A model generated the notes under the pieces. The model did no database searches. It was not told the origin of the DNA and was given only the letters and a program-made list of their open reading frames with translations. 64,000 bases of DNA from Nannocystis bainbridge (GTDB lineage: Bacteria > Myxococcota_A > Polyangia > Nannocystales > Nannocystaceae). The stretch lies in the NCBI RefSeq assembly GCF_028368995.1, contig NZ_JAQNDL010000003.1, forward strand, positions 160,001 through 224,000. The letters are read 5' to 3'. Below, piece after piece: positions 1 through 64,000 of this stretch. Numbering within the stretch: the first letter of the stretch is position 1; each line of letters starts with the position of its first letter. Both the position numbers and the translations under genes were made by a program.

Positions 1-720
1 CACCCACGCGTCGTACGCCTGGGCCTCGACGTTGAACCGGTAGTCGCGCCAGCTCCACCCCTGCGGCCGCGCCTCGGTGCCCACGTGGAGCTCGAAGCGC
101 TCCGCCTCGGCGCGAAACGGCTGGTACTCGAGCGCCACCAGCAGCGGCGGCTCCTCCCCGGCGTCGATCTGCTTGGTCGAGTGGCCGAGGAACTTCATCC
201 GCGTCGAGCCGAGCTCGATCTCGGCGCCTCGCTGCAGCCGCGCCGCGATCGGCTGGCCGGGCCGCACGCGCTCGGTGACCTGCTCGGCGGTCACCACCAG
301 CCGCGGCTTGCGGCTCGGATCTTCGACCTCGACGACCTCGACCCGCCAGCGCTCGAACCACGCCTCGCGCACCGACTCGTAGCCCGCCGAGAGCAGGCTG
401 ATCTCGCGGCGCACCGGCGCCCCCATGCCCTCGAAGATCAGCATCAGCGTGATCCCGCTGCCGCCCGGATAGCTGCCGTCGGGGCTGGCCTCGATCGATT
501 CGACGGTCACGCCTTCAAAATGCACCGTGACCCCGCCGCCGAGCGGCAGCCGCTCGTTCGGCGCGAGCGTCATGCGGGGTGCGGGGCTGGCGGGCGCGGT
601 GGTCTTCGGCGGATCGGGGGGTTGCATGGTCGGCGCGGGGGCAGGAGCGGCGCACGCGGCGAGCAGGCAGACCACGAGGCCGCCGCGCGCCGCCATCGCA
701 TCGCGAATCACAGCACTCAT
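1..720 (-). CDS. Hypothetical lipoprotein (3' end runs off the window start)
   Basis: Manual translation from ATG 720: MSAVIRDAMAARGGLVVCLLAAC (lipobox), Pro-rich linker, open frame to base 1. ATGA overlap with the A2M stop (717-720). Confidence 0.7.
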   Translation of the reverse strand, partial: MSAVIRDAMAARGGLVVCLLAACAAPAPAPTMQPPDPPKTTAPASPAPRMTLAPNERLPLGGGVTVHFEGVTVESIEASPDGSYPGGSGITLMLIFEGMGAPVRREISLLSAGYESVREAWFERWRVEVVEVEDPSRKPRLVVTAEQVTERVRPGQPIAARLQRGAEIELGSTRMKFLGHSTKQIDAGEEPPLLVALEYQPFRAEAERFELHVGTEARPQGWSWRDYRFNVEAQAYDAWV

Positions 721-3700
721 TCGACGATCACCTTCGCGCTCCACCCGCGGCCGAACGTCTCCGGGTGGTACATCTCCTCCGCCTTCGGCGGCGGCACCAC
801 GAACACCCCCGGCGTGGTCGCCAGCGCCACGTACGTGTATGTGTGCACGCCCTCCCACAGCAGCGAAGTGAACGCCTCGGCTCGCTCGTCGCGCAGGTTC
901 TGGTGCTCGAACCACGGGCGGTTCCACCACCACCACGGCGACTGCTTGCTCAGCGCCTGCGGGTCCTCCGGCAGCGCCCCGGTCGTCATCAGCGCCGGGT
1001 TCTGCGGCTCGAGCCCGGCCGGCAGCGGGTCGACCAGCGCCACGTGGTAGCGGCGGGTCGGCGCCACCATCGTCAGGCGCACCCGCACGCGCGCCCCGCC
1101 CTTGATCCGCCACGTCCCGTCGGCGTCGCGCTTTACGTCCTTCGGGTCGTCGATCGGCTCGTACGCGCGGTCGACCACGAACCCGTGATCGCTCGGCGGC
1201 ATCATCAGATCGGTCGGTGCGTAGCGCATCCCGATCCGGTAGTACAGGCGGCCTTTGCCCTCCTTTTGCAGGATCAGGTCGCCCGACCCGATCGCCGCCA
1301 CCTCCGCCATCGGGATGTCGATCCGCCGGCGGTCGGTCTGCCGACCGGCGAACTTCTGCTCGCCGGCGTAGCGCGCTCCCAGCCACACCCGCGCCACGAA
1401 ATCGGGCGTGATCTTCTCGTAGGTGTTGAAGTAGCGGTCGAGCGCCACCAGCACGAACGCGTTCTCCTGCGTGCTGCTCCACCGGCCCGCCTTGCGGTGG
1501 GCCATCAGCCCCTCGACCAGCTTCGGGATCAGGTCGCTCTTCGGCTGATCGGCGATCAGCGCCTCGAGCATCAACGCGTCGACCCGGCGGTCCGAGTGCA
1601 GCAGCACGTGCCCGCCGTCGCTGTACGAGGTCACGAAGTGGGCCGCGCCCGCGGTCTCCTCGGCCCGGTTGCGGACGATCAGGCGGATCGCCTCGAGCTC
1701 GGCGGTCGAGGCCGGATCGCCCTGCAGCGCCGAGTACAGCCACGCCACCGCCTCCATCCCCATCTTCTCGATCCCGCCGGCCTCCTTGATCAGCTCGCGC
1801 GCCGCCGTCGGGTTGCCGCGGCCGAGCTGGCGCAGGGTGTAGAGCGCGTAGGCCCGCAGCACCTGCTTCTCGACCGGCCCGTACGACTCGGGGATCCGGT
1901 AGCGGATCGACTGCAGGTAGTTGACTGCCTTTTGGGTCATGTCCTTGGGGACATTGAAGCCCTTGGCGTCGGCGCGGGCCAGCGCGTGCGCGACGTGGAT
2001 CGAAAGGTACGGGTACGAGCGCTCGCCCCAGCGCCAGAAGCCCCAGCCGCCGTCATAGTTCTGCAGCTTGGCCAGCCGCAGCAGGTCCTGGCGCACGCCG
2101 GCCTCGAGCTCCTTCGGCGGCGGCAGGCCCTCGGCCGCGAACGCGGACAGCACGTCGCGCAGCGACGCGATCGCCATCACCCGCGACGACACCTGCTCCG
2201 CGCAGTCGAACGGGTAGCGGACCAGGTACAGCAGCGCGTCGGTCAGCCCGGCCAGCGCCGTCGAAGTCGTCGTCACCTCGAGCCCGCCGAACTCGCGCCA
2301 CACCTGGCCCGGCGCCTTGACCGGCTGGGCCACCGCGCCGCTGTCGAGCGTGCCGTAGGTCGCGAACGCCTCGGTGGTCGCCGGCGTCCACACCGGCAGC
2401 GACACCTCGGCCGCGTCGGTGTGCTTGCCGCTGGCGACCGCGAATTGGAACCGCGCCGTGCCGGCCAGCTCGGTCGTGGCCGGGAACCGGACCTCGACCC
2501 GGTCGCCCGCCGGCACCTGCACCTTGCGACCTGTCCCTGCGGTCAGCTTGGCATTGCCGGCGCGGACCGCCACCTCGACCGTCAGCGGCTTCTTGCCCTG
2601 GTTCTGCACCACCACCGGCAGCTCGAGCTTGTCGCCGAAGTTGAGGAAGCGCGGCGGCGACGGCCGGACCATCAGCGGCCGGCTCGCGGTCACCGTCGCC
2701 TCGCCGCTGCCGAACGCGCCCGTGCCCGCGGCCGCGACCGCCATCACGCGATAGCGCGTGAGGTTGTCGGGCAGCTTGAGCTTCACCTGCGCCTTGCCCT
2801 TGCTGTCCGTCGGGACAGCCGCGGCGAACAGCGCCAGCGCGCTGAAGTCGGTCCGCAGCGCGATCGCCCCCTCCTCCTGCTGCGCGCCCGACTCGTCGTC
2901 CGTGGGCTTCGAGACCTCGGCCTTCTTCTCCTCCTCCGGCGCCGGCGCCATCACCGGCGCCCCCGGGGCCATGCCGGCGTTCTTCTTGCTCGCCCGCTTC
3001 GGCGCGGCCTCGGCCCGATCGTCGCTGTCGCCGTCGCGCGAGCTGCCGACCGCGCCCGTCAGCTGCAGCTTGGCCAGATCGGGCCGCGCCAACAGCAAGA
3101 GCTCGCGCAGGTGATGCTCGCGCACCCCGCCGTCGCGGTCGAGGTAGAACGTCGCCACCGGGTCGGGCCACGAATAACCGGTCAGCGACAGCACCGCCTC
3201 GTCGACCACCGCCAGCGCCACCTCGCCGCCGGCGACCGGCTTGCCCTCGGCGTCCTTCAGCTCGACGTCGACCACCGTCTCCGCACCCGGCGGCAACTCC
3301 TCGTCGCGCGGCTTGGCCGTCAATTGCAGCGTGCGCCGGCGCGGCGGGACCCGCAGGTTGACCGACCCGGCCGCATACGCTGGCCGCGGGGCCAGGCCCG
3401 GATCGGCCGTCCCGTCGTCGCGGGTCCGCGGGGCCGCGCCGACCAGGTCGACGTGGACGTGCAGGTTCGGCACGTGGCCCTCCTCGATCGGCACCCGCAG
3501 CTTGGCCGCCCCGTCCTCGACCTTGAACCGCTCGCTGCGCACCAGCCCCGAGCGGCGGATCGTCATCACGCCCTCGGCCTGCGGCCACGGCGACACCACC
3601 AGCAGCTCGGCGACATCGCCGGCCCCGTACTCCTTCTTGTCGGTCAGCAGCCCGACCTTCTCCTGCTCGATCGTGCGGCTCGGCGGCGTGTCACCGCCCG

Positions 3701-6700
3701 CCACCCACAGGTCCGTGCGCGTCACGCTGGCGCGCCCGCGGGCGTCGGCCACCGTCGCCTCGAGCCGCAGCGTGCCGCCGCGCCGGGCCACGAAGTCACA
3801 GCGGGCCGCACCCTTGCTCGAGCTGACCGGGCAGTTCTGGGTGTCGACGACCTTCTCCGTCCATTGCCCGCGCTCCTGCACCCACTCGAATTGCTGGGCC
3901 AGCACCGTCGCCGTCTTGCCCTCGATCAGCTTGCCGTCGAGGTCGGCGATCACCGCCTCGACGCTGAACTTGTCGCCCTTGTTGTAGAACGGCCGCGACG
4001 TCTTGAGCCCGACGTAGAGGTCGGCCGGATGGACCACGAGGCGGGTGCGCCCGGTCCATTTCTGCCGGTTCACGTCCTGCGCCGAGCCCTCGGCCGTGAC
4101 CGTGTACGCGCGCGCCGGCCGGCTCCACACGAAATCGGCGCGGATCCGGTGCTGGCCGGCGGCGTCGGTCTTGCCGGTGAACGTGAACTCGCGCCCCTGC
4201 GGTCGGGCGTCGCGGCGCCACCAGGACCAGCTCTCGGTGAAGCCGAAGCTGTACTCGTCGAGCCCCGGCGGGCTGAAGCTCGCCGGCTCGCTGCGCACCC
4301 GCCAGTCGACTTCTGCGCCCGCGAGCCCGCCGCCCGAGAAATAATTGGCGCTCAGCGTCAGCTCGGCGCTGGTGCCGACCAGGTGCGGCCCCGGCGACGC
4401 CTCGACCTTCACCTCGTACTCCGGCCGGCGGAACTCCTCGACCTTGAGGTTGTGATAATGCGTGCGCCCGCCGACCTCGATGTGCAGCGGCGCCGGCCCG
4501 GTGTTGATATTACCCGGCAGCGCCAGCGTCAGCTCGAACCCGCCGGCCGCGTTGACCGGCACCTCGCCCTTCAGCACCTCGCTGCCGCGCGGGTCGTAGA
4601 GCCGATAATTCGCCGTCGACGCCGAGGTCAGGCCGATGTCGCCGCGCTCGCCCCCGCCGACGCTGCGCACCCAACCCTTGACCTTGGCCGTCTCGCCCGG
4701 CTTGTAGAGCCCGCGGTCCTCCGCCACGTAAAAGCGGTAGTCGTCGCCCTGCGAATACGCGCTCCAGCCGGTCGAGTCGGGCGAATAATAGTACATGTTC
4801 TCGGGCACGAACGCGACGTCCCCGCCCTTGCTGGCGATCAGCAATTGCCCGCGATCGCCCAGCGGCAGGGTCGCCAGCCCGTCGGCCCCGCTCCGCCCCG
4901 TCCCGCCCTGCGGCACGATCTTCACGTCGACCCCGGAGAGCGGCGCCCCGTCGGCCAGGTTGGTCGCCCACGTCACCATCTCGCCGGGATCGACGAACGC
5001 GGTCAGGCCGATGCGGGTCACCTGCGCCCACGCCATCGCGTACTGCCGCTGCCAGCAGTCCCGCGGCTGCCGCGGCGGCTCGACGAACGCGATCACGTGC
5101 CCGAGCCCGTTCTTCAGCGCCGGCGACAGATCGATCGCCGTCTCGACCAGCGCGTCGGGCCGGTCGTCGACCTTGACCGTCGTCGTCGCCACCAGCCGCC
5201 CCGGCGGCGGCGGGATCGGCTTGCCGTCGCGGCAATCCATGTCGCGGCGATAATTGAGGTACTTCCCGTAGTCCTCCGGCGTGATCGCGAACAGCTGCAC
5301 CTTCAGCTTCGGCCGGTTGATCGTGAACACCGAGAGCTTCGGCCCGCCGCTCGGATCGAGGACCACGAAATCGCGCGGCGGCCCCTGCAGCTGCGGCTCG
5401 GCGCGCGTGGTCGTGAACCGCGACACGGCCGGCTTCTCCGACGCCTGCCCGAACACGTCGGGCAGCCCGGCGGCGACCGTCACCGAGTAGGTCGTGCGGC
5501 CGACCGTCGCGCCGGTGATGGTGATCGTATTGCCGCCGGCGCTGATGTTCATGCCCGGGATCGACGGCTCGACATGGACCGATTTGGGGTCGAAGCGCTC
5601 GAGGTCGATCGGATTTGTGAACTCGACCTGCAGCGGCATCAGCGGCCGGCACTCGCCGCCCCAGCTGCAATGCGCCCCGGTGTGCTGCATCGGCCCGTAG
5701 GTGTAAAAACCGAACGAGTGGGGCAGCTTGGTGCGCCGCGGCCCCTCGGCCGACGGCGTGCCCGCCCCGACCGTCACCGAGACCGAGGTCCCGCGCGGCA
5801 GCGGCTCGACCGCCCGGAACGCCACGCTGCGCCCCGGCTCGCTCGCCGCCACCAGCCCACGCGCCGTCGCGTCGGCCTCGATCTCCGCCGCGGTCGCCAG
5901 CCGGATCGCCCGCTTGCCGCCGGCGTCGACGGTGAGGACCTCGAGGACCGCCTGCGGATCGATCTTCTGATCGAAGCCGACCACCATGACCGGCTCGAGG
6001 TCATGTGGGCCGCCCATCGGCGTCATGGTGAGCACCTTCGGCGGCGGCGTCGAGAACGTCCACTCCTTGGCCGTGGCCAGCGCCCCGCCGACGCTCGACT
6101 TGACCTGCGCCGGCACGCGGACCTTGTAGTCCGTCGCCATCGGGAACCGCCCCTCCGGTTCGAACATCACGGTCTTCGCCCCGACCCACCGCCACGATCC
6201 GGGCGGCTGCGGCGACAGCTCGACCGGCACCTTCAGCTTGGCAAGCTCCGCGTGGCTCGTCACCGCCACCATCGGCTGCGAGAACGACACCGAAAGATGC
6301 GGCGCCAGCTCGACCTCGCCCTCGGGCATCGACCGCGTCACCGCCAGCGGCCCCGCCTCGGCCCGCTCCGGCGCCGCCGCCTCGGCCGGCGGCGGGAAGG
6401 CCTGCGTCACCGTCTTGCCCGGCCGCGGCGCCGGCAAGCTGCTCTCGCGCAGGGCGAAGTTCTGCCTGTCACCTGTCTTTTCGGTCAGCGCCGGCAGGCG
6501 CGCCAGCAGCTTGGCCGCGCGCGCCTCGGACAGCGGCTCCGCGGGCGCCGGAGGCCGCCCGGCCAGCGCCCCGCCCTTCGGCTCCTCGCTCGCGCGCAGC
6601 CGGACCTCGAGCCCCTCGGGCGCGTCCTGCGGCGCCTTCTGCAGGTCGATGTCCCGCGTGCCCGACTCCGCCGACAGCGGCCCGTCGGGCACCGCCACCA

Positions 6701-6794
6701 CCACCGCCGAGCCCTTGGTGGCCGGACAGCTCGTCATCAACGCGAGCGAGAGACTGGAAGCGCAGACGATTCGGAGCGGACGACCGGGACGCAC
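717..6794 (-). CDS. Bacterial alpha-2-macroglobulin family lipoprotein (Ig-like/MG domains, thioester)
   Basis: 2025 aa. Lipobox LALMTSC, DRGLYKPGE, EEFRRPEYEV, LAVVDEAVL, LPDNLTRYRV, thioester YPFDCAEQ, STQENAF, C-terminal AEEMYHPE. Confidence 0.95.
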   Translation of the reverse strand: MRPGRPLRIVCASSLSLALMTSCPATKGSAVVVAVPDGPLSAESGTRDIDLQKAPQDAPEGLEVRLRASEEPKGGALAGRPPAPAEPLSEARAAKLLARLPALTEKTGDRQNFALRESSLPAPRPGKTVTQAFPPPAEAAAPERAEAGPLAVTRSMPEGEVELAPHLSVSFSQPMVAVTSHAELAKLKVPVELSPQPPGSWRWVGAKTVMFEPEGRFPMATDYKVRVPAQVKSSVGGALATAKEWTFSTPPPKVLTMTPMGGPHDLEPVMVVGFDQKIDPQAVLEVLTVDAGGKRAIRLATAAEIEADATARGLVAASEPGRSVAFRAVEPLPRGTSVSVTVGAGTPSAEGPRRTKLPHSFGFYTYGPMQHTGAHCSWGGECRPLMPLQVEFTNPIDLERFDPKSVHVEPSIPGMNISAGGNTITITGATVGRTTYSVTVAAGLPDVFGQASEKPAVSRFTTTRAEPQLQGPPRDFVVLDPSGGPKLSVFTINRPKLKVQLFAITPEDYGKYLNYRRDMDCRDGKPIPPPPGRLVATTTVKVDDRPDALVETAIDLSPALKNGLGHVIAFVEPPRQPRDCWQRQYAMAWAQVTRIGLTAFVDPGEMVTWATNLADGAPLSGVDVKIVPQGGTGRSGADGLATLPLGDRGQLLIASKGGDVAFVPENMYYYSPDSTGWSAYSQGDDYRFYVAEDRGLYKPGETAKVKGWVRSVGGGERGDIGLTSASTANYRLYDPRGSEVLKGEVPVNAAGGFELTLALPGNINTGPAPLHIEVGGRTHYHNLKVEEFRRPEYEVKVEASPGPHLVGTSAELTLSANYFSGGGLAGAEVDWRVRSEPASFSPPGLDEYSFGFTESWSWWRRDARPQGREFTFTGKTDAAGQHRIRADFVWSRPARAYTVTAEGSAQDVNRQKWTGRTRLVVHPADLYVGLKTSRPFYNKGDKFSVEAVIADLDGKLIEGKTATVLAQQFEWVQERGQWTEKVVDTQNCPVSSSKGAARCDFVARRGGTLRLEATVADARGRASVTRTDLWVAGGDTPPSRTIEQEKVGLLTDKKEYGAGDVAELLVVSPWPQAEGVMTIRRSGLVRSERFKVEDGAAKLRVPIEEGHVPNLHVHVDLVGAAPRTRDDGTADPGLAPRPAYAAGSVNLRVPPRRRTLQLTAKPRDEELPPGAETVVDVELKDAEGKPVAGGEVALAVVDEAVLSLTGYSWPDPVATFYLDRDGGVREHHLRELLLLARPDLAKLQLTGAVGSSRDGDSDDRAEAAPKRASKKNAGMAPGAPVMAPAPEEEKKAEVSKPTDDESGAQQEEGAIALRTDFSALALFAAAVPTDSKGKAQVKLKLPDNLTRYRVMAVAAAGTGAFGSGEATVTASRPLMVRPSPPRFLNFGDKLELPVVVQNQGKKPLTVEVAVRAGNAKLTAGTGRKVQVPAGDRVEVRFPATTELAGTARFQFAVASGKHTDAAEVSLPVWTPATTEAFATYGTLDSGAVAQPVKAPGQVWREFGGLEVTTTSTALAGLTDALLYLVRYPFDCAEQVSSRVMAIASLRDVLSAFAAEGLPPPKELEAGVRQDLLRLAKLQNYDGGWGFWRWGERSYPYLSIHVAHALARADAKGFNVPKDMTQKAVNYLQSIRYRIPESYGPVEKQVLRAYALYTLRQLGRGNPTAARELIKEAGGIEKMGMEAVAWLYSALQGDPASTAELEAIRLIVRNRAEETAGAAHFVTSYSDGGHVLLHSDRRVDALMLEALIADQPKSDLIPKLVEGLMAHRKAGRWSSTQENAFVLVALDRYFNTYEKITPDFVARVWLGARYAGEQKFAGRQTDRRRIDIPMAEVAAIGSGDLILQKEGKGRLYYRIGMRYAPTDLMMPPSDHGFVVDRAYEPIDDPKDVKRDADGTWRIKGGARVRVRLTMVAPTRRYHVALVDPLPAGLEPQNPALMTTGALPEDPQALSKQSPWWWWNRPWFEHQNLRDERAEAFTSLLWEGVHTYTYVALATTPGVFVVPPPKAEEMYHPETFGRGWSAKVIVE

Positions 6795-7174
6795 GCCGCG
6801 ATTGTATGCGCACGCAGCCGGGCCCGATACGCCCGCCCACGGGGCGATTTCGTCCGATCCGCGCGCTCAGGGTTCGACTTCGCAGCGCCCGCGAGCCTCG
6901 CCCGCGCGAAAGCTCCCGCCCGATGCAGGAAGATCTCGAAGCATCATCGCAGCCCACCTCCGATGAAACACGTTCTTCATGGCCCATTCCACCATTCACA
7001 ACACCATCACACTGCTCATTTACGACACGACATCGAATGCAACGAACGCATCAATCCATTCAAATCATGGCACCACCCAATACAAAGACCCCCGACGCCG
7101 GGTCTCTCGGACCACTCGCATCGGGGGCGTTCGTCACCGCCGGCAGTCGCTGACGGTGTCTGCGGCGCGCGGGT

Positions 7175-8404
7175 TCAAGCGCCGTCGCCGAGCCGGCGCG
7201 CGAGCATCTGCAGGCGCGAACGGGCCAGGCCCATGCTGCTGCTCGTGCGATCGAGCTCGACGAACAGGTAGCAGCCGGTCCGCGGCGTGCGCTGCAGCAG
7301 GTGCAGACGGGGGCCGCGCGTCACGAGGATGTCGTCGATGCAATCGTCGACATCCTCACTATGGAGGAGGCGGGTCAGCGCGTGGACCAGCCCGTCGTCG
7401 AGCGGGTCGCCGCGGCGGGCCAGGAATTGCCCGCGGTCGCTGTCGAGCAGCGCCGCCGCCTGGGCGCCGTCGAGCGCCATCGCCTCGTCGAGGCACGTGC
7501 GCATGGCCGCGTCGATCTCGAGCGGCGGCGCGATCAGCCGCGGCAGCGCCGGCGGCTCGACCAGGCCCGCCGGCGTCGGCAGCAGCTCCGACAGCGCGAA
7601 CGTCATGCTGCTGGTGTAGCGGCGCTGCTGCGGCACGAACATCACCACGTCGTGGCGGCGCTCCATCAGCTTCTGCAGCTTGGCCGCCAGCCAGCGCTGC
7701 AGCCGCTGCTCGAGCGCCTCGGCGGTGACGATCTCCCACTCGATCAGCACGTCGGCGAAGTGCCGCCCGGCGGTGAAGCACTCCTCCAACACCGCGGTGA
7801 CGTCGTCGGCGCGCACGTCCGGCAGGTCGCGCAACAGGTCATGGAGGGAGCCTGTCTCCGAGGACAGGTGCACCCACGCCACGCGTCCGCCGTGGAAGAA
7901 CACCCGCCCGACCTCGGTCCCGCTGCGCAGCAGCAGATCTCCCCCGGGGCTCGCGGCCGCCTCGGCCAGCGCCGCCGTCAGCCCCGGCGTCGCCGTCGCC
8001 AGCGCCAGCGCCCGCTCGGCCGCCTGCACCCGCGCCACCACCTCGCAGCTCGTCAGCGGCTTTACCAAAAAGTCGTCGGCCCCGGCGGCGAATCCGTCGA
8101 CCATATCGGCGTGGCGGTTCCTCGCCGTCACCAGCACCACGTGGGCCAGCGGGCGCCGCGGCATCTCACGCAGCCGGCGGCACACCTCGATCCCGGTCAT
8201 CCGCGGCATCATCCAATCGAGTAGTACGATCTGCGGCGGCGCGGCCTCGCTGAGGTAACTCCACGCCGACGCCCCGTCCTCCGCCTCGCTTACCGCATAG
8301 CCGCGCTCTTGTAATGGACCGGAGAGCATCGCCCGCGCCACGGGATCGTCGTCGGCGACGAGGACGCGAGGTTGAGGTGCGTTCGACGGAGCGTAAAAAT
8401 TCAT
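7175..8404 (-). CDS. Response regulator: REC + DUF4388-like middle domain + C-terminal roadblock/LC7-like domain
   Basis: VLVADDD, LLDWMMP, VTA, GADDFLVKP. The C-terminus (EAMALDGAQAAALLD...DDILVT...LHLL...LFVELDR..SMGLAR) resembles the C-terminus of the neighbouring gene. Start could be 8452. Confidence 0.85.
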   Translation of the reverse strand: MNFYAPSNAPQPRVLVADDDPVARAMLSGPLQERGYAVSEAEDGASAWSYLSEAAPPQIVLLDWMMPRMTGIEVCRRLREMPRRPLAHVVLVTARNRHADMVDGFAAGADDFLVKPLTSCEVVARVQAAERALALATATPGLTAALAEAAASPGGDLLLRSGTEVGRVFFHGGRVAWVHLSSETGSLHDLLRDLPDVRADDVTAVLEECFTAGRHFADVLIEWEIVTAEALEQRLQRWLAAKLQKLMERRHDVVMFVPQQRRYTSSMTFALSELLPTPAGLVEPPALPRLIAPPLEIDAAMRTCLDEAMALDGAQAAALLDSDRGQFLARRGDPLDDGLVHALTRLLHSEDVDDCIDDILVTRGPRLHLLQRTPRTGCYLFVELDRTSSSMGLARSRLQMLARRLGDGA

Positions 8405-8668
8405 GGCCGGTACTTCGAACCGAGAATCGTCGGTCCATGCCTGGTTGTCCATGGGATTGTTGGACGGAGCCGCCGCCCGGGCAATCACCCGCGCGCCCTT
8501 GAACGGCAATGTACACACCTTCTACAGCTCACGTACGGCCCCACGGACAGCTGTACGCGGACGATCGCACATAGTACATATCTCGAGGCATACACGCGAT
8601 TACCGCCCGCTTTCACCGATTTCCTCTTGCGCGAGCAACCATCACGTGCGACCTTCGCCCGCAGGTGA

Positions 8669-9499
8669 ATGGCTGGCGATTCGAGCGCACGCACTCTTGT
8701 AGTCGGCGACGTGGCCGCAATCTCGGGGCTCCCGGCGTCGGCACTCGACGATGCCTGCGCCGGCACCCAGGTCTCGCGGCCGGTCCTGCGCTCGGAAGTG
8801 CTGCGAATCATCCGCGACGAACCCGTCGACGTCATGATCACGACCGGCGGCGCGACGTTCCTGGCCGGCGAGGAGTTCCTCGCCGCCTTCGCCGCGCGCG
8901 AGGCGCCGATCGCGGTGTTGATGGCGACGCGGCGCACGGACACCAAGGTCCTCGCCCGCCTGCGCGAAGCAGGCGTCCCCGTCGAGCGCATCGAGTTCCC
9001 GATCGACGTGGACGAGCTGCGGGACCGCGTTCAGGCCAGCTTGCGGGCGGCGCACGAACCGCGCCCGCAGCCGGACCCAGACCCGACCATTGCGCACCCG
9101 GAATCCGACGAAGCACAGGTTGAAGAGGAGAGCATGCCCAACATCAACAAGACCCTCGAAGAAGCGATGAAGATCGACGGCGCGATCGCGGCGGCGCTGG
9201 CCGACTGGGAGTCCGGGTTCTGCCTCGGCACCGCCGGCGGCGGCACCCGCCTCAACATCGAGATCGCGGCCGCGGGCAATTGCCAGGTGGTCAAGGCCAA
9301 GATGGCGACCATGAACGAGCTCGGCATCAAGGGCGCGATCCATGACATCCTCATCACGCTGGACGACCAGATCCACCTGATCCGCCCGCTCCGCCGCGGC
9401 GACACCCTCTTCCTCTACGTGGCGATCGACAAGGTCAAGGGCAACCTCGGGCTCGCGCGCCACCGCCTGCAGAAGCTCGAGGCCGAGCTCGTGGTGTGA
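8669..9499 (+). CDS. Degenerate receiver-like domain fused to a roadblock/LC7-like protein (internal start with RBS at 9134)
   Basis: C-terminal 121 aa: MPNINKTLEEAMKIDGAIAAALADWESG...AAAGN...HDILITLDDQIHLIRP...NLGLARH. GAGGAG precedes in-frame ATG 9134. The N-terminal part has a REC-like pattern without the phosphoacceptor Asp. Confidence 0.8.
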   Translation: MAGDSSARTLVVGDVAAISGLPASALDDACAGTQVSRPVLRSEVLRIIRDEPVDVMITTGGATFLAGEEFLAAFAAREAPIAVLMATRRTDTKVLARLREAGVPVERIEFPIDVDELRDRVQASLRAAHEPRPQPDPDPTIAHPESDEAQVEEESMPNINKTLEEAMKIDGAIAAALADWESGFCLGTAGGGTRLNIEIAAAGNCQVVKAKMATMNELGIKGAIHDILITLDDQIHLIRPLRRGDTLFLYVAIDKVKGNLGLARHRLQKLEAELVV

Positions 9500-9538
9500 T
9501 TGCCCCGCCGCCGCCGCCGCCCTGTCGTGACAGCAAGA

Positions 9539-10804
9539 TTACGCGGGGTCGGGGGGCGGCCCCCAATGTGTCGCCACGGCCGGGCTCGTCGGCCGTGGCG
9601 TGTAGTCCGGGACCACGAATGCGTCGTGCAGGCGCGCTACGCCGCCGCGCAGCCGGCTGAGCGCCCGCAGCCACGACACCGGCACGTGCTGGAACACCCG
9701 GGTCGATTGCGCGAACAGCCATAGCGCCAGCGGGCTGCCCGGCAGCAGCCGCCGCGCCGCGGCCAGGGCGAACGCCCGGCTGCTCGTCACGTACGGCCGC
9801 AGCGTCTCCTCGCAATTGCGGAAGCCTCGCACGTGGTCGCCTCCGGCCGCGGCCAGCTCGCCCGCCAGCACATAGGCCCCGACGATCGCCAGACTGGTGC
9901 TGCCGCCGACCGCCGCCCCCGGCGAATAGCCGGCGTCCCCGACCAGAGTCACCCGTCCGCGCGTCCAGGTGTCCATGCGCAATTGCGTGATGGTGTCGAA
10001 GTAAAACGCAGACGCCTGCTGCGCCGCCGCCAGCAGCCCCGGCACCTCCCAGCCCATACCCGCGAACGCCTGCGCCAGCAGCTGCTTCTGCCGCGCGACA
10101 TCGCGGTGGTGGTATTCGAGCTCACCCTCGCTGCGAAACAGGAACAGCGCGCGGGCGTCCCCCATGTGCCGCGCGGCGTACACGGCGACCAGCCGGTCGA
10201 CCCCGCTGACGAGGATTACCCGGTCGCGCAGACCCAGGTCGTTGGCGATCGTCGCCACCGCCAGGTGAGCGCCGATGGGGCGCGAGAATTGCCGCTCGGG
10301 GCCGAACACCAGCCGGCGCACGTTCGAATGCAGGCCGTCGGCGCCGACCACCAGGTCGAAGCGCCGTGGTGCGCCGCGCTCGAAGGTCACGTCGACCCCG
10401 GCGTCGTCCTGCTGCAGCGAGGCGATCGAATCGTCGTACACGTACTCGACCTCGCCCCGGCTGGCGCCGATGAGGACCTCCGCCAATTCGTCGCGCATGA
10501 CCTCGGCGTGGCGGCGCGACACCGCCTGCATCACCCGCTTCACGTCGAGCTCGATCGGCCGCTTTACCCCGTCGCGCCGCAGCGTCAACCACTCCGTCCC
10601 GGAGTGGCGCGCCTCGACCTCCGCCAGCACCCCCATCTTCTCGACGATGTCCATGGCCGGCCGGAACAGGTCGACCGCGTGTCCGCCGGTCTTGCGCAGA
10701 CCGGGGGCCCGCTCGACCACCGTGGGCTCGAACCCGTGACGCTTCAGCCAATACGCCAGCACCGGCCCGGCGACGCTGGCGCCGGAGATCAGGACTCTCT
10801 TCAT
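9539..10804 (-). CDS. FAD-dependent monooxygenase (FAD_binding_3/UbiH-like)
   Basis: ISGASVAGP, VGADGLHSNVR and LVGDAGY flavoprotein motifs. Confidence 0.92.
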   Translation of the reverse strand: MKRVLISGASVAGPVLAYWLKRHGFEPTVVERAPGLRKTGGHAVDLFRPAMDIVEKMGVLAEVEARHSGTEWLTLRRDGVKRPIELDVKRVMQAVSRRHAEVMRDELAEVLIGASRGEVEYVYDDSIASLQQDDAGVDVTFERGAPRRFDLVVGADGLHSNVRRLVFGPERQFSRPIGAHLAVATIANDLGLRDRVILVSGVDRLVAVYAARHMGDARALFLFRSEGELEYHHRDVARQKQLLAQAFAGMGWEVPGLLAAAQQASAFYFDTITQLRMDTWTRGRVTLVGDAGYSPGAAVGGSTSLAIVGAYVLAGELAAAGGDHVRGFRNCEETLRPYVTSSRAFALAAARRLLPGSPLALWLFAQSTRVFQHVPVSWLRALSRLRGGVARLHDAFVVPDYTPRPTSPAVATHWGPPPDPA

Positions 10805-10816
10805 CGTGGCTCCTTA

Positions 10817-10832
10817 CTTACCGATAGGTAAG
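10817..10832. promoter_or_regulatory. Candidate TetR operator (CTTACC-GATA-GGTAAG)
   Basis: Perfect inverted repeat between the divergent monooxygenase and TetR genes. Confidence 0.65.
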
Positions 10833-10889
10833 CACGTGGCCGCGCCGTTTTCAAGCCGCTGCGGCCCGCTCCGGCGATATCCTCCGCGG

Positions 10890-11480
10890 GTGTCCCGGCC
10901 CACCGACACCAAGGCGCGGATCCACGCGGTCGCCCGCGCGCTGTTCATGCAGCAGGGCGTGCAGCAGACCAGCCTGCGCCAGATCGCGGACCAGCTCGGC
11001 ATCACCAAGCCCGCCCTCTACTACCACTTCGATTCGCGCGAGGCCCTGGTCGCCAGCATGTTCCAGCCGCTGCTCGCCGACATGGAGGCCCACCTCGCGG
11101 CCCTCGAGGCGGCCCCGCCGAGCGACCCTCGCGTGCTGCTCGGCCAGCACTTCGACCTGCTCTCGCGCCATCGCGACCTCATCGTCATGCTCGTGCGCGA
11201 CTTCAGCATCCTCACCGAGCTCGATCTGGTGGCCCGCATGTTCGCCTGGCGCCATCGCCTCATGACCCTGCTGGTCGGCCCTGCCCCCTCGGTCGAGGCC
11301 CGCGTGCGGGCCGTCGTCGCCATCGGCGGCATGGCCGACACCGCCGTCGAGTTCCCCGACGTGCCGATGGACCGCATCAAGCCCACCGCCATCGAGGCCG
11401 CCTGCGCCGCCCTCGGCCTGCCGCCTGCGCCTCGCCCACCCGTGCGCGCCGCGGCCAAGCGCCCGCGCCGGGCCACCTGA
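10890..11480 (+). CDS. TetR/AcrR family transcriptional regulator
   Basis: HTH TSLRQIADQLGITKPALYYHFDSRE. GTG start chosen at 10890. Confidence 0.93.
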   Translation: MSRPTDTKARIHAVARALFMQQGVQQTSLRQIADQLGITKPALYYHFDSREALVASMFQPLLADMEAHLAALEAAPPSDPRVLLGQHFDLLSRHRDLIVMLVRDFSILTELDLVARMFAWRHRLMTLLVGPAPSVEARVRAVVAIGGMADTAVEFPDVPMDRIKPTAIEAACAALGLPPAPRPPVRAAAKRPRRAT

Positions 11481-11531
11481 GGCAATGGCCGGAGCGTGGC
11501 GACGATCCCCGTCCGGCCGATACGAGTGACA

Positions 11532-11613
11532 GGACAATGTCCGCACCCCGACGGACACTGTCTCGCGGTCTCCACCCAATCGCGGGACAATGTCCGCACC
11601 CCGATGGACACTG
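11532..11613. repeat. Two 29-bp direct repeats GGACAATGTCCGCACCCCGAYGGACACTG
   Basis: Copies at 11532-11560 and 11585-11613 with one mismatch. Each contains a TGTCC-N10-GGACA inverted repeat. Confidence 0.85.
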
Positions 11614-11704
11614 GTGTGAGTACAGATTGGTGGCACCCGTGAGGTGACGTCCGGATCGCCGGACGCGATCGACGATGACCGCGGGCTCGCGGCCGCGCCC
11701 GAGC

Positions 11705-11738
11705 GACATGCCCTTTGCGACATGTCTCAAAAAACATA
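11705..11738. repeat. 14-bp-periodic ACAT(G) palindrome chain (degenerate)
   Basis: GACATG 11705, GACATG 11719, AACATA 11733. Confidence 0.6.
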
Positions 11739-11852
11739 CGAGAGCGCCCGAGCGAATCCTCGTCCAACGTGGTGCTTCGGGCTCGCGGGCCGGCGGGCTC
11801 GTCCGCGATCGCGCGGCCCCGCGGGCGTGGGGACTCGGCTATCGTGTCCCAC

Positions 11853-13472
11853 ATGTCGATGCATTCCCGACCGCTCTCGCTGCTCCTGCTCGGCGTCCTG
11901 GCCTCCGCCTGCCAGGGCGACGGCGGCGCCACCGACGGCTCCACCGACGCCACGGGCGCCACCACCGACACGGCGGGCCCGGCCACGGACGCGAGCTCCG
12001 ATGCGTCCGCCGATCCGACCGACGGCTCCACGAGCACCGCCTCGTCGACCAGCGCGACCGCCTCGACCACCGGACCCACCTCGACTGCCACCACCGACGC
12101 TCCGACCGCCACCAGCACCGATCCCTCTGCCACCGATACCGACACCGACACCGGCGCGCAGGGCCTCACCTGTCCGCTCGGCGATCGGCCCGGCGTGCAG
12201 CAGCTGGCGCTCGCCCCCGCGCTGTTCAGCGAGGGAGCAGATCTCTCCGATTCGGAGGTGTGCGCGATCGTCAACCCCGAGCGGGGCTTCCACGCCTATA
12301 CCAACCTGCGCGACCTCGACGGCGGCAGCCTGGCGAACATCGCCGCCACCGGGCAATCGGTCGTCTACGGCCAGGTGCTGCTGCCCGAGTACCGCCAGGC
12401 CCCGCTCGACGCCGTCGTGCTCGACGAGGTCGCGGCCGGCTTCGACGCCGTGCGCGAGGCCGGCATGAAGGTCGTGCCGCGCTTTCACTACTCCAACGCC
12501 GGCGACGAGCCCGACGCCGAGCTGTCGCGGATCCTGGGGCACATCGAGCAGCTCACGCCGCTGCTGCAGGAGCACGCCGACGTGATCCTCACCCTGCAGG
12601 CCGGCTTCATCGGCGCGTGGGGTGAATGGCACTCCTCGCAGCACGGCCTCGACGCGCCAGGTCCGCGCAAGGAGGTCCTCGACGCCCTGCTCGCCGCGCT
12701 GCCGCCCGAGCGGACCGTGACGGTGCGCCGGCCCTCGTTCAAGCAGGACGCCTACGGCGGCCCGCTGACCGCCGACACCGCCCACGACGGCAGCCCCCTG
12801 GCCCGCGTCGGCCACGTCAACGACTGCTTCCTCGCCTCCGACAGCGACTTCGGCACCTACGACGAGCCGGGCGAGAAGGACTACGCGATCGCCGATTCGC
12901 CGTTCGTGGCGGTCGGCGGGGAGACCTGCGCCGTGAATCCGCCGCGCTCCGAGTGCCCCTCGGCGCTCGCCGAGCTGGCCCTCCACAGCTGGACGCACCT
13001 CAATTCGTCATACAACACCGACGTGCTCGACAGCTGGAAGGAGGACGGCTGCTTCGCCGAGGTCGCCTGCCGCCTCGGCTATCGCCTCGCCGTCCGCGAG
13101 CTGCGCTGGGCCGACACCGCCGCCGCGGGCAGCACGCTGCCGGTCTCGCTCGATCTGGTCAACGACGGCTTCGCCGCGCCCGTCAATGCGCGCCCGCTGG
13201 TGCTCGTATTCGCCGGCCCGACCACCTTCAGCGCCACGGTCGACGCCTTCGACATCCGCACGGTCCGGCCCGGCGAGCCGCACAGCCTGTGCGCCGACGC
13301 GGCCATCCCCGCCGACGCCCCGCCCGGGATGTACCGGATCGGCCTGCGCCTCGCCGATCCGGCCCCGAGCCTCGAAGCCGACCCGCGCCAGGCGATCCGC
13401 CTCGCCAACGACACCGGGGTCGAATGGAGCGAGGGCGTCAACTGGTTCGATGCGACCGTCGTGGTCGAGTGA
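11853..13472 (+). CDS. DUF4874/DUF4832-domain lipoprotein (putative glycoside hydrolase-like)
   Basis: Lipobox VLASAC, T/D/S-rich linker, NPERGF, LQAGFIGAWGEWH, GHVNDCFLAS, GGETC, RLGYRL. Confidence 0.85.
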   Translation: MSMHSRPLSLLLLGVLASACQGDGGATDGSTDATGATTDTAGPATDASSDASADPTDGSTSTASSTSATASTTGPTSTATTDAPTATSTDPSATDTDTDTGAQGLTCPLGDRPGVQQLALAPALFSEGADLSDSEVCAIVNPERGFHAYTNLRDLDGGSLANIAATGQSVVYGQVLLPEYRQAPLDAVVLDEVAAGFDAVREAGMKVVPRFHYSNAGDEPDAELSRILGHIEQLTPLLQEHADVILTLQAGFIGAWGEWHSSQHGLDAPGPRKEVLDALLAALPPERTVTVRRPSFKQDAYGGPLTADTAHDGSPLARVGHVNDCFLASDSDFGTYDEPGEKDYAIADSPFVAVGGETCAVNPPRSECPSALAELALHSWTHLNSSYNTDVLDSWKEDGCFAEVACRLGYRLAVRELRWADTAAAGSTLPVSLDLVNDGFAAPVNARPLVLVFAGPTTFSATVDAFDIRTVRPGEPHSLCADAAIPADAPPGMYRIGLRLADPAPSLEADPRQAIRLANDTGVEWSEGVNWFDATVVVE

Positions 13473-13484
13473 CGCACCGGCGGC

Positions 13485-13533
13485 ATGTCCCCGGGGACAT
13501 GTCCGATGAGCGCTGTCCGAACGGACAGCGCTC
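13485..13533. terminator. Palindrome ATGTCC-CCGG-GGACAT plus hairpin GAGCGCTGTCC-GAAC-GGACAGCGCTC between convergent genes
   Basis: Perfect 11-bp stem at 13508-13533 and a 16-bp palindrome at 13485-13500, lying between stops at 13472 and 13536. Confidence 0.7.
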
Positions 13534-13535
13534 CC

Positions 13536-14000
13536 TCACGGCAGCATTGCGCCGGACGTCAGGTCGAAGGTGTAGGGCATCGGCGAGTCGGAGCCGTTGA
13601 GGGTGATGTTGAACTTCCAGGCCGCGATCTTCGCCTGCATGCAGGCGAACAGCGCGTCGTGCTTGAGGGTGCTGCGCTGCGGGTCGAAGCTCGTCTTCTT
13701 GACCTTGCCGTCGCCGTCGACCACGATCGTCGCCTTGACCCGCCCGGTCGGCGCATCCGGGGCCTTGCCGGCCGTTTCCTGCCAACAGGCCACGATCTCG
13801 CCGGCGTGCTCCTCGACCTTGCGGTTGAAGTTGGCGACGTCGAGGTACGGCGACTCCTCCTCGTCCGCAGGCGCCGCCGGATCGGCCGGCGCCGCCTCCT
13901 CGCGAACGTCAGCCGTCGGCGGCGGGCTCGACGCTGCCTCCTTCTTGCAGCCGAAGGTCAGGAGCAGCACCGAGACGAGCGCGAGGCGGAGCGAAGACAT
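13536..14000 (-). CDS. Lipoprotein with AgmX/PglI (TonB C-terminal-like) domain
   Basis: Lipobox LLTFGC, EIVACWQE...PTGRVKATIVVDGDGKV...LFACMQAKIAAWKF...YTFDL. Confidence 0.75.
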   Translation of the reverse strand: MSSLRLALVSVLLLTFGCKKEAASSPPPTADVREEAAPADPAAPADEEESPYLDVANFNRKVEEHAGEIVACWQETAGKAPDAPTGRVKATIVVDGDGKVKKTSFDPQRSTLKHDALFACMQAKIAAWKFNITLNGSDSPMPYTFDLTSGAMLP

Positions 14001-14140
14001 CGGCGCCGACGGTATCACAATCGCCGGCTGACCCGCCCACGCGCGCGACCGGGCGCGGGTCCGCTCGCCGCCACGCGCGGCCGGCAAACTAGCCCCGCTC
14101 ACGCGACACGGCCACGGCCGAGCGAGTTGCCCATCATCAC

Positions 14141-14156
14141 ATGTCCCGAAGGACAT
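14141..14156. repeat. Palindrome ATGTCC-CGAA-GGACAT
   Basis: Same motif as at 13485, 28349, 29784 and 48871, just downstream of the radical SAM stop. Confidence 0.75.
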
Positions 14157-14177
14157 CCGCTCGGGCGCAAAGCCCAA

Positions 14178-15347
14178 TCAACCGAGCCCGGGCGGCAGCT
14201 CGCCCGACCACAGCGGCACCCCGCGCTCGTGCAGCGCCGCCGTCAACGCCGCCGCCTGCTCGCGCTGCCAATCCAGGCTGCCGGCGGCCGCCCAGCGCGG
14301 CTCGGCGAACTCCTGCTCTGCGCCCTCGACCCCGTGGAGCACGTCGACCCGCACCGACCCCGCGCATTCGGCCAGCGCGTCGGCCAGCGGCGCGATCGGC
14401 CCCGGCAGCAGCGGCTGCACGATCGCAAACGTGCGCAGCCCCGCCGCCTTGCACGCCTGCAGGGCCGCCAGCCGGGCCGGGATGCTGGCCGCTCGCGGCT
14501 CGAAGTGCCGCCGCGCCTCCTCGTCGATCGTCGGGATCGAGATCCCCGCCCACGCATTGGCGATCGCCGGCAGGACGTCGAGGTCGCGCTCGATCAGCCC
14601 CGAGCGCGTCAACAGCAGCACCCCCGCCTGCCACTGCGCGTCGCGCAGCGCCAGCAGCATGCGCCGCGTCAGCTGCAGCTTGCGCTCGATCGCGTGGTAC
14701 GGGTCGCTGACCACCGCGCAGAACTTGATCGGCGCCGGCGGCGAGGTCATGAGCTCGGCCGCCAGCACCTCGGGCGCGTTGACCCTCACGTCCACGTAGG
14801 AGCCCCACGGCGCCGGCGCCAGCCCCAGCAGCGCCCGCGTCTCGGCCACGTGCGACTGCGCGTAGCAGAACTTGCAGCCGATCAGGCACCCGACATACGG
14901 CGTCACCGTGTAATAGCGGCCGCCCTCGGCCGGCTCGAGCAGGCGCTCGACCGTCACCCCCCGCACGCGCGCGCCGGGCTCTTCACCTGTCTCTTCGGCC
15001 ATCTCGGCGTCGTGGGCCAGGGCCGCCAGCACCGCCTCCTCGCGGACCGCCGCGGCGCTCGCCACCGCCCGGCAGACGGTGACCCCGAGCGCGCGCAGGT
15101 CCGCCGAGACGACCTCGTCGAAGCGGTACGACAGCCCGAGCCGGCGCGTCTGCACCGCGCTGCGGCGGCCCGGGACCAGGCGGGCGACCTCGACGTGGAC
15201 CCGCGTGCCACCTGTCTCGAAGGTCAGGCGCGGCCCGCACTCGGTCGTGACCTCGGCGAGGCGCAGCCCCGGCGCGAGCTCGTCACCGCGAGCGAGCCCG
15301 CCGACGAGCGCGCGCAGGTGGACCTCGAGATCGCGGGCGCCGGGCAT
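14178..15347 (-). CDS. Radical SAM protein, spore photoproduct lyase/Rv2578c-like, with extra N-terminal domain
   Basis: PYVGCLIGCKFCYA (CxxxCxxC), SDPYHAIER..LTR, LLTRS, FEPRA. Confidence 0.88.
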   Translation of the reverse strand: MPGARDLEVHLRALVGGLARGDELAPGLRLAEVTTECGPRLTFETGGTRVHVEVARLVPGRRSAVQTRRLGLSYRFDEVVSADLRALGVTVCRAVASAAAVREEAVLAALAHDAEMAEETGEEPGARVRGVTVERLLEPAEGGRYYTVTPYVGCLIGCKFCYAQSHVAETRALLGLAPAPWGSYVDVRVNAPEVLAAELMTSPPAPIKFCAVVSDPYHAIERKLQLTRRMLLALRDAQWQAGVLLLTRSGLIERDLDVLPAIANAWAGISIPTIDEEARRHFEPRAASIPARLAALQACKAAGLRTFAIVQPLLPGPIAPLADALAECAGSVRVDVLHGVEGAEQEFAEPRWAAAGSLDWQREQAAALTAALHERGVPLWSGELPPGLG

Positions 15348-15466
15348 GCCGCCGTCGCCTATACCATGACATCGAGGCCGCAGCGGGCCAACGCCGGGAC
15401 CCATGACGAGAACGACCTGGCGGCCATGGCCGCCAGGTCGTCCTGGTTGCTCGGTGTTCTACTCGG

Positions 15467-15691
15467 CTAGCGTGTCAGACCGGCGCTCGCGTTCACCGCC
15501 TCGGAGGGGCGGTTCGCGGGGCGCTGCGGCCATTCGATCGCGAGCTTGAGAATGCGGCGCTTGAGCGCGTGGCGAGTGATCCCGAGCAACGCGGCGGCGC
15601 CGACGATGTTGCCGGCCTGGCTGAGAGCCTCGGCGCACAGTCGCCGCTCGGCCTTCTCGAGGTTGAATTCGTCAAGGATGATTTGGGCCAA
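15467..15691 (-). CDS. Small stand-alone Fis-type HTH protein
   Basis: GGAGG RBS then TTG at 15691. LEKAERRLCAEALSQAGNIVGAAALLGITRHALKRRI matches the Fis/HTH_8 pattern. Confidence 0.8.
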   Translation of the reverse strand: MAQIILDEFNLEKAERRLCAEALSQAGNIVGAAALLGITRHALKRRILKLAIEWPQRPANRPSEAVNASAGLTR

Positions 15692-16328
15692 TGAAACCTC
15701 CGTTTCGATACTCGCGGGAACGGGCAACATAATCCCGGCGAGCTCCAGATGCGAACAGCGCCAACTCACGGCCGCGCGGCCCCCACGAGCCGGTCCCGCG
15801 GCCCGAGATCGCGCATTGGAGTGTGGCTGGCAGCCCCCTGTGAATCGAGCGAGCTGTTCATATCATCAGTGTGTTCGCCGATTGCGGGCCGAATGATCTG
15901 ACCCGGCAGGTATCACCGCATCGCACATCGCCCGCGGCGGCGAGCGCGCGACCGGCGGAAGCCGCCCATACGTGGTGGCGAGGCCGCAGACCCGCCCCTC
16001 ACGCATGCGGCAGAGCCCGGCAAGCCACGGCAGCGTCGTGTCGCCGTCGCCACTCGCCGCGCCATTAGTCCGGTGCAACAGCAACCATTCATCGCCTGTC
16101 TCTCGGGCCATGTATTGTAAATATCCAGTCCATTGGATGTCGCCATCACTTCGCTTCGCAGTCTCGTGATTCGGCTCCAGTACGCGCTGCGCACCCGCAA
16201 CCCGCCGTCCGCAAACATCACAACCACGTCACGCCCGCGCGGCGCCGCGGTGAACTCCGCCGTGAGGCCGTTTCGCAGCGAAATCGCCAGTTCGCGTGTA
16301 CGCTCGGCCCGCTCCCCCGCGCCTCGCC

Positions 16329-17036
16329 ATGCCCGCCTCGATCCTCGTCGTCGACGATGAGCGCGATCTACGGTCCGCGATCTGTCACGCGCTCACGCGC
16401 GAAGGGTTCCACCCGCGCACGGCCGATACCGGCGCGCAGGGCCTCCTGCTGGCCCGCAGCGAGCCCCTGCCCGATCTCGTGCTGCTCGACCTCGACCTCC
16501 CGGACATGTCGGGCATCGCCGTGTGCCAGGCCCTCCGCGCCGACCCTGTCACGCGCGCGCTGCCAGTGATGATCGTCAGCGCGCGCGCCGAGGAGATCGA
16601 TCGCGTGCTCGGGTTCGAGGTCGGGGCCGACGATTACGTGACCAAGCCGTACAGCCTGCGCGAGCTGGTGCTGCGGATCCGCGCCGTGCTGCGCCGCCAG
16701 GCCCCGGCGCCCGCGGTCACCGAACGGGTCACCTGCGGCCGCGTGCGCGTCGACGCCGGCGCCCAGCGAGTCTGGCTCGACGACCGCGAGCTCTCGCTCA
16801 CCGCCCTGGAGCTGCGGCTCCTGATCCTGCTCGTGACCCGTCAGGGCCGCGTGCACACCCGCGAGGCGCTGCTCGCCGAGGTCTGGGGCCTGTCGCCGCA
16901 CGTCACCACGCGCACCGTCGACACCCACGTGCTGCGCCTGCGCGCCAAGCTGGGCCCGGCCGCCGGGCAGCTGCAGACGCTCCGCGGCGTCGGCTATCGC
17001 TTCGCGCCCGACGACGGCCTCGTCGAGCCGGAGTGA
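16329..17036 (+). CDS. OmpR/PhoB family response regulator (orphan)
   Basis: ILVVDDE, LLDLDLP, GADDYVTKPYS, winged helix RTVDTHVLRLRAKL...TLRGVGY. Confidence 0.95.
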   Translation: MPASILVVDDERDLRSAICHALTREGFHPRTADTGAQGLLLARSEPLPDLVLLDLDLPDMSGIAVCQALRADPVTRALPVMIVSARAEEIDRVLGFEVGADDYVTKPYSLRELVLRIRAVLRRQAPAPAVTERVTCGRVRVDAGAQRVWLDDRELSLTALELRLLILLVTRQGRVHTREALLAEVWGLSPHVTTRTVDTHVLRLRAKLGPAAGQLQTLRGVGYRFAPDDGLVEPE

Positions 17037-17173
17037 TCCCGCAATCGAACCACGCGCCCGGGTCTGCGCCTGAACGTGCAGCCGGGGCGAACCCGGGCGA
17101 GCCGCCGCCCTCGACGCGGCGCGCAGGCAGATCGGCCCGGCCCGCGCCCACGGGTCACGGGCCCGCGGGGCCA

Positions 17174-18031
17174 TCAATGCGTGACGAAGCGATCGCTCTC
17201 GCGCAGGCACGCCTGCAGCGCGTCCTGCAGGTTGCGGTGGCTGAGGAACGGCGAGATGTCGACCCCGAGGTTCGTCATCGTCTGCGCGATCGCGGGGTTG
17301 ACCCCCGACAGCCGCACCTGCCCGCCCAGCAGCCCGACCGCGCGGATGATGCGATACAGCTGCTCGGCCGTGGTCGAGTCGACCGAATCGACGCCGGTCA
17401 TGTCCATGATCGCGTAGCGGGCCCGCAGCCGCACCACCTCGGCCAGCAGCCGGTCCATGATCTCGGACGCCCGCTCGGCATTGACCGCACCGACCAGCGG
17501 CAGCGTGATGATGTTGTCCCACAGCTGAATGATCGGGGTCGAGAGGGCCCGGATCGCCTTTTGCTGGCGGGTGATGAGCTCGAGCTGATCGCGCGCGGTC
17601 TCCTCGGCGAGCTTGAGCGTGGTGATGTCGCGGACCACCCCGATCGCGCGGATCTTGCCCTTGTTGTCGGCGTCGGGCAGCGAATCGCCGAACACCTGCC
17701 ACCAGCGGATCTCGCCCTGGCGGTTGATCACCCGGTACTCGGCGAAGATCGGCTTGCCGGTCATCAGGTGGTCGGCGATCGCTTTCGACGACGTCCCCAC
17801 GTCCTCCGGGTGAATGGCGTCCCACCAGCTGCTGGCGACCTGGGGGAAGCCGCGCTCGGGGTAGCCGAGGAGCTCGGGGAACCGCTCCGAATAATGCACG
17901 GGGATGTTGCGGTGGAACGCCTGCTCGGGATCGACGGCCGGGTACTCCCAGATCCCGTCGCCAGAGACCGCTATCGCCATTGCATATCGTTCGAGAAGAC
18001 GGCGGATCTCCGTCTCGTCGTTCATCATCAT
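17174..18031 (-). CDS. PAS-STAS (RsbR-like) protein
   Basis: PAS: GDGIWE...AIHPED...EYRVINRQGEIRW...GVVRDIT. RsbR STAS: LSTPIIQLWD..LPLVG..DMTGVDSVD..LSGVNPAIAQTM. Confidence 0.92.
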   Translation of the reverse strand: MMMNDETEIRRLLERYAMAIAVSGDGIWEYPAVDPEQAFHRNIPVHYSERFPELLGYPERGFPQVASSWWDAIHPEDVGTSSKAIADHLMTGKPIFAEYRVINRQGEIRWWQVFGDSLPDADNKGKIRAIGVVRDITTLKLAEETARDQLELITRQQKAIRALSTPIIQLWDNIITLPLVGAVNAERASEIMDRLLAEVVRLRARYAIMDMTGVDSVDSTTAEQLYRIIRAVGLLGGQVRLSGVNPAIAQTMTNLGVDISPFLSHRNLQDALQACLRESDRFVTH

Positions 18032-18411
18032 CGGCCCCTGTCCTCCGCGCCTCACCCTATCAGCCGGAGCCGTCGGCGAAAAGCGGCAAAGTTCCCGCCT
18101 GCTTCGTTCCCAACTCTCCACAAATGCATGCAGTGGGCGCGGTTTCGCTCATTCTTAGGCGAGGCCCCGACGACGAGTCGCGCAGCATCGAGCGGCCGCA
18201 GCGCGCCGCCGGGGCGCCTCTGCATCGGTTCCTCCGACCGCGCCGCACACGCCGGCGCAAACTCCGCGACGGGCGCCGATGTGAGTCTCCATTCTCCGGC
18301 TTTTCCGCGCACCCCCCTTCCGCCGCTGTGGTCGGCGTGGCATAGACCCGGGCGAATGGTGGCTGCACGTGGTGTAGCCATTCGGGTGGCCGTCGAGGAC
18401 GGGGGGCCGAC

Positions 18412-19572
18412 ATGATCGAGACCGAAGCGTGGGTGCTCTACGAGCGCTCCGGCGGCAGCGAATCCGCGCTGGATTCCGACGACTTCCGCCGCGAGACGTT
18501 CGCGTTCCCGGGGCCGGCCGGCGACGAATTGCTGGTGGAGCCGCTGTTCGGCAGCTGGGAGGGCAACATGACCCATTCGCTGCAGCGGCGGCCGATCGAC
18601 ATCTGCAAGCAGCGCGGCGAGCGGCGCGTCGTCATCGGCAACGGCAGCGTCCTGCGGGTCCTGCGGGCCGGGGCGGACGTCCGAGGGATCCACGAGGGCG
18701 ACGTGGGGATCCTTCACGGCGGGCATGTGCAGGATGAATTCGGCTACACGGTCCTGGTCCAGGGCTACGACGCGCCAGGCACCGTCGGCGTGCTCGCCAA
18801 GCGGACCAAGATCGCCGCGCGCAACTTCTTGCCGCTGCCGCTCGAATCACACCACCGCCTCGAACAGTGGGCCGCGTTCTCGGTCCGCTACCTGACCGCG
18901 TGGTCGAATTATCACCTCGCCCTCGGCGCCTACCGGCTGCAGGTAAACGAGCCGCTGGACCCCGCCCCCTTCGTGCTCGGCTGGGGCGGCGGCTCGACGC
19001 TCGCCGCCCTCGACCTGGCCCGCCGGGCCGGCTGTCGCGCCGCGATGGTGTCAGGCAGCCCCCAGCGACTCGCCGAGCTGGCCCGCATGGGCATCGTCGG
19101 CATCGACCGCAGGGCCTTCGCCGGGCTCGAATTCGACGAGGGGCGCTATGCGAGCGACCCCGAGTATCACGCGGCCTACCGCGCCGCCGAGAGGGCCTTC
19201 CTCGCGGCCGTGCACGACTGGACCGGCGGCCGCGGCGCGGCGATCGTGTTCGATTACATCGGCGCCCCGGTGTTTCGCGCCAGCGTCAAAGCGCTCGGCC
19301 GCCAGGGCGTGCTGGCGACCGCCGGCTGGCTCCTGGGCATGCAGACGACCGTCAATCGCGCGATCGAGTGCATCGGCCGCCACGTCCACGTGCATTCGCA
19401 TTACATCCGCCGCGCCGACTCGCCGAAGGCGATGCGCTACGCCGAGCGCGAGGGCTGGATGCCGCAGGTGTCGGAGATCTATTCGTGGGAGGAGATCGGC
19501 GGCCTGGCCCGCGCCGCCGCCGCCGGGCGCTTGCGCTCGTACTTCCCGGTCTATCGCGTCAACCCGGTCTGA
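18412..19572 (+). CDS. MDR-superfamily NAD(P)H reductase, resembling PoTeM IkaC/OX4-type enzymes
   Basis: GroES-like N-domain (LLVEPLFGSWEGNMTH...PIDICKQRGE), Rossmann LGWGGGS, VFDYIG. Co-oriented 63 bp upstream of the NRPS-PKS. The IkaC similarity is from memory. Confidence 0.8.
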   Translation: MIETEAWVLYERSGGSESALDSDDFRRETFAFPGPAGDELLVEPLFGSWEGNMTHSLQRRPIDICKQRGERRVVIGNGSVLRVLRAGADVRGIHEGDVGILHGGHVQDEFGYTVLVQGYDAPGTVGVLAKRTKIAARNFLPLPLESHHRLEQWAAFSVRYLTAWSNYHLALGAYRLQVNEPLDPAPFVLGWGGGSTLAALDLARRAGCRAAMVSGSPQRLAELARMGIVGIDRRAFAGLEFDEGRYASDPEYHAAYRAAERAFLAAVHDWTGGRGAAIVFDYIGAPVFRASVKALGRQGVLATAGWLLGMQTTVNRAIECIGRHVHVHSHYIRRADSPKAMRYAEREGWMPQVSEIYSWEEIGGLARAAAAGRLRSYFPVYRVNPV

Positions 19573-19635
19573 CCGGGCCCCGGCGGCGTCCGTGGCGTGG
19601 CCACGGTGCCACGATTGCTGCGAAGGAGTGAGGAC

Positions 19636-22600
19636 ATGAAATCGGGGCTGCCCCTTGAATCGGTAGATCTCGCGGCGGCGCGGCGGGCCGTGATCGACGA
19701 TTGGAACGCCACCGCGATCGATCTCGACGGCGAGCGCTGCCTCCACGCCTGCGTCGCGGCCCAGGTCGCGCGCACCCCCGAGCGAATCGCCGTCGTCGCC
19801 GAGAGCGGCAGCTGGACCTACGCCGAGCTCGATCGCCGCGCCGATGCGATCGCCGCCGAGCTGCAGCGCCGCGGGGCCCGCCGCGGCACGCTCGTCGCAG
19901 TCTGCGCCGACCGCTCGTGCGAGCTGCTCGCGGGCCTGCTCGGCGTGCTCAGGGCAGGTGCCGCCTATGTGCCGCTCGATCCGGAGCACCCGCGCGAGCG
20001 CCTGGAGTTCATGCTCGCCGATTGTGGTGCCCCCCTGGTCCTGGCCCAGCGCCGCCACGCCGCGCTCCTGTCGGCGGCCGCGGCCACGCTCGTCGTCCTG
20101 GACGCATCATTCCCGCCCGCCGGGCCCGTCGCCGCCGAGGTCGGGCCCGACGATCTGATCTACGTCATGTACACCTCGGGCTCGACCGGTCGGCCCAAGG
20201 GCGTGATGAACATTCACCGCGGTGTCGTCAATCGCCTGCTCGACATGCAGCGCACCCTGCCGCTCGGCGCCGACGATCGCGTGCTGCAGAAGACCCCGTG
20301 CGGCTTCGACATCTCGGTCTACGAGCTGTTCTGGCCGCTGCTGGCCGGCGCGACGCTGGTGATGGCCCGCCCTGGCGGCCACCGCGATCCCGCCTACCTC
20401 GTCGAAACGATCGCCAGCCACGCGATCACCACCATTCATTTCGTGCCGCCGATGCTGGCCGCGTTCCTCGAGCAGGACGACCTCGGCCCGTGTCACTCGC
20501 TGCGGCGCGTCCTGTGCACCGGCGACGTGCTCGCGCCCGCGCTCGTCCAGGCCTGCCACGCGCGGCTCGACGTCGAGGTCTACAACCTCTACGGACCCAC
20601 CGAGGCCGCCATCGAGGTCACCGCCCACCGCTGCGAGCGCGACAGCGACACCGCCTCGGTCCCGATCGGCAAGCCGATCGCCAATTGCACGATCTACGTG
20701 CTCGATCCCGCCGGCGAGCCGGTCCCGCCCGGCACCGCGGGAGAGCTCCACATCGGCGGCGTGCAGGTCAGCCGCGGCTATTGGGGTCGCCCTGCCCTCA
20801 CCGCCGAGCGCTTCGTCCCCGATCCATTCACGGCAGCGCCCGCCCGGCGGCTGTATCGCACCGGCGACCTCGCGCGCTGGCGAAGCGACGGCGTGCTCGA
20901 GTTCCTCGGGCGCCTCGACCATCAGGTGAAGATCCGCGGCGTCCGCGTCGAGCCCGGCGAGATCGAGGCGGTCCTGCGCGAGCATTCGCAGGTCCGCGAC
21001 GCCCTGGTCGTCGTGCACGAACAGGCCAGCGAGCGCCGGCTCGTCGCGTATGTCGTGTTCGCCGGCGAATCACCCCACGACCTCGCCGCGCTGCGCGCGA
21101 GCCTGGCGAACCGCCTGCCCGCGGCGATGGTGCCGGCCGCGCTCGTGCCCCTCGCCGCGATCCCGGTGCTCTCGAACGGCAAGATCGATCGCAGCGCCCT
21201 GCCGCGGCCCGAGGCGCAATCACCCGAGCGCGTCGCGCCGCGCGGCCCGATCGAACTGGCGATCGCCGAGCTCTGGCAATCCGTGCTCGGCGCCGGTGAG
21301 TGCGGGGTGAAGGACGAATTCCTGGCGATCGGCGGTCATTCGCTGCACGCGGCCCAGATCGTCGCGCGCATGCGGCGAGCGTTGGGCAGGTCGATCTCGC
21401 TGGCGGAGTTCTTCGCCCACCCGACGATCGCGGGGCAAGCCGCGTTGCTCGCCGAACGCGCGCGCCCGGCCGAGGATGCGATCCCTGCGCTCTCTGCCGA
21501 TTCAGGCCCGCTCTCGTTCGCCGAGGAGCGGCTGTACTTCCTGCACCAGCTCGCGCCGGCCAGCCCCGCCTATCATTGCCCGCACGCGTTTCACATCACC
21601 GGCGAATGCGACGAGGCGCGGCTCGAGGCCGCCCTGCTGGCGCTGGTCGGCCGCCACGACGTCCTGCGCACCCGATACCTCGCCGAGGCCGGCCTCCCGC
21701 GGCGCGCGATCGATCGCCAAGCGCGCCTCGACCTCGCTCGCCGCGACCTGTCCCATCTCGCACCGGAGGCCCGCAGCGAGGTCCTCGCGGCCATGCTCGC
21801 CACCGAGGTCGGCCGGCCCTTCGACCTCGCTGCCGGCCCGCCGCTACGCGCCGGCCTCGTGCGCCTGGACCGCGACGCGCGGGTGCTGTGGCTCGTGCAG
21901 CACCACATCGTCACCGACGGCTGGACCGACGCGCTGCTGCTGCGCGAGCTCGGCCAGCTCTACGAGTTCGGGCAGATCGACGCCGCCCCGTCGTTGAACT
22001 ACGCCGACTACGCCGCGTGGCAGCGTCATGACCGGTCTGACCAGCATCACGCAGCCCTCGCGCGCTGGCAGGCTCGCCTCGCGGGCGCGCCGGCCCTGCT
22101 CACATTGCCGATCGATCGCCCGCGCAGTGATGCCTCGACGGGTCGCGGCGCGCGCGTGACCTTCGCCGTCTCGCCGACGACCCTGGCCCCGCTGCGTCAC
22201 CTGGCCCGGGCCGCGGGCGCCACCCTCGCGCACGCGCTCCTGAGCGTCTTCGTGGCCGTCCTGCGCCGCTTCGCCGATCAGGACGACATGGTCGTCGGCT
22301 TGACCACGGCCGCGCGCGCGCGCGTCGAGCTCGAGGAAGTCGCCGGCTTCTTCGTCAACACCTTGCCGATCCGGCTCGACCTCGCCGACGATCCGACGCT
22401 GCCCACCTTGCTCGCGCGGGTACGCGACGCGGTGCTCGCGGCCCACGCCGACGAAACCGTCCCGTTCGAGCAGATCGTGCGCACCGTGCGAGCCCCGCGC
22501 GACCTCGGCGGTTCACCGCTGGTGCAGGTCGCGTTCGCCCCGCAGCCGCGGATCGACACCAGCCTGCGACTGCGCGGCTGCGCGGTGCGGCCGATCGACC

Positions 22601-25600
22601 TGCACGCCGGCGGCGCCATCTTTGACCTGACCCTGCTCACCCGCGAGACCGAGGACGACGGCCTCGCGGCCGCGCTCGAGTACAGCACCGACCGCTTCGA
22701 TCGCTGGCGCATCGAGCAGCTTGCCCGCGCGATCGAGGTCGTGCTCGCCGAACTCACAGCGCCTCCGGTCCCGATCTCCGAGCTGCCGCTTTTGACGCCA
22801 GTTGAGCAATCACAGCAGTTCGCGCTCGCCTGCGGACCGCCGCAGGACAGCGCGCCGGGCGGGGTGCACGCTCGCTTCGAGGCTCAGGTCGACCACACGC
22901 CCGACGCCGTCGCCCTCGTCGACGGCGACGCGCGCGTGACCTACGCGCAACTGGAGCGCCGCGCCAATCGCCTGTCTCATCATTTGCGCGGGCTCGGGGT
23001 CAGGCGCGGCAGCCTCGTCGGCGTGGTCGCCACGCGCACCGCTGCCACCTTCGTCGCCGTGCTCGCCGTCCTCAAGGCTGGTGGTGCCTACGTCCCGCTC
23101 GATCCGTCCTACCCCGCCCAGCGGCTCGCGCACATCCTCGAGGACGCCGGCCTGCGCTGGATCGTCGCCGAGCCCGACGCCGCAGCCCTCCTCCCGCCGC
23201 ACACGGCCCGACTCGTCGAGCCCGACGCACCCTCGCCCGACGCACACCGGCTCGAGCCTTCGGACCTCGGCCCCGACGACCTCGCCTACGTGCTCTACAC
23301 CTCGGGCTCGACCGGCCGACCGAAGGGCGTGGCGATGCCGCACGGGCCGCTGCACAACCTCGTGGGTTGGCATCTGCGCGACCCTCGGCTCGGGCGTCCG
23401 GCGCGGACCCTGCAATTTGCCTCGCTCAACTTCGACGTCTCGGCGCAGGAGTTTCTCACCACCTGGGCCACCGGCGGCGCGCTGATCCTCGTGGCCGAGG
23501 ACGCCCGTCGAGACGCGCGGGCGCTGCTGGCCCTGCTCGCGCGCCAGGCCGTCGAGCGGTTGTTCCTCCCCTTCGTGTTCTTGCAGCACCTCGCCGAGGG
23601 GCCCCCGGCGCCGTCTCTCGTCGATGTCATCACCGCCGGCGAACAGCTCAAGCTCTCGCCGGCGCTCCGCGAGTGGTTCGGGCGCATGCCGGCGTGCGCG
23701 CTCCACAATCACTACGGCCCGACCGAGGCCCACGTCGTCACCGCGCACGTCCTGCTCGAGTCACGCGAATCGTGGCCGAGCTTGCCGCCGATCGGCGCGC
23801 CGATCTCCAATACCCGGATCTACCTGCTCGACGCCCATCAACGCCCGGTCCCGCCCGGCGTCACCGGCGAGCTCCACATCGCTGGCGCCGCCCTGGCCCG
23901 CGGCTACCTCGGCCAGCCCGCCCACACCGCCGAGCGCTTCGTGCCCGATCCATGGTGTCCCGGCCAGAGGATGTACCGCACCGGCGACCTCGCCCGCCGC
24001 GCGCCGGACGGCGACCTCGAATACGTCGGTCGTCGCGATTCGCAGGTCAAGCTGCGCGGCGTCCGGGTCGAGCTTGGCGAGATCGAGGCCGTCCTGACCG
24101 AGGATCTCGCCGTGACCGCCGCCGCGGCCGTCGTGCGCGAAGATGTCCCCGGGGACAGGCGGCTCGTCGCTTACGTCGCCGCCAGCGGGCCGCTCGACCT
24201 CGACTCGCTGCGCGCGCGCCTGCGGGCCCGCCTGCCCGCGCCGATGCTGCCCGCCGAGCTGGTCCCGCTGCCCCGCTTGCCGCTGCTGCCGAGCGGCAAG
24301 CTCGATCGCCATGCCCTGCCGCCCCCTCCGCAGCGCTCCGCCGCGCCGCCGCGCGACACGCCTGCTTCGACGCTCGAGCAGCAGATCGCCGCGAGCTGGC
24401 GCGAGCTGCTCCAGCTCGACCACGTCGACCTCGACGATCGCTTCTTCGACCTCGGTGGTCACTCGCTGCTGCTCGCCCAGGTCCGCGCTCGCCTCGAGCG
24501 CACCACCGGGCGCACGATCGCCCTCGTCGAGCTGTTCCGCCACCCGACGATCCGCGAGCTCGCGCGTCACCTCGGCGGCGCCAATGACAGCCGTGATTCA
24601 CCAGCCTCGCCGCCGCCACCGCTCACCGCGCCGACCGGCGACGCGCGGGCGATCGCCATCATCGGCATGGCCGGTCGCTTCCCCGGCGCCGCCAGCGTCG
24701 ACGCGCTGTGGGCCGCCCTCGTGGCCGGGCGCGAGCTCATCACCTTCTCCACCCGCGAGCAGCTCGTGGCCGCCGGCGTCGATCCGGCCCTTATCGACGC
24801 CCCGCGGTTCGTGCCCGCCATCGGCGTCATGCCCGACGCCATGTGCTTCGACGCCGCCTTCTTCGGCTACGGCCCGCGCGAGGCCCGGCTCCTCGATCCG
24901 CAGCAGCGCGTCCTGCTCGAGGTCGCCTGGGCCGCGCTCGAACACGCCGGCCACGCCCCCCGCGGCAGCGAGCGCCCGGTCGGCGTGTTCGCCGGCTGCG
25001 AGGTCCCGCGCCACTGGCTCGAGCGAATCGGTGCACCGGGCGGCCCGCTCAGCATCGAGGAGTACGAGGTCGGCTTCGCCAACATGAACGACACCCTCGC
25101 CACCCGGGTCGCCTACGAGCTCGGCCTGCGCGGCCCCGCCTTCACCGTCCAGACCGCCTGCTCGACCTCGCTGGTCGCGGTCCACCTCGCCTGTCAGAGC
25201 CTGCTCACCGGCGAATGCGAGCTGGCGCTCGCCGGCGGCGCCGTCGTCATGCCGCCCGACCGGCTCGGTCACGTCTCCGAGGGCGGCTCGGTGGTCGCGC
25301 CCGACGGCCGCTGCCGGCCGTTCGACGCCGACGCCCAGGGCATCGTCGGCGGCAACGGGGTCGGCGTCGTCGTGCTGAAGCGCCTCGCCGACGCTCTGGC
25401 CGACGGTGACAGCATTCACGCAGTGATTCATGCCACCGCGATCAACAACGACGGCGCGCGCAAGGTCGGCTTCACCGCCCCGAGCGTGCCGGGGCAGATC
25501 GAGGTGATCGAGCGCGCGCTGGCCCTCGCCGCCGTCGACCCGGTTCGGATCGGCCTCGTCGAGGCTCACGGCACCGCCACGCGCCTCGGCGACCCGATCG

Positions 25601-28347
25601 AGGTCGCCGCGCTCACCCAGGCCTGGCGCCGGTCGACCGCCGCGCGGGGTTACTGCGCGCTCGGCTCGATCAAGGGCAACATCGGCCACCTCGGGGCCGC
25701 CGCCGGCATCGCCGGGCTGATCAAGGCCGCGCTGGCGCTGGCGCGCGAGGCCATCCCGCCGACCCTGCACTTCCGCGCCGCCAACCCCGAGCTCGCGCTC
25801 GACACCAGCCCGTTCTTCGTCAACAGCGATACAATAACATGGCCCAAAAGCCATGTTCCACGATTCGCCGCCGTCAGCGCGTTCGGGGTCGGCGGCACCA
25901 ACGCCCACGCAATCCTCGGCGAGGCCCCCGCGATCGCCCCGGGCGAACCGTCGCGGCCGGTGCAGTTGCTGGTGCTGTCGGCGCAATCCCCCGCCTCGCT
26001 GGCCGAGGGCGCCACGCGGCTCGCCGACGCCCTGAGCGGTCCCGACGCGCCCGCGCTGGCCGATGTCGCCCACACCCTCGCCCGCGGCCGCACGCCCATG
26101 CGCCATCGTCGGGCCGTCGTCGCCCGCGACGCCGCCGCGGCCGCCGTCGCCCTGCAGACCGGCGATCGGGCCCGGGTGGTCGACGGCCTCGCCGGCGACC
26201 GACCGCCGCGCATCGCCTTCATGTTCCCCGGCGGCGGCACCCAGACCGTCGGCATGGGCCGCGAGCTCTATACCGCCGACCCGTCGTTCCGCGCCGAGTT
26301 CGACGCCGCCGCCGATCGCTTCGCCGCCGAGCTCGAGCTCGACGTCCGCGCCCTGCTGTTCACCGCCGATCCCGACGAAGCTGCCCGCGGATTGCTGCGC
26401 CCGACGCGATTTTTGCCCGCGATCTTCTGCTGTGAATACGCGCTGGCCCGGCGGCTCATCGCGCTCGGCGTCGTACCGGCCGCGGTCACCGGTCACAGCC
26501 TCGGCGAATACACCGCGGCCGCGATCGCCGGGGTCCTCTCGCTCGCCGACGCGGCGCGCCTGCTGGCCATCCGCGCCCGGCTGCACGAATCGATCGAGCT
26601 GCCCGCCGGCCTGCTCGTCGTCAGCCTGTCCGAGGCCGCCCTGACGCGACGGCTCACGCCCGACCTAGACATCGCCGCCGTCAACGCCGAGGACAGCTGC
26701 GTGGTCGCCGGCCACCTCGCCGCAATTGAATCCTTCGAGGCCGAGCTCGCCCGCGACAGCGTCGAATGCCGGCGCCTGCCGGTCTCGGGCGCCTCGCATT
26801 GCGCGCTGGTCGATCCGCTGCTGGCCCCCCTGGCCGCCTGCGCCCGCGAGCTCGACCTCGCCGCGCCGACCATTCCGCTCGTCTCCAACGTCACTGGCGA
26901 TTGGCTCGGCGACGACGAGGCCCGCGATCCGCAGCACTGGTGCCGTCACCTGCGCGGCGCCGTGCGCTTCGCCGACGGCCTCGGCCGCTTGCTCGCCGAT
27001 CGCGACCTGCTGCTCGTCGAGGTCGGCCCCGGCCGCACCCTCGCCGGGCTCGCGCGCCGCCACCCCGACGCTGGCGGCCGCCCGATCGTCGCCACCATGG
27101 CCGCGCGCGGCGGCGGCCGCACCGACCTCGAGGCGTTCACCCACGCGCTCGCCCAGCTGTGGTGCCGCGGCGTCGACCTGCGCTGGGACGCGCTGTTCGC
27201 CGGCGAACGCCGCCGCCGCGTGCCGCTGCCGACCTACGCGTTCGCGCGGGTCCACCACGAGCACCCCGTCGCCCCGGCCCGGCGCGGCCGAGACGTCGCA
27301 GCATTCCCGATCACCGATGCGCCCGTCGCTCCTGCCATCATTCCCGCCGACGCCCTCGCCGACCCGATCGCGCGGACCCTCGCCGACGTGTTCGCCGAGG
27401 TCCTCGGCGTGCCCGCGCCGGGCCTCGCCGACAATTTCTTCGACCTCGGCGGCTCCTCATTTTTGGCCCTGCGCGTGCGCGTCCGCGTCGAGGAGCTGCT
27501 CGCGGTCAAGCTGCCGGTGCATGCATTCGTCGAGCACCCCACCCTCGCCGGCCTCGCCGACCTCGTGCGCGCCCGCCTGCCCACGGTCGCCGCGCCCGTC
27601 CCCGCGCAAGCGCGGCTCACCGTCGCATTGCGCCCGGGCCCTGGTCGGCGCCTGTTCCTGTTCCAGCCGATCGGCGGCACCGTCTTCACCTACCTGCCGC
27701 TGGCGCGGCGCCTCGAGCCCTCGCTTCACGTCATCGGCGTGCGCGCCTCCGGCATGGAACCCGGGGAGCCCGTCTTCGATCGCCTGGACCCGCTGCTCGA
27801 TCGTCTGCTCGACGAAGTCCGCGCCTGCCAACCGCACGGCCCCTACCTGCTCGGCGGCCACTCGGCGGGCGGTGTGCTCGCCTTCGAGCTGGCGCGGCGG
27901 TTGCTCGCGGCCGGCGAGCGCGTCGAGAATATCGTCATGCTCGACACCGCCTCGCTCGCGCTGGTGCGGCGGCTGGTCATCACCAGCGACGAGGACGTGT
28001 TCGAGATCGCGGGGCGCATGCGCAGCGACTCCTCCCACGCTTACGAACAATTCGCGGCGACCTTGCGCGACGACCCCAGCTTCCGCACCCTCGTGCGCAC
28101 CACCTGGAGCGCCCTCGCCGGCTGCGAACCGGGTCCGCTCGCCGCCGAGGTCCTCTACGTCAAGGCCCGCGTGCAGCCGGACGACGACCGCCACGCCGAC
28201 CACGCGTGGATGGCTCTCGTCGAAGGAGCGTTCGCGCGTATCACCGTCGACGCCGATCATTTCTCGATGATGGACGAGCCCGCCGTGGCCCACGTCGCCG
28301 CCGCCATGAACGCCGCGCTCGCCGCCCCGCCTCGCTCGACGCCATGA
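19636..28347 (+). CDS. Hybrid NRPS-PKS: A-T-C-A-T-KS-AT-ACP-TE
   Basis: Two YTSGSTGRPKG A domains, GGHSL carriers, C motif HHIVTDG, KS TACSTS/HGT/NIGH, AT GHSLG, ACP GGSS, TE GHSAG...DHF. RBS AAGGAG before ATG 19636. Confidence 0.97.
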   Translation: MKSGLPLESVDLAAARRAVIDDWNATAIDLDGERCLHACVAAQVARTPERIAVVAESGSWTYAELDRRADAIAAELQRRGARRGTLVAVCADRSCELLAGLLGVLRAGAAYVPLDPEHPRERLEFMLADCGAPLVLAQRRHAALLSAAAATLVVLDASFPPAGPVAAEVGPDDLIYVMYTSGSTGRPKGVMNIHRGVVNRLLDMQRTLPLGADDRVLQKTPCGFDISVYELFWPLLAGATLVMARPGGHRDPAYLVETIASHAITTIHFVPPMLAAFLEQDDLGPCHSLRRVLCTGDVLAPALVQACHARLDVEVYNLYGPTEAAIEVTAHRCERDSDTASVPIGKPIANCTIYVLDPAGEPVPPGTAGELHIGGVQVSRGYWGRPALTAERFVPDPFTAAPARRLYRTGDLARWRSDGVLEFLGRLDHQVKIRGVRVEPGEIEAVLREHSQVRDALVVVHEQASERRLVAYVVFAGESPHDLAALRASLANRLPAAMVPAALVPLAAIPVLSNGKIDRSALPRPEAQSPERVAPRGPIELAIAELWQSVLGAGECGVKDEFLAIGGHSLHAAQIVARMRRALGRSISLAEFFAHPTIAGQAALLAERARPAEDAIPALSADSGPLSFAEERLYFLHQLAPASPAYHCPHAFHITGECDEARLEAALLALVGRHDVLRTRYLAEAGLPRRAIDRQARLDLARRDLSHLAPEARSEVLAAMLATEVGRPFDLAAGPPLRAGLVRLDRDARVLWLVQHHIVTDGWTDALLLRELGQLYEFGQIDAAPSLNYADYAAWQRHDRSDQHHAALARWQARLAGAPALLTLPIDRPRSDASTGRGARVTFAVSPTTLAPLRHLARAAGATLAHALLSVFVAVLRRFADQDDMVVGLTTAARARVELEEVAGFFVNTLPIRLDLADDPTLPTLLARVRDAVLAAHADETVPFEQIVRTVRAPRDLGGSPLVQVAFAPQPRIDTSLRLRGCAVRPIDLHAGGAIFDLTLLTRETEDDGLAAALEYSTDRFDRWRIEQLARAIEVVLAELTAPPVPISELPLLTPVEQSQQFALACGPPQDSAPGGVHARFEAQVDHTPDAVALVDGDARVTYAQLERRANRLSHHLRGLGVRRGSLVGVVATRTAATFVAVLAVLKAGGAYVPLDPSYPAQRLAHILEDAGLRWIVAEPDAAALLPPHTARLVEPDAPSPDAHRLEPSDLGPDDLAYVLYTSGSTGRPKGVAMPHGPLHNLVGWHLRDPRLGRPARTLQFASLNFDVSAQEFLTTWATGGALILVAEDARRDARALLALLARQAVERLFLPFVFLQHLAEGPPAPSLVDVITAGEQLKLSPALREWFGRMPACALHNHYGPTEAHVVTAHVLLESRESWPSLPPIGAPISNTRIYLLDAHQRPVPPGVTGELHIAGAALARGYLGQPAHTAERFVPDPWCPGQRMYRTGDLARRAPDGDLEYVGRRDSQVKLRGVRVELGEIEAVLTEDLAVTAAAAVVREDVPGDRRLVAYVAASGPLDLDSLRARLRARLPAPMLPAELVPLPRLPLLPSGKLDRHALPPPPQRSAAPPRDTPASTLEQQIAASWRELLQLDHVDLDDRFFDLGGHSLLLAQVRARLERTTGRTIALVELFRHPTIRELARHLGGANDSRDSPASPPPPLTAPTGDARAIAIIGMAGRFPGAASVDALWAALVAGRELITFSTREQLVAAGVDPALIDAPRFVPAIGVMPDAMCFDAAFFGYGPREARLLDPQQRVLLEVAWAALEHAGHAPRGSERPVGVFAGCEVPRHWLERIGAPGGPLSIEEYEVGFANMNDTLATRVAYELGLRGPAFTVQTACSTSLVAVHLACQSLLTGECELALAGGAVVMPPDRLGHVSEGGSVVAPDGRCRPFDADAQGIVGGNGVGVVVLKRLADALADGDSIHAVIHATAINNDGARKVGFTAPSVPGQIEVIERALALAAVDPVRIGLVEAHGTATRLGDPIEVAALTQAWRRSTAARGYCALGSIKGNIGHLGAAAGIAGLIKAALALAREAIPPTLHFRAANPELALDTSPFFVNSDTITWPKSHVPRFAAVSAFGVGGTNAHAILGEAPAIAPGEPSRPVQLLVLSAQSPASLAEGATRLADALSGPDAPALADVAHTLARGRTPMRHRRAVVARDAAAAAVALQTGDRARVVDGLAGDRPPRIAFMFPGGGTQTVGMGRELYTADPSFRAEFDAAADRFAAELELDVRALLFTADPDEAARGLLRPTRFLPAIFCCEYALARRLIALGVVPAAVTGHSLGEYTAAAIAGVLSLADAARLLAIRARLHESIELPAGLLVVSLSEAALTRRLTPDLDIAAVNAEDSCVVAGHLAAIESFEAELARDSVECRRLPVSGASHCALVDPLLAPLAACARELDLAAPTIPLVSNVTGDWLGDDEARDPQHWCRHLRGAVRFADGLGRLLADRDLLLVEVGPGRTLAGLARRHPDAGGRPIVATMAARGGGRTDLEAFTHALAQLWCRGVDLRWDALFAGERRRRVPLPTYAFARVHHEHPVAPARRGRDVAAFPITDAPVAPAIIPADALADPIARTLADVFAEVLGVPAPGLADNFFDLGGSSFLALRVRVRVEELLAVKLPVHAFVEHPTLAGLADLVRARLPTVAAPVPAQARLTVALRPGPGRRLFLFQPIGGTVFTYLPLARRLEPSLHVIGVRASGMEPGEPVFDRLDPLLDRLLDEVRACQPHGPYLLGGHSAGGVLAFELARRLLAAGERVENIVMLDTASLALVRRLVITSDEDVFEIAGRMRSDSSHAYEQFAATLRDDPSFRTLVRTTWSALAGCEPGPLAAEVLYVKARVQPDDDRHADHAWMALVEGAFARITVDADHFSMMDEPAVAHVAAAMNAALAAPPRSTP

Positions 28348-28348
28348 T

Positions 28349-28408
28349 ATGTCTCAAAGGACAGGACGATCGCACAGGCCCCGCACGATCGCCTGTCCCT
28401 CGGGACAT
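28349..28408. repeat. ~60-bp inverted-repeat element built from two ATGTCY-N4-GGACA palindromes, between convergent genes
   Basis: ATGTCTCAAAGGACAGG...CGATCG...CGATCG...CCTGTCCCTCGGGACAT. The arms match 14/17. Confidence 0.75.
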
Positions 28409-28420
28409 CTTATTTCGAGC

Positions 28421-29533
28421 TCAGGCCGCGCCCTTGACCGGCGTCGTCGGGGCAGCCGCGGGGATCCCATAATACAGCCGCGCCGCCAGCCCGCCTTCCT
28501 CGGCGACGCGCTCGGCCGCCGCGCCGGCCACAAGCTCGATGCGCGCCCCCGCGGCCATCGCCAGCTCGGGCAGCCGCACCCGCAGGTCGACCTCGGCCAG
28601 CGGCCACGGCACCAGCAACAGCTCGACCTGCTTGTTCTTCAGGCAGTCGAGCACCGTGGCGATGCCGAGCGCCCCGCGGCCGCCGGCCTTGGCCAGGTCG
28701 ACCACCTCGTCCACCAGCGCGCTCTCGTACGCGCGCTCGTGCTCGAGCGCGTGCGGCATCAGGTGGTCCCACGTCGCCTGGTCGGTCAGGTGCAGCGGCG
28801 TCGGCACGATCGCGATCACGGCCTTGCGGACCGTGTCGTGCATGAGGCCCTCGACCGCCCGCGCCGCGCCATCCATCCCTGCGAGCACGATCCGCTTCGC
28901 ACCTGACTCTTCGAGCAGGTTCGCGCATTGCTCGGCGACCTGGCGGTAGAACCGGCGCGCATGATCCTCGATCGTCGCCTCGAAGGCGTCGCGGTTGCTG
29001 CCGCCCTGGGTGTAACCGCCCTCGCCGCGGCCGGTCGCCGGCAGGTATTTCGGCGGGAAGTCGTACTCGCGGACCTCGTTGTAGCGGGTCCCGCCGAGCC
29101 CGGCGCGGCCGAGCCGGGCGACGAAGAAGCGGACCTTCTCCGAGTCGACAAGGGCCACCACGTACGGCTCGTACTCGTCGAGCAGCCACAGCAGCGAGGC
29201 CACCGCCGGCCGCCCGAAGTGGACCTCCGGCGCCACGATCGGCACCTGCAGTCTCAGCACCTCCTCGCCGGTCGGGGTGAAGAACGCCGCCACCGCCTTG
29301 CACTCCGGCCGCAGCGTGGCGAAGAACTGTTCGGCCCGCGCCAGCAGCTCCGGCAGCGCCGGGTCGTCGGAACTCGCCTTCAGGTCGCGCAGCGAGTTCT
29401 TGACCAAAATCCGCCAGCCGGGCGTGCGGCCCTGATTCTCGAGCAGCGACGGGTCGACCTGGGCGTAGATCGAGAGCGTCTTGTCGGCCCCCGGTTGGCT
29501 GAGCACGCGATGGACATCGGTAATTTTGAGCAT
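28421..29533 (-). CDS. Bacterial aeRF1-like (baeRF/VLRF1-related) protein
   Basis: TLSIYAQVDP, HFGRPAVASLLWLLDEYEPYVVALVD, GGSNRDAF loop, RIVLAG, and an L7Ae-like C-domain (GALGIATVLDCLKNKQVELLLV...GGLAARLYY). Confidence 0.8.
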   Translation of the reverse strand: MLKITDVHRVLSQPGADKTLSIYAQVDPSLLENQGRTPGWRILVKNSLRDLKASSDDPALPELLARAEQFFATLRPECKAVAAFFTPTGEEVLRLQVPIVAPEVHFGRPAVASLLWLLDEYEPYVVALVDSEKVRFFVARLGRAGLGGTRYNEVREYDFPPKYLPATGRGEGGYTQGGSNRDAFEATIEDHARRFYRQVAEQCANLLEESGAKRIVLAGMDGAARAVEGLMHDTVRKAVIAIVPTPLHLTDQATWDHLMPHALEHERAYESALVDEVVDLAKAGGRGALGIATVLDCLKNKQVELLLVPWPLAEVDLRVRLPELAMAAGARIELVAGAAAERVAEEGGLAARLYYGIPAAAPTTPVKGAA

Positions 29534-29783
29534 GCAGACCTCGTTGCCGCGAAGTCTGGGCAATTGCCGCGCTCGTGCAAACGCCGGACGAGCTCTGCCG
29601 CCGCGATCGCACCGCCGCTCGCCAATGGTGGCAGGCGCAGCCGCGACGCCGGCGCCGGGGCGACGGGTGCGCTCGGTGCATGCCTCGGGATCGCCGGCGG
29701 CCGCCCGCTCTCACGAGCGCTGATATTCCGGACTACGCATTCGCCGATCGACGCGAGCGACCAGCGAGCCCGACCTTTGGCGA

Positions 29784-29820
29784 ATGTCCGTTCGGACATG
29801 TCTTACGAGACATGTCCCGA
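29784..29820. repeat. Chained palindromes ATGTCC-GTTC-GGACATGTCT-TACG-AGACATGTCCC (14-bp period)
   Basis: Two perfect overlapping 16-bp palindromes at 29784-29799 and 29798-29813. Confidence 0.85.
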
Positions 29821-29843
29821 GTCGCGTCTCGAGCCCCGCTCGC

Positions 29844-30596
29844 TCAGCGCTCCACCGGCCCGAGCACCTCGGCGAGGAACCCGTCGATCGCCTGCTGCGC
29901 GCGGCGGGCCGCGTCGGCGTCGTATTGCAGCCCGCGCTCGGGCATCTGCGCGCCGGGGAACGTGAAAGCGTGCATCGCGTGCCCGTACGCGTGAAGCTGC
30001 CAGTCGGCGCGCGCGGCCGTCAGCTCGCGGGCCAGCACCAGCACGTCCTCCGGCGGCGCCACCGGGTCCTCCCAGCCGTGCAGCACCAGGATCTTGGCGG
30101 TGATGCGCGGCTGCTCGGCGAAGCCCGGCGGCTTCAGCACCCCGTGGATCGACACCACCCCGCGGACCCCGCCTGCGTTGCAGCGGGCAGCGTCGAGGGC
30201 ACACAGGCCGCCGAAGCACCAGCCGATCACCACCAGCCGATCGGGGTCGACGAGCGGGTGCTGCCGGGCCGCCGCGACCCCGGCGACCAGACGATCGCGC
30301 AGGTGGCCGCGGTCGTTGAGCAGCGGCATCATCAGCCGCGCGTTGTCGCCGGTCTCCTCGCCGCGCACGCCCTTGCCATAGAGGTCGAGGGCGAACGCGA
30401 CGCGCCCCTGGGCCGCGAATTCCTCGGCGCGGGCGCGGATCGATCCGTTCTGCCCGTCCCACGCGTGGGCCAGCACGACGCACGGCCGCGGCCGCCCGGT
30501 CGCGCCGTCGTGGGCGACGTAGGCCTCGCCCACGACATCACCGGCGGGGTAATCGACGAATTCGGTGATGAGCGGGCGGCTCGCGGCGGCGGTCAT
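29844..30596 (-). CDS. Dienelactone hydrolase family protein
   Basis: GWCFGG nucleophile motif, LHGWEDP, YGHAMHAFT. Confidence 0.92.
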   Translation of the reverse strand: MTAAASRPLITEFVDYPAGDVVGEAYVAHDGATGRPRPCVVLAHAWDGQNGSIRARAEEFAAQGRVAFALDLYGKGVRGEETGDNARLMMPLLNDRGHLRDRLVAGVAAARQHPLVDPDRLVVIGWCFGGLCALDAARCNAGGVRGVVSIHGVLKPPGFAEQPRITAKILVLHGWEDPVAPPEDVLVLARELTAARADWQLHAYGHAMHAFTFPGAQMPERGLQYDADAARRAQQAIDGFLAEVLGPVER

Positions 30597-30649
30597 CGGT
30601 GACAATTGATTCGCACGAGCGGCCGTCCTCGACAAGCCCCCGCGCCGCC

Positions 30650-32083
30650 TCACGGCCCGCGCCGGTCCGCGTTCGCCGGCGGGAACGTCGCCAGCGACGC
30701 CGGCCGCGCCGCCTGCAGCCGGACCGCCGTCGCCTCGGCCGCCCGCAGCACGCGGAGCAGGTTGCGCCCGGCGAGCTTCTCCAGCTCCGCGTCGGTCCAC
30801 CCGCGACGGGCCAGCTCGGCCAGCAAATGCGGGTACTTCGAGACGTCCTCGAGGCCGACCGGCGCCGCCGACATGCCGTCGAAATCGCCGCCCAGCCCGA
30901 CGTGGTCGACGCCCGCCACCCGCCGCACGTGCTCGACGTGATCGGCGACCTGCGCCAGCGTCGCCCGCGGCTGCGGCTCGGCGTCGATCTCGGCCAGACG
31001 CAGGGCCCGGGCCGCGAGATCGCCGATCTTGGCCGCCTCGGCCCGCGCCTTCCGCCGGGCTTCGCGGGCCTCCCCGGCCGCCTGCGACACGTAGGCCGGC
31101 AGGAAGGTGACCATCACGATGCCACCATTGTCGGGGATCCGCCGCAACACGTCGTCAGGCACGTTGCGCGGCGTGTCGGCGATCGCCCGCGCCGACGAGT
31201 GGGAGAAGATGAGCGGCGCCTCGCTGACCCGCAGCGCGTCGTCCATGGTCGCCGGCGATACGTGCGAGAGGTCGACCAGCATGCCGAGCCGGTTCATCTC
31301 GCGCACGACCTCCTCGCCGAACGGGGTCAGGCCGCCGTGACGCGGCGGCAGCACGGCGCAGTCGGCCCAGTCGGTATGCACATTGTGGGTCAGCGTCAGG
31401 TAACGGACCCCGAGCGCGTGATAGGCCCGTAGCGTCCCCAGCGAATTGACGAGCGTGTGCCCGCCCTCGGCCCCGAGCAGCGACGCCACCCGCCCGGCGC
31501 GGAACGCCTGCTCGACCTCGTCGGCGGTCAGCGCCAGCGCGAGATCGTCAGGATAATGCGCGATCATCCGCCGGGCCAGATCGATCTGCTCGAGCTGCAG
31601 GCGCACGAGATCGCCGGCAGGCCGATCACCGGGCACGTACACCGACCAGAACTGCGCGCCGACCCGCCCCGCGCGCAGCCGCGGCAGATCGGTGTGACCG
31701 GGAGTGGCCGCGCGCAGGTCGTAGGCCGCCACGTCGCCGGGCGCCTGCTTGTATTCGCGGATCGTCCACGGCAAATCGTTGTGGCCGTCGATCAGCGGCA
31801 CGCGGGCGAGCACCGCGTGGGCTCGTCCCAGCGGATCGTCCGCCAGCGCCGGATCGTTCGCCGACGCCGAATCAGCCGAATCCGATGAATCGCGGGTGGG
31901 GTCCGGCGCCGCCGCGCGCGGCGATTCAGGCCCCGCGATCGCGGTCGCCAGCCCAGCGCCCGGCAATGGCTCGGACACAGGCGCGGCGCGTCGCTCGGGC
32001 TCGGCCGGCGACGCGCACGCGAATGCGAAGAGAGCGAAGGTCGTCGCGCACGCTGAGAGAGACGGCCGCCGGCTCGTGGTCAC
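30650..32083 (-). CDS. Membrane dipeptidase (peptidase M19) lipoprotein
   Basis: Lipobox FAFAC, IDGHNDLPW, GAQFWSVY, EGGH, DLSHVS, FSHSS, GGDFDG. Confidence 0.95.
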   Translation of the reverse strand: MTTSRRPSLSACATTFALFAFACASPAEPERRAAPVSEPLPGAGLATAIAGPESPRAAAPDPTRDSSDSADSASANDPALADDPLGRAHAVLARVPLIDGHNDLPWTIREYKQAPGDVAAYDLRAATPGHTDLPRLRAGRVGAQFWSVYVPGDRPAGDLVRLQLEQIDLARRMIAHYPDDLALALTADEVEQAFRAGRVASLLGAEGGHTLVNSLGTLRAYHALGVRYLTLTHNVHTDWADCAVLPPRHGGLTPFGEEVVREMNRLGMLVDLSHVSPATMDDALRVSEAPLIFSHSSARAIADTPRNVPDDVLRRIPDNGGIVMVTFLPAYVSQAAGEAREARRKARAEAAKIGDLAARALRLAEIDAEPQPRATLAQVADHVEHVRRVAGVDHVGLGGDFDGMSAAPVGLEDVSKYPHLLAELARRGWTDAELEKLAGRNLLRVLRAAEATAVRLQAARPASLATFPPANADRRGP

Positions 32084-32214
32084 CCCGCGACTCTATCACG
32101 GGCGCTCCTCCGGTTCCGCTCGCCGCTCGGGGCGCCGCATCGACCCTGAACGCTCCTCGTCGGAGAGCGGCGATTGCTGGCAATCGCGGCCGCGCCCCGA
32201 CGAGCCCCCGCGAT

Positions 32215-32526
32215 TTACAGCGGCGGCGGCGTGGGCGAAGGCGCCGGCGACGGGCCGGGCGGCTGCGGCGCCGGCGACGGGTTCGGAGGCGGCTGCGGCT
32301 GCGGCTGCGGCGGCTTCGGAGCCGGCGGCGGCGGATTGGGGTTCGGGTTCGGGTTCGGATTGGGGGTCGGCGTCGGCGACGGCGTGGGGTTGGGCGTCGG
32401 CGACGGCGCCGGCGGGCTCGGCTGCATCGCGTCGGCCGAGACCGCTGCCTCGGCCTCCGGCGCCGCGACAGCGACCAGCGTCAGCGCGGCGATCGCCGCC
32501 GCAGCGGACTTGAGCATGCGGGTCAT
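32215..32526 (-). CDS. Small secreted Pro-rich low-complexity protein
   Basis: Signal peptide MTRMLKSAAAAIAALTLVAVAAPEAEA followed only by PS/PT/PN/PQ repeats. Confidence 0.7.
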   Translation of the reverse strand: MTRMLKSAAAAIAALTLVAVAAPEAEAAVSADAMQPSPPAPSPTPNPTPSPTPTPNPNPNPNPNPPPPAPKPPQPQPQPPPNPSPAPQPPGPSPAPSPTPPPL

Positions 32527-33009
32527 GATGCGTTCTTTCATGCATCGACCGTAGGCAACCTCCCATCACCCGTCCAGCGGCGCGGCGGCCATGCCTGCAC
32601 TCCTCACATTCACCGGCGGCGCGCATCTATCGCCGGAGCCGCCCTACCAGCGAGGCCAAGCACGCCGATCGCCGCCCAGGGGCCCCTCGCGCCGAGAAAG
32701 TGGCGGCGCGAGAAGCCTCGCTCGCGGATCGCCGCGGCGTTGCATGCTCTCGCGCCCGCACGGGTCGCGAGCACCGCGCTGCTCGCGCGAGCCGCCCTTG
32801 CACCGATTCCACACCTGCGATTCGCAATCCTCGCAGCCGGTGATCGCGGGCCGCGACAATCGCCTGAGTGCGCTTCTCACCTGACCTTCGCGCCAGGTTT
32901 GAATCATCGCGGCGACGCTGCCGGACCCAGCCCTGACCTCTCACCTGCGCTTCTCACGCGATCTCCTCAGGGCCGCGCAGATCCCCCTCTACGGCCCCCA
33001 GACAAATAC

Positions 33010-33025
33010 TAAAGTTTTAACTTTA
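33010..33025. promoter_or_regulatory. Candidate ArsR-family operator TAAAGTT-TT-AACTTTA
   Basis: AT-rich perfect inverted repeat 32 bp upstream of the ArsR ATG. Confidence 0.65.
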
Positions 33026-33057
33026 CTTTCTGGCGGCCGCCTCGCATCCTCCACTGC

Positions 33058-33438
33058 ATGCTCGATCCAGGCGCTGTCGACCGGGTGTTTCATGCGCTCG
33101 CGGACCCGACCCGGCGCGCTCTGGTCGAGCGGCTCGGCCGGGGCCCGGCGTCGGTCAAGGAGTTGGCCGCGCCGTTGCCCATGAGCCTCGCGGCGGTCGT
33201 GCAGCACGTCCAGGTGCTCGAGCAGAGCGGCGTCATCCGCACCGAGAAGATCGGGCGGGTCCGCAGCTGTCGCCTCGACCCGACCGGGCTGGACGTCGCC
33301 GGGCGGTGGATCGCGGAGCGTCGCGCCCTGTGGGAGCGCCGCCTCGATCGCCTGGGCGACCTGCTGGCCGAGCCCGATTCGCCCTGTGAGCAGCGAGCGC
33401 AGCCCCACGACCCCAACACCACGGAGGAACAGTCATGA
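33058..33438 (+). CDS. ArsR/SmtB family regulator
   Basis: VFHALADPTRRALVERL...SLAAVVQHVQVLEQSG..KIGRVR. Confidence 0.93.
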   Translation: MLDPGAVDRVFHALADPTRRALVERLGRGPASVKELAAPLPMSLAAVVQHVQVLEQSGVIRTEKIGRVRSCRLDPTGLDVAGRWIAERRALWERRLDRLGDLLAEPDSPCEQRAQPHDPNTTEEQS

Positions 33439-33902
33439 CCCCGGAGTCCGTCGTCCACAGCACCATCATCGTCGAGCGCACCTACCCCGTCCCGCCCGAG
33501 CGCGTCTTCGCGGCCTGGGCCGACCCCCGGCAGAAGCAGCGGTGGTTCGCCGACGGCGAGGAGGGCAGCGTGCTGCAATTCGACATGGACTTCCGCGAAG
33601 GCGGCCGCGAGACCGCCCGCTTCCGCAACGGGCCCGACGGCCCCGAGTTCCGCAACGACGGTCATTATCAGGACATCGTGCCCGATCGGCGGATCGTCAT
33701 CGCCTATACCATGAGCAGCGGCGCGAAGCGGTTCTCCGCCTCGCTCGGCACCGTCGAGCTGCGGCCGCAGGCCGGCGGCACCCGGCTCGTCTACACCGAG
33801 CAGGCCGCCTTCTTCGAGGGCGCCGACGGCCCGCGCATGCGCGAGCAGGGCTGGCGCCAGCTGTTCGAGCGGCTCGCCGGCAAGCTCGACGCCCCGCGCT
33901 GA
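33435..33902 (+). CDS. SRPBCC/AHSA1 family protein
   Basis: ERTYPVPPERVFAAWADP...DFREGGRE...YQDIVPDRRIV...EQGW. ATGA overlap with the ArsR gene. Confidence 0.92.
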   Translation: MTPESVVHSTIIVERTYPVPPERVFAAWADPRQKQRWFADGEEGSVLQFDMDFREGGRETARFRNGPDGPEFRNDGHYQDIVPDRRIVIAYTMSSGAKRFSASLGTVELRPQAGGTRLVYTEQAAFFEGADGPRMREQGWRQLFERLAGKLDAPR

Positions 33903-33935
33903 GCTCGGCGGCGGCCTCGCGCATTCCGCCGGCGA

Positions 33936-35255
33936 TCAGCGCAGCGGCAATCGCAGCACCTGCACCGGCGACAGCCGCTCGTGCGGGAAGATCTGCCCGC
34001 CCGCGAAGCTGCGCAGCTGCGAGTTGGCGATATAGACCAGAGAATCGCCGTCCAGCACCCCCGTCGTCGGGATGTGAAAATCGGGGTGTCCCGCCTCGAG
34101 CACCCGCGCCGCGACGATCCGGTCCAGGCCCGCGGCCAGCGTCAATTGCACGATCCGCCCCCCGCCCGCGCTGTTGTCGATCCCGACCAGCGCGCCGCGG
34201 TGAAAATCCAGCCCGTCGAAACCGTGCGTCGCCACCCCGCGCGGGTGCGGCAGCGTGTGCAGCCGGCGAGTCGCCAGCGGGATCGCCGTCAACCCGCGCA
34301 CGAAGTCGGCCACGAACAGGACGCCCCCGTCGTCCGACAGCGCGATCCCGTTGGGGTACGCGAATTCGCCGGCGGGGGCGACGACCTCGAATTGCGCGCC
34401 CGGCCCCGGTCGCAATCGCAACACCTCGCCCGCCTCGCTGTCGGTCAGGTACAGCGCGCCGTCGGCCGCGATCACCAGATCGTTGAGCAAATGTCGGCCC
34501 GGCGATTCGCGCGGGTAACGGGCCCGCGATCGACCGGTCGACGGATCGAGCTCGTGCAGGGCCGCCCGCCCGCGATGCTCGGCCTCGACGAAGCCCTGCA
34601 TCTCCGGCAGGCCGGCGCTGGCCACCCACAGCGATCCGCGGCGCCGATCGAACTTCATGCCCAGCGGGCTATAGAGCCCGTTCGTGGCGTCGGCGACGGC
34701 GAGGTCGCGGGCCGCCCCGCCGCGCTCGACCGCCACGATCTTGCGCTTGTGAATGCTGCCGACGAAGAACGTGCCGGCGCCCGGGTCGTGGGCGATACCC
34801 TCGGGGATCAGCGCGCGGTCTGCCAGCGTGAATGCGCGGACGCTGGGCGAGGCCGGCAGGCGCGCGCGCGCGGCCGCGGCCAGGCGCTCCAGCGCGGGGC
34901 CGACGAGCCCCGGAAAGTCATGCGCCTGCGGCACGAGCAGGCTGCCCGCCGCGTCGAGCCGGCCCAGCACCGCGAGCGCCTCCTGCTCGCGCCCCGCGGC
35001 CGCCAGCACCGCCGCCCGCAGGTACTCGAGCGCCGGATCGCCGACATCGATCGCCGCCGCCGCGTCGAGCGCGACCAGCCCCGCCGCGAATTCCTGGCGC
35101 CCGAGCGCGGCCCCGAGCTGGCCGTACGCGGCCGTCAGCGCGCCCATCTCGGCCTCCGAGAGCCTCGCCGCGGCCGGCTCGCCCGCCGGCGCCGCCGGCT
35201 CGCCACGGGGCGTGCAGGCGGTCGCAAGGATGGCCAGCAGCAGCAGTCGTCGCAT
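33936..35255 (-). CDS. SMP-30/gluconolactonase-like beta-propeller lipoprotein with N-terminal TPR-like helices
   Basis: Lipobox LATAC, PEGIAHDP, LNDLVIAADGALYLTDS, YPNGIALS, FDGL, PTTG. Confidence 0.8.
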   Translation of the reverse strand: MRRLLLLAILATACTPRGEPAAPAGEPAAARLSEAEMGALTAAYGQLGAALGRQEFAAGLVALDAAAAIDVGDPALEYLRAAVLAAAGREQEALAVLGRLDAAGSLLVPQAHDFPGLVGPALERLAAAARARLPASPSVRAFTLADRALIPEGIAHDPGAGTFFVGSIHKRKIVAVERGGAARDLAVADATNGLYSPLGMKFDRRRGSLWVASAGLPEMQGFVEAEHRGRAALHELDPSTGRSRARYPRESPGRHLLNDLVIAADGALYLTDSEAGEVLRLRPGPGAQFEVVAPAGEFAYPNGIALSDDGGVLFVADFVRGLTAIPLATRRLHTLPHPRGVATHGFDGLDFHRGALVGIDNSAGGGRIVQLTLAAGLDRIVAARVLEAGHPDFHIPTTGVLDGDSLVYIANSQLRSFAGGQIFPHERLSPVQVLRLPLR

Positions 35256-35592
35256 CCCCGCGACCCTATCCGAACTCGCGCGCCGCCTCGACCGCGGTGC
35301 AGCGCGCGGGCGCCCGCCCGTGACCGGCCGGGCACGATCGGTGACGCAGGTCGGTGATCGTCCCGCACGTCCCGCGGCACTTCAAGAGCGGGGCACGCCG
35401 CACGCAACCGGGTGATGGTCGCTGCAATTCTTGCCGGAGGGGCCCCGCCTTCTGCGTCGGGCCGTATGGCCGGGCCGACGACGCCAGGTCGAGGCGAGCA
35501 GCACGGCGCCTGCTCGTCGCATTCGAGGTCCTCATAAAAACGACCTCGGAGGACGACGGGAACGATACCAAGCGCCACTGTATAGACGTCGG

Positions 35593-36843
35593 ATGGGCTC
35601 TCTCGCAAAACCAGTATGTTCCCCGCTACCCTGGGCCGCGGTCGCCTTTATGTTCGCCGCAGGGGCGACGCCGGGCCCGGCCGGGGCCGATGTCGCCGGT
35701 CCGCCCGGTCCGAGCCGCGTCCTCGACGGATTTGAGGTCGAACCGTGCGCCTGGCCCTCGGCCGTCTATCTCCCGGATTCGAGCGGATTCTGCAGCGGCG
35801 TCCACATCGGCGGGCGGATCGTGCTCACCGAGGCCCATTGCCTCGAGGACACCTACGAGACCGAAGTTTCATGCCAGGAGAACGCCGATTGCCCCGAGCA
35901 GGACGCGTTCGGCAACCCCCTGGCGCTGAGCTGCGAGGACCTCGGCGGCGGTGAGGGCGTCTGCCGCGACACCGCCTCGCTGATCGTCAATTCCCTGCCG
36001 TCGGTCCTGTTCGGCGAGTCCTACCCGAACCACGACGGCCACCCGCGCCGCACGATCCCCGTCGAGTACTGCCGCCAGCGAGAGGTCGGAAAAAAGCCCG
36101 CTTTCGACTTCGCTTATTGTGTGCTGAGCGAAGACCCCGCGGTCCAGCCAGTGCCGATGATGATGCACTGCGAGGCCGACCAGTTTTTGACAAAGGGCGC
36201 GCCGCTGGTCGCCATCGGCTTCGGCAGCGAGGACCTCGACGACAAGCCGCCGCCGAAGGGCACCAAGCGCTTCCTCCTCTCGTCGCTGAAGTTCGACGCC
36301 TCGTCGATCGGCAACATCTCCCATACGCCGTGGATCGGCGCCGGTGACGCGCCGGGGCTGGCGGAGGGCGACTCCGGTGGGCCGCTGTTCGTGCAGCTGC
36401 CCGACAAGACGTGGCGGCTCGTGGGCCTGGCCGAGACGGCGATCTCGCACACGCACGTGTGGATGCACGTCGCTTGGATGCTCGAGGACCCGCACGTCGT
36501 CGCCGAGCAGAGCAAGATCTTGCCGTGCCACACGGCGGACGGGAAATGGGCGCCCACGCCGTCCTGCGGGCAGTTCCCGCTGGCCCCCGACCTCCCCCAG
36601 GGCGACTGGACCCGCGGCGCCTTCGCCTGCCATCACCCCGAGGTCAGCGGCCCGAGCACCACCTGCGGTCAGCCTTTCTCGTCGCTCGCCGCGCAAGACC
36701 TGCCGCCGGGGTCCATGGACGATCGCACGGAGGTCTCTGCATCGCCGGATCGCAGCAATCAAAAAATCGCGCTGCTTGGCCCCCTGCTGGCCGGAGGCCT
36801 CGGCCTGTGGGCCTCGCAGCGGCGGAGGAACCGTCATGACTGA
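35593..36843 (+). CDS. Secreted S1 (trypsin-fold) serine protease with C-terminal membrane anchor
   Basis: CSGVHIGGRIVLTEAHC, DFAYC, GDSGGPL, then a C-terminal hydrophobic helix and RRR. Confidence 0.85.
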   Translation: MGSLAKPVCSPLPWAAVAFMFAAGATPGPAGADVAGPPGPSRVLDGFEVEPCAWPSAVYLPDSSGFCSGVHIGGRIVLTEAHCLEDTYETEVSCQENADCPEQDAFGNPLALSCEDLGGGEGVCRDTASLIVNSLPSVLFGESYPNHDGHPRRTIPVEYCRQREVGKKPAFDFAYCVLSEDPAVQPVPMMMHCEADQFLTKGAPLVAIGFGSEDLDDKPPPKGTKRFLLSSLKFDASSIGNISHTPWIGAGDAPGLAEGDSGGPLFVQLPDKTWRLVGLAETAISHTHVWMHVAWMLEDPHVVAEQSKILPCHTADGKWAPTPSCGQFPLAPDLPQGDWTRGAFACHHPEVSGPSTTCGQPFSSLAAQDLPPGSMDDRTEVSASPDRSNQKIALLGPLLAGGLGLWASQRRRNRHD

Positions 36844-38200
36844 ACATCGTCTCGCTGCGATCGCACTCGGCGTTCTCGCGGCCTGCTCGCCCGGCGGCGG
36901 TGACGACGGCTCGGCCACGGCCGGTGATACCGCGTTCACGACCACCGGCGAACCAGTGGAGACCTTCCCGACCGAAGGCAGCGCCTCCGACTCCGGCTTC
37001 AACCCCGATTTCCGCCGCGTGCTCGGCGGCACCACCGTCGAGTCCGCCTATACGCGGGTCCGGGTCGGTCAGCTCGATCGCGTCGATGCGACCGGCTGCT
37101 GCGCCGACTATGTGCTCGCGGGGCCGGCCCAGAACCACGTAAAGATCCTCTTCGGCGCGCCCTCCCGCGGCCTGTTGTTCCTCGCGGACACCCCCGATCA
37201 GGCGTTCACCATGGGCCCGGCGACCGTCGGCATCGACGACATCGTGGTCGGCGATTTTGATGCCGACGGCCGCGAGGACGTGCTCGCGCTCCGCAGCGAC
37301 GGGATCGTCGGCATTCGCCGCGGCGTGGGCGTCGCCGCGCCGGCCCTCGTGCTCTCCGAGCAGCTGATCGAGGTCCCGCTGACGACCAAGCACACCCGGG
37401 GCCGCCGCTCGCTTGCGCTCGCCGACCTCGACTGTCTCGGCAAGCCCGACCTCGTCGCCGTCTCGCCCGCGGACGACCACGTGGTGTACGCTCTGGCGGT
37501 GCCTGGTGATGTGTTCAGCCCCGCGCAAGTCCATGCGACCGGCGCCGGCACGGCCCCGCAGCAGCTCGCTGTCGGCGACGTCGACGGGGACGGCGACAAC
37601 GACATCATCACCGGCAACAGCCACGGCTCGGCCTCGGTCCTGCGCAACGAATGCGCCGGCGCCTTCGCGCCCGCCGTCGAGTTCCCCCTCTTCACAAAAC
37701 CGTTCGACACGCCCGGCATGCAGGTCGCCATCGGTCGCATGTGCATCGGCGAGACGACCTCGCATTGGCCGGCCATCGCCCTCGGCCACGCCGACCAGGT
37801 CTTCATCCTCTGCGGCAACAGCAAGGGCACCTTCGACGCGATCGACGAGGAGCCGTCGGCCGCGTTCGGCGTGCCCGTCGACTACATCATGGACAGCAAC
37901 GAGAAAGGTACCGATGACGGCGCCACGGTGTTCCAGCTGCAGTACTGGGAGCCGACGCTCAGCCTGCACGTGCTGTGGTCGGGGCAACAAGAGGTCGTGC
38001 GCTTCGTCGCCTCGCCCCTGGCAGGATCCGTCGGCCCCGGGGTGCCGGTCGCAGATCTCGCAGGCCGGGACTTCATCATGGGCGAGGGCCACAAGTCCTT
38101 CGCGCTCCATCGCAGCCAGGCAGCGGCCGGTTTACAGTGGACACATATCGTACGACTCGTGCAAGGCAGTTCCTTGACCGACATCGGTTTTGCGAGGTGA
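36836..38200 (+). CDS. FG-GAP/VCBS repeat lipoprotein
   Basis: RBS GGAGG, lipobox VLAAC, GDFDADGREDV, ADLDCLGKPDL, GDVDGDGDNDI. Overlaps the protease stop. Confidence 0.85.
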   Translation: MTEHRLAAIALGVLAACSPGGGDDGSATAGDTAFTTTGEPVETFPTEGSASDSGFNPDFRRVLGGTTVESAYTRVRVGQLDRVDATGCCADYVLAGPAQNHVKILFGAPSRGLLFLADTPDQAFTMGPATVGIDDIVVGDFDADGREDVLALRSDGIVGIRRGVGVAAPALVLSEQLIEVPLTTKHTRGRRSLALADLDCLGKPDLVAVSPADDHVVYALAVPGDVFSPAQVHATGAGTAPQQLAVGDVDGDGDNDIITGNSHGSASVLRNECAGAFAPAVEFPLFTKPFDTPGMQVAIGRMCIGETTSHWPAIALGHADQVFILCGNSKGTFDAIDEEPSAAFGVPVDYIMDSNEKGTDDGATVFQLQYWEPTLSLHVLWSGQQEVVRFVASPLAGSVGPGVPVADLAGRDFIMGEGHKSFALHRSQAAAGLQWTHIVRLVQGSSLTDIGFAR

Positions 38201-38203
38201 AAC

Positions 38204-38554
38204 ATGCGGGTATATGCACCCCTCTCCATCGTGTTCGGTTGGTCCCTGGCCGCTTGTGGCGAAGACCCGGCCGAACCTGATCTGGAAGCCATCAGCCGCG
38301 ACTATTGTACCATCGTTCAAGAGTGCAATCCTGCGGCTGCCTTTCCCAGCCAGGAGGAGTGTGAGGCCCACTCCTCGCAGGAATACGCCCTCGCGCGAAA
38401 AGACGATCCCCCGTGCTTCGAAGCGCTCATGAACTGGGAGGCTTGCGTGGGCGCGCTGGAAAATTGCGAAGAGTATGACCTCTATCTATACGCCATGGGC
38501 ACGCAATGCCTGGAGGAACGCGATGAATTCTATAACTATTGCATGGTCATCTAG
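38204..38554 (+). CDS. Small Cys-rich lipoprotein
   Basis: Lipobox SLAAC and 8 further Cys. GAGG RBS, 3 bp after the previous stop. Visibly lower GC. Confidence 0.8.
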   Translation: MRVYAPLSIVFGWSLAACGEDPAEPDLEAISRDYCTIVQECNPAAAFPSQEECEAHSSQEYALARKDDPPCFEALMNWEACVGALENCEEYDLYLYAMGTQCLEERDEFYNYCMVI

Positions 38555-38969
38555 GATATTGACCGCAGCCTTCGTAATGTTCACCGCCTGCGCCGACCGA
38601 GCCCTCGAGGACGGCGCATCGGAGAGCTCGACCACCCTCGCCGCGGAGACGGCGGACCCCAGCGAGCATCCCGAGGCCGACACGATCGCGCGGCGCTGCG
38701 CGTGGATCGTCGACTGCCAGTTCGGCTGGGACGAGCGCGCCGAGTGCGAGCGCGACCACGCGGCGCGCCTCGCCGGCTATCGCGCGGACGACACCGCGTC
38801 GCTCGACTGCGTCCCCGCGACCCTCGATTTCTGGGCCTGCGGCAACGAGGCCACCGACTGCAGGGAGTTCTGGTTCAGCTGGGGGCTGCTCGAACACAAC
38901 GAGCGGTGCGGCGACGCCAAGGAGCGGGTCTGCGAGGCCCGCTGCGGCGGCTGCGTCAGCGACACCTGA
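38523..38969 (+). CDS. Small Cys-rich lipoprotein, paralog of 38204-38554
   Basis: Lipobox MFTAC with the same Cys spacing. Start uncertain. Confidence 0.75.
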   Translation: MNSITIAWSSRILTAAFVMFTACADRALEDGASESSTTLAAETADPSEHPEADTIARRCAWIVDCQFGWDERAECERDHAARLAGYRADDTASLDCVPATLDFWACGNEATDCREFWFSWGLLEHNERCGDAKERVCEARCGGCVSDT

Positions 38970-38975
38970 CGCCGC

Positions 38976-40484
38976 TCATTGCTGGTACCAGTCGTCGAAC
39001 GGTGCCAGCGCCCACAGCACCGTCTTCCACGTCGTGTACGTATCGACCGCCTGCGGCCCGCAGTCGCGGCCGAAGCCTGACGACTTCACCCCGCCGAACG
39101 GCACCTCGACCGGCGTCGGGTTGTAGTTGTTGATCCACACATAGCCCGACTGCAGCTCCTGCGTGCACCGCAGCGCCCGCTGCACGCTCCCCGTCCATGC
39201 CCCGGCCGCCAGCCCGAACTCGGTCGCGTTGGCCAGCGCGATCGCCTCGTCGTCCGTCGTGAACTTCGTGATGGTCACCACCGGCCCGAAGATCTCCTCC
39301 TGGAACACGCGGTGCTCCGGCTTCACCTCTGCCAGCACCGTCGGCAGGTACCAGTGCCCGCGCGCGAAGTGCTGCTCGGCCGGCGGCGGCCCGCCGCACA
39401 GCCGCTTCGCCCCCTCCGCCAGCCCGACCTCCACGTAGTCCGCGACCTTGCGCGCGTGCGCGGCCGAGATCAGCGCGCCCATCTGGCTGCGCTCGTCGAG
39501 CGGCGGCAGCACGCGGATCGCCCGCGCGCGCTCGACCAGGCGGGCCACGAAGCGCTCGTAGATCCCCGCCTGCACGAGCAGGCGGCTGCCCGCGTTGCAG
39601 TTCTCGCCCTGATTATAAAAGATGCCGAACGCCGCGCCGGCGCTGGCGCGCTCGAGGTCGGCGTCGTCGAACACGATGTTGGGTGATTTGCCGCCGAGCT
39701 CGAGCTGCGTCGGTCGCAGCAGATCGGCGCGCGCGTGCAGCACCTTGCGCCCGGTCACCACCCCGCCGGTGAACGCCAGCACGTCGACGTGGGGGTGGCT
39801 CGCCAGCGGCGCGCCGGCGTCGCTCCCGGTGCCGCAGACGACGTTGAACACCCCCGGCGGCACCCCAGCCGCCAGCGCCAGCTCGGCCGCCGCCAGCATC
39901 GTCAGGCTCGTCAGCTCGCTGGGCTTGAGCACCACGCTGCAGCCGCTGCACAGCGCCGGCGCGAACTTCCACGCGCCGACGTACAGCGGGAAGTTCCATG
40001 GCGTGATCTGCCCGACCACCCCGGCCGGCTCGCGGATCACCGTGGCGAAGCTGTTGCCCGGCACGCGCGTGGTCTGCCCGAACAGCTGCGACGCCAGGCC
40101 GGCGTAGTACTCGAGGATCTCCGCGGTGCCGACGATGTCGGCGCGGGCCTCGGCGATCGGCTTGCCGCTGTCGCGCGTCTCGAGCCACGCCAGCGCCTCG
40201 GCCTCGTCGCGGATCGCCCGCGCGAACGCCCACAGCACGCGCCCGCGGTGGGCCGGGTCGGCGCGCGACCAGGCGCCGGCGACGAAGCTGGCGCGCGCAG
40301 CCCGGACCGCGCGATCGATGTCCTCGGCGCCACCCGCGGGGATCGTGGCGAAGATCTCGCCGGTGGCCGGGTCCTCGACGGGCAACGTCGCGCCGCCCGT
40401 CGACGGCACCACGCGGCCGTCGATCACGTGGCCCTGAGGGTGGAGGAAGCGCGCGGCGCCGGCGGGGATCGTGGCAGTGCTCAT
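38976..40484 (-). CDS. Aldehyde dehydrogenase
   Basis: ITPWNFP, LKPSE, FTGG, LELGGKSP, NQGENCNAGSR, EEIFGPV, PFGGVKSSGFGR. Confidence 0.96.
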   Translation of the reverse strand: MSTATIPAGAARFLHPQGHVIDGRVVPSTGGATLPVEDPATGEIFATIPAGGAEDIDRAVRAARASFVAGAWSRADPAHRGRVLWAFARAIRDEAEALAWLETRDSGKPIAEARADIVGTAEILEYYAGLASQLFGQTTRVPGNSFATVIREPAGVVGQITPWNFPLYVGAWKFAPALCSGCSVVLKPSELTSLTMLAAAELALAAGVPPGVFNVVCGTGSDAGAPLASHPHVDVLAFTGGVVTGRKVLHARADLLRPTQLELGGKSPNIVFDDADLERASAGAAFGIFYNQGENCNAGSRLLVQAGIYERFVARLVERARAIRVLPPLDERSQMGALISAAHARKVADYVEVGLAEGAKRLCGGPPPAEQHFARGHWYLPTVLAEVKPEHRVFQEEIFGPVVTITKFTTDDEAIALANATEFGLAAGAWTGSVQRALRCTQELQSGYVWINNYNPTPVEVPFGGVKSSGFGRDCGPQAVDTYTTWKTVLWALAPFDDWYQQ

Positions 40485-40580
40485 GAGGACGGCGGCGAGT
40501 CTACCCGTGAAGGCGTCACCGCGGATACCGCCGAACGCCCGGCTCGGGCGACCGCCGCGGGCGCTGGTATCCTCGCCGCC

Positions 40581-40958
40581 ATGGTCACCGAGACGCCCGT
40601 GTTCGCCGCCCTCCTGCTCCTGCTCGTCACGCTGCTGGCCGTGAACACCTCGCTCACGCGCATGCGCCTGCAGATCCGCCTCGGCGACGGCGGCGACGAA
40701 CGCATGACTCGCGCCATTCGCGCGCACGCCAACGCGTTCGAGCATGTGCTGCCATTCGTCCTGCTGCTGTTCTTCTACGAGCAATCGGGCGCCTGCGCGA
40801 CCGCCATTCGCTGGTTCGGCGGGCTGTTCCTGGCGGCGCGGCTCGGCCACGCGATCGGCATGCTGCGCGGCCCGTTCAACCTGCTGCGCTTCGGCGCCTC
40901 GCTCACCGCCGTGCTCGAGGTGTGGCTGGCGCTGTCGCTGCTGCGCAACCTCCTGTGA
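40581..40958 (+). CDS. MAPEG family membrane protein
   Basis: LGDGGDERMTRAIRAHANAFEHV...ARLGHAIG and hydrophobic helices. Confidence 0.9.
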   Translation: MVTETPVFAALLLLLVTLLAVNTSLTRMRLQIRLGDGGDERMTRAIRAHANAFEHVLPFVLLLFFYEQSGACATAIRWFGGLFLAARLGHAIGMLRGPFNLLRFGASLTAVLEVWLALSLLRNLL

Positions 40959-40961
40959 CGG

Positions 40962-42362
40962 TCACTGCGGCAGCCGCAAGTCCAGGAACCCGTCGACCAC
41001 CGCGCGCGAGAGCACGTTCGGCAATGCCGGCACGATCGCCGCGGCCGCCGCCGGCACCTCGTCCGGGTGAATCACCGCGACCTGCACCGCGCGCGCGGAC
41101 TCGTCGAGCAGGAACAGGTAATAACGATCGTCCTGCGCCCGCCGCCACGCCGGGCCCTCGGCCGACGCCGGATCGTCGGCGTCGATCACCGCCCCGTGGT
41201 CCATCGCCGTCAGGCTGTTGACGTCGACCAGATCGGCGTCGCCCGGGAACTGCTCGATGCCGCACGACTCGATCCCGCAAGTCACCCCGCCGAGCGAGCC
41301 GACCTGATACGAGCGAATGCCGGTGCTGATGATGTCGCGGTTGCCCCACTGCGGCCCGGACGCCTCCGGAATCACCTCGAACACGTTGATCTGCCCGCAG
41401 CCATCGCCCAATTGGCCATTGTCGGTATTATTAAAACAATGACATGGGTGGTAGCCCGACCAGCCGTCGCGGTTCAGCTCCGACGGCGACACCCCGATCC
41501 ACGGCGCGTCCTGCTCCCGCTCGTCCTCGCCGTCGGCGATGCAGCTGAGCGGCGACAGCCCGGGATCGTCGGCGTACGGCATCGACGCCAGCAGCACGAC
41601 GAGCTTCGAGCCGGCCCAGCCGTGGTAATCGAGGTCCGACCCGGGGCAGTACGGCTCGCTGCCGGGGCCGCACGGGAACGGCTGCGCCTGCATCGCATAA
41701 TAGGCGCAGTTGTTGCCGAGGTCGCCGAGCAGCTCCTTCGCCCCGTTCGGGCCCGACAGCTGGAGGTTGTACGGCTGGTCCGGGGTGCGGCGGTCCCACA
41801 GCGAGCGGATCGCCCACGGGCCGTCGCTCGGCCCGAGCGGCTGATACACCGCCAGCGCCTTGATGCGCAGCGGCCCCTCGAGCACCAGGTGGAGCTGCTC
41901 GTTGAACGGCGTCAGTCGGTCGGAGGTCACCTCGTGCCGCGTGCGGCAGCAGAACTCGGAGCCCCACCCGAAATCGATGGTCTCCGACTGCACGTCGCAG
42001 CGCGCATCGCCGGGCTCGGCCTCGATCCGGCGGCCCCAGTAGCCGGGCGCGCCGATGTTGGTAAACGTCAGCGTCCCGCCGCGCGTGGGCTCGCCGTCGT
42101 TGTCCGGCTCGACCGGCGGATGCGGCGGCGCGTGCGGCTCGTCGAGGTCGTCCCAGCCGCCCGTGTCGGGCTCGCCCGCCGACGTCGACCCGCCCGCCGA
42201 TGTCGGCTCTCCTGCCGACGTCGGCTCGCCCGCCGAAGTCGGCTCGCCCGCCGAAGTCGGCTCTCCCGCCGACGTCGATCCGCCGGCCGAAGATGGCCCC
42301 CCGTTCGCGCCGCACGCGGTGATCACCGCCAGCAGCGACAGCGCGCGCTGCCAGTCCCTCAC
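40962..42362 (-). CDS. Lipoprotein with fungal TOS1/YJL171C-like (DUF2403+DUF2401) glucanase fold
   Basis: Lipobox VITAC, (TSAGEP)n, LTPFNEQLHLVLEGPLRIKALAVYQP, YHGWAGSK...MP, CHC...GCGQINVFEV. GTGA overlap with the upstream gene. Confidence 0.75.
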   Translation of the reverse strand: MRDWQRALSLLAVITACGANGGPSSAGGSTSAGEPTSAGEPTSAGEPTSAGEPTSAGGSTSAGEPDTGGWDDLDEPHAPPHPPVEPDNDGEPTRGGTLTFTNIGAPGYWGRRIEAEPGDARCDVQSETIDFGWGSEFCCRTRHEVTSDRLTPFNEQLHLVLEGPLRIKALAVYQPLGPSDGPWAIRSLWDRRTPDQPYNLQLSGPNGAKELLGDLGNNCAYYAMQAQPFPCGPGSEPYCPGSDLDYHGWAGSKLVVLLASMPYADDPGLSPLSCIADGEDEREQDAPWIGVSPSELNRDGWSGYHPCHCFNNTDNGQLGDGCGQINVFEVIPEASGPQWGNRDIISTGIRSYQVGSLGGVTCGIESCGIEQFPGDADLVDVNSLTAMDHGAVIDADDPASAEGPAWRRAQDDRYYLFLLDESARAVQVAVIHPDEVPAAAAAIVPALPNVLSRAVVDGFLDLRLPQ

Positions 42363-43798
42363 AGGTCCTCGATGATGGCGAACACGTGGTCGCCGCGGTC
42401 CTGGAACACCGGGCCGTTGACGATGAAGCGGCCGTTCGCGTCGTTGAGCGAGTGGACCTCGGGCCCCTCGCCGGTCGGGATCCACTCCTGATTGGGCTGC
42501 TGTTCATACGACAGCGTGCCGAGCAGCTCCGTCTTGTCCTCCTGGCCCAAATAGCGGTACAGCGTGATCTTGTAGAGTTGCTCGCTCGTCGGGATGTCGC
42601 CCATCGCCGTCCTCGCCGCGCGCAGCTCCGGCCATGTGAAGCCCTCCGCGTGGGCGAAGTTGTAGCCCGCGCGATCGCAGCCGCCCGAGTACGGCTTGTG
42701 GAAGTTGCCCGGCGAGTTGAGGCCCGGCGCCCCGTCGTCCTCCCAGATCGCCACCTCCTCCATCGGCCGGCCCTTGTGGCCCCAATACTTGTGCCCCGGC
42801 GCCCCGGCCGACGCGTAGCCCGGCAGGAACGTCTCCGACGGGTAGTAGGATTCGTTGCCCGGGAACTGCGTGCGCGTGGTCGGCACCGGCGCGCTCGCCC
42901 GGTTGATCGTCACGCACGCGTGATAGTCGTCCCAGCCGTCGTCGTGATTGGCGACGGTGGCCCGCTCCGGCTTCGGCACGTAGACCTTGCCCTCGGGATC
43001 GACGTAGAGGCCGAAGTTGAGCTGCCAGTTCGCCCCGTGGCGCGGCCACTCGAACCCGTGCGAGTCGGGCGCCTCCGGGTTCAGGAAGAACATCGTGTAG
43101 CCGTCGCCCTCGGGGTGCACCACCCACGTGGGCCGAAAGCCGGTGAAGTTGATCGGGTCGTCGGGCAGCGGGTCCTGGTTGTACGTCGAATAGCCGTACT
43201 CGTAGCCCGCGTTGACGTGATAGACGAACGGCCGCATCCCGCCGTTTTCGGCGACGAGCTCCGCCGGATCGTCATTTTCGCCGATCGCCCAGCCCTTGTT
43301 CTTGGCCCCCGGCATCCAGGCGACGTCGTCGGTGACGCCCGCGATCCACGGCACCTCGAAGTCGCTGTCGACGATGTAGTGGGTCTCGGTCTCCTCGATC
43401 GGGAATTCCTTGCCGCACTGGACCGCCGACAGCGTGTAGCTCCACGGCATCGCCGTGATGATCGGATACGGCTGGCCCTCGAACGTCGTGTCGGCGAGTG
43501 GGATCACCCGATAGATGTCCGAGAACGGCGTCGTATTGTCGACGCCGTCGACGCTGCAGCCCGCGGGCGGTGGTTGCCCCGTCCCCCCGGAGCCGTCGGT
43601 CCCGTCGGAGCCGTCGGTCCCATCGGTCGGGTCGGTCCCGTCGGAGCCGGGGTTGCCCCCGGTCGCATCGGTCGCCTCGGTCCCGCCGGTCGCCTCGGTC
43701 CCGCCGGCGCCGTCGGTCTCGTCGCTCGGATTCGTCGCCGAGCATGCGACCATCATCAGCGACACCCACAGGATCCTGCCCTCGACCGCGTTCCGCAT
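42359..43798 (-). CDS. Hypothetical lipoprotein (G/T/D linker + aromatic-rich unknown domain)
   Basis: MRNAVEGRILWVSLMMVAC lipobox, GGTEAT/DGTD repeats, coding-like codon pattern. Confidence 0.8.
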   Translation of the reverse strand: MRNAVEGRILWVSLMMVACSATNPSDETDGAGGTEATGGTEATDATGGNPGSDGTDPTDGTDGSDGTDGSGGTGQPPPAGCSVDGVDNTTPFSDIYRVIPLADTTFEGQPYPIITAMPWSYTLSAVQCGKEFPIEETETHYIVDSDFEVPWIAGVTDDVAWMPGAKNKGWAIGENDDPAELVAENGGMRPFVYHVNAGYEYGYSTYNQDPLPDDPINFTGFRPTWVVHPEGDGYTMFFLNPEAPDSHGFEWPRHGANWQLNFGLYVDPEGKVYVPKPERATVANHDDGWDDYHACVTINRASAPVPTTRTQFPGNESYYPSETFLPGYASAGAPGHKYWGHKGRPMEEVAIWEDDGAPGLNSPGNFHKPYSGGCDRAGYNFAHAEGFTWPELRAARTAMGDIPTSEQLYKITLYRYLGQEDKTELLGTLSYEQQPNQEWIPTGEGPEVHSLNDANGRFIVNGPVFQDRGDHVFAIIEDL

Positions 43799-44067
43799 GC
43801 ATGCAGCGTATCGGACCGCGCAGACCGGCGGAAGCACGAAAAGCGAGCGCGGGAGGTGTGATACGCACCCTCGGCAAAGAGGTCTATCGCCACCCATGGC
43901 GGCAAATCGTGGGCTGCGGCCTCCAGACGTCTGCGCGAGCGGTCGGTCCTTACCCCTGCGGCTGCTCGGCCATCGCCCGAGCGCGATACTCGGTGATTCC
44001 ATGCACCGCGGAGCCGCGACCTCGCGCGGGCGCACCATTGGGGGCACCGCGCTCGCCTGCACGATCC

Positions 44068-44988
44068 TCAGCGCCTTCGCTGCGGCTTCGTGGGGAACAG
44101 CGCCGCTACCCGCTCGCGCAACCACTTGTGAGCCACGTCGTCCTGGCGCGACGCCGCGTAGAGCAGCCCGAAGCGGACCTCCGGCAGCTCGAGCGGCGGC
44201 GCGAACGTCACCAGCGGCGCGTGGCGGACGTACTCTGTCACCAGGCTGCGCGGGGCCGTCACCAGCAGATCGGTGCGGGCCGCGATCGCCAGCGCCGTCT
44301 GGAAGCACGGCGTGCGCAGCACCACCCGGCGCGCGCGGCCGAGGCTCGCCAGGTGATTGTCGACCACCCCGCCCGGCAGCGCGCGCGGGGCCACCAGCAC
44401 GTGGCGGGCCGCCAGATAGCGCTCGAGCGTCAGCCGCCCCGGCGCGTGCTCGGCCGCGATCGCCACCACGAACGGGTCGCGCAGCAGCGGCCGCAGCATC
44501 AGCCCGCCGCGCTCCGAGAACGAGGCCCCGAGCGCCAGGTCGGCCTCGCCGCGCTGGACCACGTCCTCGACCGCGTCGCCCACGATCTGCGTCACCACGT
44601 CGATGCCCGGCGCCTCGCACGCCAGCGCCGTCAGCAGCCGCGGCAACACCACCAGCTCCGCGTAGTCGGCCGCGATGATGCGAAAGCTGGCCTTCAGCGT
44701 CGCCGGGGCGAACCCCTCGCCGGCCTGGAACACCCGGCCCACGGCCGCCAGCGCCTCCGCCAGCGGCCCGCGCAGCGCCAGCACCCGCTCGGTCGGCGCC
44801 AGCTTGCGACCGACGCGCACGAACAGCGGATCGCCGAGCGCCGCCCGCAGCCGCCGCAGCGCGTGGCTGATCGCGCTCTGCGTCAGCCCGAGCTCTCGGG
44901 CCGCGCGGACGGTGCTGTGCGTGCGCAGCAGGACGTCGAGCACGCGCAGGTGGCCCAGATCGATCCCCGACGTATGAACCAGATTCAT
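44068..44988 (-). CDS. LysR family regulator (NodD/MexT-like)
   Basis: DLGHLRVLDVLL..STVRAARELGLTQSAISHALRRLRAALGDPLFVR. Confidence 0.95.
   Translation of the reverse strand: MNLVHTSGIDLGHLRVLDVLLRTHSTVRAARELGLTQSAISHALRRLRAALGDPLFVRVGRKLAPTERVLALRGPLAEALAAVGRVFQAGEGFAPATLKASFRIIAADYAELVVLPRLLTALACEAPGIDVVTQIVGDAVEDVVQRGEADLALGASFSERGGLMLRPLLRDPFVVAIAAEHAPGRLTLERYLAARHVLVAPRALPGGVVDNHLASLGRARRVVLRTPCFQTALAIAARTDLLVTAPRSLVTEYVRHAPLVTFAPPLELPEVRFGLLYAASRQDDVAHKWLRERVAALFPTKPQRRR
44974..44988. promoter_or_regulatory. Candidate LysR box ATGAA-CCAGA-TTCAT (T-N11-A)
   Basis: Inverted repeat overlapping the LysR start, about 60 bp upstream of the divergent gene. Confidence 0.6.
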
Positions 44989-45046
44989 GGCTGACATGAC
45001 GACGATGAGCTTCATGATGCCATGCTCCGGGCGCACAGTCGTGGCC

Positions 45047-45673
45047 ATGACGACCACCAAGCTGCTCGCGCCCGCCCTGCTGACCGCCGCCTTCGCCCTC
45101 GCCTGCGCCCATGGCTGCGACGGCGACGACACCGAGAACCCCGAGGCCGCCCCCGACATCGCCGGCACGTGGGTCGGCGACTGCCTGCCGAGCCCCCAGG
45201 CCGACGGCTCGACCCAGTACCTGCGGCTCGAATTCGCCATCACGGGCGACGCCTGGAAGCTCGACTACGTCACCCACGCCGACGACGCCTGCGCCACCAA
45301 GCTGGCGACCGTGCACATCGAGGGCCCCTACGCGCTGCAGCAGCCCTCGAGCGCGGTGGAGGGCGCATGGGAGGCCCGGTTCGGCTTCACCACCAAGACG
45401 ATCCGCCCCGAGGTCGACGGCCTGCGCGACTACCTCAATTCACTCGAAGGCTGCGGCGCCTCCGAGTTCGCCACCGGCGTCGCCCAGGACGTCCTGACGA
45501 CCGGCTGCGCGGGCTTCGGCCAGTACCCGGGCGCCGACTGCCCGGCCGACTTCGACCTCGTGAAGCGCGACGGCGACGACCTGTTCTTCGGCGCCCGCCC
45601 GGCCGACAACGACATGTGCACCGCCGGCAAGCGCCCGACCGCGCTGAGCCCCGTCGCCAACCACCGCCGCTGA
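45047..45673 (+). CDS. APCDD1-domain lipoprotein
   Basis: Lipobox, GTWVGDC...YVTHADDAC...EGPY...SSAVEGAWE...CGA..F..GVAQDV...GC...LFFGARPAD...KRPT, matching my recollection of the APCDD1 domain pattern. Confidence 0.8.
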   Translation: MTTTKLLAPALLTAAFALACAHGCDGDDTENPEAAPDIAGTWVGDCLPSPQADGSTQYLRLEFAITGDAWKLDYVTHADDACATKLATVHIEGPYALQQPSSAVEGAWEARFGFTTKTIRPEVDGLRDYLNSLEGCGASEFATGVAQDVLTTGCAGFGQYPGADCPADFDLVKRDGDDLFFGARPADNDMCTAGKRPTALSPVANHRR

Positions 45674-45917
45674 GCGCCGAGCGACCCTCCCATCGGCCGG
45701 CGCGCCGGTTCGCGGGTCACCCCACGCGGCGCGCGTCCTCGACCTGCGAGTTCACCTCGCGCAGCGTCGGGGAGACGAATGGCGGCTCGCCCGAGGTTAG
45801 AATGAGTCGTGCGCCACGAGATACTCGCGGGCTGCTTCACCTCGGCCGTCACACTCGGGCGATGAAGCCCGCGCTGCGCTCGATCGACCGTCCCGCCTGA
45901 ATCTCGGCGCGGCCCGA

Positions 45918-47081
45918 TCAGGGCTCGAGGCAGACGGTGGTGTAGCCGGAGCCGCCGAGGTAACCCCAGCCGGACGGGCAGATCAGGGCCTCGTCGGCGA
46001 CGGACTCGGGCCAGGTCTGGCTGTTGGTGTTGCGGGTGAGGTTGATGATCGCGCCAGGGTTGGCCTCCGCGCAGGCGGTGGCCCAGCCGGAGCCGCCGAG
46101 GTAATCCCAGCCGGCGGCGCACATCTCGGCCTCGTCGTCGACGGTCTCGGGCCATGTCTGGCCGTCTTCGCTGCGGGTGAGGTAGGCGAGGGCGAGGCCA
46201 TCGCTGCCGGCGCACACCGTGCTGTCGCCGGAGCCGCCGAGGTATTCCCAGCCGGGCGGGCACATGTCGGCCTCGTCGGTGACGGTCGCGGGCCAGCTCT
46301 GGCCGTCGACGTTGCGGGTGAGGCTGACGATCGAGCGCGCCTCGGCGGTGCTGCAGGCGGTGGCCCAGCCGGAGCCGCCGAGGTAATCCCAGCCGGGCGG
46401 GCACATGTCGGCCTCGTCGGCGACGGTCTCGGGCCAGGTCTGGCCGTCGACGTTGCGGGTGATATAGATGGTCGTGAGCCGCTGGTCGCTCATGCACATG
46501 GTGGCGAAGCTGTTCCCGCCGAGGTAGGTCCAGCCGGCCTCGCACATGTCGGCCTCGTCGGTGAGGATCTCGGGCCAGGTCTGGCCGTCGACGTTGCGGG
46601 TGAGGTTGATGATCGTGCCGGGGGCGTCGAGCAGGCACACAGTGGCGAAGCTCGAGCCGCCGAGGTAGGTCCAGCCGGCCTCGCACATGTCGGCCTCGTC
46701 GGTGAGGACTTCGGGCCAGGTCTTGCCGTCGACGTTGCGGGTGAGATAGGCGACCAGCGACGCGGCCGCGGGCGGCTCGCCGGTCTCGCCGGTCGGATCA
46801 CCGGTGCCGGGCTCGGTCGCGGTGCCGGGCTCGGTCGCGGTGCCGGGCTCGGTCGCGGTGCCGGGCTCGGTCGCGGCGCTGGTCGTCGGTCCACCGTCGC
46901 TGTCCGTACCCGTCGAACCTTGCGTGGGGTCGTCGTCGGTGGTGCCGCCGGGCGTGGTCGAGGGGCCGGGCGTGCCGGTGGCGGTGGGGTTGGTGGTGGT
47001 GGCCCCAGTGAGGTCGGGGCCGTCGTCGCCGCAGGCGGAGCCGAAGATGAGCACGAGGGCGAAGGTGTGTCGGGGGGCCAT
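45918..47081 (-). CDS. Lipoprotein with six 47-aa tandem repeats
   Basis: Lipobox FGSAC, (TATEPG)x4, and repeats LTRNVDGQTWPE..DEADMC..GW.YLGGS...T.C at a 141-bp period. Confidence 0.88.
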   Translation of the reverse strand: MAPRHTFALVLIFGSACGDDGPDLTGATTTNPTATGTPGPSTTPGGTTDDDPTQGSTGTDSDGGPTTSAATEPGTATEPGTATEPGTATEPGTGDPTGETGEPPAAASLVAYLTRNVDGKTWPEVLTDEADMCEAGWTYLGGSSFATVCLLDAPGTIINLTRNVDGQTWPEILTDEADMCEAGWTYLGGNSFATMCMSDQRLTTIYITRNVDGQTWPETVADEADMCPPGWDYLGGSGWATACSTAEARSIVSLTRNVDGQSWPATVTDEADMCPPGWEYLGGSGDSTVCAGSDGLALAYLTRSEDGQTWPETVDDEAEMCAAGWDYLGGSGWATACAEANPGAIINLTRNTNSQTWPESVADEALICPSGWGYLGGSGYTTVCLEP

Positions 47082-47235
47082 GGGCCCGTCTACAGCGATC
47101 GGTCGGGCCGCGCAAGCCGAGTCACCCGCGGTCGCAGCGGGCGAGCGCGGTCGGGTCCCACACGAGACGAGCCCCGGCTTACCCGATATGTCAGGGTCAC
47201 CCCCTGCGATCTGCAATGGCGCGCCCGCGCGATCC

Positions 47236-48627
<1,392 letters not shown>

Positions 48628-48870
48628 GATGGTCGTTCCTCTCGGCTGCCGCGCGTGACGGCGGCGGACGATACCGCCGGCGAGGACACCCGGTCGAGGC
48701 CGGCGCGCGTCGTCCTGGCCGCAGCGCTCGTCGGCGCCGCGGACGCCGGACGCGCCCGCACGACGGCCAGCCACCGCTTCGATCTCGGCCCCGGGGAACC
48801 ACGTCGAGCAGCGCAAGGCGCGGCGGCATCGACGCCCCCGCGACGCACGAGCACGGGCCCCTCGGCCCAT

Positions 48871-48886
48871 CTGTCCCGAAGGACAG
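48871..48886. repeat. Palindrome CTGTCC-CGAA-GGACAG
   Basis: Same core as at 14141, intergenic. Confidence 0.7.
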
Positions 48887-49240
48887 CCGTCACCCACCGT
48901 CGCGCGGTCCTCCGGCGCGCTCGCGGCGAGCCCAGTCACGCCGGCGCCGAGACCCGGCGCGATGAAGATCGCAAGTGCGCGCGCGAACGTCTGCGCCCCG
49001 GCAGGCGGGCGCTCCGCGAGCCGTGCGAGCACGGGTCGGCGTCGAGGCGACACGCCGGCACGTGTCGGCGTGCTGGCGGGGAACACTCACCGGACACCGC
49101 GCGCCTCGCCTCTCGGCGGACGCTCCGCGTCGAGCGACGCGATCCCTCCAGGCGCCCCACCGCCTGCGCCTCGCGGACGCCGACCCTCTGGCGGGCGCGA
49201 CACCTCTGTCTCTCGCATCGACTCGAGCTCCCCTGCGTGC

Positions 49241-50656
49241 ATGCGACGACACCCCATCGCAATCGTGGCAGGTCACCTCGGATGGACTTGCGTCGGCGCC
49301 TGCGCCGGCGCACCGTCCGACGCGCCCTCCGACACTTCCACCTACGCCTCGTCCGACACCTCGGCGCACGCTCCCGACGCCTCGGCCCAGTCGTCGTCCG
49401 GGGCCGCTCTCGACGCCCCGACGTACTACCGCGACGTAGCGCCGCTGCTCGCGAGTCGATGCACCGAATGTCATCGCTCGGGGGGCATCGCGCCGTTCGC
49501 CCTCGGCACCTACGACGAGGCCGCGCCCTTCGCCGCGCTGGTCGCCAGGACCGCCGTCGAGCGGACGATGCCGCCCTTCAACCTCGACAACAGCGGCGCC
49601 TGCAACACCTACGTCGGCGCGCCCTGGCTCGCCGAGAGCGACATCGCCACCCTCACCGCCTGGGCGCAGGCCGGCGCTCCCGCGGGCGAGCCCACCGGCG
49701 AGACCCTCGAGAGCCCGTCCGTCTGGCGGCTCGATCGCGTCGACCTCACCCTCGAGATGCCGACCCCCTACGCCCCGACCGAGCCGATCGTCGACGACTA
49801 CCGCTGCTTCATCCTCGAGCCCGGCCTCGCCGAGGACGCGTTCGTCACCGCCTTCGAGGTGCGCCTCGGCCGGCCCGACGTGGTCCATCACCTGACCCTC
49901 TACGCCCTCGACACGGCGAAGGACGAGCAGGAGGCCGCGGCCCTCGACGCCGCCCAGGACGGCCCGGGCTACACCTGCTTCGGCGACACTCTGGTGCCGT
50001 CGCGCTGGCTGGTCGGCAGCGGCCCGAGCGACAAGGGCGGCGATCTTCCGGCAGGCACGGGGCTGCGCATCGGCGCCGGGCGCAAGGCCGTGCTGCAGAT
50101 GCACTACAACTGGCAGAACGGCGCCGCGCCCGATCGCACCGCCGTCGACCTCAAGCTCGAGCCGATGGTCGAGCGCGAGGCCTTCATCGGCCAGATCGCC
50201 GACAAGGAGCTCGAGCTCCCGCCCGGCCTGCCCGCGGTGAGCGAGTCCGAAGCGCTGCTCATGGACGGCGACTACACGCTGTGGGGCGTATGGCCGCACA
50301 TGCACAACCTCGGCGAGGCGCTGCGCGTGACCGCGAGCCGCCCGGGCAGCGAATCGTGCCTGGCCCAGGTGAATCGCTATCAGTTCCACTGGCAGCGGTT
50401 CGCCTTCTACGACCGACCGGTGCGCGTCTTCGGCGGTGACACCCTGCGGATCACCTGCACCTACGACACCACGAGCCGCGACACCACGACGCAGTGGGGC
50501 TTCGGGACGGACGACGAGATGTGCATCGGCTTCTTCTACATCACGCCGGGCGGCGAGACGGACCGCGCGGATGGACCCCTCGCGGCCGGCGTCAGCCGCT
50601 CGCCAGGAGCCCCTGGATCTGCTCCTTCAAGCCAGCGTCCGCGGTTCGAGCGATGA
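49241..50656 (+). CDS. Copper type II ascorbate-dependent monooxygenase (PHM/DBH-like) with N-terminal CxxCH
   Basis: CTECH, DDYRCF, VVHH, QMHY, WPHMH, DEMC. Confidence 0.88.
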   Translation: MRRHPIAIVAGHLGWTCVGACAGAPSDAPSDTSTYASSDTSAHAPDASAQSSSGAALDAPTYYRDVAPLLASRCTECHRSGGIAPFALGTYDEAAPFAALVARTAVERTMPPFNLDNSGACNTYVGAPWLAESDIATLTAWAQAGAPAGEPTGETLESPSVWRLDRVDLTLEMPTPYAPTEPIVDDYRCFILEPGLAEDAFVTAFEVRLGRPDVVHHLTLYALDTAKDEQEAAALDAAQDGPGYTCFGDTLVPSRWLVGSGPSDKGGDLPAGTGLRIGAGRKAVLQMHYNWQNGAAPDRTAVDLKLEPMVEREAFIGQIADKELELPPGLPAVSESEALLMDGDYTLWGVWPHMHNLGEALRVTASRPGSESCLAQVNRYQFHWQRFAFYDRPVRVFGGDTLRITCTYDTTSRDTTTQWGFGTDDEMCIGFFYITPGGETDRADGPLAAGVSRSPGAPGSAPSSQRPRFER

Positions 50657-50762
50657 GCGACTCGAGCGCCTCCCTCCGGGCCGCGGCGACGAGGTGCCGA
50701 TCGACGAACAACGCGAGCTGCATCTCGTTGGGTCGCCCATGTCTGCGGTCGGTTGCCGCGCG

Positions 50763-51314
50763 CTAGCGCCTCGATCGGGCTCGCCTTTTCGGCCGGGTCG
50801 CGCGACGCCTTCGAGACATGTCATGAGGGTCAGGCCCGCGCTCGGCCACCAGCGCGGCAGCGCCCCGGTCGAGAGGTCGACCTCGAAGCTCGCCGTCGGC
50901 AAGCCGAGCACCGCCCGACCCGGGGCCCGCGAACGCCAGGCCCGCAGGCTCCACCAGCGCGTCCCACGTCTGCGGCACCGGCCACACCGGGACCTCGGTC
51001 GGCCCGCGGCCCGCCTGCGGCAGCTCGCGCGCCAGCGTCGGCGCCGGCGGCTCGCTCGCCCCCCACGCGGCCAGCACCGCCTGCAGCGCCTGCTGGACCA
51101 CCGACCGGTGGTACGCGCCGACGATCGGCGGCGCCCCCAGCTCGAGCAGCCGCCGCAAGCGGACCGTCGCGTCGATCAGCGCCACCAGGCTGCCGCCGCC
51201 CGGCCCGACCACCCGCGCCCGCGCGGGCTCGTCGGCGGCCGTCAGGCGATCCTGCGCGCGCAAGATCGCCGCGGCATCGGCGGTGAAGAAGCCCGCGAGC
51301 GGATCGTCGCGCAC
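50763..51314 (-). CDS. Hypothetical protein
   Basis: Open frame downstream of the AhpD gene with plausible codon usage. No motif, boundaries uncertain. Confidence 0.45.
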   Translation of the reverse strand: MRDDPLAGFFTADAAAILRAQDRLTAADEPARARVVGPGGGSLVALIDATVRLRRLLELGAPPIVGAYHRSVVQQALQAVLAAWGASEPPAPTLARELPQAGRGPTEVPVWPVPQTWDALVEPAGLAFAGPGSGGARLADGELRGRPLDRGAAALVAERGPDPHDMSRRRRATRPKRRARSRR

Positions 51315-51456
51315 GGCTTTTTCTATCTCGAGCGCGCCGCCTTTCGTCCCCTGCGCTGCGAGCCCCGATCTTCGCGGCACGGGGTCGCGCAGACGAGCGG
51401 GCCGGGGGCCCCGGGCGAACGTCGCCGCGGCGTCGCGGGCCGACGGCTCGCCGGGC

Positions 51457-51888
51457 TCAGTGACGCGCGGCGATCGCCACGCGGTTGAGCGCGTTCATCA
51501 GCGCGATCGCCATGGTCAATTCGGAGATCTCCCGCTCGCTGAAGTGCTCCGCGAGCGCGGCGTAACTCGCGTCGGGCGCGTGGGTGCGAGCGATGTCCGT
51601 CACCGCCTCGACCCACTCGAGGGCGGCGCGCTCGCGCGGCGTATAAGCGGTACTCACCCGCCAGCCGGCCAGGGCGTCGATGCGCCGGGTCGTCTCGCCG
51701 CCGTCGCGCAGCGACTTCGCGTGCATCTCGAGGCAATACGCGCAGCCGTGGATCTGCGACACGCGCAGGTACACGAGGTCGATGAGCGGCCGGCCGAGTG
51801 GACCGCGGAGCAGCGCGGCGTGGGACGCGTAGAAGCCCTGGATCACCTCGGGCGAGAGGGCGGCGTAATCGTAGCGGGGCATCGTCAT
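51457..51888 (-). CDS. Carboxymuconolactone decarboxylase/AhpD family protein
   Basis: LRVSQIHGCAYCLEMH, RERAALEW, MNALNR. GGAGG RBS and ATGA overlap. Confidence 0.93.
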   Translation of the reverse strand: MTMPRYDYAALSPEVIQGFYASHAALLRGPLGRPLIDLVYLRVSQIHGCAYCLEMHAKSLRDGGETTRRIDALAGWRVSTAYTPRERAALEWVEAVTDIARTHAPDASYAALAEHFSEREISELTMAIALMNALNRVAIAARH

Positions 51889-52502
51889 TCCTCCGGTAGT
51901 TGCAGATCCAGCCAGGCGCGCGCGCGTCGTTCCGCGGCCTGCACCGCCTCCGGACCGCGCACGAGGCTCTCGAGGATGTGAAAACGGACGTCGCAGATCC
52001 CCACCACCGACAGCACGTGTTGCAGGTAGGGCGTGACGAAGTCGGGCTGGCGGGGCCCATCGCCGGACACGGCGCCGCCGGCACTCACGACCACGTAGGT
52101 CGGTCGGTCCGCCAGCAGACCCTCCTTGCCGCGGGGCGTCAGCGCGAAGCTGCGTCGCGCCCGCACGACATGGTCGATCCACGCCTTCAGCGTCGACGGC
52201 ACCGTGAAGTTGTGCATCGGCGTGGCGATCACCAGGCGGTCGGTGGCCTCGAGCTCGGCGATCATCGCCTCCGAGCGCGTCAGCGCCTGGCGGTCCGCGG
52301 CGGTGTGGTGCGCCTCCGGCGTCGCCATCGCCGCGGCGTAGGCGGCGTCGATGTGTGGCGGCGGCTCGACGCCGACGCGCCGCACGATCAGGTCCGCGTC
52401 GAGCGAGCGCCGCAGCAGGCGCTCGACCACCATGCGGCCCACCTGCTCGCTGTGAGACGCCGCGCCGCGCGGGCTGGCGTAGATGGCGAGGATCGAGGGC
52501 AT
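51885..52502 (-). CDS. azoR: FMN-dependent NADH-azoreductase
   Basis: ASPRGAASHS, ATPMHNFTVPSTLKAWIDHV, EGLL, SAGG, PYL. Confidence 0.88.
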   Translation of the reverse strand: MPSILAIYASPRGAASHSEQVGRMVVERLLRRSLDADLIVRRVGVEPPPHIDAAYAAAMATPEAHHTAADRQALTRSEAMIAELEATDRLVIATPMHNFTVPSTLKAWIDHVVRARRSFALTPRGKEGLLADRPTYVVVSAGGAVSGDGPRQPDFVTPYLQHVLSVVGICDVRFHILESLVRGPEAVQAAERRARAWLDLQLPEE

Positions 52503-52503
52503 G

Positions 52504-52950
52504 TCAGTCCAGGCTCCGGCCGAAATGCATACCGACCGCCAGCAGGCCCTGGCGGAAGTAGAAGCGCTGCGCCAGCGCATTGGCCATCCCGGTGTCGAGC
52601 ACCAGGCGGGCGCAGCCGAGCCGGCGCGCCTCCGCGGCGACCGCGGTGAGCAGCCGCTCGCCGAGCTGCTCGCGGCGGGCATCCTCTCGCACCACCAGGT
52701 CGTCGACGTACACGAAGCGGCCGTAGATCAGGTTCTCCTGCTCGCGGTAGCCGGCGAGCCCGAGCGGCTCCCCGCCGCGCCAGGCGGCCAGGAGGCGGTA
52801 GCCCTGCGCATGCTGGCGACGGACCCGCGTCCGCAGCTCCTCGGCGTCCCGGAGGTCCGGCCGCAGGCTCGCCATCGTCGCATAGCAGGCGCGGAGCTCG
52901 TCGTCGTGCTCCGCGTGGCGCAGCAAAATCTCGTCGGTTGCGATCGTCAC
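52504..52950 (-). CDS. GNAT family N-acetyltransferase
   Basis: YVDDLVVREDARREQLGERLL, LDTG..NALAQRFY. Confidence 0.9.
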   Translation of the reverse strand: MTIATDEILLRHAEHDDELRACYATMASLRPDLRDAEELRTRVRRQHAQGYRLLAAWRGGEPLGLAGYREQENLIYGRFVYVDDLVVREDARREQLGERLLTAVAAEARRLGCARLVLDTGMANALAQRFYFRQGLLAVGMHFGRSLD

Positions 52951-52965
52951 CCCGCGAGTATGTGA

Positions 52966-52990
52966 GGACCATGTCCTGGCCAGAAGGTCC
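52966..52990. promoter_or_regulatory. Candidate MocR operator GGACC-N15-GGTCC
   Basis: Inverted repeat in the short divergent GNAT/MocR spacer. Confidence 0.45.
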
Positions 52991-53014
52991 AAGATCTGCA
53001 AAAATCACTGGGAC

Positions 53015-54451
53015 ATGTCCGCCACGGCGTTTCCGCTGACGCTCGACCCCTCGGAGGACACCCCCTATTACCGACAGATCTACGCGCGCGTCCGCGACGC
53101 GGTCGCCGCCGGCCGGCTGCGACCCGGCGATCGGGTGCCCTCGATCCGCGGCCTCGCGAGCGACCTGGGGCTCGCGCGGGGCACCGTCGAGGCCGCCTAT
53201 GACCTGCTGATCGGCGAGGGCTATCTGCTGCCGCAGGGCCAGGCGGGCACCCGGGTGGCCGCGATCGGCCCGCACGCGGCCCGGCTCGGCCGCCCCCGCC
53301 CGGCCGGTCCGGCCGCCGCGCTGCCGGACCGGCGATCGGTGCGTCCCTTCCAGCTCGGCCTGCCGGCGCTCGACGCCTTCCCGCACGCGCTGTGGTCGCG
53401 CCTGACGGGCAGGCGGCTGCGCGACGCGACCCGGCTCGACGACGGCTACCCCGCGCCCGCCGGAGACCCGCGGCTCCGCGAGGCCATCGCGGCCCACCTG
53501 GCGCTCTCCCGCGGCCTCCGCTGCGCCCCGGCGCAGGTGTTCGTCACGGCGGGCTACCGCCACACCCTCGATCTGGTGGCGCGCACCCTGCTGCGCCTGG
53601 ACGACGCCGTGTGGGTCGAAGATCCCGGGTACCCGCCGACGCGCCTGCTCGTCGAGGCTCACGGCGCGCGCGCGGTGCCGGTGCCGGTCGACGCAGAGGG
53701 CCTGCGCGTCGCGGAGGGCCGCCGCTGCGCCGCGCGGGCCAGGCTCGCGGTCGTCACCCCGTCGCATCAAGCCCCGCTGGGGGTCGCCCTCGCCTTGCCG
53801 CGCCGCCTGGAGCTGCTCGCCTGGGCCGCCGGGGCCGGGGCCCGGGTGCTCGAGGATGACTACGACGGCGAATACCGCTACGAGGGCCGGCCGCTGCCGG
53901 CCCTCGCCAGCCTCGACCGCGAGGGCGTGGTCTACTACGCCGGCACTTTCAGCAAGGTGCTGCTGCCCGCGCTGCGCCTCGCCTACGTCGTCGTCCCCGA
54001 GCGGGACGTGCCCCGCTTCGAGGCGACCTGCGCCGCCTTCCACGGCGGGTGCCCGCAGTTGGTCCAGGCGGTCGTCGCGGACTTCATGCGCGAGGGTCAC
54101 TTCGCCCGCCACGTGAAGAAGATGCGCGGCCTCTACGCGCGGCGCCGGGCGGCGGTGGTCGATGCCCTGCGCGCGGTGTTCGGCGCGCGCCTCCGCGTCG
54201 AGCTGCAAGCGGGCGGCATGCACCTGCTCGTGCGCCTGCCGGGCCGCGCCGACGACCGCGAGCTCGCCCGCGCCGCCGACCGAGCAGGCCTGGCGCTGCA
54301 AGCCATGAGCGACTGGCAGCACGAACAGCCAGTCGAGCCGGGGCTGCTGCTCGGCTTCACCAACGTCGCCAGCCCAGCCGCGGCGCGCACCCTCGCTGAG
54401 GAGCTGCGGGCAGCCTGGCGCCCGGCGCCGCCGCGCCGTCGCGCGGGATGA
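53015..54451 (+). CDS. MocR/GabR family regulator (GntR HTH + PLP aminotransferase domain)
   Basis: PSIRGLASDLGLARGTV, EDPGYP, TPSHQ, EDDYDGEYRY, GTFSK. Confidence 0.95.
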   Translation: MSATAFPLTLDPSEDTPYYRQIYARVRDAVAAGRLRPGDRVPSIRGLASDLGLARGTVEAAYDLLIGEGYLLPQGQAGTRVAAIGPHAARLGRPRPAGPAAALPDRRSVRPFQLGLPALDAFPHALWSRLTGRRLRDATRLDDGYPAPAGDPRLREAIAAHLALSRGLRCAPAQVFVTAGYRHTLDLVARTLLRLDDAVWVEDPGYPPTRLLVEAHGARAVPVPVDAEGLRVAEGRRCAARARLAVVTPSHQAPLGVALALPRRLELLAWAAGAGARVLEDDYDGEYRYEGRPLPALASLDREGVVYYAGTFSKVLLPALRLAYVVVPERDVPRFEATCAAFHGGCPQLVQAVVADFMREGHFARHVKKMRGLYARRRAAVVDALRAVFGARLRVELQAGGMHLLVRLPGRADDRELARAADRAGLALQAMSDWQHEQPVEPGLLLGFTNVASPAAARTLAEELRAAWRPAPPRRRAG

Positions 54452-54654
54452 GCGGCGCTGGAGCGTCTCCACCACCGGGCAAGCCTGCTCGACAGGCGCG
54501 GGTCGGAGCGCGAACCAGACCGGGAACGCGAGCAAGCGAGGGCGACCGCCAGGGACTGGCCGCGGGCGCCGAGCGCGAGGGCGGTCGCCGGGGCGTCGGC
54601 GTCCCGGCGGTGCCGGTTTGTACCCCCGTGGACGAACGCAGTAGAGTCCCGCAC

Positions 54655-55485
54655 GTGACCAGGCTCCTGAGCGCGCTCATCCTCGTCGTGGCTTGCAGCG
54701 GCGGTCCATCGCGGCCGCTCGCCGAGGAGATCCTCGGCGAGTGGGAGGTGCTGTGCCGCACTGACAAGGAGTCGACGGCGACCTGCCTCGGCAAGGAGAA
54801 CCGCGGCATGTACAAGACCTTTCTCCCGGCCGGCAAACTGGTGAGCGGCGCGCGCACGGGGATCTCGATGGACGGCACGTGGACGCTGACCGGCGACGAG
54901 CTCGTGCTGGCCTTCGAGGGCGGCGGGATGCGCATCCAGGAGAGCTACCGGGCGCGGATCGAGGACGGCAGGCTGGTGCTGTGGTTCCCGACGCGGGAGT
55001 TCGGGTCCGTGCTCGGTCGAGTCGGGGCGGCGTTCGAGCCCGGCGCGAGCAAACAATCCGCCGGCGGGCCGACGTCGCACGCGATCGGCGGGGTGGCCTA
55101 CACGCTCGCCCTCCCCCCCGACTACCGGCTCGCGCGTGACGACAACAACCGCCAGGAGTGGTCGCCGTCGGCGAACACCGGGTTCATCGTCAAGCTCTCG
55201 ATCTCGGCGCGCTCGCAGACGCAGGTCGACGGCAAGTGGGTGACGCCACCCTGCAATGATTACGATGATGGGGGAGTCTCGGGGTCGGGCAACGTGATCG
55301 ACGGGGTCGAGCGCGACACCTCGATCGGCACCACGGTGTGCCTCGACGGCCGTGACCAGGCGCTCATGTGCTCGGCCGAGCACACGCGCGGGTACCTCGA
55401 GAAGGCCGAGCTGGACGCCGCGCTCGCGCTCTGCAGATCGCTCGTGGTCGAGGGCGGACTCGACGCCCGTCGCGCGCCCAGGTGA
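54655..55485 (+). CDS. Hypothetical lipoprotein (lipocalin-like N-domain)
   Basis: GTG start, lipobox VVAC, ILGEW...GTWTLTGDELVL. Cys-containing second domain. Confidence 0.7.
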   Translation: MTRLLSALILVVACSGGPSRPLAEEILGEWEVLCRTDKESTATCLGKENRGMYKTFLPAGKLVSGARTGISMDGTWTLTGDELVLAFEGGGMRIQESYRARIEDGRLVLWFPTREFGSVLGRVGAAFEPGASKQSAGGPTSHAIGGVAYTLALPPDYRLARDDNNRQEWSPSANTGFIVKLSISARSQTQVDGKWVTPPCNDYDDGGVSGSGNVIDGVERDTSIGTTVCLDGRDQALMCSAEHTRGYLEKAELDAALALCRSLVVEGGLDARRAPR

Positions 55486-55810
55486 GCGGACAGCTGCACG
55501 CGGGAGTCCGGTCGATGCGCTCCGCGCGGGCGCGCTCGCGGGCCCGGCCGTCGGGGAGCGCCTGGACGGCGTCATGGGCGAAGGGCGGCCGCAACAAGCT
55601 GCTCCTCGCCCTGCACGACCAGAGCGAACACGGGCTCGTCGTTGCTCCGAGATTGGTCGGATCGTGCAATCCGTCGGAACGATTCGTTCCGCGGCTGGCG
55701 ACCACGAGCTGCATCGAGCGACTCTGTCGCGTCGGCGGCGATCCGATCGGTGATCTCGGGTCGAATTGTGCTGTTTGGGCCGCGTGCTCAGTCGTCGCCC
55801 CATACGATTT

Positions 55811-56461
55811 TCATGCGCTCGAGGTCCAGGTGGGCGTCGTCGCCGGCGAAGTTTCCGCCGACGTCTCGCTCGTCGATGTGCAGGTAGCGCGGGCGCACGC
55901 GTGTCTCGTATGAATTCGTCGTGCCGCCGAAGTGGTTGCGAGCCAAGGCCGCGAGCTGCTCTCGGGCCAGCTCTTTGTAGCCGCGGCTGTTGGTCGGTTT
56001 GCCGACGTTGGGGTCCTCGAAGCGTGCGCGCAGCTCGATGAATCGGTGGTCCTTGCCCGCGGGTCCGCGCGCCCCGGGTACGGGCAGAGTTCGACCGGAA
56101 TCGTATTTTCGACGCACTTCCAGAGGCCGTCGACACAGCCCGGATTCAGGACACCGTTGGCGCAGAAACCCGGCTCGTCGTCGACCTCGATGCACGCAGC
56201 ACATCGAAGCGGCACCTCGGGGCCGGGGTGCGCATCGGCCTCGCAGTGGAGGGGTGACGTGGTCTCGCTGGGGCTGCCGCTGCCGGTCGGACTCTCAGTG
56301 GTCGTTCCGTTCCCGGTCGTGCTCGTTCCGGCGCCCGACGAGTCGGTCTCGGTCGTGCTCGGCCTGGCGCCCGACGAGTCGGTCTCGGTCGTGCTCGTGC
56401 CGCCGGACGGGCCCGCGCAGGCGACGAGAAGGATCAGAATGAGCGGTCGCAGATTCCCCAC
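55811..56461 (-). CDS. Small Cys-containing lipoprotein, 3' end probably chimeric
   Basis: Lipobox LVAC, duplicated STTETDSSG, Cys domain up to CPYPG (~56075), then apparently out-of-frame sequence. Confidence 0.55.
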   Translation of the reverse strand: MGNLRPLILILLVACAGPSGGTSTTETDSSGARPSTTETDSSGAGTSTTGNGTTTESPTGSGSPSETTSPLHCEADAHPGPEVPLRCAACIEVDDEPGFCANGVLNPGCVDGLWKCVENTIPVELCPYPGRADPRARTTDSSSCAHASRTPTSANRPTAAATKSWPESSSRPWLATTSAARRIHTRHACARATCTSTSETSAETSPATTPTWTSSA

Positions 56462-56537
56462 GGCTCAATCTACGCCTTGCGGCGTCCCGCGACAGCTCGA
56501 TGCAGCCCACTGGCCGCGCGCGGAGACTCCGCTCGCG

Positions 56538-57032
56538 TCAGGACTCTGCCCGGGTGAAATCCATGATCCAGTTGGTCTCCCAGGTCATGCCGCCGTCGTA
56601 GGAGAAGGCCTGGGTCCAGCGTGCGCTGTGCGGCGTGATGTCGGACCAGATGAAGCGGGCGAGGATCGGCTGGTCGCCATCCATGTCGGGGCCCACGAAC
56701 ACGCCGACGCCCCCGTCGAAGCCGCCGCGCACGGGCGGCTGGAGCTGGCCGTCGAGGCTGTTGAGCCACCAGATCGACCACTGGCCCGTCTGCAGATCCA
56801 GCGCCCGCAGGGCCATGCCGGTCCAGCCGCGCGCGGGACAAACGACTTCCTCGACGTTGGCGGCGCCGCCCAGACGCGGTTCGCAGGTCGAGGCGGAGGG
56901 GAAGGCGTCCCAGTCCGCGGCGCCGGCGTTGCGGGTCTTCAGCCGCCGGTTGGCGATGGTCCAGCGACCGTGGATGAAGTGGAAGGCGTGGGCGGCCGGC
57001 GAGGCAGAGGGAGCGAGGGCGGCGGTGGTCAT
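56538..57032 (-). CDS. DUF1579-like protein
   Basis: FHFIHGRWTIANRRL, WSIWW, RWTQAFSYDGGMTWETNWIMDF. GGAGG RBS. Confidence 0.8.
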   Translation of the reverse strand: MTTAALAPSASPAAHAFHFIHGRWTIANRRLKTRNAGAADWDAFPSASTCEPRLGGAANVEEVVCPARGWTGMALRALDLQTGQWSIWWLNSLDGQLQPPVRGGFDGGVGVFVGPDMDGDQPILARFIWSDITPHSARWTQAFSYDGGMTWETNWIMDFTRAES

Positions 57033-57084
57033 GACAGGTTCCTCCATGGGCTTGGTGCCCGTTCAGGAGGCATAAGCCCCATAA

Positions 57085-57103
57085 CCTGTCATCCCGTGTC
57101 AGG
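57085..57103. promoter_or_regulatory. Candidate WYL-regulator operator CCTGTCA-N5-TGTCAGG; -10-like TAGCCT at 57114
   Basis: Near-perfect inverted repeat (1 mismatch) between divergent genes. The -10-like box lies 6 nt before the WYL ATG (leaderless-like). Confidence 0.6.
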
Positions 57104-57125
57104 ATTTATCGGCTAGCCTCGAACA

Positions 57126-58091
57126 ATGCGCGCCAGCCGGCTGCTTTCCATCCTGCTCCTGCTCCAGACCCGGGGGCGGATGACGGCCGAGGCGCTGGCC
57201 GCCGAGTTCGAGGTGTCGGTGCGCACGATCTATCGCGACATCGACCAACTCAGCGCCGCCGGGGTGCCGGTCCATGCGGATCGCGGGCGGGCTGGGGGGT
57301 TCCAGCTGCTGGACGGCTATCGCACGCGGCTGACCGGCCTGACGGACGGCGAGGCCGAGACGCTGTTTCTGGGCGGGCTGGCCGGGCCGGCGGCGCAGAT
57401 GGGCTTCGCCGAATCGCTGACGACCATGCAGCTGAAGCTGCTGGCCGCCTTGCCGCCCGAGCGCCAGGCGGCGGCGGAGCGGCTGGCAGGACGGTTCCAC
57501 CTCGATCCCGTCGGCTGGTATCAGCATACCGATGGCGCCGAACGCCTGCCCGCCATCGCCCAGGCCATCTGGAACGAGCGCCGGATCGCCGTCGCTTATG
57601 AGAGCTGGAAGGGGCCGGTCGAGCGCGAGCTCGAGCCGCTGGGCCTGATCCTGAAGGGCGGCGCGTGGTATCTGGCGGCCCGGCCGCGCGCGGCCAATGG
57701 CGTACGCACCTATCGAGTGGCGAACATCCGCGAACTGGCGGTCCATGACGAGCGGTTCGAGCGGCCGGCCGATTTCGATCTGGCCGCCTGGTGGGCCGAG
57801 ACGTCGCAGCGGTTCGAGCGCGACCTGTTCACCGGGGAAGCGCGGCTGCGCCTGACCCACGAGGGGTTGAAGCGGCTGTCCAGCCTCGGCGCGGAGCAGG
57901 CTCGTATCGCCTCCGGCGTGGCCTGCGTCGCCGACGGCCATGCCGAGGTCACCGTGCCGATCGAGTCGATCGCTCACGCAGCCCGCGACCTGCTGCGCCT
58001 CGGCGCCGAGGCCGAGGTCCTGGACCCGCCGGAACTCCGTCGCGCCCTGGCCGACACTGCCGCACGCATGGCGACGCTGTATCGCGCCTGA
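57126..58091 (+). CDS. HTH-WYL transcriptional regulator (YafY/DriD-like)
   Basis: LAAEFEVSVRTIYRDIDQL, EPLGLILKGGAWYL, RTYRV, DFDLAAWW, EVLDPPELR. Confidence 0.95.
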   Translation: MRASRLLSILLLLQTRGRMTAEALAAEFEVSVRTIYRDIDQLSAAGVPVHADRGRAGGFQLLDGYRTRLTGLTDGEAETLFLGGLAGPAAQMGFAESLTTMQLKLLAALPPERQAAAERLAGRFHLDPVGWYQHTDGAERLPAIAQAIWNERRIAVAYESWKGPVERELEPLGLILKGGAWYLAARPRAANGVRTYRVANIRELAVHDERFERPADFDLAAWWAETSQRFERDLFTGEARLRLTHEGLKRLSSLGAEQARIASGVACVADGHAEVTVPIESIAHAARDLLRLGAEAEVLDPPELRRALADTAARMATLYRA

Positions 58092-58249
58092 CGATCGGGC
58101 GGGTCTGAGCAACTCCATGACCCGAGCGAGTGCGACGCCGCGTCGGCCGATCGCCCGGGAAAAACAGGAGCGCGGCGGGCGCGAGGGCGAGCGGCACGAG
58201 GCCGAAAAATTCTTCGACGGGAATCGGCGCTGCTGGAGATGCGACCGTC

Positions 58250-58554
58250 ATGCACACGCGCCCTCCATCACGTCTTTCGTCCTCGCCCCCGAAATTGCGG
58301 CGTGGGACGACGTGGACGACGACGACACCGCCTCCGGCACCACGGCCGCGGCCTCGCCAGTGACGACGAGCCCGACCGGTCCGAACGGCGACACCGACGA
58401 CCCGCCCGTCGCTGGCAAGCAGCGACGACGGCGATCTCCACGAATCCCGCGACGAGCGATAGCCCCTCCTATCGACGACGGCGACACGACCCACCTGGCA
58501 ACCGGCGACGACGACGCTGACGGTGATACGACCGGCAGCGACGGGTCGCCCTGA
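58250..58554 (+). pseudogene. Decayed lipoprotein N-terminus
   Basis: FVLAPEIAAW-DDVDDDDTASGTT...GDTDDP looks like a lipobox with Cys->Trp plus a typical linker, but has no in-frame start and no domain. Confidence 0.45.
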
Positions 58555-58570
58555 TTCGGAGTTCATTCCA

Positions 58571-59944
58571 ATGCGATCCCTTCGCGCCCTCTATTGCTTC
58601 GCCATCCTTTTACCCGCGTGCCCTGGTCCGACCTCGGCCACCTCGGCCAGCGCTTCCGGCGACGGCTCGACCACCGATGCGACCGGCGATCCGACCGCCG
58701 GTTCGACCAGCGATGACCCCACCGGCGGGGATACCGAGCAGTCCGTCGATCCGGTCGACCTCGCCTGCGACCTCATGCGCGAGGCGTGCGAGCGGCAGGT
58801 CGCGTGCGGACACGCGATCGTCAACAACAACCCCGGCAGCGTCGATGACTGCCTCGCGGAGCAGCGGTGCGAGACTGTCGGCGAGCTGCTCGACTTGCCG
58901 AACATCGAGCTCGACCCCGACGCCGTGGAGGCGTGCATCGCGGCGCTCGCGGCCGCGAGCTGCGGCGAACTCGTCACGCACGGGCTGGGGAGCGATCCGA
59001 GCTGCTCGCGGTACCTCGCCGGCACGCTCGGCGAGGGCGAGGCCTGCCACGGCGGTACCGTCTCCGACTGCGCGCCGGGCCTGTCCTGCGTGTTCGAGGG
59101 CGACGCTTGCCCGGGCACCTGCGTGGCCCCGCCCGCGCCTTGCAGCGAGGGATCGTGCGGCGCCGACGCGTTCTGCGCCGTGGACGGCACGTGCCAGCCT
59201 CGGGCCGCGCTCGGCGAGGCGTGCGACGAGACGAAGATCGACTTCGACAACCTGAGCGAACGGGCTTGCGCGGCCGGGAGTCATTGCGAGGAGTCCGTCT
59301 GCGTTGCCGACCTCGGCGCCGGCGCGCAGTGCGGCGGACTGGACGTGCACGCTTGCGGCGACGGGGCGTGCGTGTGCGCCGATCTCGCGAATTGCGACGA
59401 GCCGGCCGATTTCACCTGCAGGCCCGCGCTCGGGGCGACGGGCGAGCCGTGCTCGACCGCCTTCGATTGCGTCGAGGGCCTCTATTGCGACTTCTACGGC
59501 GGGAACCGCTGCGCCCCGCGCGGGGAGCGAGGCGAGGCGTGCAACGAATCGTTCGGCGCCTGCCTCCATTCGCTCGTGTGCGTCGACGGGACATGCGCCG
59601 ACGAACAGGCGAGCGTCACCGAGGTGCCCTTGCTCGCGGAGCACGAGAGCTGCATCGGCGGCGGCTCCTGCCCACTCGGCACGGCGTGCACTTGCGACGA
59701 CGCGGACTGCGTCGACAAGCACTGCCTGCCGGCGCCCGGCCTCGGGGAGAGCTGCGCTGCGCAGGACCTCGACGGTTTCGCCTGCTCCGAGGGCCTGTGC
59801 GACATCCTCGCTAGCCACACCTGCGTGCGCCCGGGCGCCGCGGGGGAGGCCTGCCCCGTGGACGGCTTGACCTTCGCCTGCGCCTCGCTCGTCTGCGTCG
59901 AGGGCCATTGCGCATCCATGGCGCAGACGCTCTGCCAGGAGTGA
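58571..59944 (+). CDS. Cys-rich repeat lipoprotein
   Basis: Lipobox LLPAC and repeated GE.C...C..GL.C....C modules. Confidence 0.88.
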   Translation: MRSLRALYCFAILLPACPGPTSATSASASGDGSTTDATGDPTAGSTSDDPTGGDTEQSVDPVDLACDLMREACERQVACGHAIVNNNPGSVDDCLAEQRCETVGELLDLPNIELDPDAVEACIAALAAASCGELVTHGLGSDPSCSRYLAGTLGEGEACHGGTVSDCAPGLSCVFEGDACPGTCVAPPAPCSEGSCGADAFCAVDGTCQPRAALGEACDETKIDFDNLSERACAAGSHCEESVCVADLGAGAQCGGLDVHACGDGACVCADLANCDEPADFTCRPALGATGEPCSTAFDCVEGLYCDFYGGNRCAPRGERGEACNESFGACLHSLVCVDGTCADEQASVTEVPLLAEHESCIGGGSCPLGTACTCDDADCVDKHCLPAPGLGESCAAQDLDGFACSEGLCDILASHTCVRPGAAGEACPVDGLTFACASLVCVEGHCASMAQTLCQE

Positions 59945-60107
59945 CGATCGTTCGGGCTCGCCAAGTCGAGGAGCAGTCGTCGGCGTCCGAGAGCGAATCG
60001 TCCACGCCGACCATTGCCCTCGACATCGAGCAAACCAAGCTCCGCGTTCTCCGCCCTGCAGGCGATCGACGCCCGCCTCGCGTCCTCGCGGTGCTACGCT
60101 CGGCGCC

Positions 60108-61322
60108 ATGCTGTTCGAGCCGGAGCGCCACGAGCCACTGACCACGACGGCCTGGGACCCCGAGCGGGCCCGTGCCGCCGTGCGCACGATCGTCGCCGAC
60201 CTCGCCGCCAACTTCGATCCCGCCGCCTTTTGGCCCGAGCACCCGCTCGACGTCGACGGCCCCTCTCCTGCCGGTGGTTGTTATAAATCACTCTACCTCG
60301 GCGCCGCCGGCGTGCTGTGGGCTCTGTGGTGCCTCGCACGCGAGGGCGCGGCCGACCTGCCGTTCGCCCCCGAGGATCACATCGCTCGCGTCCACGCCGC
60401 TTATCTCGCCGCGCCCGACGTCGGCGAGGTCGTGCCCTCCTATTATCTCGGCGAGGTCGGCATCCTGCTCGTCCAGTGGAAGCTGACGCGCGAGCCCGCC
60501 GCCGCCGAGCGGCTCCACGCTGCCATCACCGCCAACATCCCCAACCCCACCCACGAGGCGCTGTGGGCCGCGCCGGGCACCATGCTCGGCGCCTGGCACA
60601 TGTTCCAGTGGACAGGTGAGCCGCGCTGGCGCGAGCTGTTCCTCGCCAACGTCGAGCAGCTATGGCGGACCTGGACCCCGAGCGACGACGCCACGCATCA
60701 CCTGTGGACGCAGGACATGTACGGCCACGTCTACCGCTTCATCGGCGCCGGCCACGGCTTCGCCGGCAACGTCTACCCGCTGCTGCGCGCCCGCGAGTGG
60801 CTCGCGCCCGAGCGACGCGAGCAGCTCTACGCGCGCTGCGTCGAGGCCCTGCGCCACACTGCGAGGATCGAAGGCGACGCCGCCAACTGGCCGCCGGAGT
60901 TCGGCCCGCCGCGACCTGGGCCCGAGAAGCTGCTCCTCCAGTGGTGTCATGGCGCCCCGGGCATCATCACCGCGGTGAACGAATTCCCCGCCGGCCAGTC
61001 CGCCGAGATGGACGCGCTGCTGCTCGCCGCCGGTCAGGCCACCTGGAACGCCGGCCCGCTGCGCAAGGGCGCCGGCCTGTGTCACGGCACCGCGGGCAAC
61101 GGCTACGCCTTCCTCAAGCTGCATCGGCGCACCGGCGATGCGCAGTGGCTCGCGCGCGCCCGGGCGTTCGCTATGCACGCGATCGGCCAGAGCGAGCGCA
61201 TGCGTCAGGACCACGGCCGCGGCCGCTACACCCTGTGGACCGGCGATCCAGGGGTCGCCCTTTACGTGTGGCATTGCCTTCACGAGCGCCACGACCTGCC
61301 GAGCCTCGACAGCTTCGATTGA
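60108..61322 (+). CDS. Stand-alone lanthionine synthetase C-like (LanCL) protein
   Basis: GAGHGFAG, QWCHGAPG and GLCHGTAG zinc-site motifs. Confidence 0.92.
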   Translation: MLFEPERHEPLTTTAWDPERARAAVRTIVADLAANFDPAAFWPEHPLDVDGPSPAGGCYKSLYLGAAGVLWALWCLAREGAADLPFAPEDHIARVHAAYLAAPDVGEVVPSYYLGEVGILLVQWKLTREPAAAERLHAAITANIPNPTHEALWAAPGTMLGAWHMFQWTGEPRWRELFLANVEQLWRTWTPSDDATHHLWTQDMYGHVYRFIGAGHGFAGNVYPLLRAREWLAPERREQLYARCVEALRHTARIEGDAANWPPEFGPPRPGPEKLLLQWCHGAPGIITAVNEFPAGQSAEMDALLLAAGQATWNAGPLRKGAGLCHGTAGNGYAFLKLHRRTGDAQWLARARAFAMHAIGQSERMRQDHGRGRYTLWTGDPGVALYVWHCLHERHDLPSLDSFD

Positions 61323-61331
61323 CGCGCTCCC

Positions 61332-62015
61332 TCATCCACGCGCCGCCGACGATCGCCGACCCGACCCGCGCCTCGCCTGCAGCGATTCTGCCACCACCGC
61401 CAGGTCGGCCACGAACCTCGCCATCTCTGCCCGCCGATCGTCCGCCGTCGGCTGGCGCAGGATCGACGACGGATGCACCGTCGCCAGCACCTGCGGCACG
61501 CGTTCGTCGGCCAGCAGTCGCCCGCGCATCGTCGTCACCCGGAACGCCCGCCCCAGCAGCGCCTGCGCCGCGGTCGCGCCCAGGCACACCAGCACCTCCG
61601 GACGGATGAGCTCGATCTCCTGCTCGAGCCACGGCAGGCACGCCTTCACCTCGCGCGCCCCCGGCTTCTTGTGCAGCCGCCGGCTGCCGCGGCGCTCCCA
61701 TTTGAAGTGCTTGACCACGTTCGTCACGTAGGCGTCGTCGCGGGCGATCCCCGCCTGCTCGAGCGCCTCGTCGAGCACGCGGCCCGCGGGGCCGACGAAC
61801 GGCTCGCCGGCGATGTCCTCGTCGTTGCCGGGCTGTTCGCCGACCAGCATCACCCGGGCGCCGCTGGGTCCGGCGCCGAACACCGTCTGCGTCGCGTCGC
61901 GGTAGAGCGGGCAGCCGTGGCAGCCACGCGCCGCCGACCGCAGGTTCGGCAGCGACAGCCGCTGCGGGAGAAAATCCCGGGCGCTGCCCGTCACCTCGTC
62001 GTCGTCGTCGTGCAT
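61332..62015 (-). CDS. udgX: UdgX uracil-DNA-binding protein (family 4 UDG)
   Basis: CHGCPL (Fe-S), GEQPG, TNVVKHFKW, R-loop RGSRRLHKKP, HPSSILR. Confidence 0.92.
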   Translation of the reverse strand: MHDDDDEVTGSARDFLPQRLSLPNLRSAARGCHGCPLYRDATQTVFGAGPSGARVMLVGEQPGNDEDIAGEPFVGPAGRVLDEALEQAGIARDDAYVTNVVKHFKWERRGSRRLHKKPGAREVKACLPWLEQEIELIRPEVLVCLGATAAQALLGRAFRVTTMRGRLLADERVPQVLATVHPSSILRQPTADDRRAEMARFVADLAVVAESLQARRGSGRRSSAARG

Positions 62016-62111
62016 GCGGGCAGTGTGGTGCAGATTGCCACGATGCGCTTTTCCGCGCCTCACCTTTATCGGCGCGCGTGCTCGCCGGAGATCCGGTGCT
62101 ACATAGCGGCC

Positions 62112-62321
62112 ATGCTCGCGCTCGTCGCATTCGTGCAATCGCTGGCCTGTCCCGATTGCGCCCCCGTCCGCGCCGCCCGCACCGCGATCGCCGCCGACCC
62201 GGACCGCTGGTTGTACGCCCTCGGCGTCGCCGCCCCGTTCCTGGTCGCCTCGGCGGTGATCGCTCTGGTGTATCGCCTCGGCCGCGGCGAGCCGAGCCGG
62301 GAGGTCACGCGATGGCGATGA
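62112..62321 (+). CDS. Small membrane protein with CxxC
   Basis: MLALVAFVQSLACPDCAPV...TM helix. Overlaps the start of the DUF2243 gene. Confidence 0.6.
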   Translation: MLALVAFVQSLACPDCAPVRAARTAIAADPDRWLYALGVAAPFLVASAVIALVYRLGRGEPSREVTRWR

Positions 62322-62779
62322 ATTCACAGCATGACGGGCCCCTGATCGCCGCCGGCATCGCGCTCGGCGTCGGCCTCGGCGGGTTCGTCGACGGCATCCT
62401 GCTGCATCAATTGTTGCAGTGGCACAACATGCTCAGCGCCAGGCTCCCGCCGGACAACCTGGTGGCGATGAAGATCAACATGATGTGGGACGGCCTGTTC
62501 CACGTGTTGACCTGGCTGATGACCGTCGTCGGTCTGGCCCTGCTGTGGCGCGCCGGCGGCCGCGAGGACGTGCCGTGGCGCGGGCGCACCCTGCTCGGCG
62601 GCCTCGCGCTCGGCTGGGGCCTCTTCAACTTCGTCGAGGGCCTCATCGATCACCAGATCCTCGATCTCCACCACGTCCACCCCGGCGCCTACGAGCTGGC
62701 CTGGGACCTCGGGTTCCTCGGCTCGGGCCTGCTCGGCATCGCCCTCGGCATCGCCCTCGTCTGCCCGACGCGCCGCTGA
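62312..62779 (+). CDS. DUF2243 family membrane protein
   Basis: GGFVDGILLHQLLQWHNM, WDGLFH, EGLIDHQILDLHHV. GGAGG RBS. Confidence 0.9.
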   Translation: MAMNSQHDGPLIAAGIALGVGLGGFVDGILLHQLLQWHNMLSARLPPDNLVAMKINMMWDGLFHVLTWLMTVVGLALLWRAGGREDVPWRGRTLLGGLALGWGLFNFVEGLIDHQILDLHHVHPGAYELAWDLGFLGSGLLGIALGIALVCPTRR

Positions 62780-62999
62780 GCGCGCTCGCCTTCCGGTCCC
62801 TCTGCCCGCGCTCGCCGGAGCGCGGGTACGATGATTCGAACCGGGCTCTGCCGCCGAGTGCCATGAATGTGAACGAGCCCGACCGGGCTCGTCCGGGTCC
62901 GACGATTCGCACCTCGGGATCGCGTGGCCCGCCGACCTCGACTTCACCGCGACGCGGCGAGCTCGGCCTTCGCCCGCTCGCCGCTCATGACGGTCGCGT

Positions 63000-63386
63000 T
63001 CACCGCCGCTTCGCCGCGGTCCGCTTGGCCGTCTTCTTGCTCGCCTTCTTGCTCGCCTTTTTGCCGGCCTTCTTGCTGGTCTTCTTGGCCCCGCTCGCGG
63101 CCTTGCGCCGGCGCGTCTCCCAGCCCTTCTTGGCCGCCTCGCTGCGCTTCTTGGCCGACTGGCTGCTGCCGCCGATCCGGCCGCCCTTGCGCGACGACGA
63201 GCGGCTGACCTTTTTGCCGCGGCCGCTCCCGGACTTCTTGCCGCCGCCCGTCTCCTTGTTGACGGTGGCCCAGGCCCGGCTCTCGGCCTCTTCTTCGCCG
63301 ACGCCGCGCTTCTTGTAGCTCTCCTCGATGTGCTCGGCCTGGCGCTTCTGTTTGTCGGTGTAACTGTCCTTGCTTCCGCGTGCCAT
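63000..63386 (-). CDS. Small basic protein ('plasmid stabilization'/stress family) with histone-H1-like K/A tail
   Basis: YTDKQKRQAEHIEESY...RAWATVNKETGGG, then KKA repeats. AAGGAG RBS. Confidence 0.85.
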   Translation of the reverse strand: MARGSKDSYTDKQKRQAEHIEESYKKRGVGEEEAESRAWATVNKETGGGKKSGSGRGKKVSRSSSRKGGRIGGSSQSAKKRSEAAKKGWETRRRKAASGAKKTSKKAGKKASKKASKKTAKRTAAKRR

Positions 63387-63496
63387 CGTGGGTCTCCTTC
63401 AGCCGATTCGCTCGAGAAGGTGGCACACACGCGGGCCGCGGCAACACCCGGCCCGACGTTCGGGCGCGACCGATCGCGGCCGTGCGGGACGACCGA

Positions 63497-64000
63497 TCAG
63501 AAATCGACCCCGCAGCACTCGCTGGCCGCCGCGTTCAACGCCGCCGCGTCCTGCCCGGCGCACAGGCCCCGATCGGGGCAGCTGGCGAACTCCTGCTCGC
63601 CGTCGTGGCAGCGACACGTGCCCCCGGAGCAGACGAACGACACTCCGAGCACGTCCGGACATTCGACGAGCGTCGTGCACTGGTCGGGGGCGATGAAATC
63701 GGGGGCGACGAGGCAGTCCCCGCAGCGGACCAGGTAGTTGGCGCCCTCGATGAAGCACGGGGTGTCCGAGTGCAGGTCCACCGAGGCGAGCCCGTCGCAG
63801 TCGAGCGCCGCGCGACAGTCGTTCCAGGCGGTCGCGCTGCACAGGCACGCTGGCGTGTCCTTGACCAGGCGGTCCTGGCCGCAGCTCGTCGCGCAGGCCG
63901 CCGGATCGACCTCGGGGTCGCACCCGCCGAAGACCTCGCACAGCGACGCGCACGACGCCTCGAAGTCGGCCTTCTCGAGGTCGCACAGCGGCTCGCCGGT
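63497..64000 (-). CDS. Cys-rich secreted protein (5' end beyond window)
   Basis: Open frame to the window end: ...SCASLCEVFGGCDP...DTPACLCSATAWNDCRAALDC...CTTLVEC...GTCRC...SECCGVDF. Confidence 0.8.
   Translation of the reverse strand, partial: TGEPLCDLEKADFEASCASLCEVFGGCDPEVDPAACATSCGQDRLVKDTPACLCSATAWNDCRAALDCDGLASVDLHSDTPCFIEGANYLVRCGDCLVAPDFIAPDQCTTLVECPDVLGVSFVCSGGTCRCHDGEQEFASCPDRGLCAGQDAAALNAAASECCGVDF

Follow-up and report, generated by a model that had tools for sequence, protein, structure and literature searches.

The MDR-synthetase pair and its surroundings

In the window, that is, the whole 64,000-nucleotide stretch of Nannocystis bainbridge DNA analysed here (about 71% GC), two open reading frames lie close together on the forward strand, one encoding an MDR protein of 386 aa (18412-19572, +) and the other an NRPS-PKS synthetase of 2916 aa when read from a GTG codon (19597-28347, +). 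In both, GC is distributed over the codon positions as in real genes, with a GC3 of 0.90. An AAGGAG ribosome-binding site is located 8-13 nt upstream of the ATG at 19636, and the identical protein in the database is 2903 aa long; therefore, the true start of the synthetase is probably this ATG, which corrects the GTG at 19597 and places the gene at 19636..28347 (+). The gap between the two genes is 24-63 nt, depending on which of the two start codons is taken. The two-gene unit proposed in the first-pass annotation was confirmed by its neighbors, the upstream one being divergent (17174-18121, −) and the downstream one convergent (28421-29563, −). A 630-aa open reading frame that overlaps the MDR start (16523-18415) was considered as a third gene and discarded, because the GC3 test spoke against its frame and the region is already taken up by two real genes.

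The MDR-synthetase pair was found again in 4 of the 80 loci fetched around MDR homologues (L001, L002, L003, and L043), which represent three other Nannocystis genomes, including that of Nannocystis pusilla Na p29 (L043), and a Polyangiaceae MAG (L003), in which the MDR is 63% identical. An OmpR-type response regulator (16296..17036, +; Pfam Response_reg and Trans_reg_C) is syntenic upstream of the pair in the Nannocystis loci L001, L002, and L043, with 87-89% identity, and possibly belongs with the operon. The protein with PAS and STAS domains that is divergent from the operon (17174..18121, −; Pfam PAS_3 and STAS) is syntenic in the same three loci, being 85-91% identical, has a 36% identical homologue directly upstream of the MDR gene in the Polyangiaceae MAG, and possibly plays a regulatory role. 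The intergenic region between the divergent genes (18122..18411), within which the promoter is presumed to lie, is conserved among four Nannocystis genomes with a mean column identity of 86% over about 220 nt and contains an inverted repeat at about 18356-18391, both arms of which are conserved. The RNA fold of this repeat was no better than that of shuffled sequences (z = −1.62), and no sigma-70-like site was found in 18122..18411 by a promoter scan. At the other end, terminator-like hairpins (28365..28407) are present in the 73-nt gap between the convergent genes. The terminator scan was not above chance, giving two sites in the scanned region compared with 2.6 expected from shuffles, and it is the position of the hairpins alone that is suggestive. 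Rfam and tRNA scans gave no match.

Synthetase domains and comparison with CorA

Pfam analysis reproduced the domain order A-T-C-A-T-KS-AT-ACP-TE that had been assigned to a single enzyme, with matches to two AMP-binding, three PP-binding, and one Condensation domain, the N- and C-terminal KS domains, Acyl_transf_1, and Thioesterase. In agreement with the first-pass annotation, neither a KR nor a starter C domain was indicated elsewhere in the protein, and the first A domain begins at residue 54; the orthologues P0005 and P0006 retain no more than half a C domain, a remnant that the window synthetase has lost by deletion. All domains being on the forward strand, the A1 adenylation domain (19756..21201) is followed by the T1 carrier domain (21259..21471, approximate boundaries; GGHSL at residue 579), the condensation domain (21502..22815; HHIVTDG at residue 769), the A2 adenylation domain (22894..24321, approximate boundaries), the T2 carrier domain (24379..24573; PP-binding at residues 1595-1659), the ketosynthase (24646..25773), the acyltransferase (26218..27042; active site GHSLG, specificity motif GASH), the ACP (27364..27576, approximate boundaries; GGSSF at residue 2618), and the thioesterase (27646..28305; GHSAGG at residue 2754). 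A regular-expression check confirmed that the catalytic motifs are intact: A3, A4, A5, A7, A8, and A10 were each found once and intact in each A domain, and matches were obtained for the three carrier serine motifs, HHxxxDG of the C domain, the Cys and both His motifs of the KS, GHSLG and the Arg of the AT, and GHSAGG of the TE. The closest relatives of the ACP-TE region are the four orthologues (54-78% identity), followed by NRPS-PKS proteins of Sorangium, Polyangiaceae, Chondromyces, and Nannocystis (40-48% identity).

The specificity codes were re-read independently and were identical to those given earlier, DIYHLTLIEK (Ser-like) for A1 and DVQFIAHVVK (Pro) for A2. They were read at positions which we take to be those of the GrsA numbering, and these positions are corroborated by the orthologue of Polyangium aurulentum, because the same columns give DVWHVSLID?, which is one residue off the Ser code given in the first-pass annotation (DVWHLSLIDK) over the nine positions read. 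The A1 code shows a gradation from this sequence through DVYHLSFIDK and DIYHLSFIEK to that of the window, and the best single-domain PDB matches of A1 are Txo2, the first A domain of ClbH, Txo1, FscH, and EntF. The A2 code is DVQFVAHVVK in all four orthologues, compared with DVQFIAHVVK in the window.

This architecture had been regarded as unlike that of any characterised cluster, but it equals the published order of CorA, the coralinone synthetase of Corallococcus (A-T-C-A-T-KS-AT-ACP-TE; PMC10979478), the KS-AT of which has a PDB entry (PMC13691573). The correspondence comes close to the kind of match that the first-pass annotation itself had named as speaking against its proposal. The rule used in the search for cor-like clusters was two A domains, at most one C domain, one KS, one AT, and one TE (PMC10979478 Methods), and that article counts 110 such clusters in myxobacteria, some in Nannocystis, and names Sorangium, Chondromyces, Nannocystis, and Polyangium as hosts. 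The window synthetase has these domain counts and this order by Pfam, and its cluster may already be included in the table or Figure 7 covering the 110 clusters (PMC10979478). Like CorA of Corallococcus exiguus SDU70, it is encoded by one gene of roughly 9 kb, leaves the N-terminal amine free by having no starter C domain, and has no KR that would remove the beta-keto group. It differs in that CorA uses Leu/Met/Phe and Ile/Val, whereas the window codes are Ser-like and Pro, and in that its AT motif, GASH, has Ser at the position of the phenylalanine by which SGFH of CorA excludes ethylmalonyl-CoA. The window cluster is also distinguished by an adjoining gene for a putative IcuL-type carboxylase, by its Nannocystis host, and by the absence of a DegP/DegQ-type corB, in that no trypsin-plus-PDZ protein was present among the 38 window ORFs scanned; co-clustered corB is described "especially" for Corallococcus (PMC10979478). 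The only corB candidate in the window is a weak partial Trypsin match at 35431-36843, and an M19 dipeptidase (30650-32083), considered as a corB analogue, was set aside as belonging to another family. No Corallococcus CorA-type protein was among the best 120 matches of either protein search, with the synthetase or with the ACP-TE region; the kinship with CorA that we infer draws on the architecture and the genera listed (PMC10979478).

The MDR protein and its proposed supply of the extender unit

The MDR protein (18412..19572, +; Pfam ADH_zinc_N, 1.4e-10) had been described as an IkaC-like reductase, but no link to IkaC was seen. Its nearest named relative is a protein of Sorangium strain So ceGT47 (P0151; 55% identical, E 2e-155), which is called TgaD by UniRef and the gene of which comes after a C-A-T-KS-AT-DH-KR-ACP-TE gene. 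Its best PDB sequence matches are crotonyl-CoA carboxylases/reductases (CCRs; E about 1e-7), as is its best NCBIfam match, TIGR01751 (57.5 bits compared with a cut-off of 378.55). A search of a protein atlas gave generic zinc-dehydrogenase names only. Clusters with IkaC, which are those of polycyclic tetramate macrolactams, contain an iterative PKS-NRPS of the IkaA type and an FAD oxidoreductase of the IkaB type, and Pfam analysis of the window ORFs found neither of these gene types near the MDR gene.

The characterised proteins IcuL, TgaD, and Leu10 (icumazole, thuggacin, and leupyrrin) represent a family of ~380 aa with ~18% identity to canonical CCRs, which have about 450 aa; the identity of IcuL to TgaD is 48.6% and that to Leu10 52.6%, all three carboxylate enoyl-SNACs in vitro, the activity typical of the family being an NAD(P)H-dependent reductive carboxylation of 2-enoyl thioesters, and they are reported to be strict for C6-C8 enoyl chains. 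The window MDR agrees with this type in its length, its closeness to TgaD, its distance from canonical CCRs, and its location beside a PKS module within an NRPS-PKS cluster, the pair being syntenic in the four loci described above, and it differs in its partner, which is a single-module cor-like NRPS-PKS instead of a long assembly line. Few proteins belong to this family, which stands apart from others: of 1.84 billion representatives, 257 matched at E ≤ 1e-3 and 69 at E ≤ 1e-30. The window MDR may already be listed in Table S3 of the icumazole preprint. In the tree, it groups with L001, L002, L003, and L005 with a support of 96, and all five adjoin PKS genes. These relatives, the family membership, and the context suggest that the MDR is a reductive carboxylase of the IcuL/TgaD type. 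In the alignment with 3krt (PDB), the MDR has Ala-Pro in the stretch which we take to be the site of the CO2-binding Phe-Glu in canonical CCRs; for this reason, its carboxylating activity is predicted from the relatives only.

The first-pass annotation had the MDR act instead as a tailoring reductase, with malonyl-CoA being used by the synthetase and a C=N or C=C bond of the released bicycle being reduced to give a saturated alkaloid. We consider this unlikely, although the MDR gene is predicted to be co-transcribed with that of the synthetase, IcuL-type enzymes also form plain reduced products alongside carboxylated ones in vitro, and the missing Phe-Glu would be in keeping with such a role. 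The nearest characterised relatives use enoyl thioesters, which they carboxylate, and not heterocycles, and the family adjoins many unrelated PKS types with non-canonical ATs, which is better explained by the supply of building blocks. Among the 80 loci of MDR homologues, 34 have KS/AT matches nearby, 9 have only A/C-type matches, 22 have flanks too short to judge, and 15, which speak against a supply role, lack PKS/NRPS genes even though 5 kb or more is available on each side (5-10 kb examined). The ATs near MDR homologues have neither HAFH nor YASH in 32 of 35 cases (29 loci), compared with HAFH in about 50 of 79 ATs, by hand count, from NRPS-PKS proteins fetched regardless of MDR, a contrast that is rough, given the relatedness among the loci and an unmatched comparison set. 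A precedent is provided by polyoxypeptin, where a TgaD homologue is paired with a non-canonical AT (VPGH). IcuL-type carboxylases are thus a candidate genome-mining marker for unusual extender units.

For the window, the MDR as a carboxylase, with no tailoring reductase involved, would use a 2-enoyl thioester of fatty-acid metabolism to make the alkylmalonyl unit loaded by the AT with GASH. Against this, no source of enoyl thioesters is encoded in the cluster. It may alternatively be that the AT of a cor-like pathway takes methylmalonyl- or malonyl-CoA from primary metabolism, leading to a 5-ethyl or 5-methyl product, with the MDR having a side role, such as raising the common extender pool, or none. 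GASH differs from the methylmalonyl motif YASH in the first residue alone, retaining its Ser, and may be compatible with methylmalonyl-CoA; CorA accepts both malonyl- and methylmalonyl-CoA (PMC10979478), and the C-5 acetyl group listed in the same article for nannozinone B, a Nannocystis compound, would be consistent with oxidation of an ethyl group. This supply from primary metabolism is nonetheless quite improbable in our estimation, considering the conservation of the MDR-synthetase pair in three other Nannocystis genomes and the Polyangiaceae MAG and the reported strictness of TgaD, IcuL, and Leu10 for C6-C8 chains.

The predicted product and its relatives

The locus most likely varies an established pathway and does not represent a cluster of a new type. 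With somewhat better than even confidence, and by analogy with CorA, we read it as a variant of the cor pathway in which Ser, Pro, and an alkylmalonyl unit supplied by the carboxylase would be converted to a predicted pyrrolidine-fused 5-alkylpyrazinone. The domain content, motifs, specificity codes, and synteny are the observations on which this reading directly builds. CorA releases a dipeptidyl beta-keto acid, which undergoes decarboxylation, cyclisation, and oxidation to a 5-methylpyrazinone (PMC10979478). By the same mechanism, the Ser-like amino acid loaded by A1 would keep its amine free, Pro would be loaded by A2, the C domain would form Ser-Pro-S-T2, and the KS would condense Ser-Pro with one ACP-held extender unit, the beta-keto group being retained because of the absence of a KR. 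Hydrolysis of the thioester by the TE and decarboxylation of the beta-keto acid would give a Ser-Pro ketone, on which the Ser amine would close to form a six-membered imine, and a 2(1H)-pyrazinone would result from either dehydration of the Ser side chain or oxidation. With its N1 and C6 bridged by the proline ring, the product would be a 7,8-dihydro-6H-pyrrolo[1,2-a]pyrazin-4-one that bears CH2-R at C-5, where the CorA product has methyl; the length of R is not readable from the sequence. The earlier suggestion of an indolizidine or another small bicyclic alkaloid stands in its second part, which fits the predicted pyrrolo[1,2-a]pyrazinone. No route to an indolizidine was seen, since Ser would acylate the Pro nitrogen and closure to a six-membered imine, as in CorA, would be available.

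A similar cyclisation is known for dimodular NRPSs of the AusA/PznA type (phevalin and tyrvalin), in which a free-amine dipeptide closes on its C-terminal carbonyl to a pyrazinone, and AusA is among the best full-length NCBIfam matches of the window synthetase (902 bits, below the cut-off of 2500 bits). Their release is by an R domain as an aldehyde, whereas that predicted here is by the PKS module and TE as a ketone, so that C-5 would be substituted in the window product, unlike in theirs.

It is also conceivable, but very unlikely, that the main products are not pyrazinones but either the linear Ser-Pro ketone, which would serve as a signal or protease ligand of the peptidyl-ketone kind, or cyclo(Ser-Pro), a diketopiperazine shunt product. 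Xaa-Pro thioesters cyclise readily and are prone to leave as diketopiperazines. The Boc-protected linear dipeptide ketone of the cor pathway is as active a morphogen as coralinone; on the other hand, CorA yields pyrazinones both in vivo and in vitro (PMC10979478). The conserved, intact PKS module and TE of the window synthetase also argue for extension. Pyrrolizidine synthetases of the PxaA/LgnD type have the order C-A-T-C-A-T-TE, in which the starter C domain is acylating, and are partnered by a monooxygenase. The window synthetase resembles those for pyrrolizixenamide, legonmycin, and brabantamide in the amino-acid order, Ser-like and then Pro, but does not belong to this type, having no starter C domain, a PKS module between T2 and TE, and no adjacent monooxygenase. 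On-line dehydration of Ser to dehydroalanine or a pyruvyl group, as proposed for such Ser/Thr-Pro synthetases, followed by indolizidine- or pyrrolizidine-type cyclisation, would be in line with the shared order of Ser and then Pro but is extremely improbable in view of these differences, the nearest FAD-binding gene being 7.6 kb away on the other strand, and the expected hydrolysis of a free-amine dehydroalanine to pyruvyl, by which the nitrogen for ring closure would be lost.

Coralinone-type pyrazinones are aggregation signals in myxobacteria, and in the published view their C-5 group is methyl or ethyl, derived from common extender units. If the cor-variant reading is true, a bicyclic, longer-chain member of this signal family is predicted from the position of Pro and the presence of a dedicated extender enzyme, and the two genes would form a small system in which the contributions of AT choice and extender supply to signal diversification could be examined, although no new class of chemistry or enzymology is opened. 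The nannozinones of Nannocystis pusilla are pyrrolo-fused pyrazinones from the same genus, and the enzymology of their C-5 substituent is called enigmatic (PMC10979478); N. pusilla Na p29 has the orthologous locus L043. It is possible, although doubtful, that the pair is the route to pyrrolidine-fused, C-5-substituted pyrazinones of the nannozinone type in Nannocystis and includes the first IcuL-type carboxylase to set the C-5 chain in the cor family. The nannozinones could equally well be made by the product of a paralogous gene, encoding C-A-T-C-A-T-KS-AT-ACP-TE, in which the first A domain is Pro-like. If the pair were the nannozinone-type route, one gene would tune a "word" of a myxobacterial morphogen, and dehydration of the Ser side chain, being redox-neutral, could take the place of the oxidation required for CorA products.

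The two-gene operon and its likeness to CorA

Codon-position GC picked out two co-oriented genes in the window (GC approximately 71%), namely the MDR gene (18412-19572, +, 386 aa) and the NRPS-PKS gene (19597-28347, +, 2916 aa counting from a GTG start). The most likely start of the latter is ATG 19636, with an AAGGAG site 8-13 nt 5' of it, and the database protein identical to the window enzyme has 2903 residues. A 630-aa ORF overlapping the MDR start was discarded as a wrong-frame artefact. The pair lies between a divergent PAS-STAS gene upstream (17174-18121, -) and a convergent baeRF family-10 gene downstream (28421-29563, -).

Pfam analysis of the window enzyme gave the domain order A-T-C-A-T-KS-AT-ACP-TE, with neither a KR nor a starter C domain, and all core motifs were present in one copy per domain in a regex pass. 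The specificity codes, read via motif anchors, were DIYHLTLIEK for A1 and DVQFIAHVVK for A2. The first-pass annotation had described the same two genes, domain order, missing domains and intact motifs, and its two codes were reproduced exactly. The code columns were placed by the GrsA numbering; this mapping is supported by the Polyangium aurulentum orthologue, which reads DVWHVSLID? in the same columns, one residue off the Ser code quoted in the first-pass annotation over the nine positions read. Full-length orthologues were found in N. exedens (78% identity), Nannocystis sp. ILAH1 (77%) and Nannocystis sp. SCPEA4 (71%), and that of P. aurulentum, which carries a methyltransferase insert, was 58% identical over 83% of the query. 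In each of these orthologues, A2 again has a Pro code and the code of A1 is Ser-like. The four also ranked first in a search with the ACP-TE region only; next came NRPS-PKS proteins with 40-48% identity, from Sorangium, Polyangiaceae, Chondromyces and Nannocystis. The domains, motifs, codes and synteny of the operon are matters of direct observation, and the two-gene operon is real, intact and conserved.

The available text of PMC10979478 reports that CorA of Corallococcus exiguus SDU70 is an A-T-C-A-T-KS-AT-ACP-TE enzyme that by itself produces a dipeptidyl beta-keto acid, which decarboxylates, cyclises via its free amine and oxidises to 5-methylpyrazinones, and that methylmalonyl-CoA leads to a 5-ethyl product; a commentary (PMC10979472) and the part of a cryo-EM paper available (PMC13691573) are consistent with this account. 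The window enzyme has exactly the same domain order as CorA, a likeness of architecture rather than of sequence alignment, and CorA itself was absent from the matches listed in the full-length and ACP-TE protein searches. Furthermore, the gene fits the search rule for cor-like clusters in the Methods of PMC10979478 (two A, at most one C, one KS, one AT and one TE), so that the first-pass annotation, which recognised this architecture in no characterised cluster, was wrong on this point. [quoted passage not shown] The operon thus belongs to the cor-like family but stands apart in three ways: its specificity for Ser-Pro, its acyltransferase motif GASH and a predicted IcuL-type carboxylase of its own.

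Identity of the MDR and recurrence of the pair

The MDR matched Pfam with a weak ADH_zinc_N hit alone, and its best NCBIfam model was crotonyl-CoA carboxylase/reductase (CCR) at 57.5 bits, far under the 378.55-bit cut-off. CCRs accounted for 10 of the 12 matching PDB sequences, including the top seven (best E approximately 1e-7). A wide protein search found Nannocystis orthologues at 88% identity, and the Sorangium cellulosum protein P0151, named TgaD in UniRef, was 55% identical; in strain So ceGT47, its gene lies directly 3' of a gene ending C-A-T-KS-AT-DH-KR-ACP-TE. The icumazole preprint, as far as its available text goes, describes IcuL, TgaD and Leu10 as a family of approximately 380 aa, distinct from canonical CCRs of approximately 450 aa, with mutual identities of 48.6-52.6%, whose members, assayed in vitro on 2-enoyl-SNAC esters, act as reductive carboxylases with a narrow chain-length preference; it was the only literature found on IcuL and Leu10 together. 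An exhaustive HMMER scan of 1.84 billion cluster representatives gave 257 at E <= 1e-3 and 69 at E <= 1e-30, and the MDR family is small and sharply bounded. Because of this, the TgaD-named relative and the CCR-like matches, the MDR is filed as a predicted member of the IcuL/TgaD/Leu10 family.

A genome scan with a 15-sequence family alignment yielded 80 fetched loci, in four of which the MDR is followed by A-T-C-A-T-KS-AT-ACP(-TE): Nannocystis sp. RBIL2, N. exedens DSM 71, N. pusilla Na p29 (L043), where the NRPS-PKS appears in short HSPs, and a Polyangiaceae MAG, the NRPS specificity codes of which differ from those of the window. All genes of L043 (radical-SAM, regulator, PAS-STAS and NRPS-PKS) align as many short frame-shifted HSPs; since the neighbours are fragmented too, this points to indel errors of assembly rather than decay of the cluster. 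Across the 80 loci, KS/AT matches lay within the flank in 34, adenylation- or condensation-type matches alone in nine (four of them by a single 28%-identical match) and nothing in 15 with at least 5 kb on either side; in the remaining 22, the flanks were too short for judgement. In a FastTree phylogeny of 78 rows, from which L043, L051 and L074 were left out (best HSP <331 residues), the window, RBIL2, N. exedens, the Polyangiaceae MAG and So ceGT47 formed a clade with support of 96, and PKS genes adjoin the MDR in all five members.

IcuL/TgaD-type MDR genes in the fetched loci (L001-L080) span Myxococcota, Acidobacteriota, Bacteroidota and Planctomycetota and also occur in Pseudomonas agarici, a Streptomyces and Herpetosiphon. 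In a second recurrent context (L039, L041, L066, L067 and L071, from Enhygromyxa, a Nannocystaceae isolate, Myxococcus and Corallococcus), the MDR gene precedes an A domain and a KS-AT whose motif is RAAH. This seems to be a further conserved hybrid cluster served by a carboxylase of this type.

Extender choice, proposed pathway and nannozinones

Among 35 ATs beside MDR genes in 29 loci, two had HAFH and one YASH, and the other 32 had GASH, GAGH, GAAH, RAAH, RAGH, VAAH, GGGH and similar motifs, with at least one such AT in 28 of the 29 loci. HAFH was found in approximately 50 of 79 comparison ATs from NRPS-PKS proteins retrieved solely for their likeness to the window enzyme; relatedness among the loci and an unmatched comparison set make this contrast a rough one. 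In genome mining, the IcuL/TgaD-type MDR family could be used to flag unusual extender units. The window enzyme and all four orthologues have GASH, whereas CorA has SGFH, the phenylalanine of which is reported in the available text of PMC13691573 to exclude ethylmalonyl-CoA. The part of the polyoxypeptin paper available pairs a TgaD homologue with a VPGH AT that serves for a branched alkylmalonyl unit.

By analogy with CorA, the enzyme would build Ser-Pro with the amine left free, extend the chain once with the beta-keto group kept and hydrolyse it off for decarboxylation; the Ser amine would then close onto the ketone to form a six-membered imine. Aromatisation, by oxidation or, more speculatively, by water loss from the Ser side chain, would give a pyrazinone with the proline ring bridging N1 and C6. 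The MDR may supply an alkylmalonyl extender, so that C-5 would bear CH2-R. As no gene of the operon provides the enoyl precursor, it would have to be drawn from fatty-acid metabolism at large. A rival reading is that a common extender is used and the MDR is idle: GASH retains the serine of YASH, and the AT may therefore take methylmalonyl-CoA. Another makes the MDR a tailoring reductase, as did the first-pass annotation in calling it IkaC-like; nothing was found tying it to IkaC, and the nearest-family evidence is that for IcuL/TgaD/Leu10. Set against the cyclisation taken from CorA, the products could be a linear ketone or a diketopiperazine, or Ser dehydration could lead to other ring systems.

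The predicted proline-fused pyrazinone resembles the nannozinones, and a possible link of the operon to them is a lead. Nannozinone A is reportedly a dihydropyrrolo derivative. Reviews class the nannozinones as pyrrolopyrazinones, and the available text of PMC10979478 counts those from N. pusilla with the pyrazinones for which it gives the enzymology behind the group at C-5 as unknown, this group being acetyl in nannozinone B. The words 'crotonyl', 'CCR' and 'proline' were absent from the main texts available of PMC10979478 and PMC13691573, and ethylmalonyl-CoA comes up in the latter only, where CorA is said not to accept it. In the literature as available, nothing beyond a general review joined pyrazinone with crotonyl-CoA carboxylase, and the papers found on Nannocystis and pyrazinone did not include one on this locus, although Figure 7 or the supplements of PMC10979478 may depict the cluster.

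An equally open nannozinone candidate is a paralogue outside the window, C-A-T-C-A-T-KS-AT-ACP-TE with a TASH AT (P0090, P0093, P0246 and P0247), which is 46% identical to the window enzyme and occurs in Nannocystis genomes, including on the contig of the window. The first A domain of this paralogue is closest to the Pro domain of the window enzyme, with the code DLYITSHVVK or DVYITTHVVK, and its second reads DAFVVAAVCK or DAFCVAAVCK.

Orthologue differences, upstream features and other genes of the window

The orthologues P0005 and P0006 (ILAH1/RBIL2 and SCPEA4; residues 1-270; L001:11160-12020) carry approximately 230 extra N-terminal residues that had no Pfam match but are 37% identical to the N-terminus of the P. 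aurulentum protein and 26-38% identical to internal C domains, and so look like the C-terminal half of such a domain. This stretch is cleanly deleted from the window and N. exedens proteins, which suggests decay and later loss of an ancestral starter C domain.

Four Nannocystis genomes share an inverted repeat at 18356-18391, 20-55 nt 5' of the MDR start; the conserved block that contains it spans 220 nt, with a column identity of 86%. Its RNA fold is no more stable than those of shuffled sequences (z = -1.62), and the repeat could therefore be a protein-binding site. Upstream of the operon, a radical-SAM gene and a small unknown gene (13536-15404, -) are syntenic in the upstream flanks of L001, L002 and L043 at 86-91% identity; the distance from this pair to the response regulator is approximately 0.9 kb in the window versus approximately 6.7 kb in the other genomes, indicating an insertion or deletion between them.

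A bacterial alpha-2-macroglobulin gene (717-6794, -, 2025 aa) and an M19 membrane dipeptidase gene (30650-32083, -) lie in the distant flanks. A PLP-dependent decarboxylase-like ORF (-) overlaps a copper monooxygenase-like ORF (+) at 47236-50656, and a LanC-like protein is encoded at 60108-61322. In a lower-GC stretch, an FG-GAP repeat ORF and a weak trypsin-like ORF (35431-36843) overlap, perhaps because of a frameshift or miscall.

Follow-up and report, generated by a model that had tools for sequence, protein, structure and literature searches.

A Tos1-like lipoprotein of Nannocystis with a substituted GH16-type motif and a SUN-like partner, predicted to bind β-1,3-glucan

Tos1 and SUN proteins and the Nannocystis locus

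In yeasts, Tos1 and SUN proteins rank among the most abundant proteins secreted to the cell wall (PMC4664879). The SUN domain has been described as binding β-1,3-glucan with little or no hydrolysis, and in 2026 the SUN family was presented as fungal-specific (PMC13251364). The glucanase role of the Tos1 family goes back to a bioinformatic prediction of 2010, as cited in PMC4176579 and PMC4664879. Two Tos1-domain proteins with an intact motif, OPEL from an oomycete (PMC7219551) and Pythium I06 (covered together with OPEL by PMC7219551 and PMC4915311), are described as lacking laminarin hydrolysis. The catalytic meaning of the Tos1 motif is therefore itself a prediction, and the view of fungal Tos1 proteins as glucanases, adopted in a preliminary description of this locus, stands as the 2010 prediction but does not agree with the behavior of these two proteins. 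In the literature on the family we found no demonstration of glucanase activity for any Tos1-domain protein. Reportedly, Steczkiewicz predicted in 2010 that the Tos1 family is circularly permuted relative to GH16. The same literature covers fungi, oomycetes and plants, and no description of bacterial members was found in it; NCBI already names the bacterial family, though by domain only.

We analyzed a 64-kb stretch of Nannocystis DNA (the window), which contains a two-gene unit for a SUN-like and a Tos1-like lipoprotein (Table 1). Judging from the GTGA overlap, in which the stop codon of the SUN-like gene runs over the GTG start of the next gene, the Tos1-like gene is translationally coupled to its upstream partner. 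The N-terminus of the Tos1-like protein (MRDWQRALSLLAVITAC) is compatible with a lipoprotein signal, and a Cys aligns with the lipobox column in most of its homologues. Together with the tandem repeat found by Tandem Repeats Finder, this agrees with the earlier proposal of a lipoprotein on a (TSAGEP)n stalk. The predicted model of the protein has an overall pLDDT of 82.6, with residues 1-61 below 50.

Table 1. Features of the two-gene unit and its flanking genes (positions in the window).
Feature	Coordinates	Strand	Basis or detail
MAPEG-family gene, convergent, bounding the two-gene unit	40581..40958	+	Pfam PF01124, E 9e-16; GC3 0.94
Tos1-like lipoprotein gene, Q-type	40962..42362	-	466 aa plus stop; GTG start at 42362, stop at 40962-40964; ORF, translation, Pfam, hhalign, homologues
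Tos1 C-terminal domain match, sub-threshold, residues 238-333, contains the motif	41364..41651	-	Pfam PF10287, E 0.0044
QINVFE (Q324, N326, E329), replacing ExDxxE of canonical Tos1 and GH16	41376..41393	-	DNA, alignments
Tos1 N-terminal domain match, residues 138-175	41838..41951	-	Pfam PF10290, E 7.7e-8, above gathering cut-off
(TSAGEP)n linker, 18-nt tandem repeat x6.1	42169..42277	-	Tandem Repeats Finder
Predicted signal peptide with lipobox, residues 1-17, AVITAC, Cys17	42312..42362	-	read from translation
GTGA overlap, SUN-like stop over Tos1-like GTG start	42359..42362	-	sequence ...GACCTGTGAGGGAC...
SUN-like 479-aa lipoprotein gene, upstream partner	42359..43798	-	ORF; Foldseek; no Pfam domain above cut-off
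Gly/Thr/Asp-rich linker of the SUN-like lipoprotein, 9-nt repeat x14.7	43593..43724	-	Tandem Repeats Finder
LysR-type regulator gene, upstream, same strand	44068..44988	-	Pfam HTH_1 and LysR_substrate

A promoter and terminator scan of positions 40400-44300 gave nothing above chance. The 64-kb window holds no second copy of the Tos1-like gene, no GH128 gene and no paralogue with Glu in the motif (Glu-type). A LysR-type regulator occupies the equivalent position at three Nannocystis loci (L001, L003 and L012).

Homology to Tos1 and the QxNxxE motif

In Pfam searches, the Tos1-like protein matched PF10290 (Tos1_N, formerly DUF2403) with 33.1 bits (cut-off 27), whereas its match to PF10287 (Tos1_C, formerly DUF2401) reached 17.1 bits, under the cut-off of 27, so that of the two HMMER matches proposed as a check in the preliminary description only the first passed its cut-off. 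A few members of the bacterial family pass the PF10287 cut-off (for example, P0123 at 33.7 bits). The sub-threshold match is confirmed by profile-profile alignment: hhalign aligned the bacterial family (A1) with 30 canonical Tos1 sequences (A3) at a probability of 99.9% (E 4.2e-33, 265 columns), spanning query residues 98-451 at ~19% identity and superposing GDGCGQINVFE on the template consensus GGCGELDIAE. Searches with the A1 profile retrieved canonical Tos1 proteins (E 1e-13 to 1e-5), and Tos1_C clusters ranked top (0.90) in an ESM Atlas feature search. These comparisons place the protein in the Tos1/YJL171C family as a homologue over its full length, as had been recognized from the sequence blocks. 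It has 266 homologues, some of which are named "DUF2403 domain-containing lipoprotein" at NCBI; relatives from Nannocystis, Polyangium, Pendulispora, Labilithrix, Cystobacter and Sorangium with this or similar Tos1/Glycine-rich-domain names share 61-88% identity with it. NCBIfam has no model for the bacterial Tos1-like family.

The connection to GH16 comes through the canonical proteins. When the canonical Tos1 profile was compared with PDB sequences, all six matches were GH16 proteins, five of them named endo-β-1,3-glucanases, and they aligned on the catalytic CGEIDILE; the equation of the Tos1 motif with the GH16 catalytic motif is thus supported, at E-values that are marginal (best 0.0043). 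The bacterial profile A1 alone found nothing among PDB sequences, and phmmer and profile searches of the same sequences with the Tos1-like protein, A1 and the partner family (A2) yielded nothing relevant. A match to a GH114 entry was rejected, as it aligned on the low-complexity linker. Foldseek comparison of the Tos1-like model with the PDB gave no match at E ≤ 1e-3, and a sequential aligner of this kind would fail on a circularly permuted fold. The first GH16 entry in the Foldseek output was BuGH16B (5t9x) at rank 41 (E 0.19); the top matches (coronavirus spike chains and TolB) have a TM of about 0.1 and are unusable.

The motif in the Tos1-like gene is encoded by GGG CAG ATC AAC GTG TTC GAG, in which the codons of Q324 and N326 are each one base away from GAG or GAC. 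Canonical Tos1 proteins carry ExDxxE in 35 of 37 sequences of one set and 119 of 120 of another, and the fungal form GCGEFDIFE, cited in the preliminary description, is matched exactly in two canonical proteins (P0251 and P0257). Among the query and the 120 homologues listed, 74 proteins have GCGQ.N..E, 46 have GCGE.N..E and one (P0081) is truncated. Asn therefore stands in place of Asp in every one of the 120 listed members of the bacterial family that bear the motif, and only the change from Glu to Gln (74/120) is clade-specific. Both substitutions noted in the preliminary description are thus real, although the second is not peculiar to this gene.

With 74 listed proteins carrying GCGQ.N..E, a sequencing error can be dismissed as the source of the substitution, and dN/dS values of 0.15-0.20 for the Tos1-like gene against five relatives also led us to reject a pseudogene. 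In the phylogenetic tree, the main Gln-bearing clade (25 tree rows) forms a single branch with a support of 99, its sister group is a Glu-bearing trio and the outgroup has Glu. To judge from the substitution rates, this clade is under purifying selection. Five further changes (K303G, Y310F, V361T, C382N and C403G) are fixed alongside E324Q relative to both Glu groups. Twelve Cys residues are conserved. Of the alignment columns, 68 are ≥ 97% invariant, including N326 and E329, and the Pro-Trp pair (P287, W288) and the final Glu are retained in the Tos1-like protein. The sequence pattern is that of a pseudo-glucanase, with the predicted catalytic nucleophile lost and the other residues of the fold retained under selection.

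The SUN-like partner, gene neighborhoods and distribution

The model of the SUN-like protein was predicted with a pLDDT of 75.7 (residues 13-73 below 50). Its four best Foldseek matches are yeast SIM1/SUN4 domains (9t4q, 9t4n, 9t4o and 9t47), with E-values of 3.2e-6 to 6.6e-5 and a probability of 1.00, at TM scores of 0.46-0.47 on the target and 0.30-0.31 on the query and an rmsd of about 9 Å. The fifth match is the thaumatin-like xylanase inhibitor 3g7m (E 0.021). The Pfam SUN domain (PF03856) scored 13.3 bits in this protein, below the cut-off of 25, and weak SUN matches occur in 12 of the 27 members of the partner family (best E 0.0083), all at HMM positions of about 57-136. The partner family profile found no match among PDB sequences, and an ESM Atlas search with the SUN-like protein gave no usable match. 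On the predicted model, the partner may be a distant bacterial relative or a look-alike of the fungal SUN domain, with remote similarity. One of its homologues (P0306) carries ricin-B lectin domains.

Within flanks of up to 6 kb, a SUN-like gene lies near the Q-type gene in 18 of 25 loci from the best 80 of 111 genome matches. No SUN-like neighbor accompanies the Q-type gene in Rhizobacter (L017, L018 and L020) or in Cystobacter fuscus (L019 and L023), so an obligate pair is not required; the three Rhizobacter genomes gained this gene, but not the partner, by transfer. SUN-like genes also occur beside Glu-type paralogues (L039, L040, L042 and L046). In Polyangium (L005-L007), four consecutive genes encode a Tos1-like protein with Glu, a GH128 protein, a SUN-like protein and a Tos1-like protein with Gln, and an ECF sigma factor gene follows this cluster. 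In the flanks fetched for the best 80 of 111 genome matches, a PF11790 gene is found near the Glu-type paralogues in 19 of 51 primary loci and, among the same best matches, directly 3' of all four secondary Glu-type copies; PF11790 is tabulated as the GH128 family of endo-β-1,3-glucanases in PMC11609419. The bacterial protein P0111 combines a thaumatin domain and a Tos1-like domain in one chain, as does OPEL of oomycetes (PMC7219551). The SUN-like partner and the GH128 genes beside the paralogues favor β-1,3-glucan as the ligand.

The Tos1-like family is broad and old within the Myxococcota. Among the best 80 of 111 genome matches, the two-gene unit is conserved over Polyangia of differing lifestyles, including the genera Sorangium and Byssovorax, which are cellulose-degrading, and among the 76 loci kept from these matches most Myxococcia are without the family. 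Transfer of this gene between kingdoms, which had been raised as a possibility at the outset, is not supported, because the gene falls in a deep and diversified Myxococcota clade on a long branch (2.56) from canonical Tos1, and a recent transfer was set aside. A separate clade of myxobacterial lipoproteins has the canonical ExDxxE motif and 40-48% identity to basidiomycete and oomycete proteins; going by these identities, it would be a better candidate for transfer than the Tos1-like gene.

Predicted function and comparison with known systems

We propose that the Tos1-like protein is a non-hydrolytic β-1,3-glucan-binding lipoprotein, which works with its SUN-like partner in a myxobacterial toolkit for glucan, and we give this reading a probability of roughly 45%. 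Both products of the unit would be membrane-anchored lipoproteins with a flexible repeat linker, presumably exposed at the surface, and the Tos1-like protein would come from the second cistron. The first cistron would encode the SUN-related or SUN-resembling protein, the SUN domain being a β-1,3-glucan-binding fold with sushi-like and thaumatin-like parts, and the second a Tos1 homologue, whose family is predicted to form a circularly permuted GH16-like β-sandwich. At the presumed nucleophile position of GH16 and Tos1, Glu would have been replaced by Gln in the clade, and the putative helper Asp by Asn in the whole bacterial family, with purifying selection keeping most of the other conserved residues as well as the putative acid/base Glu. 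Retaining hydrolysis of the GH16 type would then be lost, and since the residue predicted to be catalytic is gone, the protein probably binds β-glucan instead of cutting it, as a lectin-like module for β-1,3-glucan at the cell envelope and probably in concert with the SUN-like protein. Cutting may be left to Glu-retaining paralogues and GH128 proteins in related genomes and to other glucanases in this one.

Myxobacteria are described as preying on fungi and oomycetes with the use of glucanases (PMC10800785), and the likeliest source of the ligand would be the wall of such prey. Non-catalytic glucan binding and a part in prey recognition are plausible for the Tos1-like protein. A more specific version appears somewhat unlikely, namely that the inactive Tos1 paralogue and the SUN-like protein, both tethered to the envelope, form the predator's β-1,3-glucan receptor for recognizing or holding fungal and oomycete prey, as part of a bacterial counterpart of the fungal wall-remodeling kit of SUN-like, Tos1-like and GH128 proteins. 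If it were true, the pair would be a bacterial analogue of pattern recognition by the insect β-GRP and would contain the first SUN-type domain outside fungi.

That the Tos1-like protein is still an enzyme, with Gln324, Asn326 and Glu329 as a re-tooled active site, seems unlikely. Such a site could serve a transglycosylase or a lyase-like reaction or use another nucleophile, or it could rely on substrate-assisted catalysis, with the acetamido group of an N-acetylhexosamine polymer (chitin, for example) standing in for the nucleophile of the enzyme. In substrate-assisted enzymes, a single acid/base Glu is often partnered by an amide or acid residue, which favors this possibility. The three residues are fixed in the Gln-bearing clade, Asn326 and Glu329 (the putative acid/base) even family-wide, and the 68 near-invariant columns and the dN/dS of 0.15-0.20 would suit an enzyme as well; moreover, the whole bacterial family already has Asn and yet its Glu-type members are maintained beside GH128 genes. 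However, a conserved Lys, a Tyr hydroxyl and a Cys pair disappeared along with the E324Q change, a pattern that resembles decay of the site more than a redesign, and no chitin-related gene lies beside the Tos1-like gene. In the Bacillus 1,3-1,4-β-glucanase of family GH16, mutation of the nucleophile Glu to Gln is said to nearly abolish activity. Naturally occurring GH16 derivatives that lack catalytic residues are known to be binders, as described for the insect β-GRP (PMC13251364; compare Rv0315), and this again argues for binding.

In an improbable alternative, the target of the pair would be an extracellular polysaccharide that the bacterium itself makes (in its envelope, slime, or spore or cyst wall), and not prey. 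It would mirror the fungal SUN and Tos1 families, which are described as acting on the fungus's own wall (PMC4664879, PMC13251364). By their predicted signals, both proteins are lipid-anchored and not freely secreted, the unit is kept across Polyangia with differing lifestyles, and the ECF sigma factor gene after the Polyangium cluster would suit envelope signaling. Against this, we know of no β-1,3-glucan in myxobacterial walls. Most Myxococcia lack the family (76 loci kept, best 80 of 111 genome matches), although this class also sporulates, and a stand-alone ligand from the environment fits better with the transferred, partnerless gene of the three Rhizobacter genomes.

It is very unlikely that the ligand is not a glucan and that the Tos1 fold serves as a scaffold for another function (for example adhesion, the binding of proteins or the inhibition of foreign glycosidases), the motif difference being incidental, as the unproven activity of the Tos1 family, the xylanase inhibitor 3g7m as the fifth structural match of the partner (E 0.021) and the absence of a confident Foldseek assignment for the Tos1-like model might suggest, given three independent contextual links to β-1,3-glucan (the SUN-like partner, GH128 beside the paralogues, and the thaumatin and ricin-lectin fusions) and the restriction of canonical Tos1's sequence relatives in the PDB to GH16, five of the six being named endo-β-1,3-glucanases.

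Predatory soil bacteria thus carry genes for a Tos1-like and a SUN-like protein in translational coupling, which offers a tractable bacterial system for probing what the Tos1 fold does. The Glu and Gln versions, with GH128 beside the Glu versions, provide a natural comparison of an active site switched on and off. The predicted glucan-binding protein is also a candidate recognition module for studying the way in which myxobacteria locate fungi and oomycetes and attack them.

Among known systems, the fungal and oomycete Tos1 proteins, including OPEL, have the same two domains (PF10290 and PF10287) in the same order as the Tos1-like protein, and the family shares with it the Cys pattern, the GCG-x-x-x-x-x-E strand and a predicted extracellular location. 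The thaumatin-like module that is fused to the Tos1 domain in OPEL is operon-coupled to the Tos1-like gene here. The Tos1-like protein differs in having QxNxxE in place of ExDxxE, a bacterial lipoprotein anchor instead of a eukaryotic secretion or GPI signal, and ~50 additional residues after the motif, which are unaligned. In the GH16 laminarinases (PDB 4bq1, 2vy0 and 3dgt), PAIW...CGEIDILE aligns with PAiW...GCGElDiaE of canonical Tos1; compared with them, the Tos1-like protein keeps the Pro-Trp pair and the final Glu, whereas the nucleophile Glu and the helper Asp are replaced. The partner resembles the fungal SUN proteins (GH132, PF03856; ScSun4, ScSim1 and AfSun1) in its four best structural matches and its weak Pfam SUN region, but it has about 400 residues compared to about 285 in the fungal domain. 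Function of the fungal SUN domain depends on 12 conserved polar residues in its canyon.

The Glu-type paralogues, such as those of Sorangium cellulosum So ce56 (L028) and the first gene of Polyangium L006, are lipoproteins with 40-61% identity to the Tos1-like protein and the same Asn and final Glu. Unlike the Q-type proteins, they keep Glu, K303, Y310 and the C382/C403 pair, and a GH128 gene typically follows them. By analogy, the closest functional parallels may be the insect β-1,3-glucan recognition protein (β-GRP/GNBP; PMC13251364) and Rv0315 of M. tuberculosis, described as an "inactive beta-1,3-glucanase" (PMC4606783), which likewise have a glucanase-type fold minus catalytic residues. 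These are non-permuted GH16 folds of animals or an actinobacterium, and the likeness is one of description; in contrast to them, the Tos1-like protein retains the putative acid/base Glu, is predicted to be lipid-anchored and is paired with a SUN-like protein.

Relationship to the Tos1 family

The Tos1-like protein begins with MRDWQRALSLLAVITAC, which reads like a lipoprotein signal (Cys17), and a repeat-encoded linker follows, in agreement with the preliminary description of a lipoprotein on a (TSAGEP)n stalk. In the AlphaFold model, residues 1-61 are disordered and the chain beyond the linker is mostly β with a confident fold (mean pLDDT 82.6, pTM 0.82). In the structural comparison proposed in that description, a Foldseek search of this model against the PDB gave no significant match. 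Of the two domains expected (DUF2403/DUF2401), Pfam returned PF10290 (Tos1_N) on residues 138-175 above its cut-off (33.1 bits against 27), but PF10287 (Tos1_C) on residues 238-333 only below it (17.1 against 27). No NCBIfam model matched the protein.

A word-indexed search found 266 relatives. Those with names are called "DUF2403 domain-containing lipoprotein" or similar and come from Nannocystis (up to 88% identity), Polyangium, Labilithrix, Pendulispora, Cystobacter and Sorangium; proteins of this bacterial family are already flagged by domain name in databases. A profile of 31 family members, searched against 1.84 billion representatives, matched 180 proteins at E ≤ 0.001. Among 37 distant full-length matches chosen, 36 contained PF10290 and 35 of these also PF10287, with strong scores. 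Alignment of this profile with a second profile, built from 30 such canonical Tos1 proteins, gave a probability of 99.9% (E 4e-33) over 265 columns across both domains at about 19% identity, and an ESM Atlas feature search ranked Tos1_C clusters first (0.90). On these Pfam, profile, profile-profile and ESM Atlas results, the proposed homology to Tos1/YJL171C is secure at the sequence level, with the protein placed on a far branch. The G+C content of the window (~71%) is uniform along its length.

Features of the window and of the compared loci
Feature	Location	Strand	Remarks
Bacterial alpha-2-macroglobulin	720-6794	minus	2025 aa; MG, bait-region, MG10 domains
DUF4874+DUF4832 protein	11715-13469	plus	
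Large hybrid NRPS-PKS gene	19597-28344	plus	two adenylation matches, condensation, carrier, KS, AT, thioesterase domains
baeRF (release-factor-like) family protein	28424-29563	minus	
Two small Cys-rich putative lipoproteins	38204-38554, 38475-38969	plus	no Pfam family; ORFs overlap ~80 nt
MAPEG gene	40581-40958		convergent, downstream end of unit
Tos1-like ORF	40962-42362	minus	GTG start to stop, 466 aa; translation
GGSTSAGEP(TSAGEP)n linker after signal	42169-42277	minus	18-nt DNA repeat, 6.1 copies
SUN-like partner gene	42359-43798	minus	479-aa lipoprotein with own repeat linker; ORF
LysR regulator	44068-44988	minus	upstream of unit
APCDD-like lipoprotein	45047-45673	plus	divergent from LysR; PF14921 (animal APCDD1) 26 bits, cut-off 27
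Secreted-looking protein	45918-47081	minus	387 aa; ~six ~44-aa repeats (LTRNVDGQTWPE...DEADMC..GW.YLGGS); no Pfam family
LanC-like protein	60108-61319	plus	
Polyangium four-gene row	L006:2318-7212		also L005, L007; first two genes overlap
Rhizobacter Q-type Tos1-like gene	6001-7191 in each of L017, L018, L020		GCGQINILE; genome match
Second, canonical ExDxxE myxobacterial clade			P0185, P0335, P0336, P0338, P0379, P0438

The GCGQ motif and its history

The motif GCGE[LFY]D..E is present in 35 of the 37 canonical proteins chosen and in 119 of 120 matches of a second search. Against all PDB sequences, the canonical Tos1 profile had six matches, all GH16 proteins and five of them named endo-β-1,3-glucanases, although the best E-value was only 0.0043 and the rest 0.15-0.2. 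In this search PAiW...GCGElDiaE aligned on the GH16 catalytic strand PAIW...CGEIDILE, which carries the nucleophile Glu, the helper Asp and the acid/base Glu. A circularly permuted GH16-like fold was reportedly predicted for the Tos1 family by Steczkiewicz in 2010. The same strand in the window protein is GCGQINVFE (CAG ATC AAC GTG TTC GAG), as previously read. Because this protein aligns to canonical Tos1, and canonical Tos1 to GH16, Q324 would by transitivity occupy the nucleophile position, N326 that of the helper Asp and E329 that of the acid/base Glu.

The query and 120 listed relatives comprise 74 proteins with Gln, 46 with Glu and one truncated sequence; Asn occupies the Asp position in all 120 motif-bearing proteins. 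D→N therefore characterises the bacterial family as a whole, and of the two substitutions noted earlier only E→Q is particular. Besides E→Q, the changes K303G, Y310F, V361T, C382N and C403G are fixed in the Gln clade relative to both Glu groups, and 68 columns, including W288, E295, R298, D299, N326, E329 and R342, are at least 97% invariant family-wide. The dN/dS of the window gene against five relatives is 0.15-0.20 (Nei-Gojobori).

A genome scan gave 111 places, the best 80 of which were kept (76 loci). In a quick maximum-likelihood tree of 81 family members from these loci and the window with 10 canonical outgroup proteins (SH-aLRT supports only), the bacterial family forms a single clade (support 100) on a long branch (2.56). 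One clade (support 99) holds 25 of the 26 Gln sequences, and its sister group is three Glu-bearing sequences, two from Sorangium and one from a MAG; on this topology Glu is the ancestral state, with a single fixation of Gln in the main clade. The remaining Gln sequence (L076) stands alone on a very long branch and its placement is unsure. Both types occur together in at least eight assemblies and are thus paralogues.

The window protein clusters with those of Nannocystis sp. RBIL2 (90% identity, 383 columns), N. pusilla, N. exedens and N. punicea. The preliminary description raised a possible cross-kingdom transfer of its gene; a recent one is not supported, given the deep, diversified and almost purely myxobacterial clade to which the gene belongs. 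Three Rhizobacter genomes (Burkholderiales) are nested within the Gln clade, which looks like a transfer out of Myxococcota; their loci have no SUN-like or GH128 neighbour. Canonical ExDxxE Tos1-like lipoproteins also occur in Myxococcota (Melittangium boletus, Cystobacter fuscus and MAGs). One of them, P0185, shares 40-48% identity with basidiomycete and oomycete Tos1 proteins, and their clade would be the better candidate for inter-kingdom transfer, in one direction or the other.

The SUN-like partner and gene neighbourhoods

The stop codon of the upstream partner gene overlaps the GTG start of the Tos1-like gene (GTGA, 42359-42362). The partner protein has no Pfam domain at E 0.01 or better, and its family profile matched nothing among PDB sequences. 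Four PDB entries match its model (pLDDT 75.7) at E ≤ 0.001, and each is a yeast SIM1/SUN4 SUN domain (probability 1.00, E 3.2e-6 to 6.6e-5; TM 0.46-0.47 by target, 0.30-0.31 by query); the next match is thaumatin-like TLXI (E 0.021). Weak Pfam SUN matches occur in 12 of 27 family members, all covering the same protein and HMM stretch (best E 0.0083; window protein 0.058). We consider the partner SUN-like, the modelled likeness being remote. All 58 members detected are "hypothetical", and one contains ricin-B lectin domains. According to the accessible part of PMC13251364, the source of the four matched yeast structures, the SUN domain combines sushi-like and thaumatin-like folds with a canyon for β-1,3-glucan, the family is termed fungal-specific, and hydrolysis of laminarin by ScSun4 or ScSim1 was not detected.

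Among primary loci from the best 80 of 111 places, a SUN-like gene lies within the fetched flanks (≤6 kb) in 18 of 25 Gln-type loci, immediately preceding the Tos1-like gene in the same orientation in 16 of these, and in six of 51 Glu-type loci. The seven Gln-type loci without it are three from Rhizobacter, two from Cystobacter fuscus and two short contigs. A PF11790 gene, mostly directly downstream, flanks 19 of the 51 Glu-type genes; a table in the accessible part of PMC11609419 lists PF11790 as GH128 endo-β-1,3-glucanase and PF03856 as GH132. In Polyangium (L005-L007), Glu-type, GH128, SUN-like and Gln-type genes stand in a row. After them come an ECF sigma factor gene and, 3 kb farther along, another GH128 gene. 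Minicystis (L010) has a SUN-like/Gln-type pair and a convergent Glu-type/GH128 pair. The 64-kb window has no GH128 gene or second Tos1-like gene. The LysR and APCDD-like genes beside the unit are kept in three Nannocystis loci (L001, L003, L012).

In the bacterial protein P0111 (740 aa), a Tos1-like domain of the Glu type is joined to a thaumatin domain (PF00314), an arrangement shared with oomycete OPEL, which is described in the accessible part of PMC7219551 as thaumatin-like, Gly-rich and Tos1-like.

Putative glucan binding

Three independent links point to β-1,3-glucan as the probable ligand: the likeness of the partner to SUN, the GH128 genes that neighbour the paralogues, and the thaumatin and ricin fusions. 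The putative nucleophile and several nearby polar groups have been lost, with the rest of the protein tightly conserved, which fits a glucanase-type fold turned binding module. The Tos1-like protein would then be tethered to the envelope and bind glucan without hydrolysis, working with the SUN-like lipoprotein; as several steps are inferred, we give this reading slightly less than even odds (about 0.45). Rhizobacter and Cystobacter have Gln-type genes with no SUN-like neighbour, which counts against obligate pairing.

Against the glucan-binding reading stand the Foldseek result for the Tos1-like model and the remoteness of the SUN likeness. A further point against it is that recombinant OPEL and Pythium I06 were inactive on laminarin with their motifs intact, although mutation of the OPEL motif abolished its elicitor effect (accessible parts of PMC7219551 and PMC4915311). 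Glucan cleavage by any Tos1-domain protein was not found in the literature covered, and the earlier premise that fungal Tos1 proteins are glucanases goes back to the 2010 prediction. In the open-access main texts searched, DUF2403, DUF2401, PF10290, PF10287 and Tos1 are treated in fungi, oomycetes and plants only, and the Gln clade, its SUN-like coupling and the Glu-type/GH128 coupling appear to be undescribed.

Myxobacteria use glucanases against fungi and oomycetes, as stated in the accessible part of PMC10800785. As far as the accessible parts of the sources go, a glucanase-type fold likewise serves as a binding module in insect β-GRP (mentioned in PMC13251364) and has turned into one in Rv0315 (PMC4606783).
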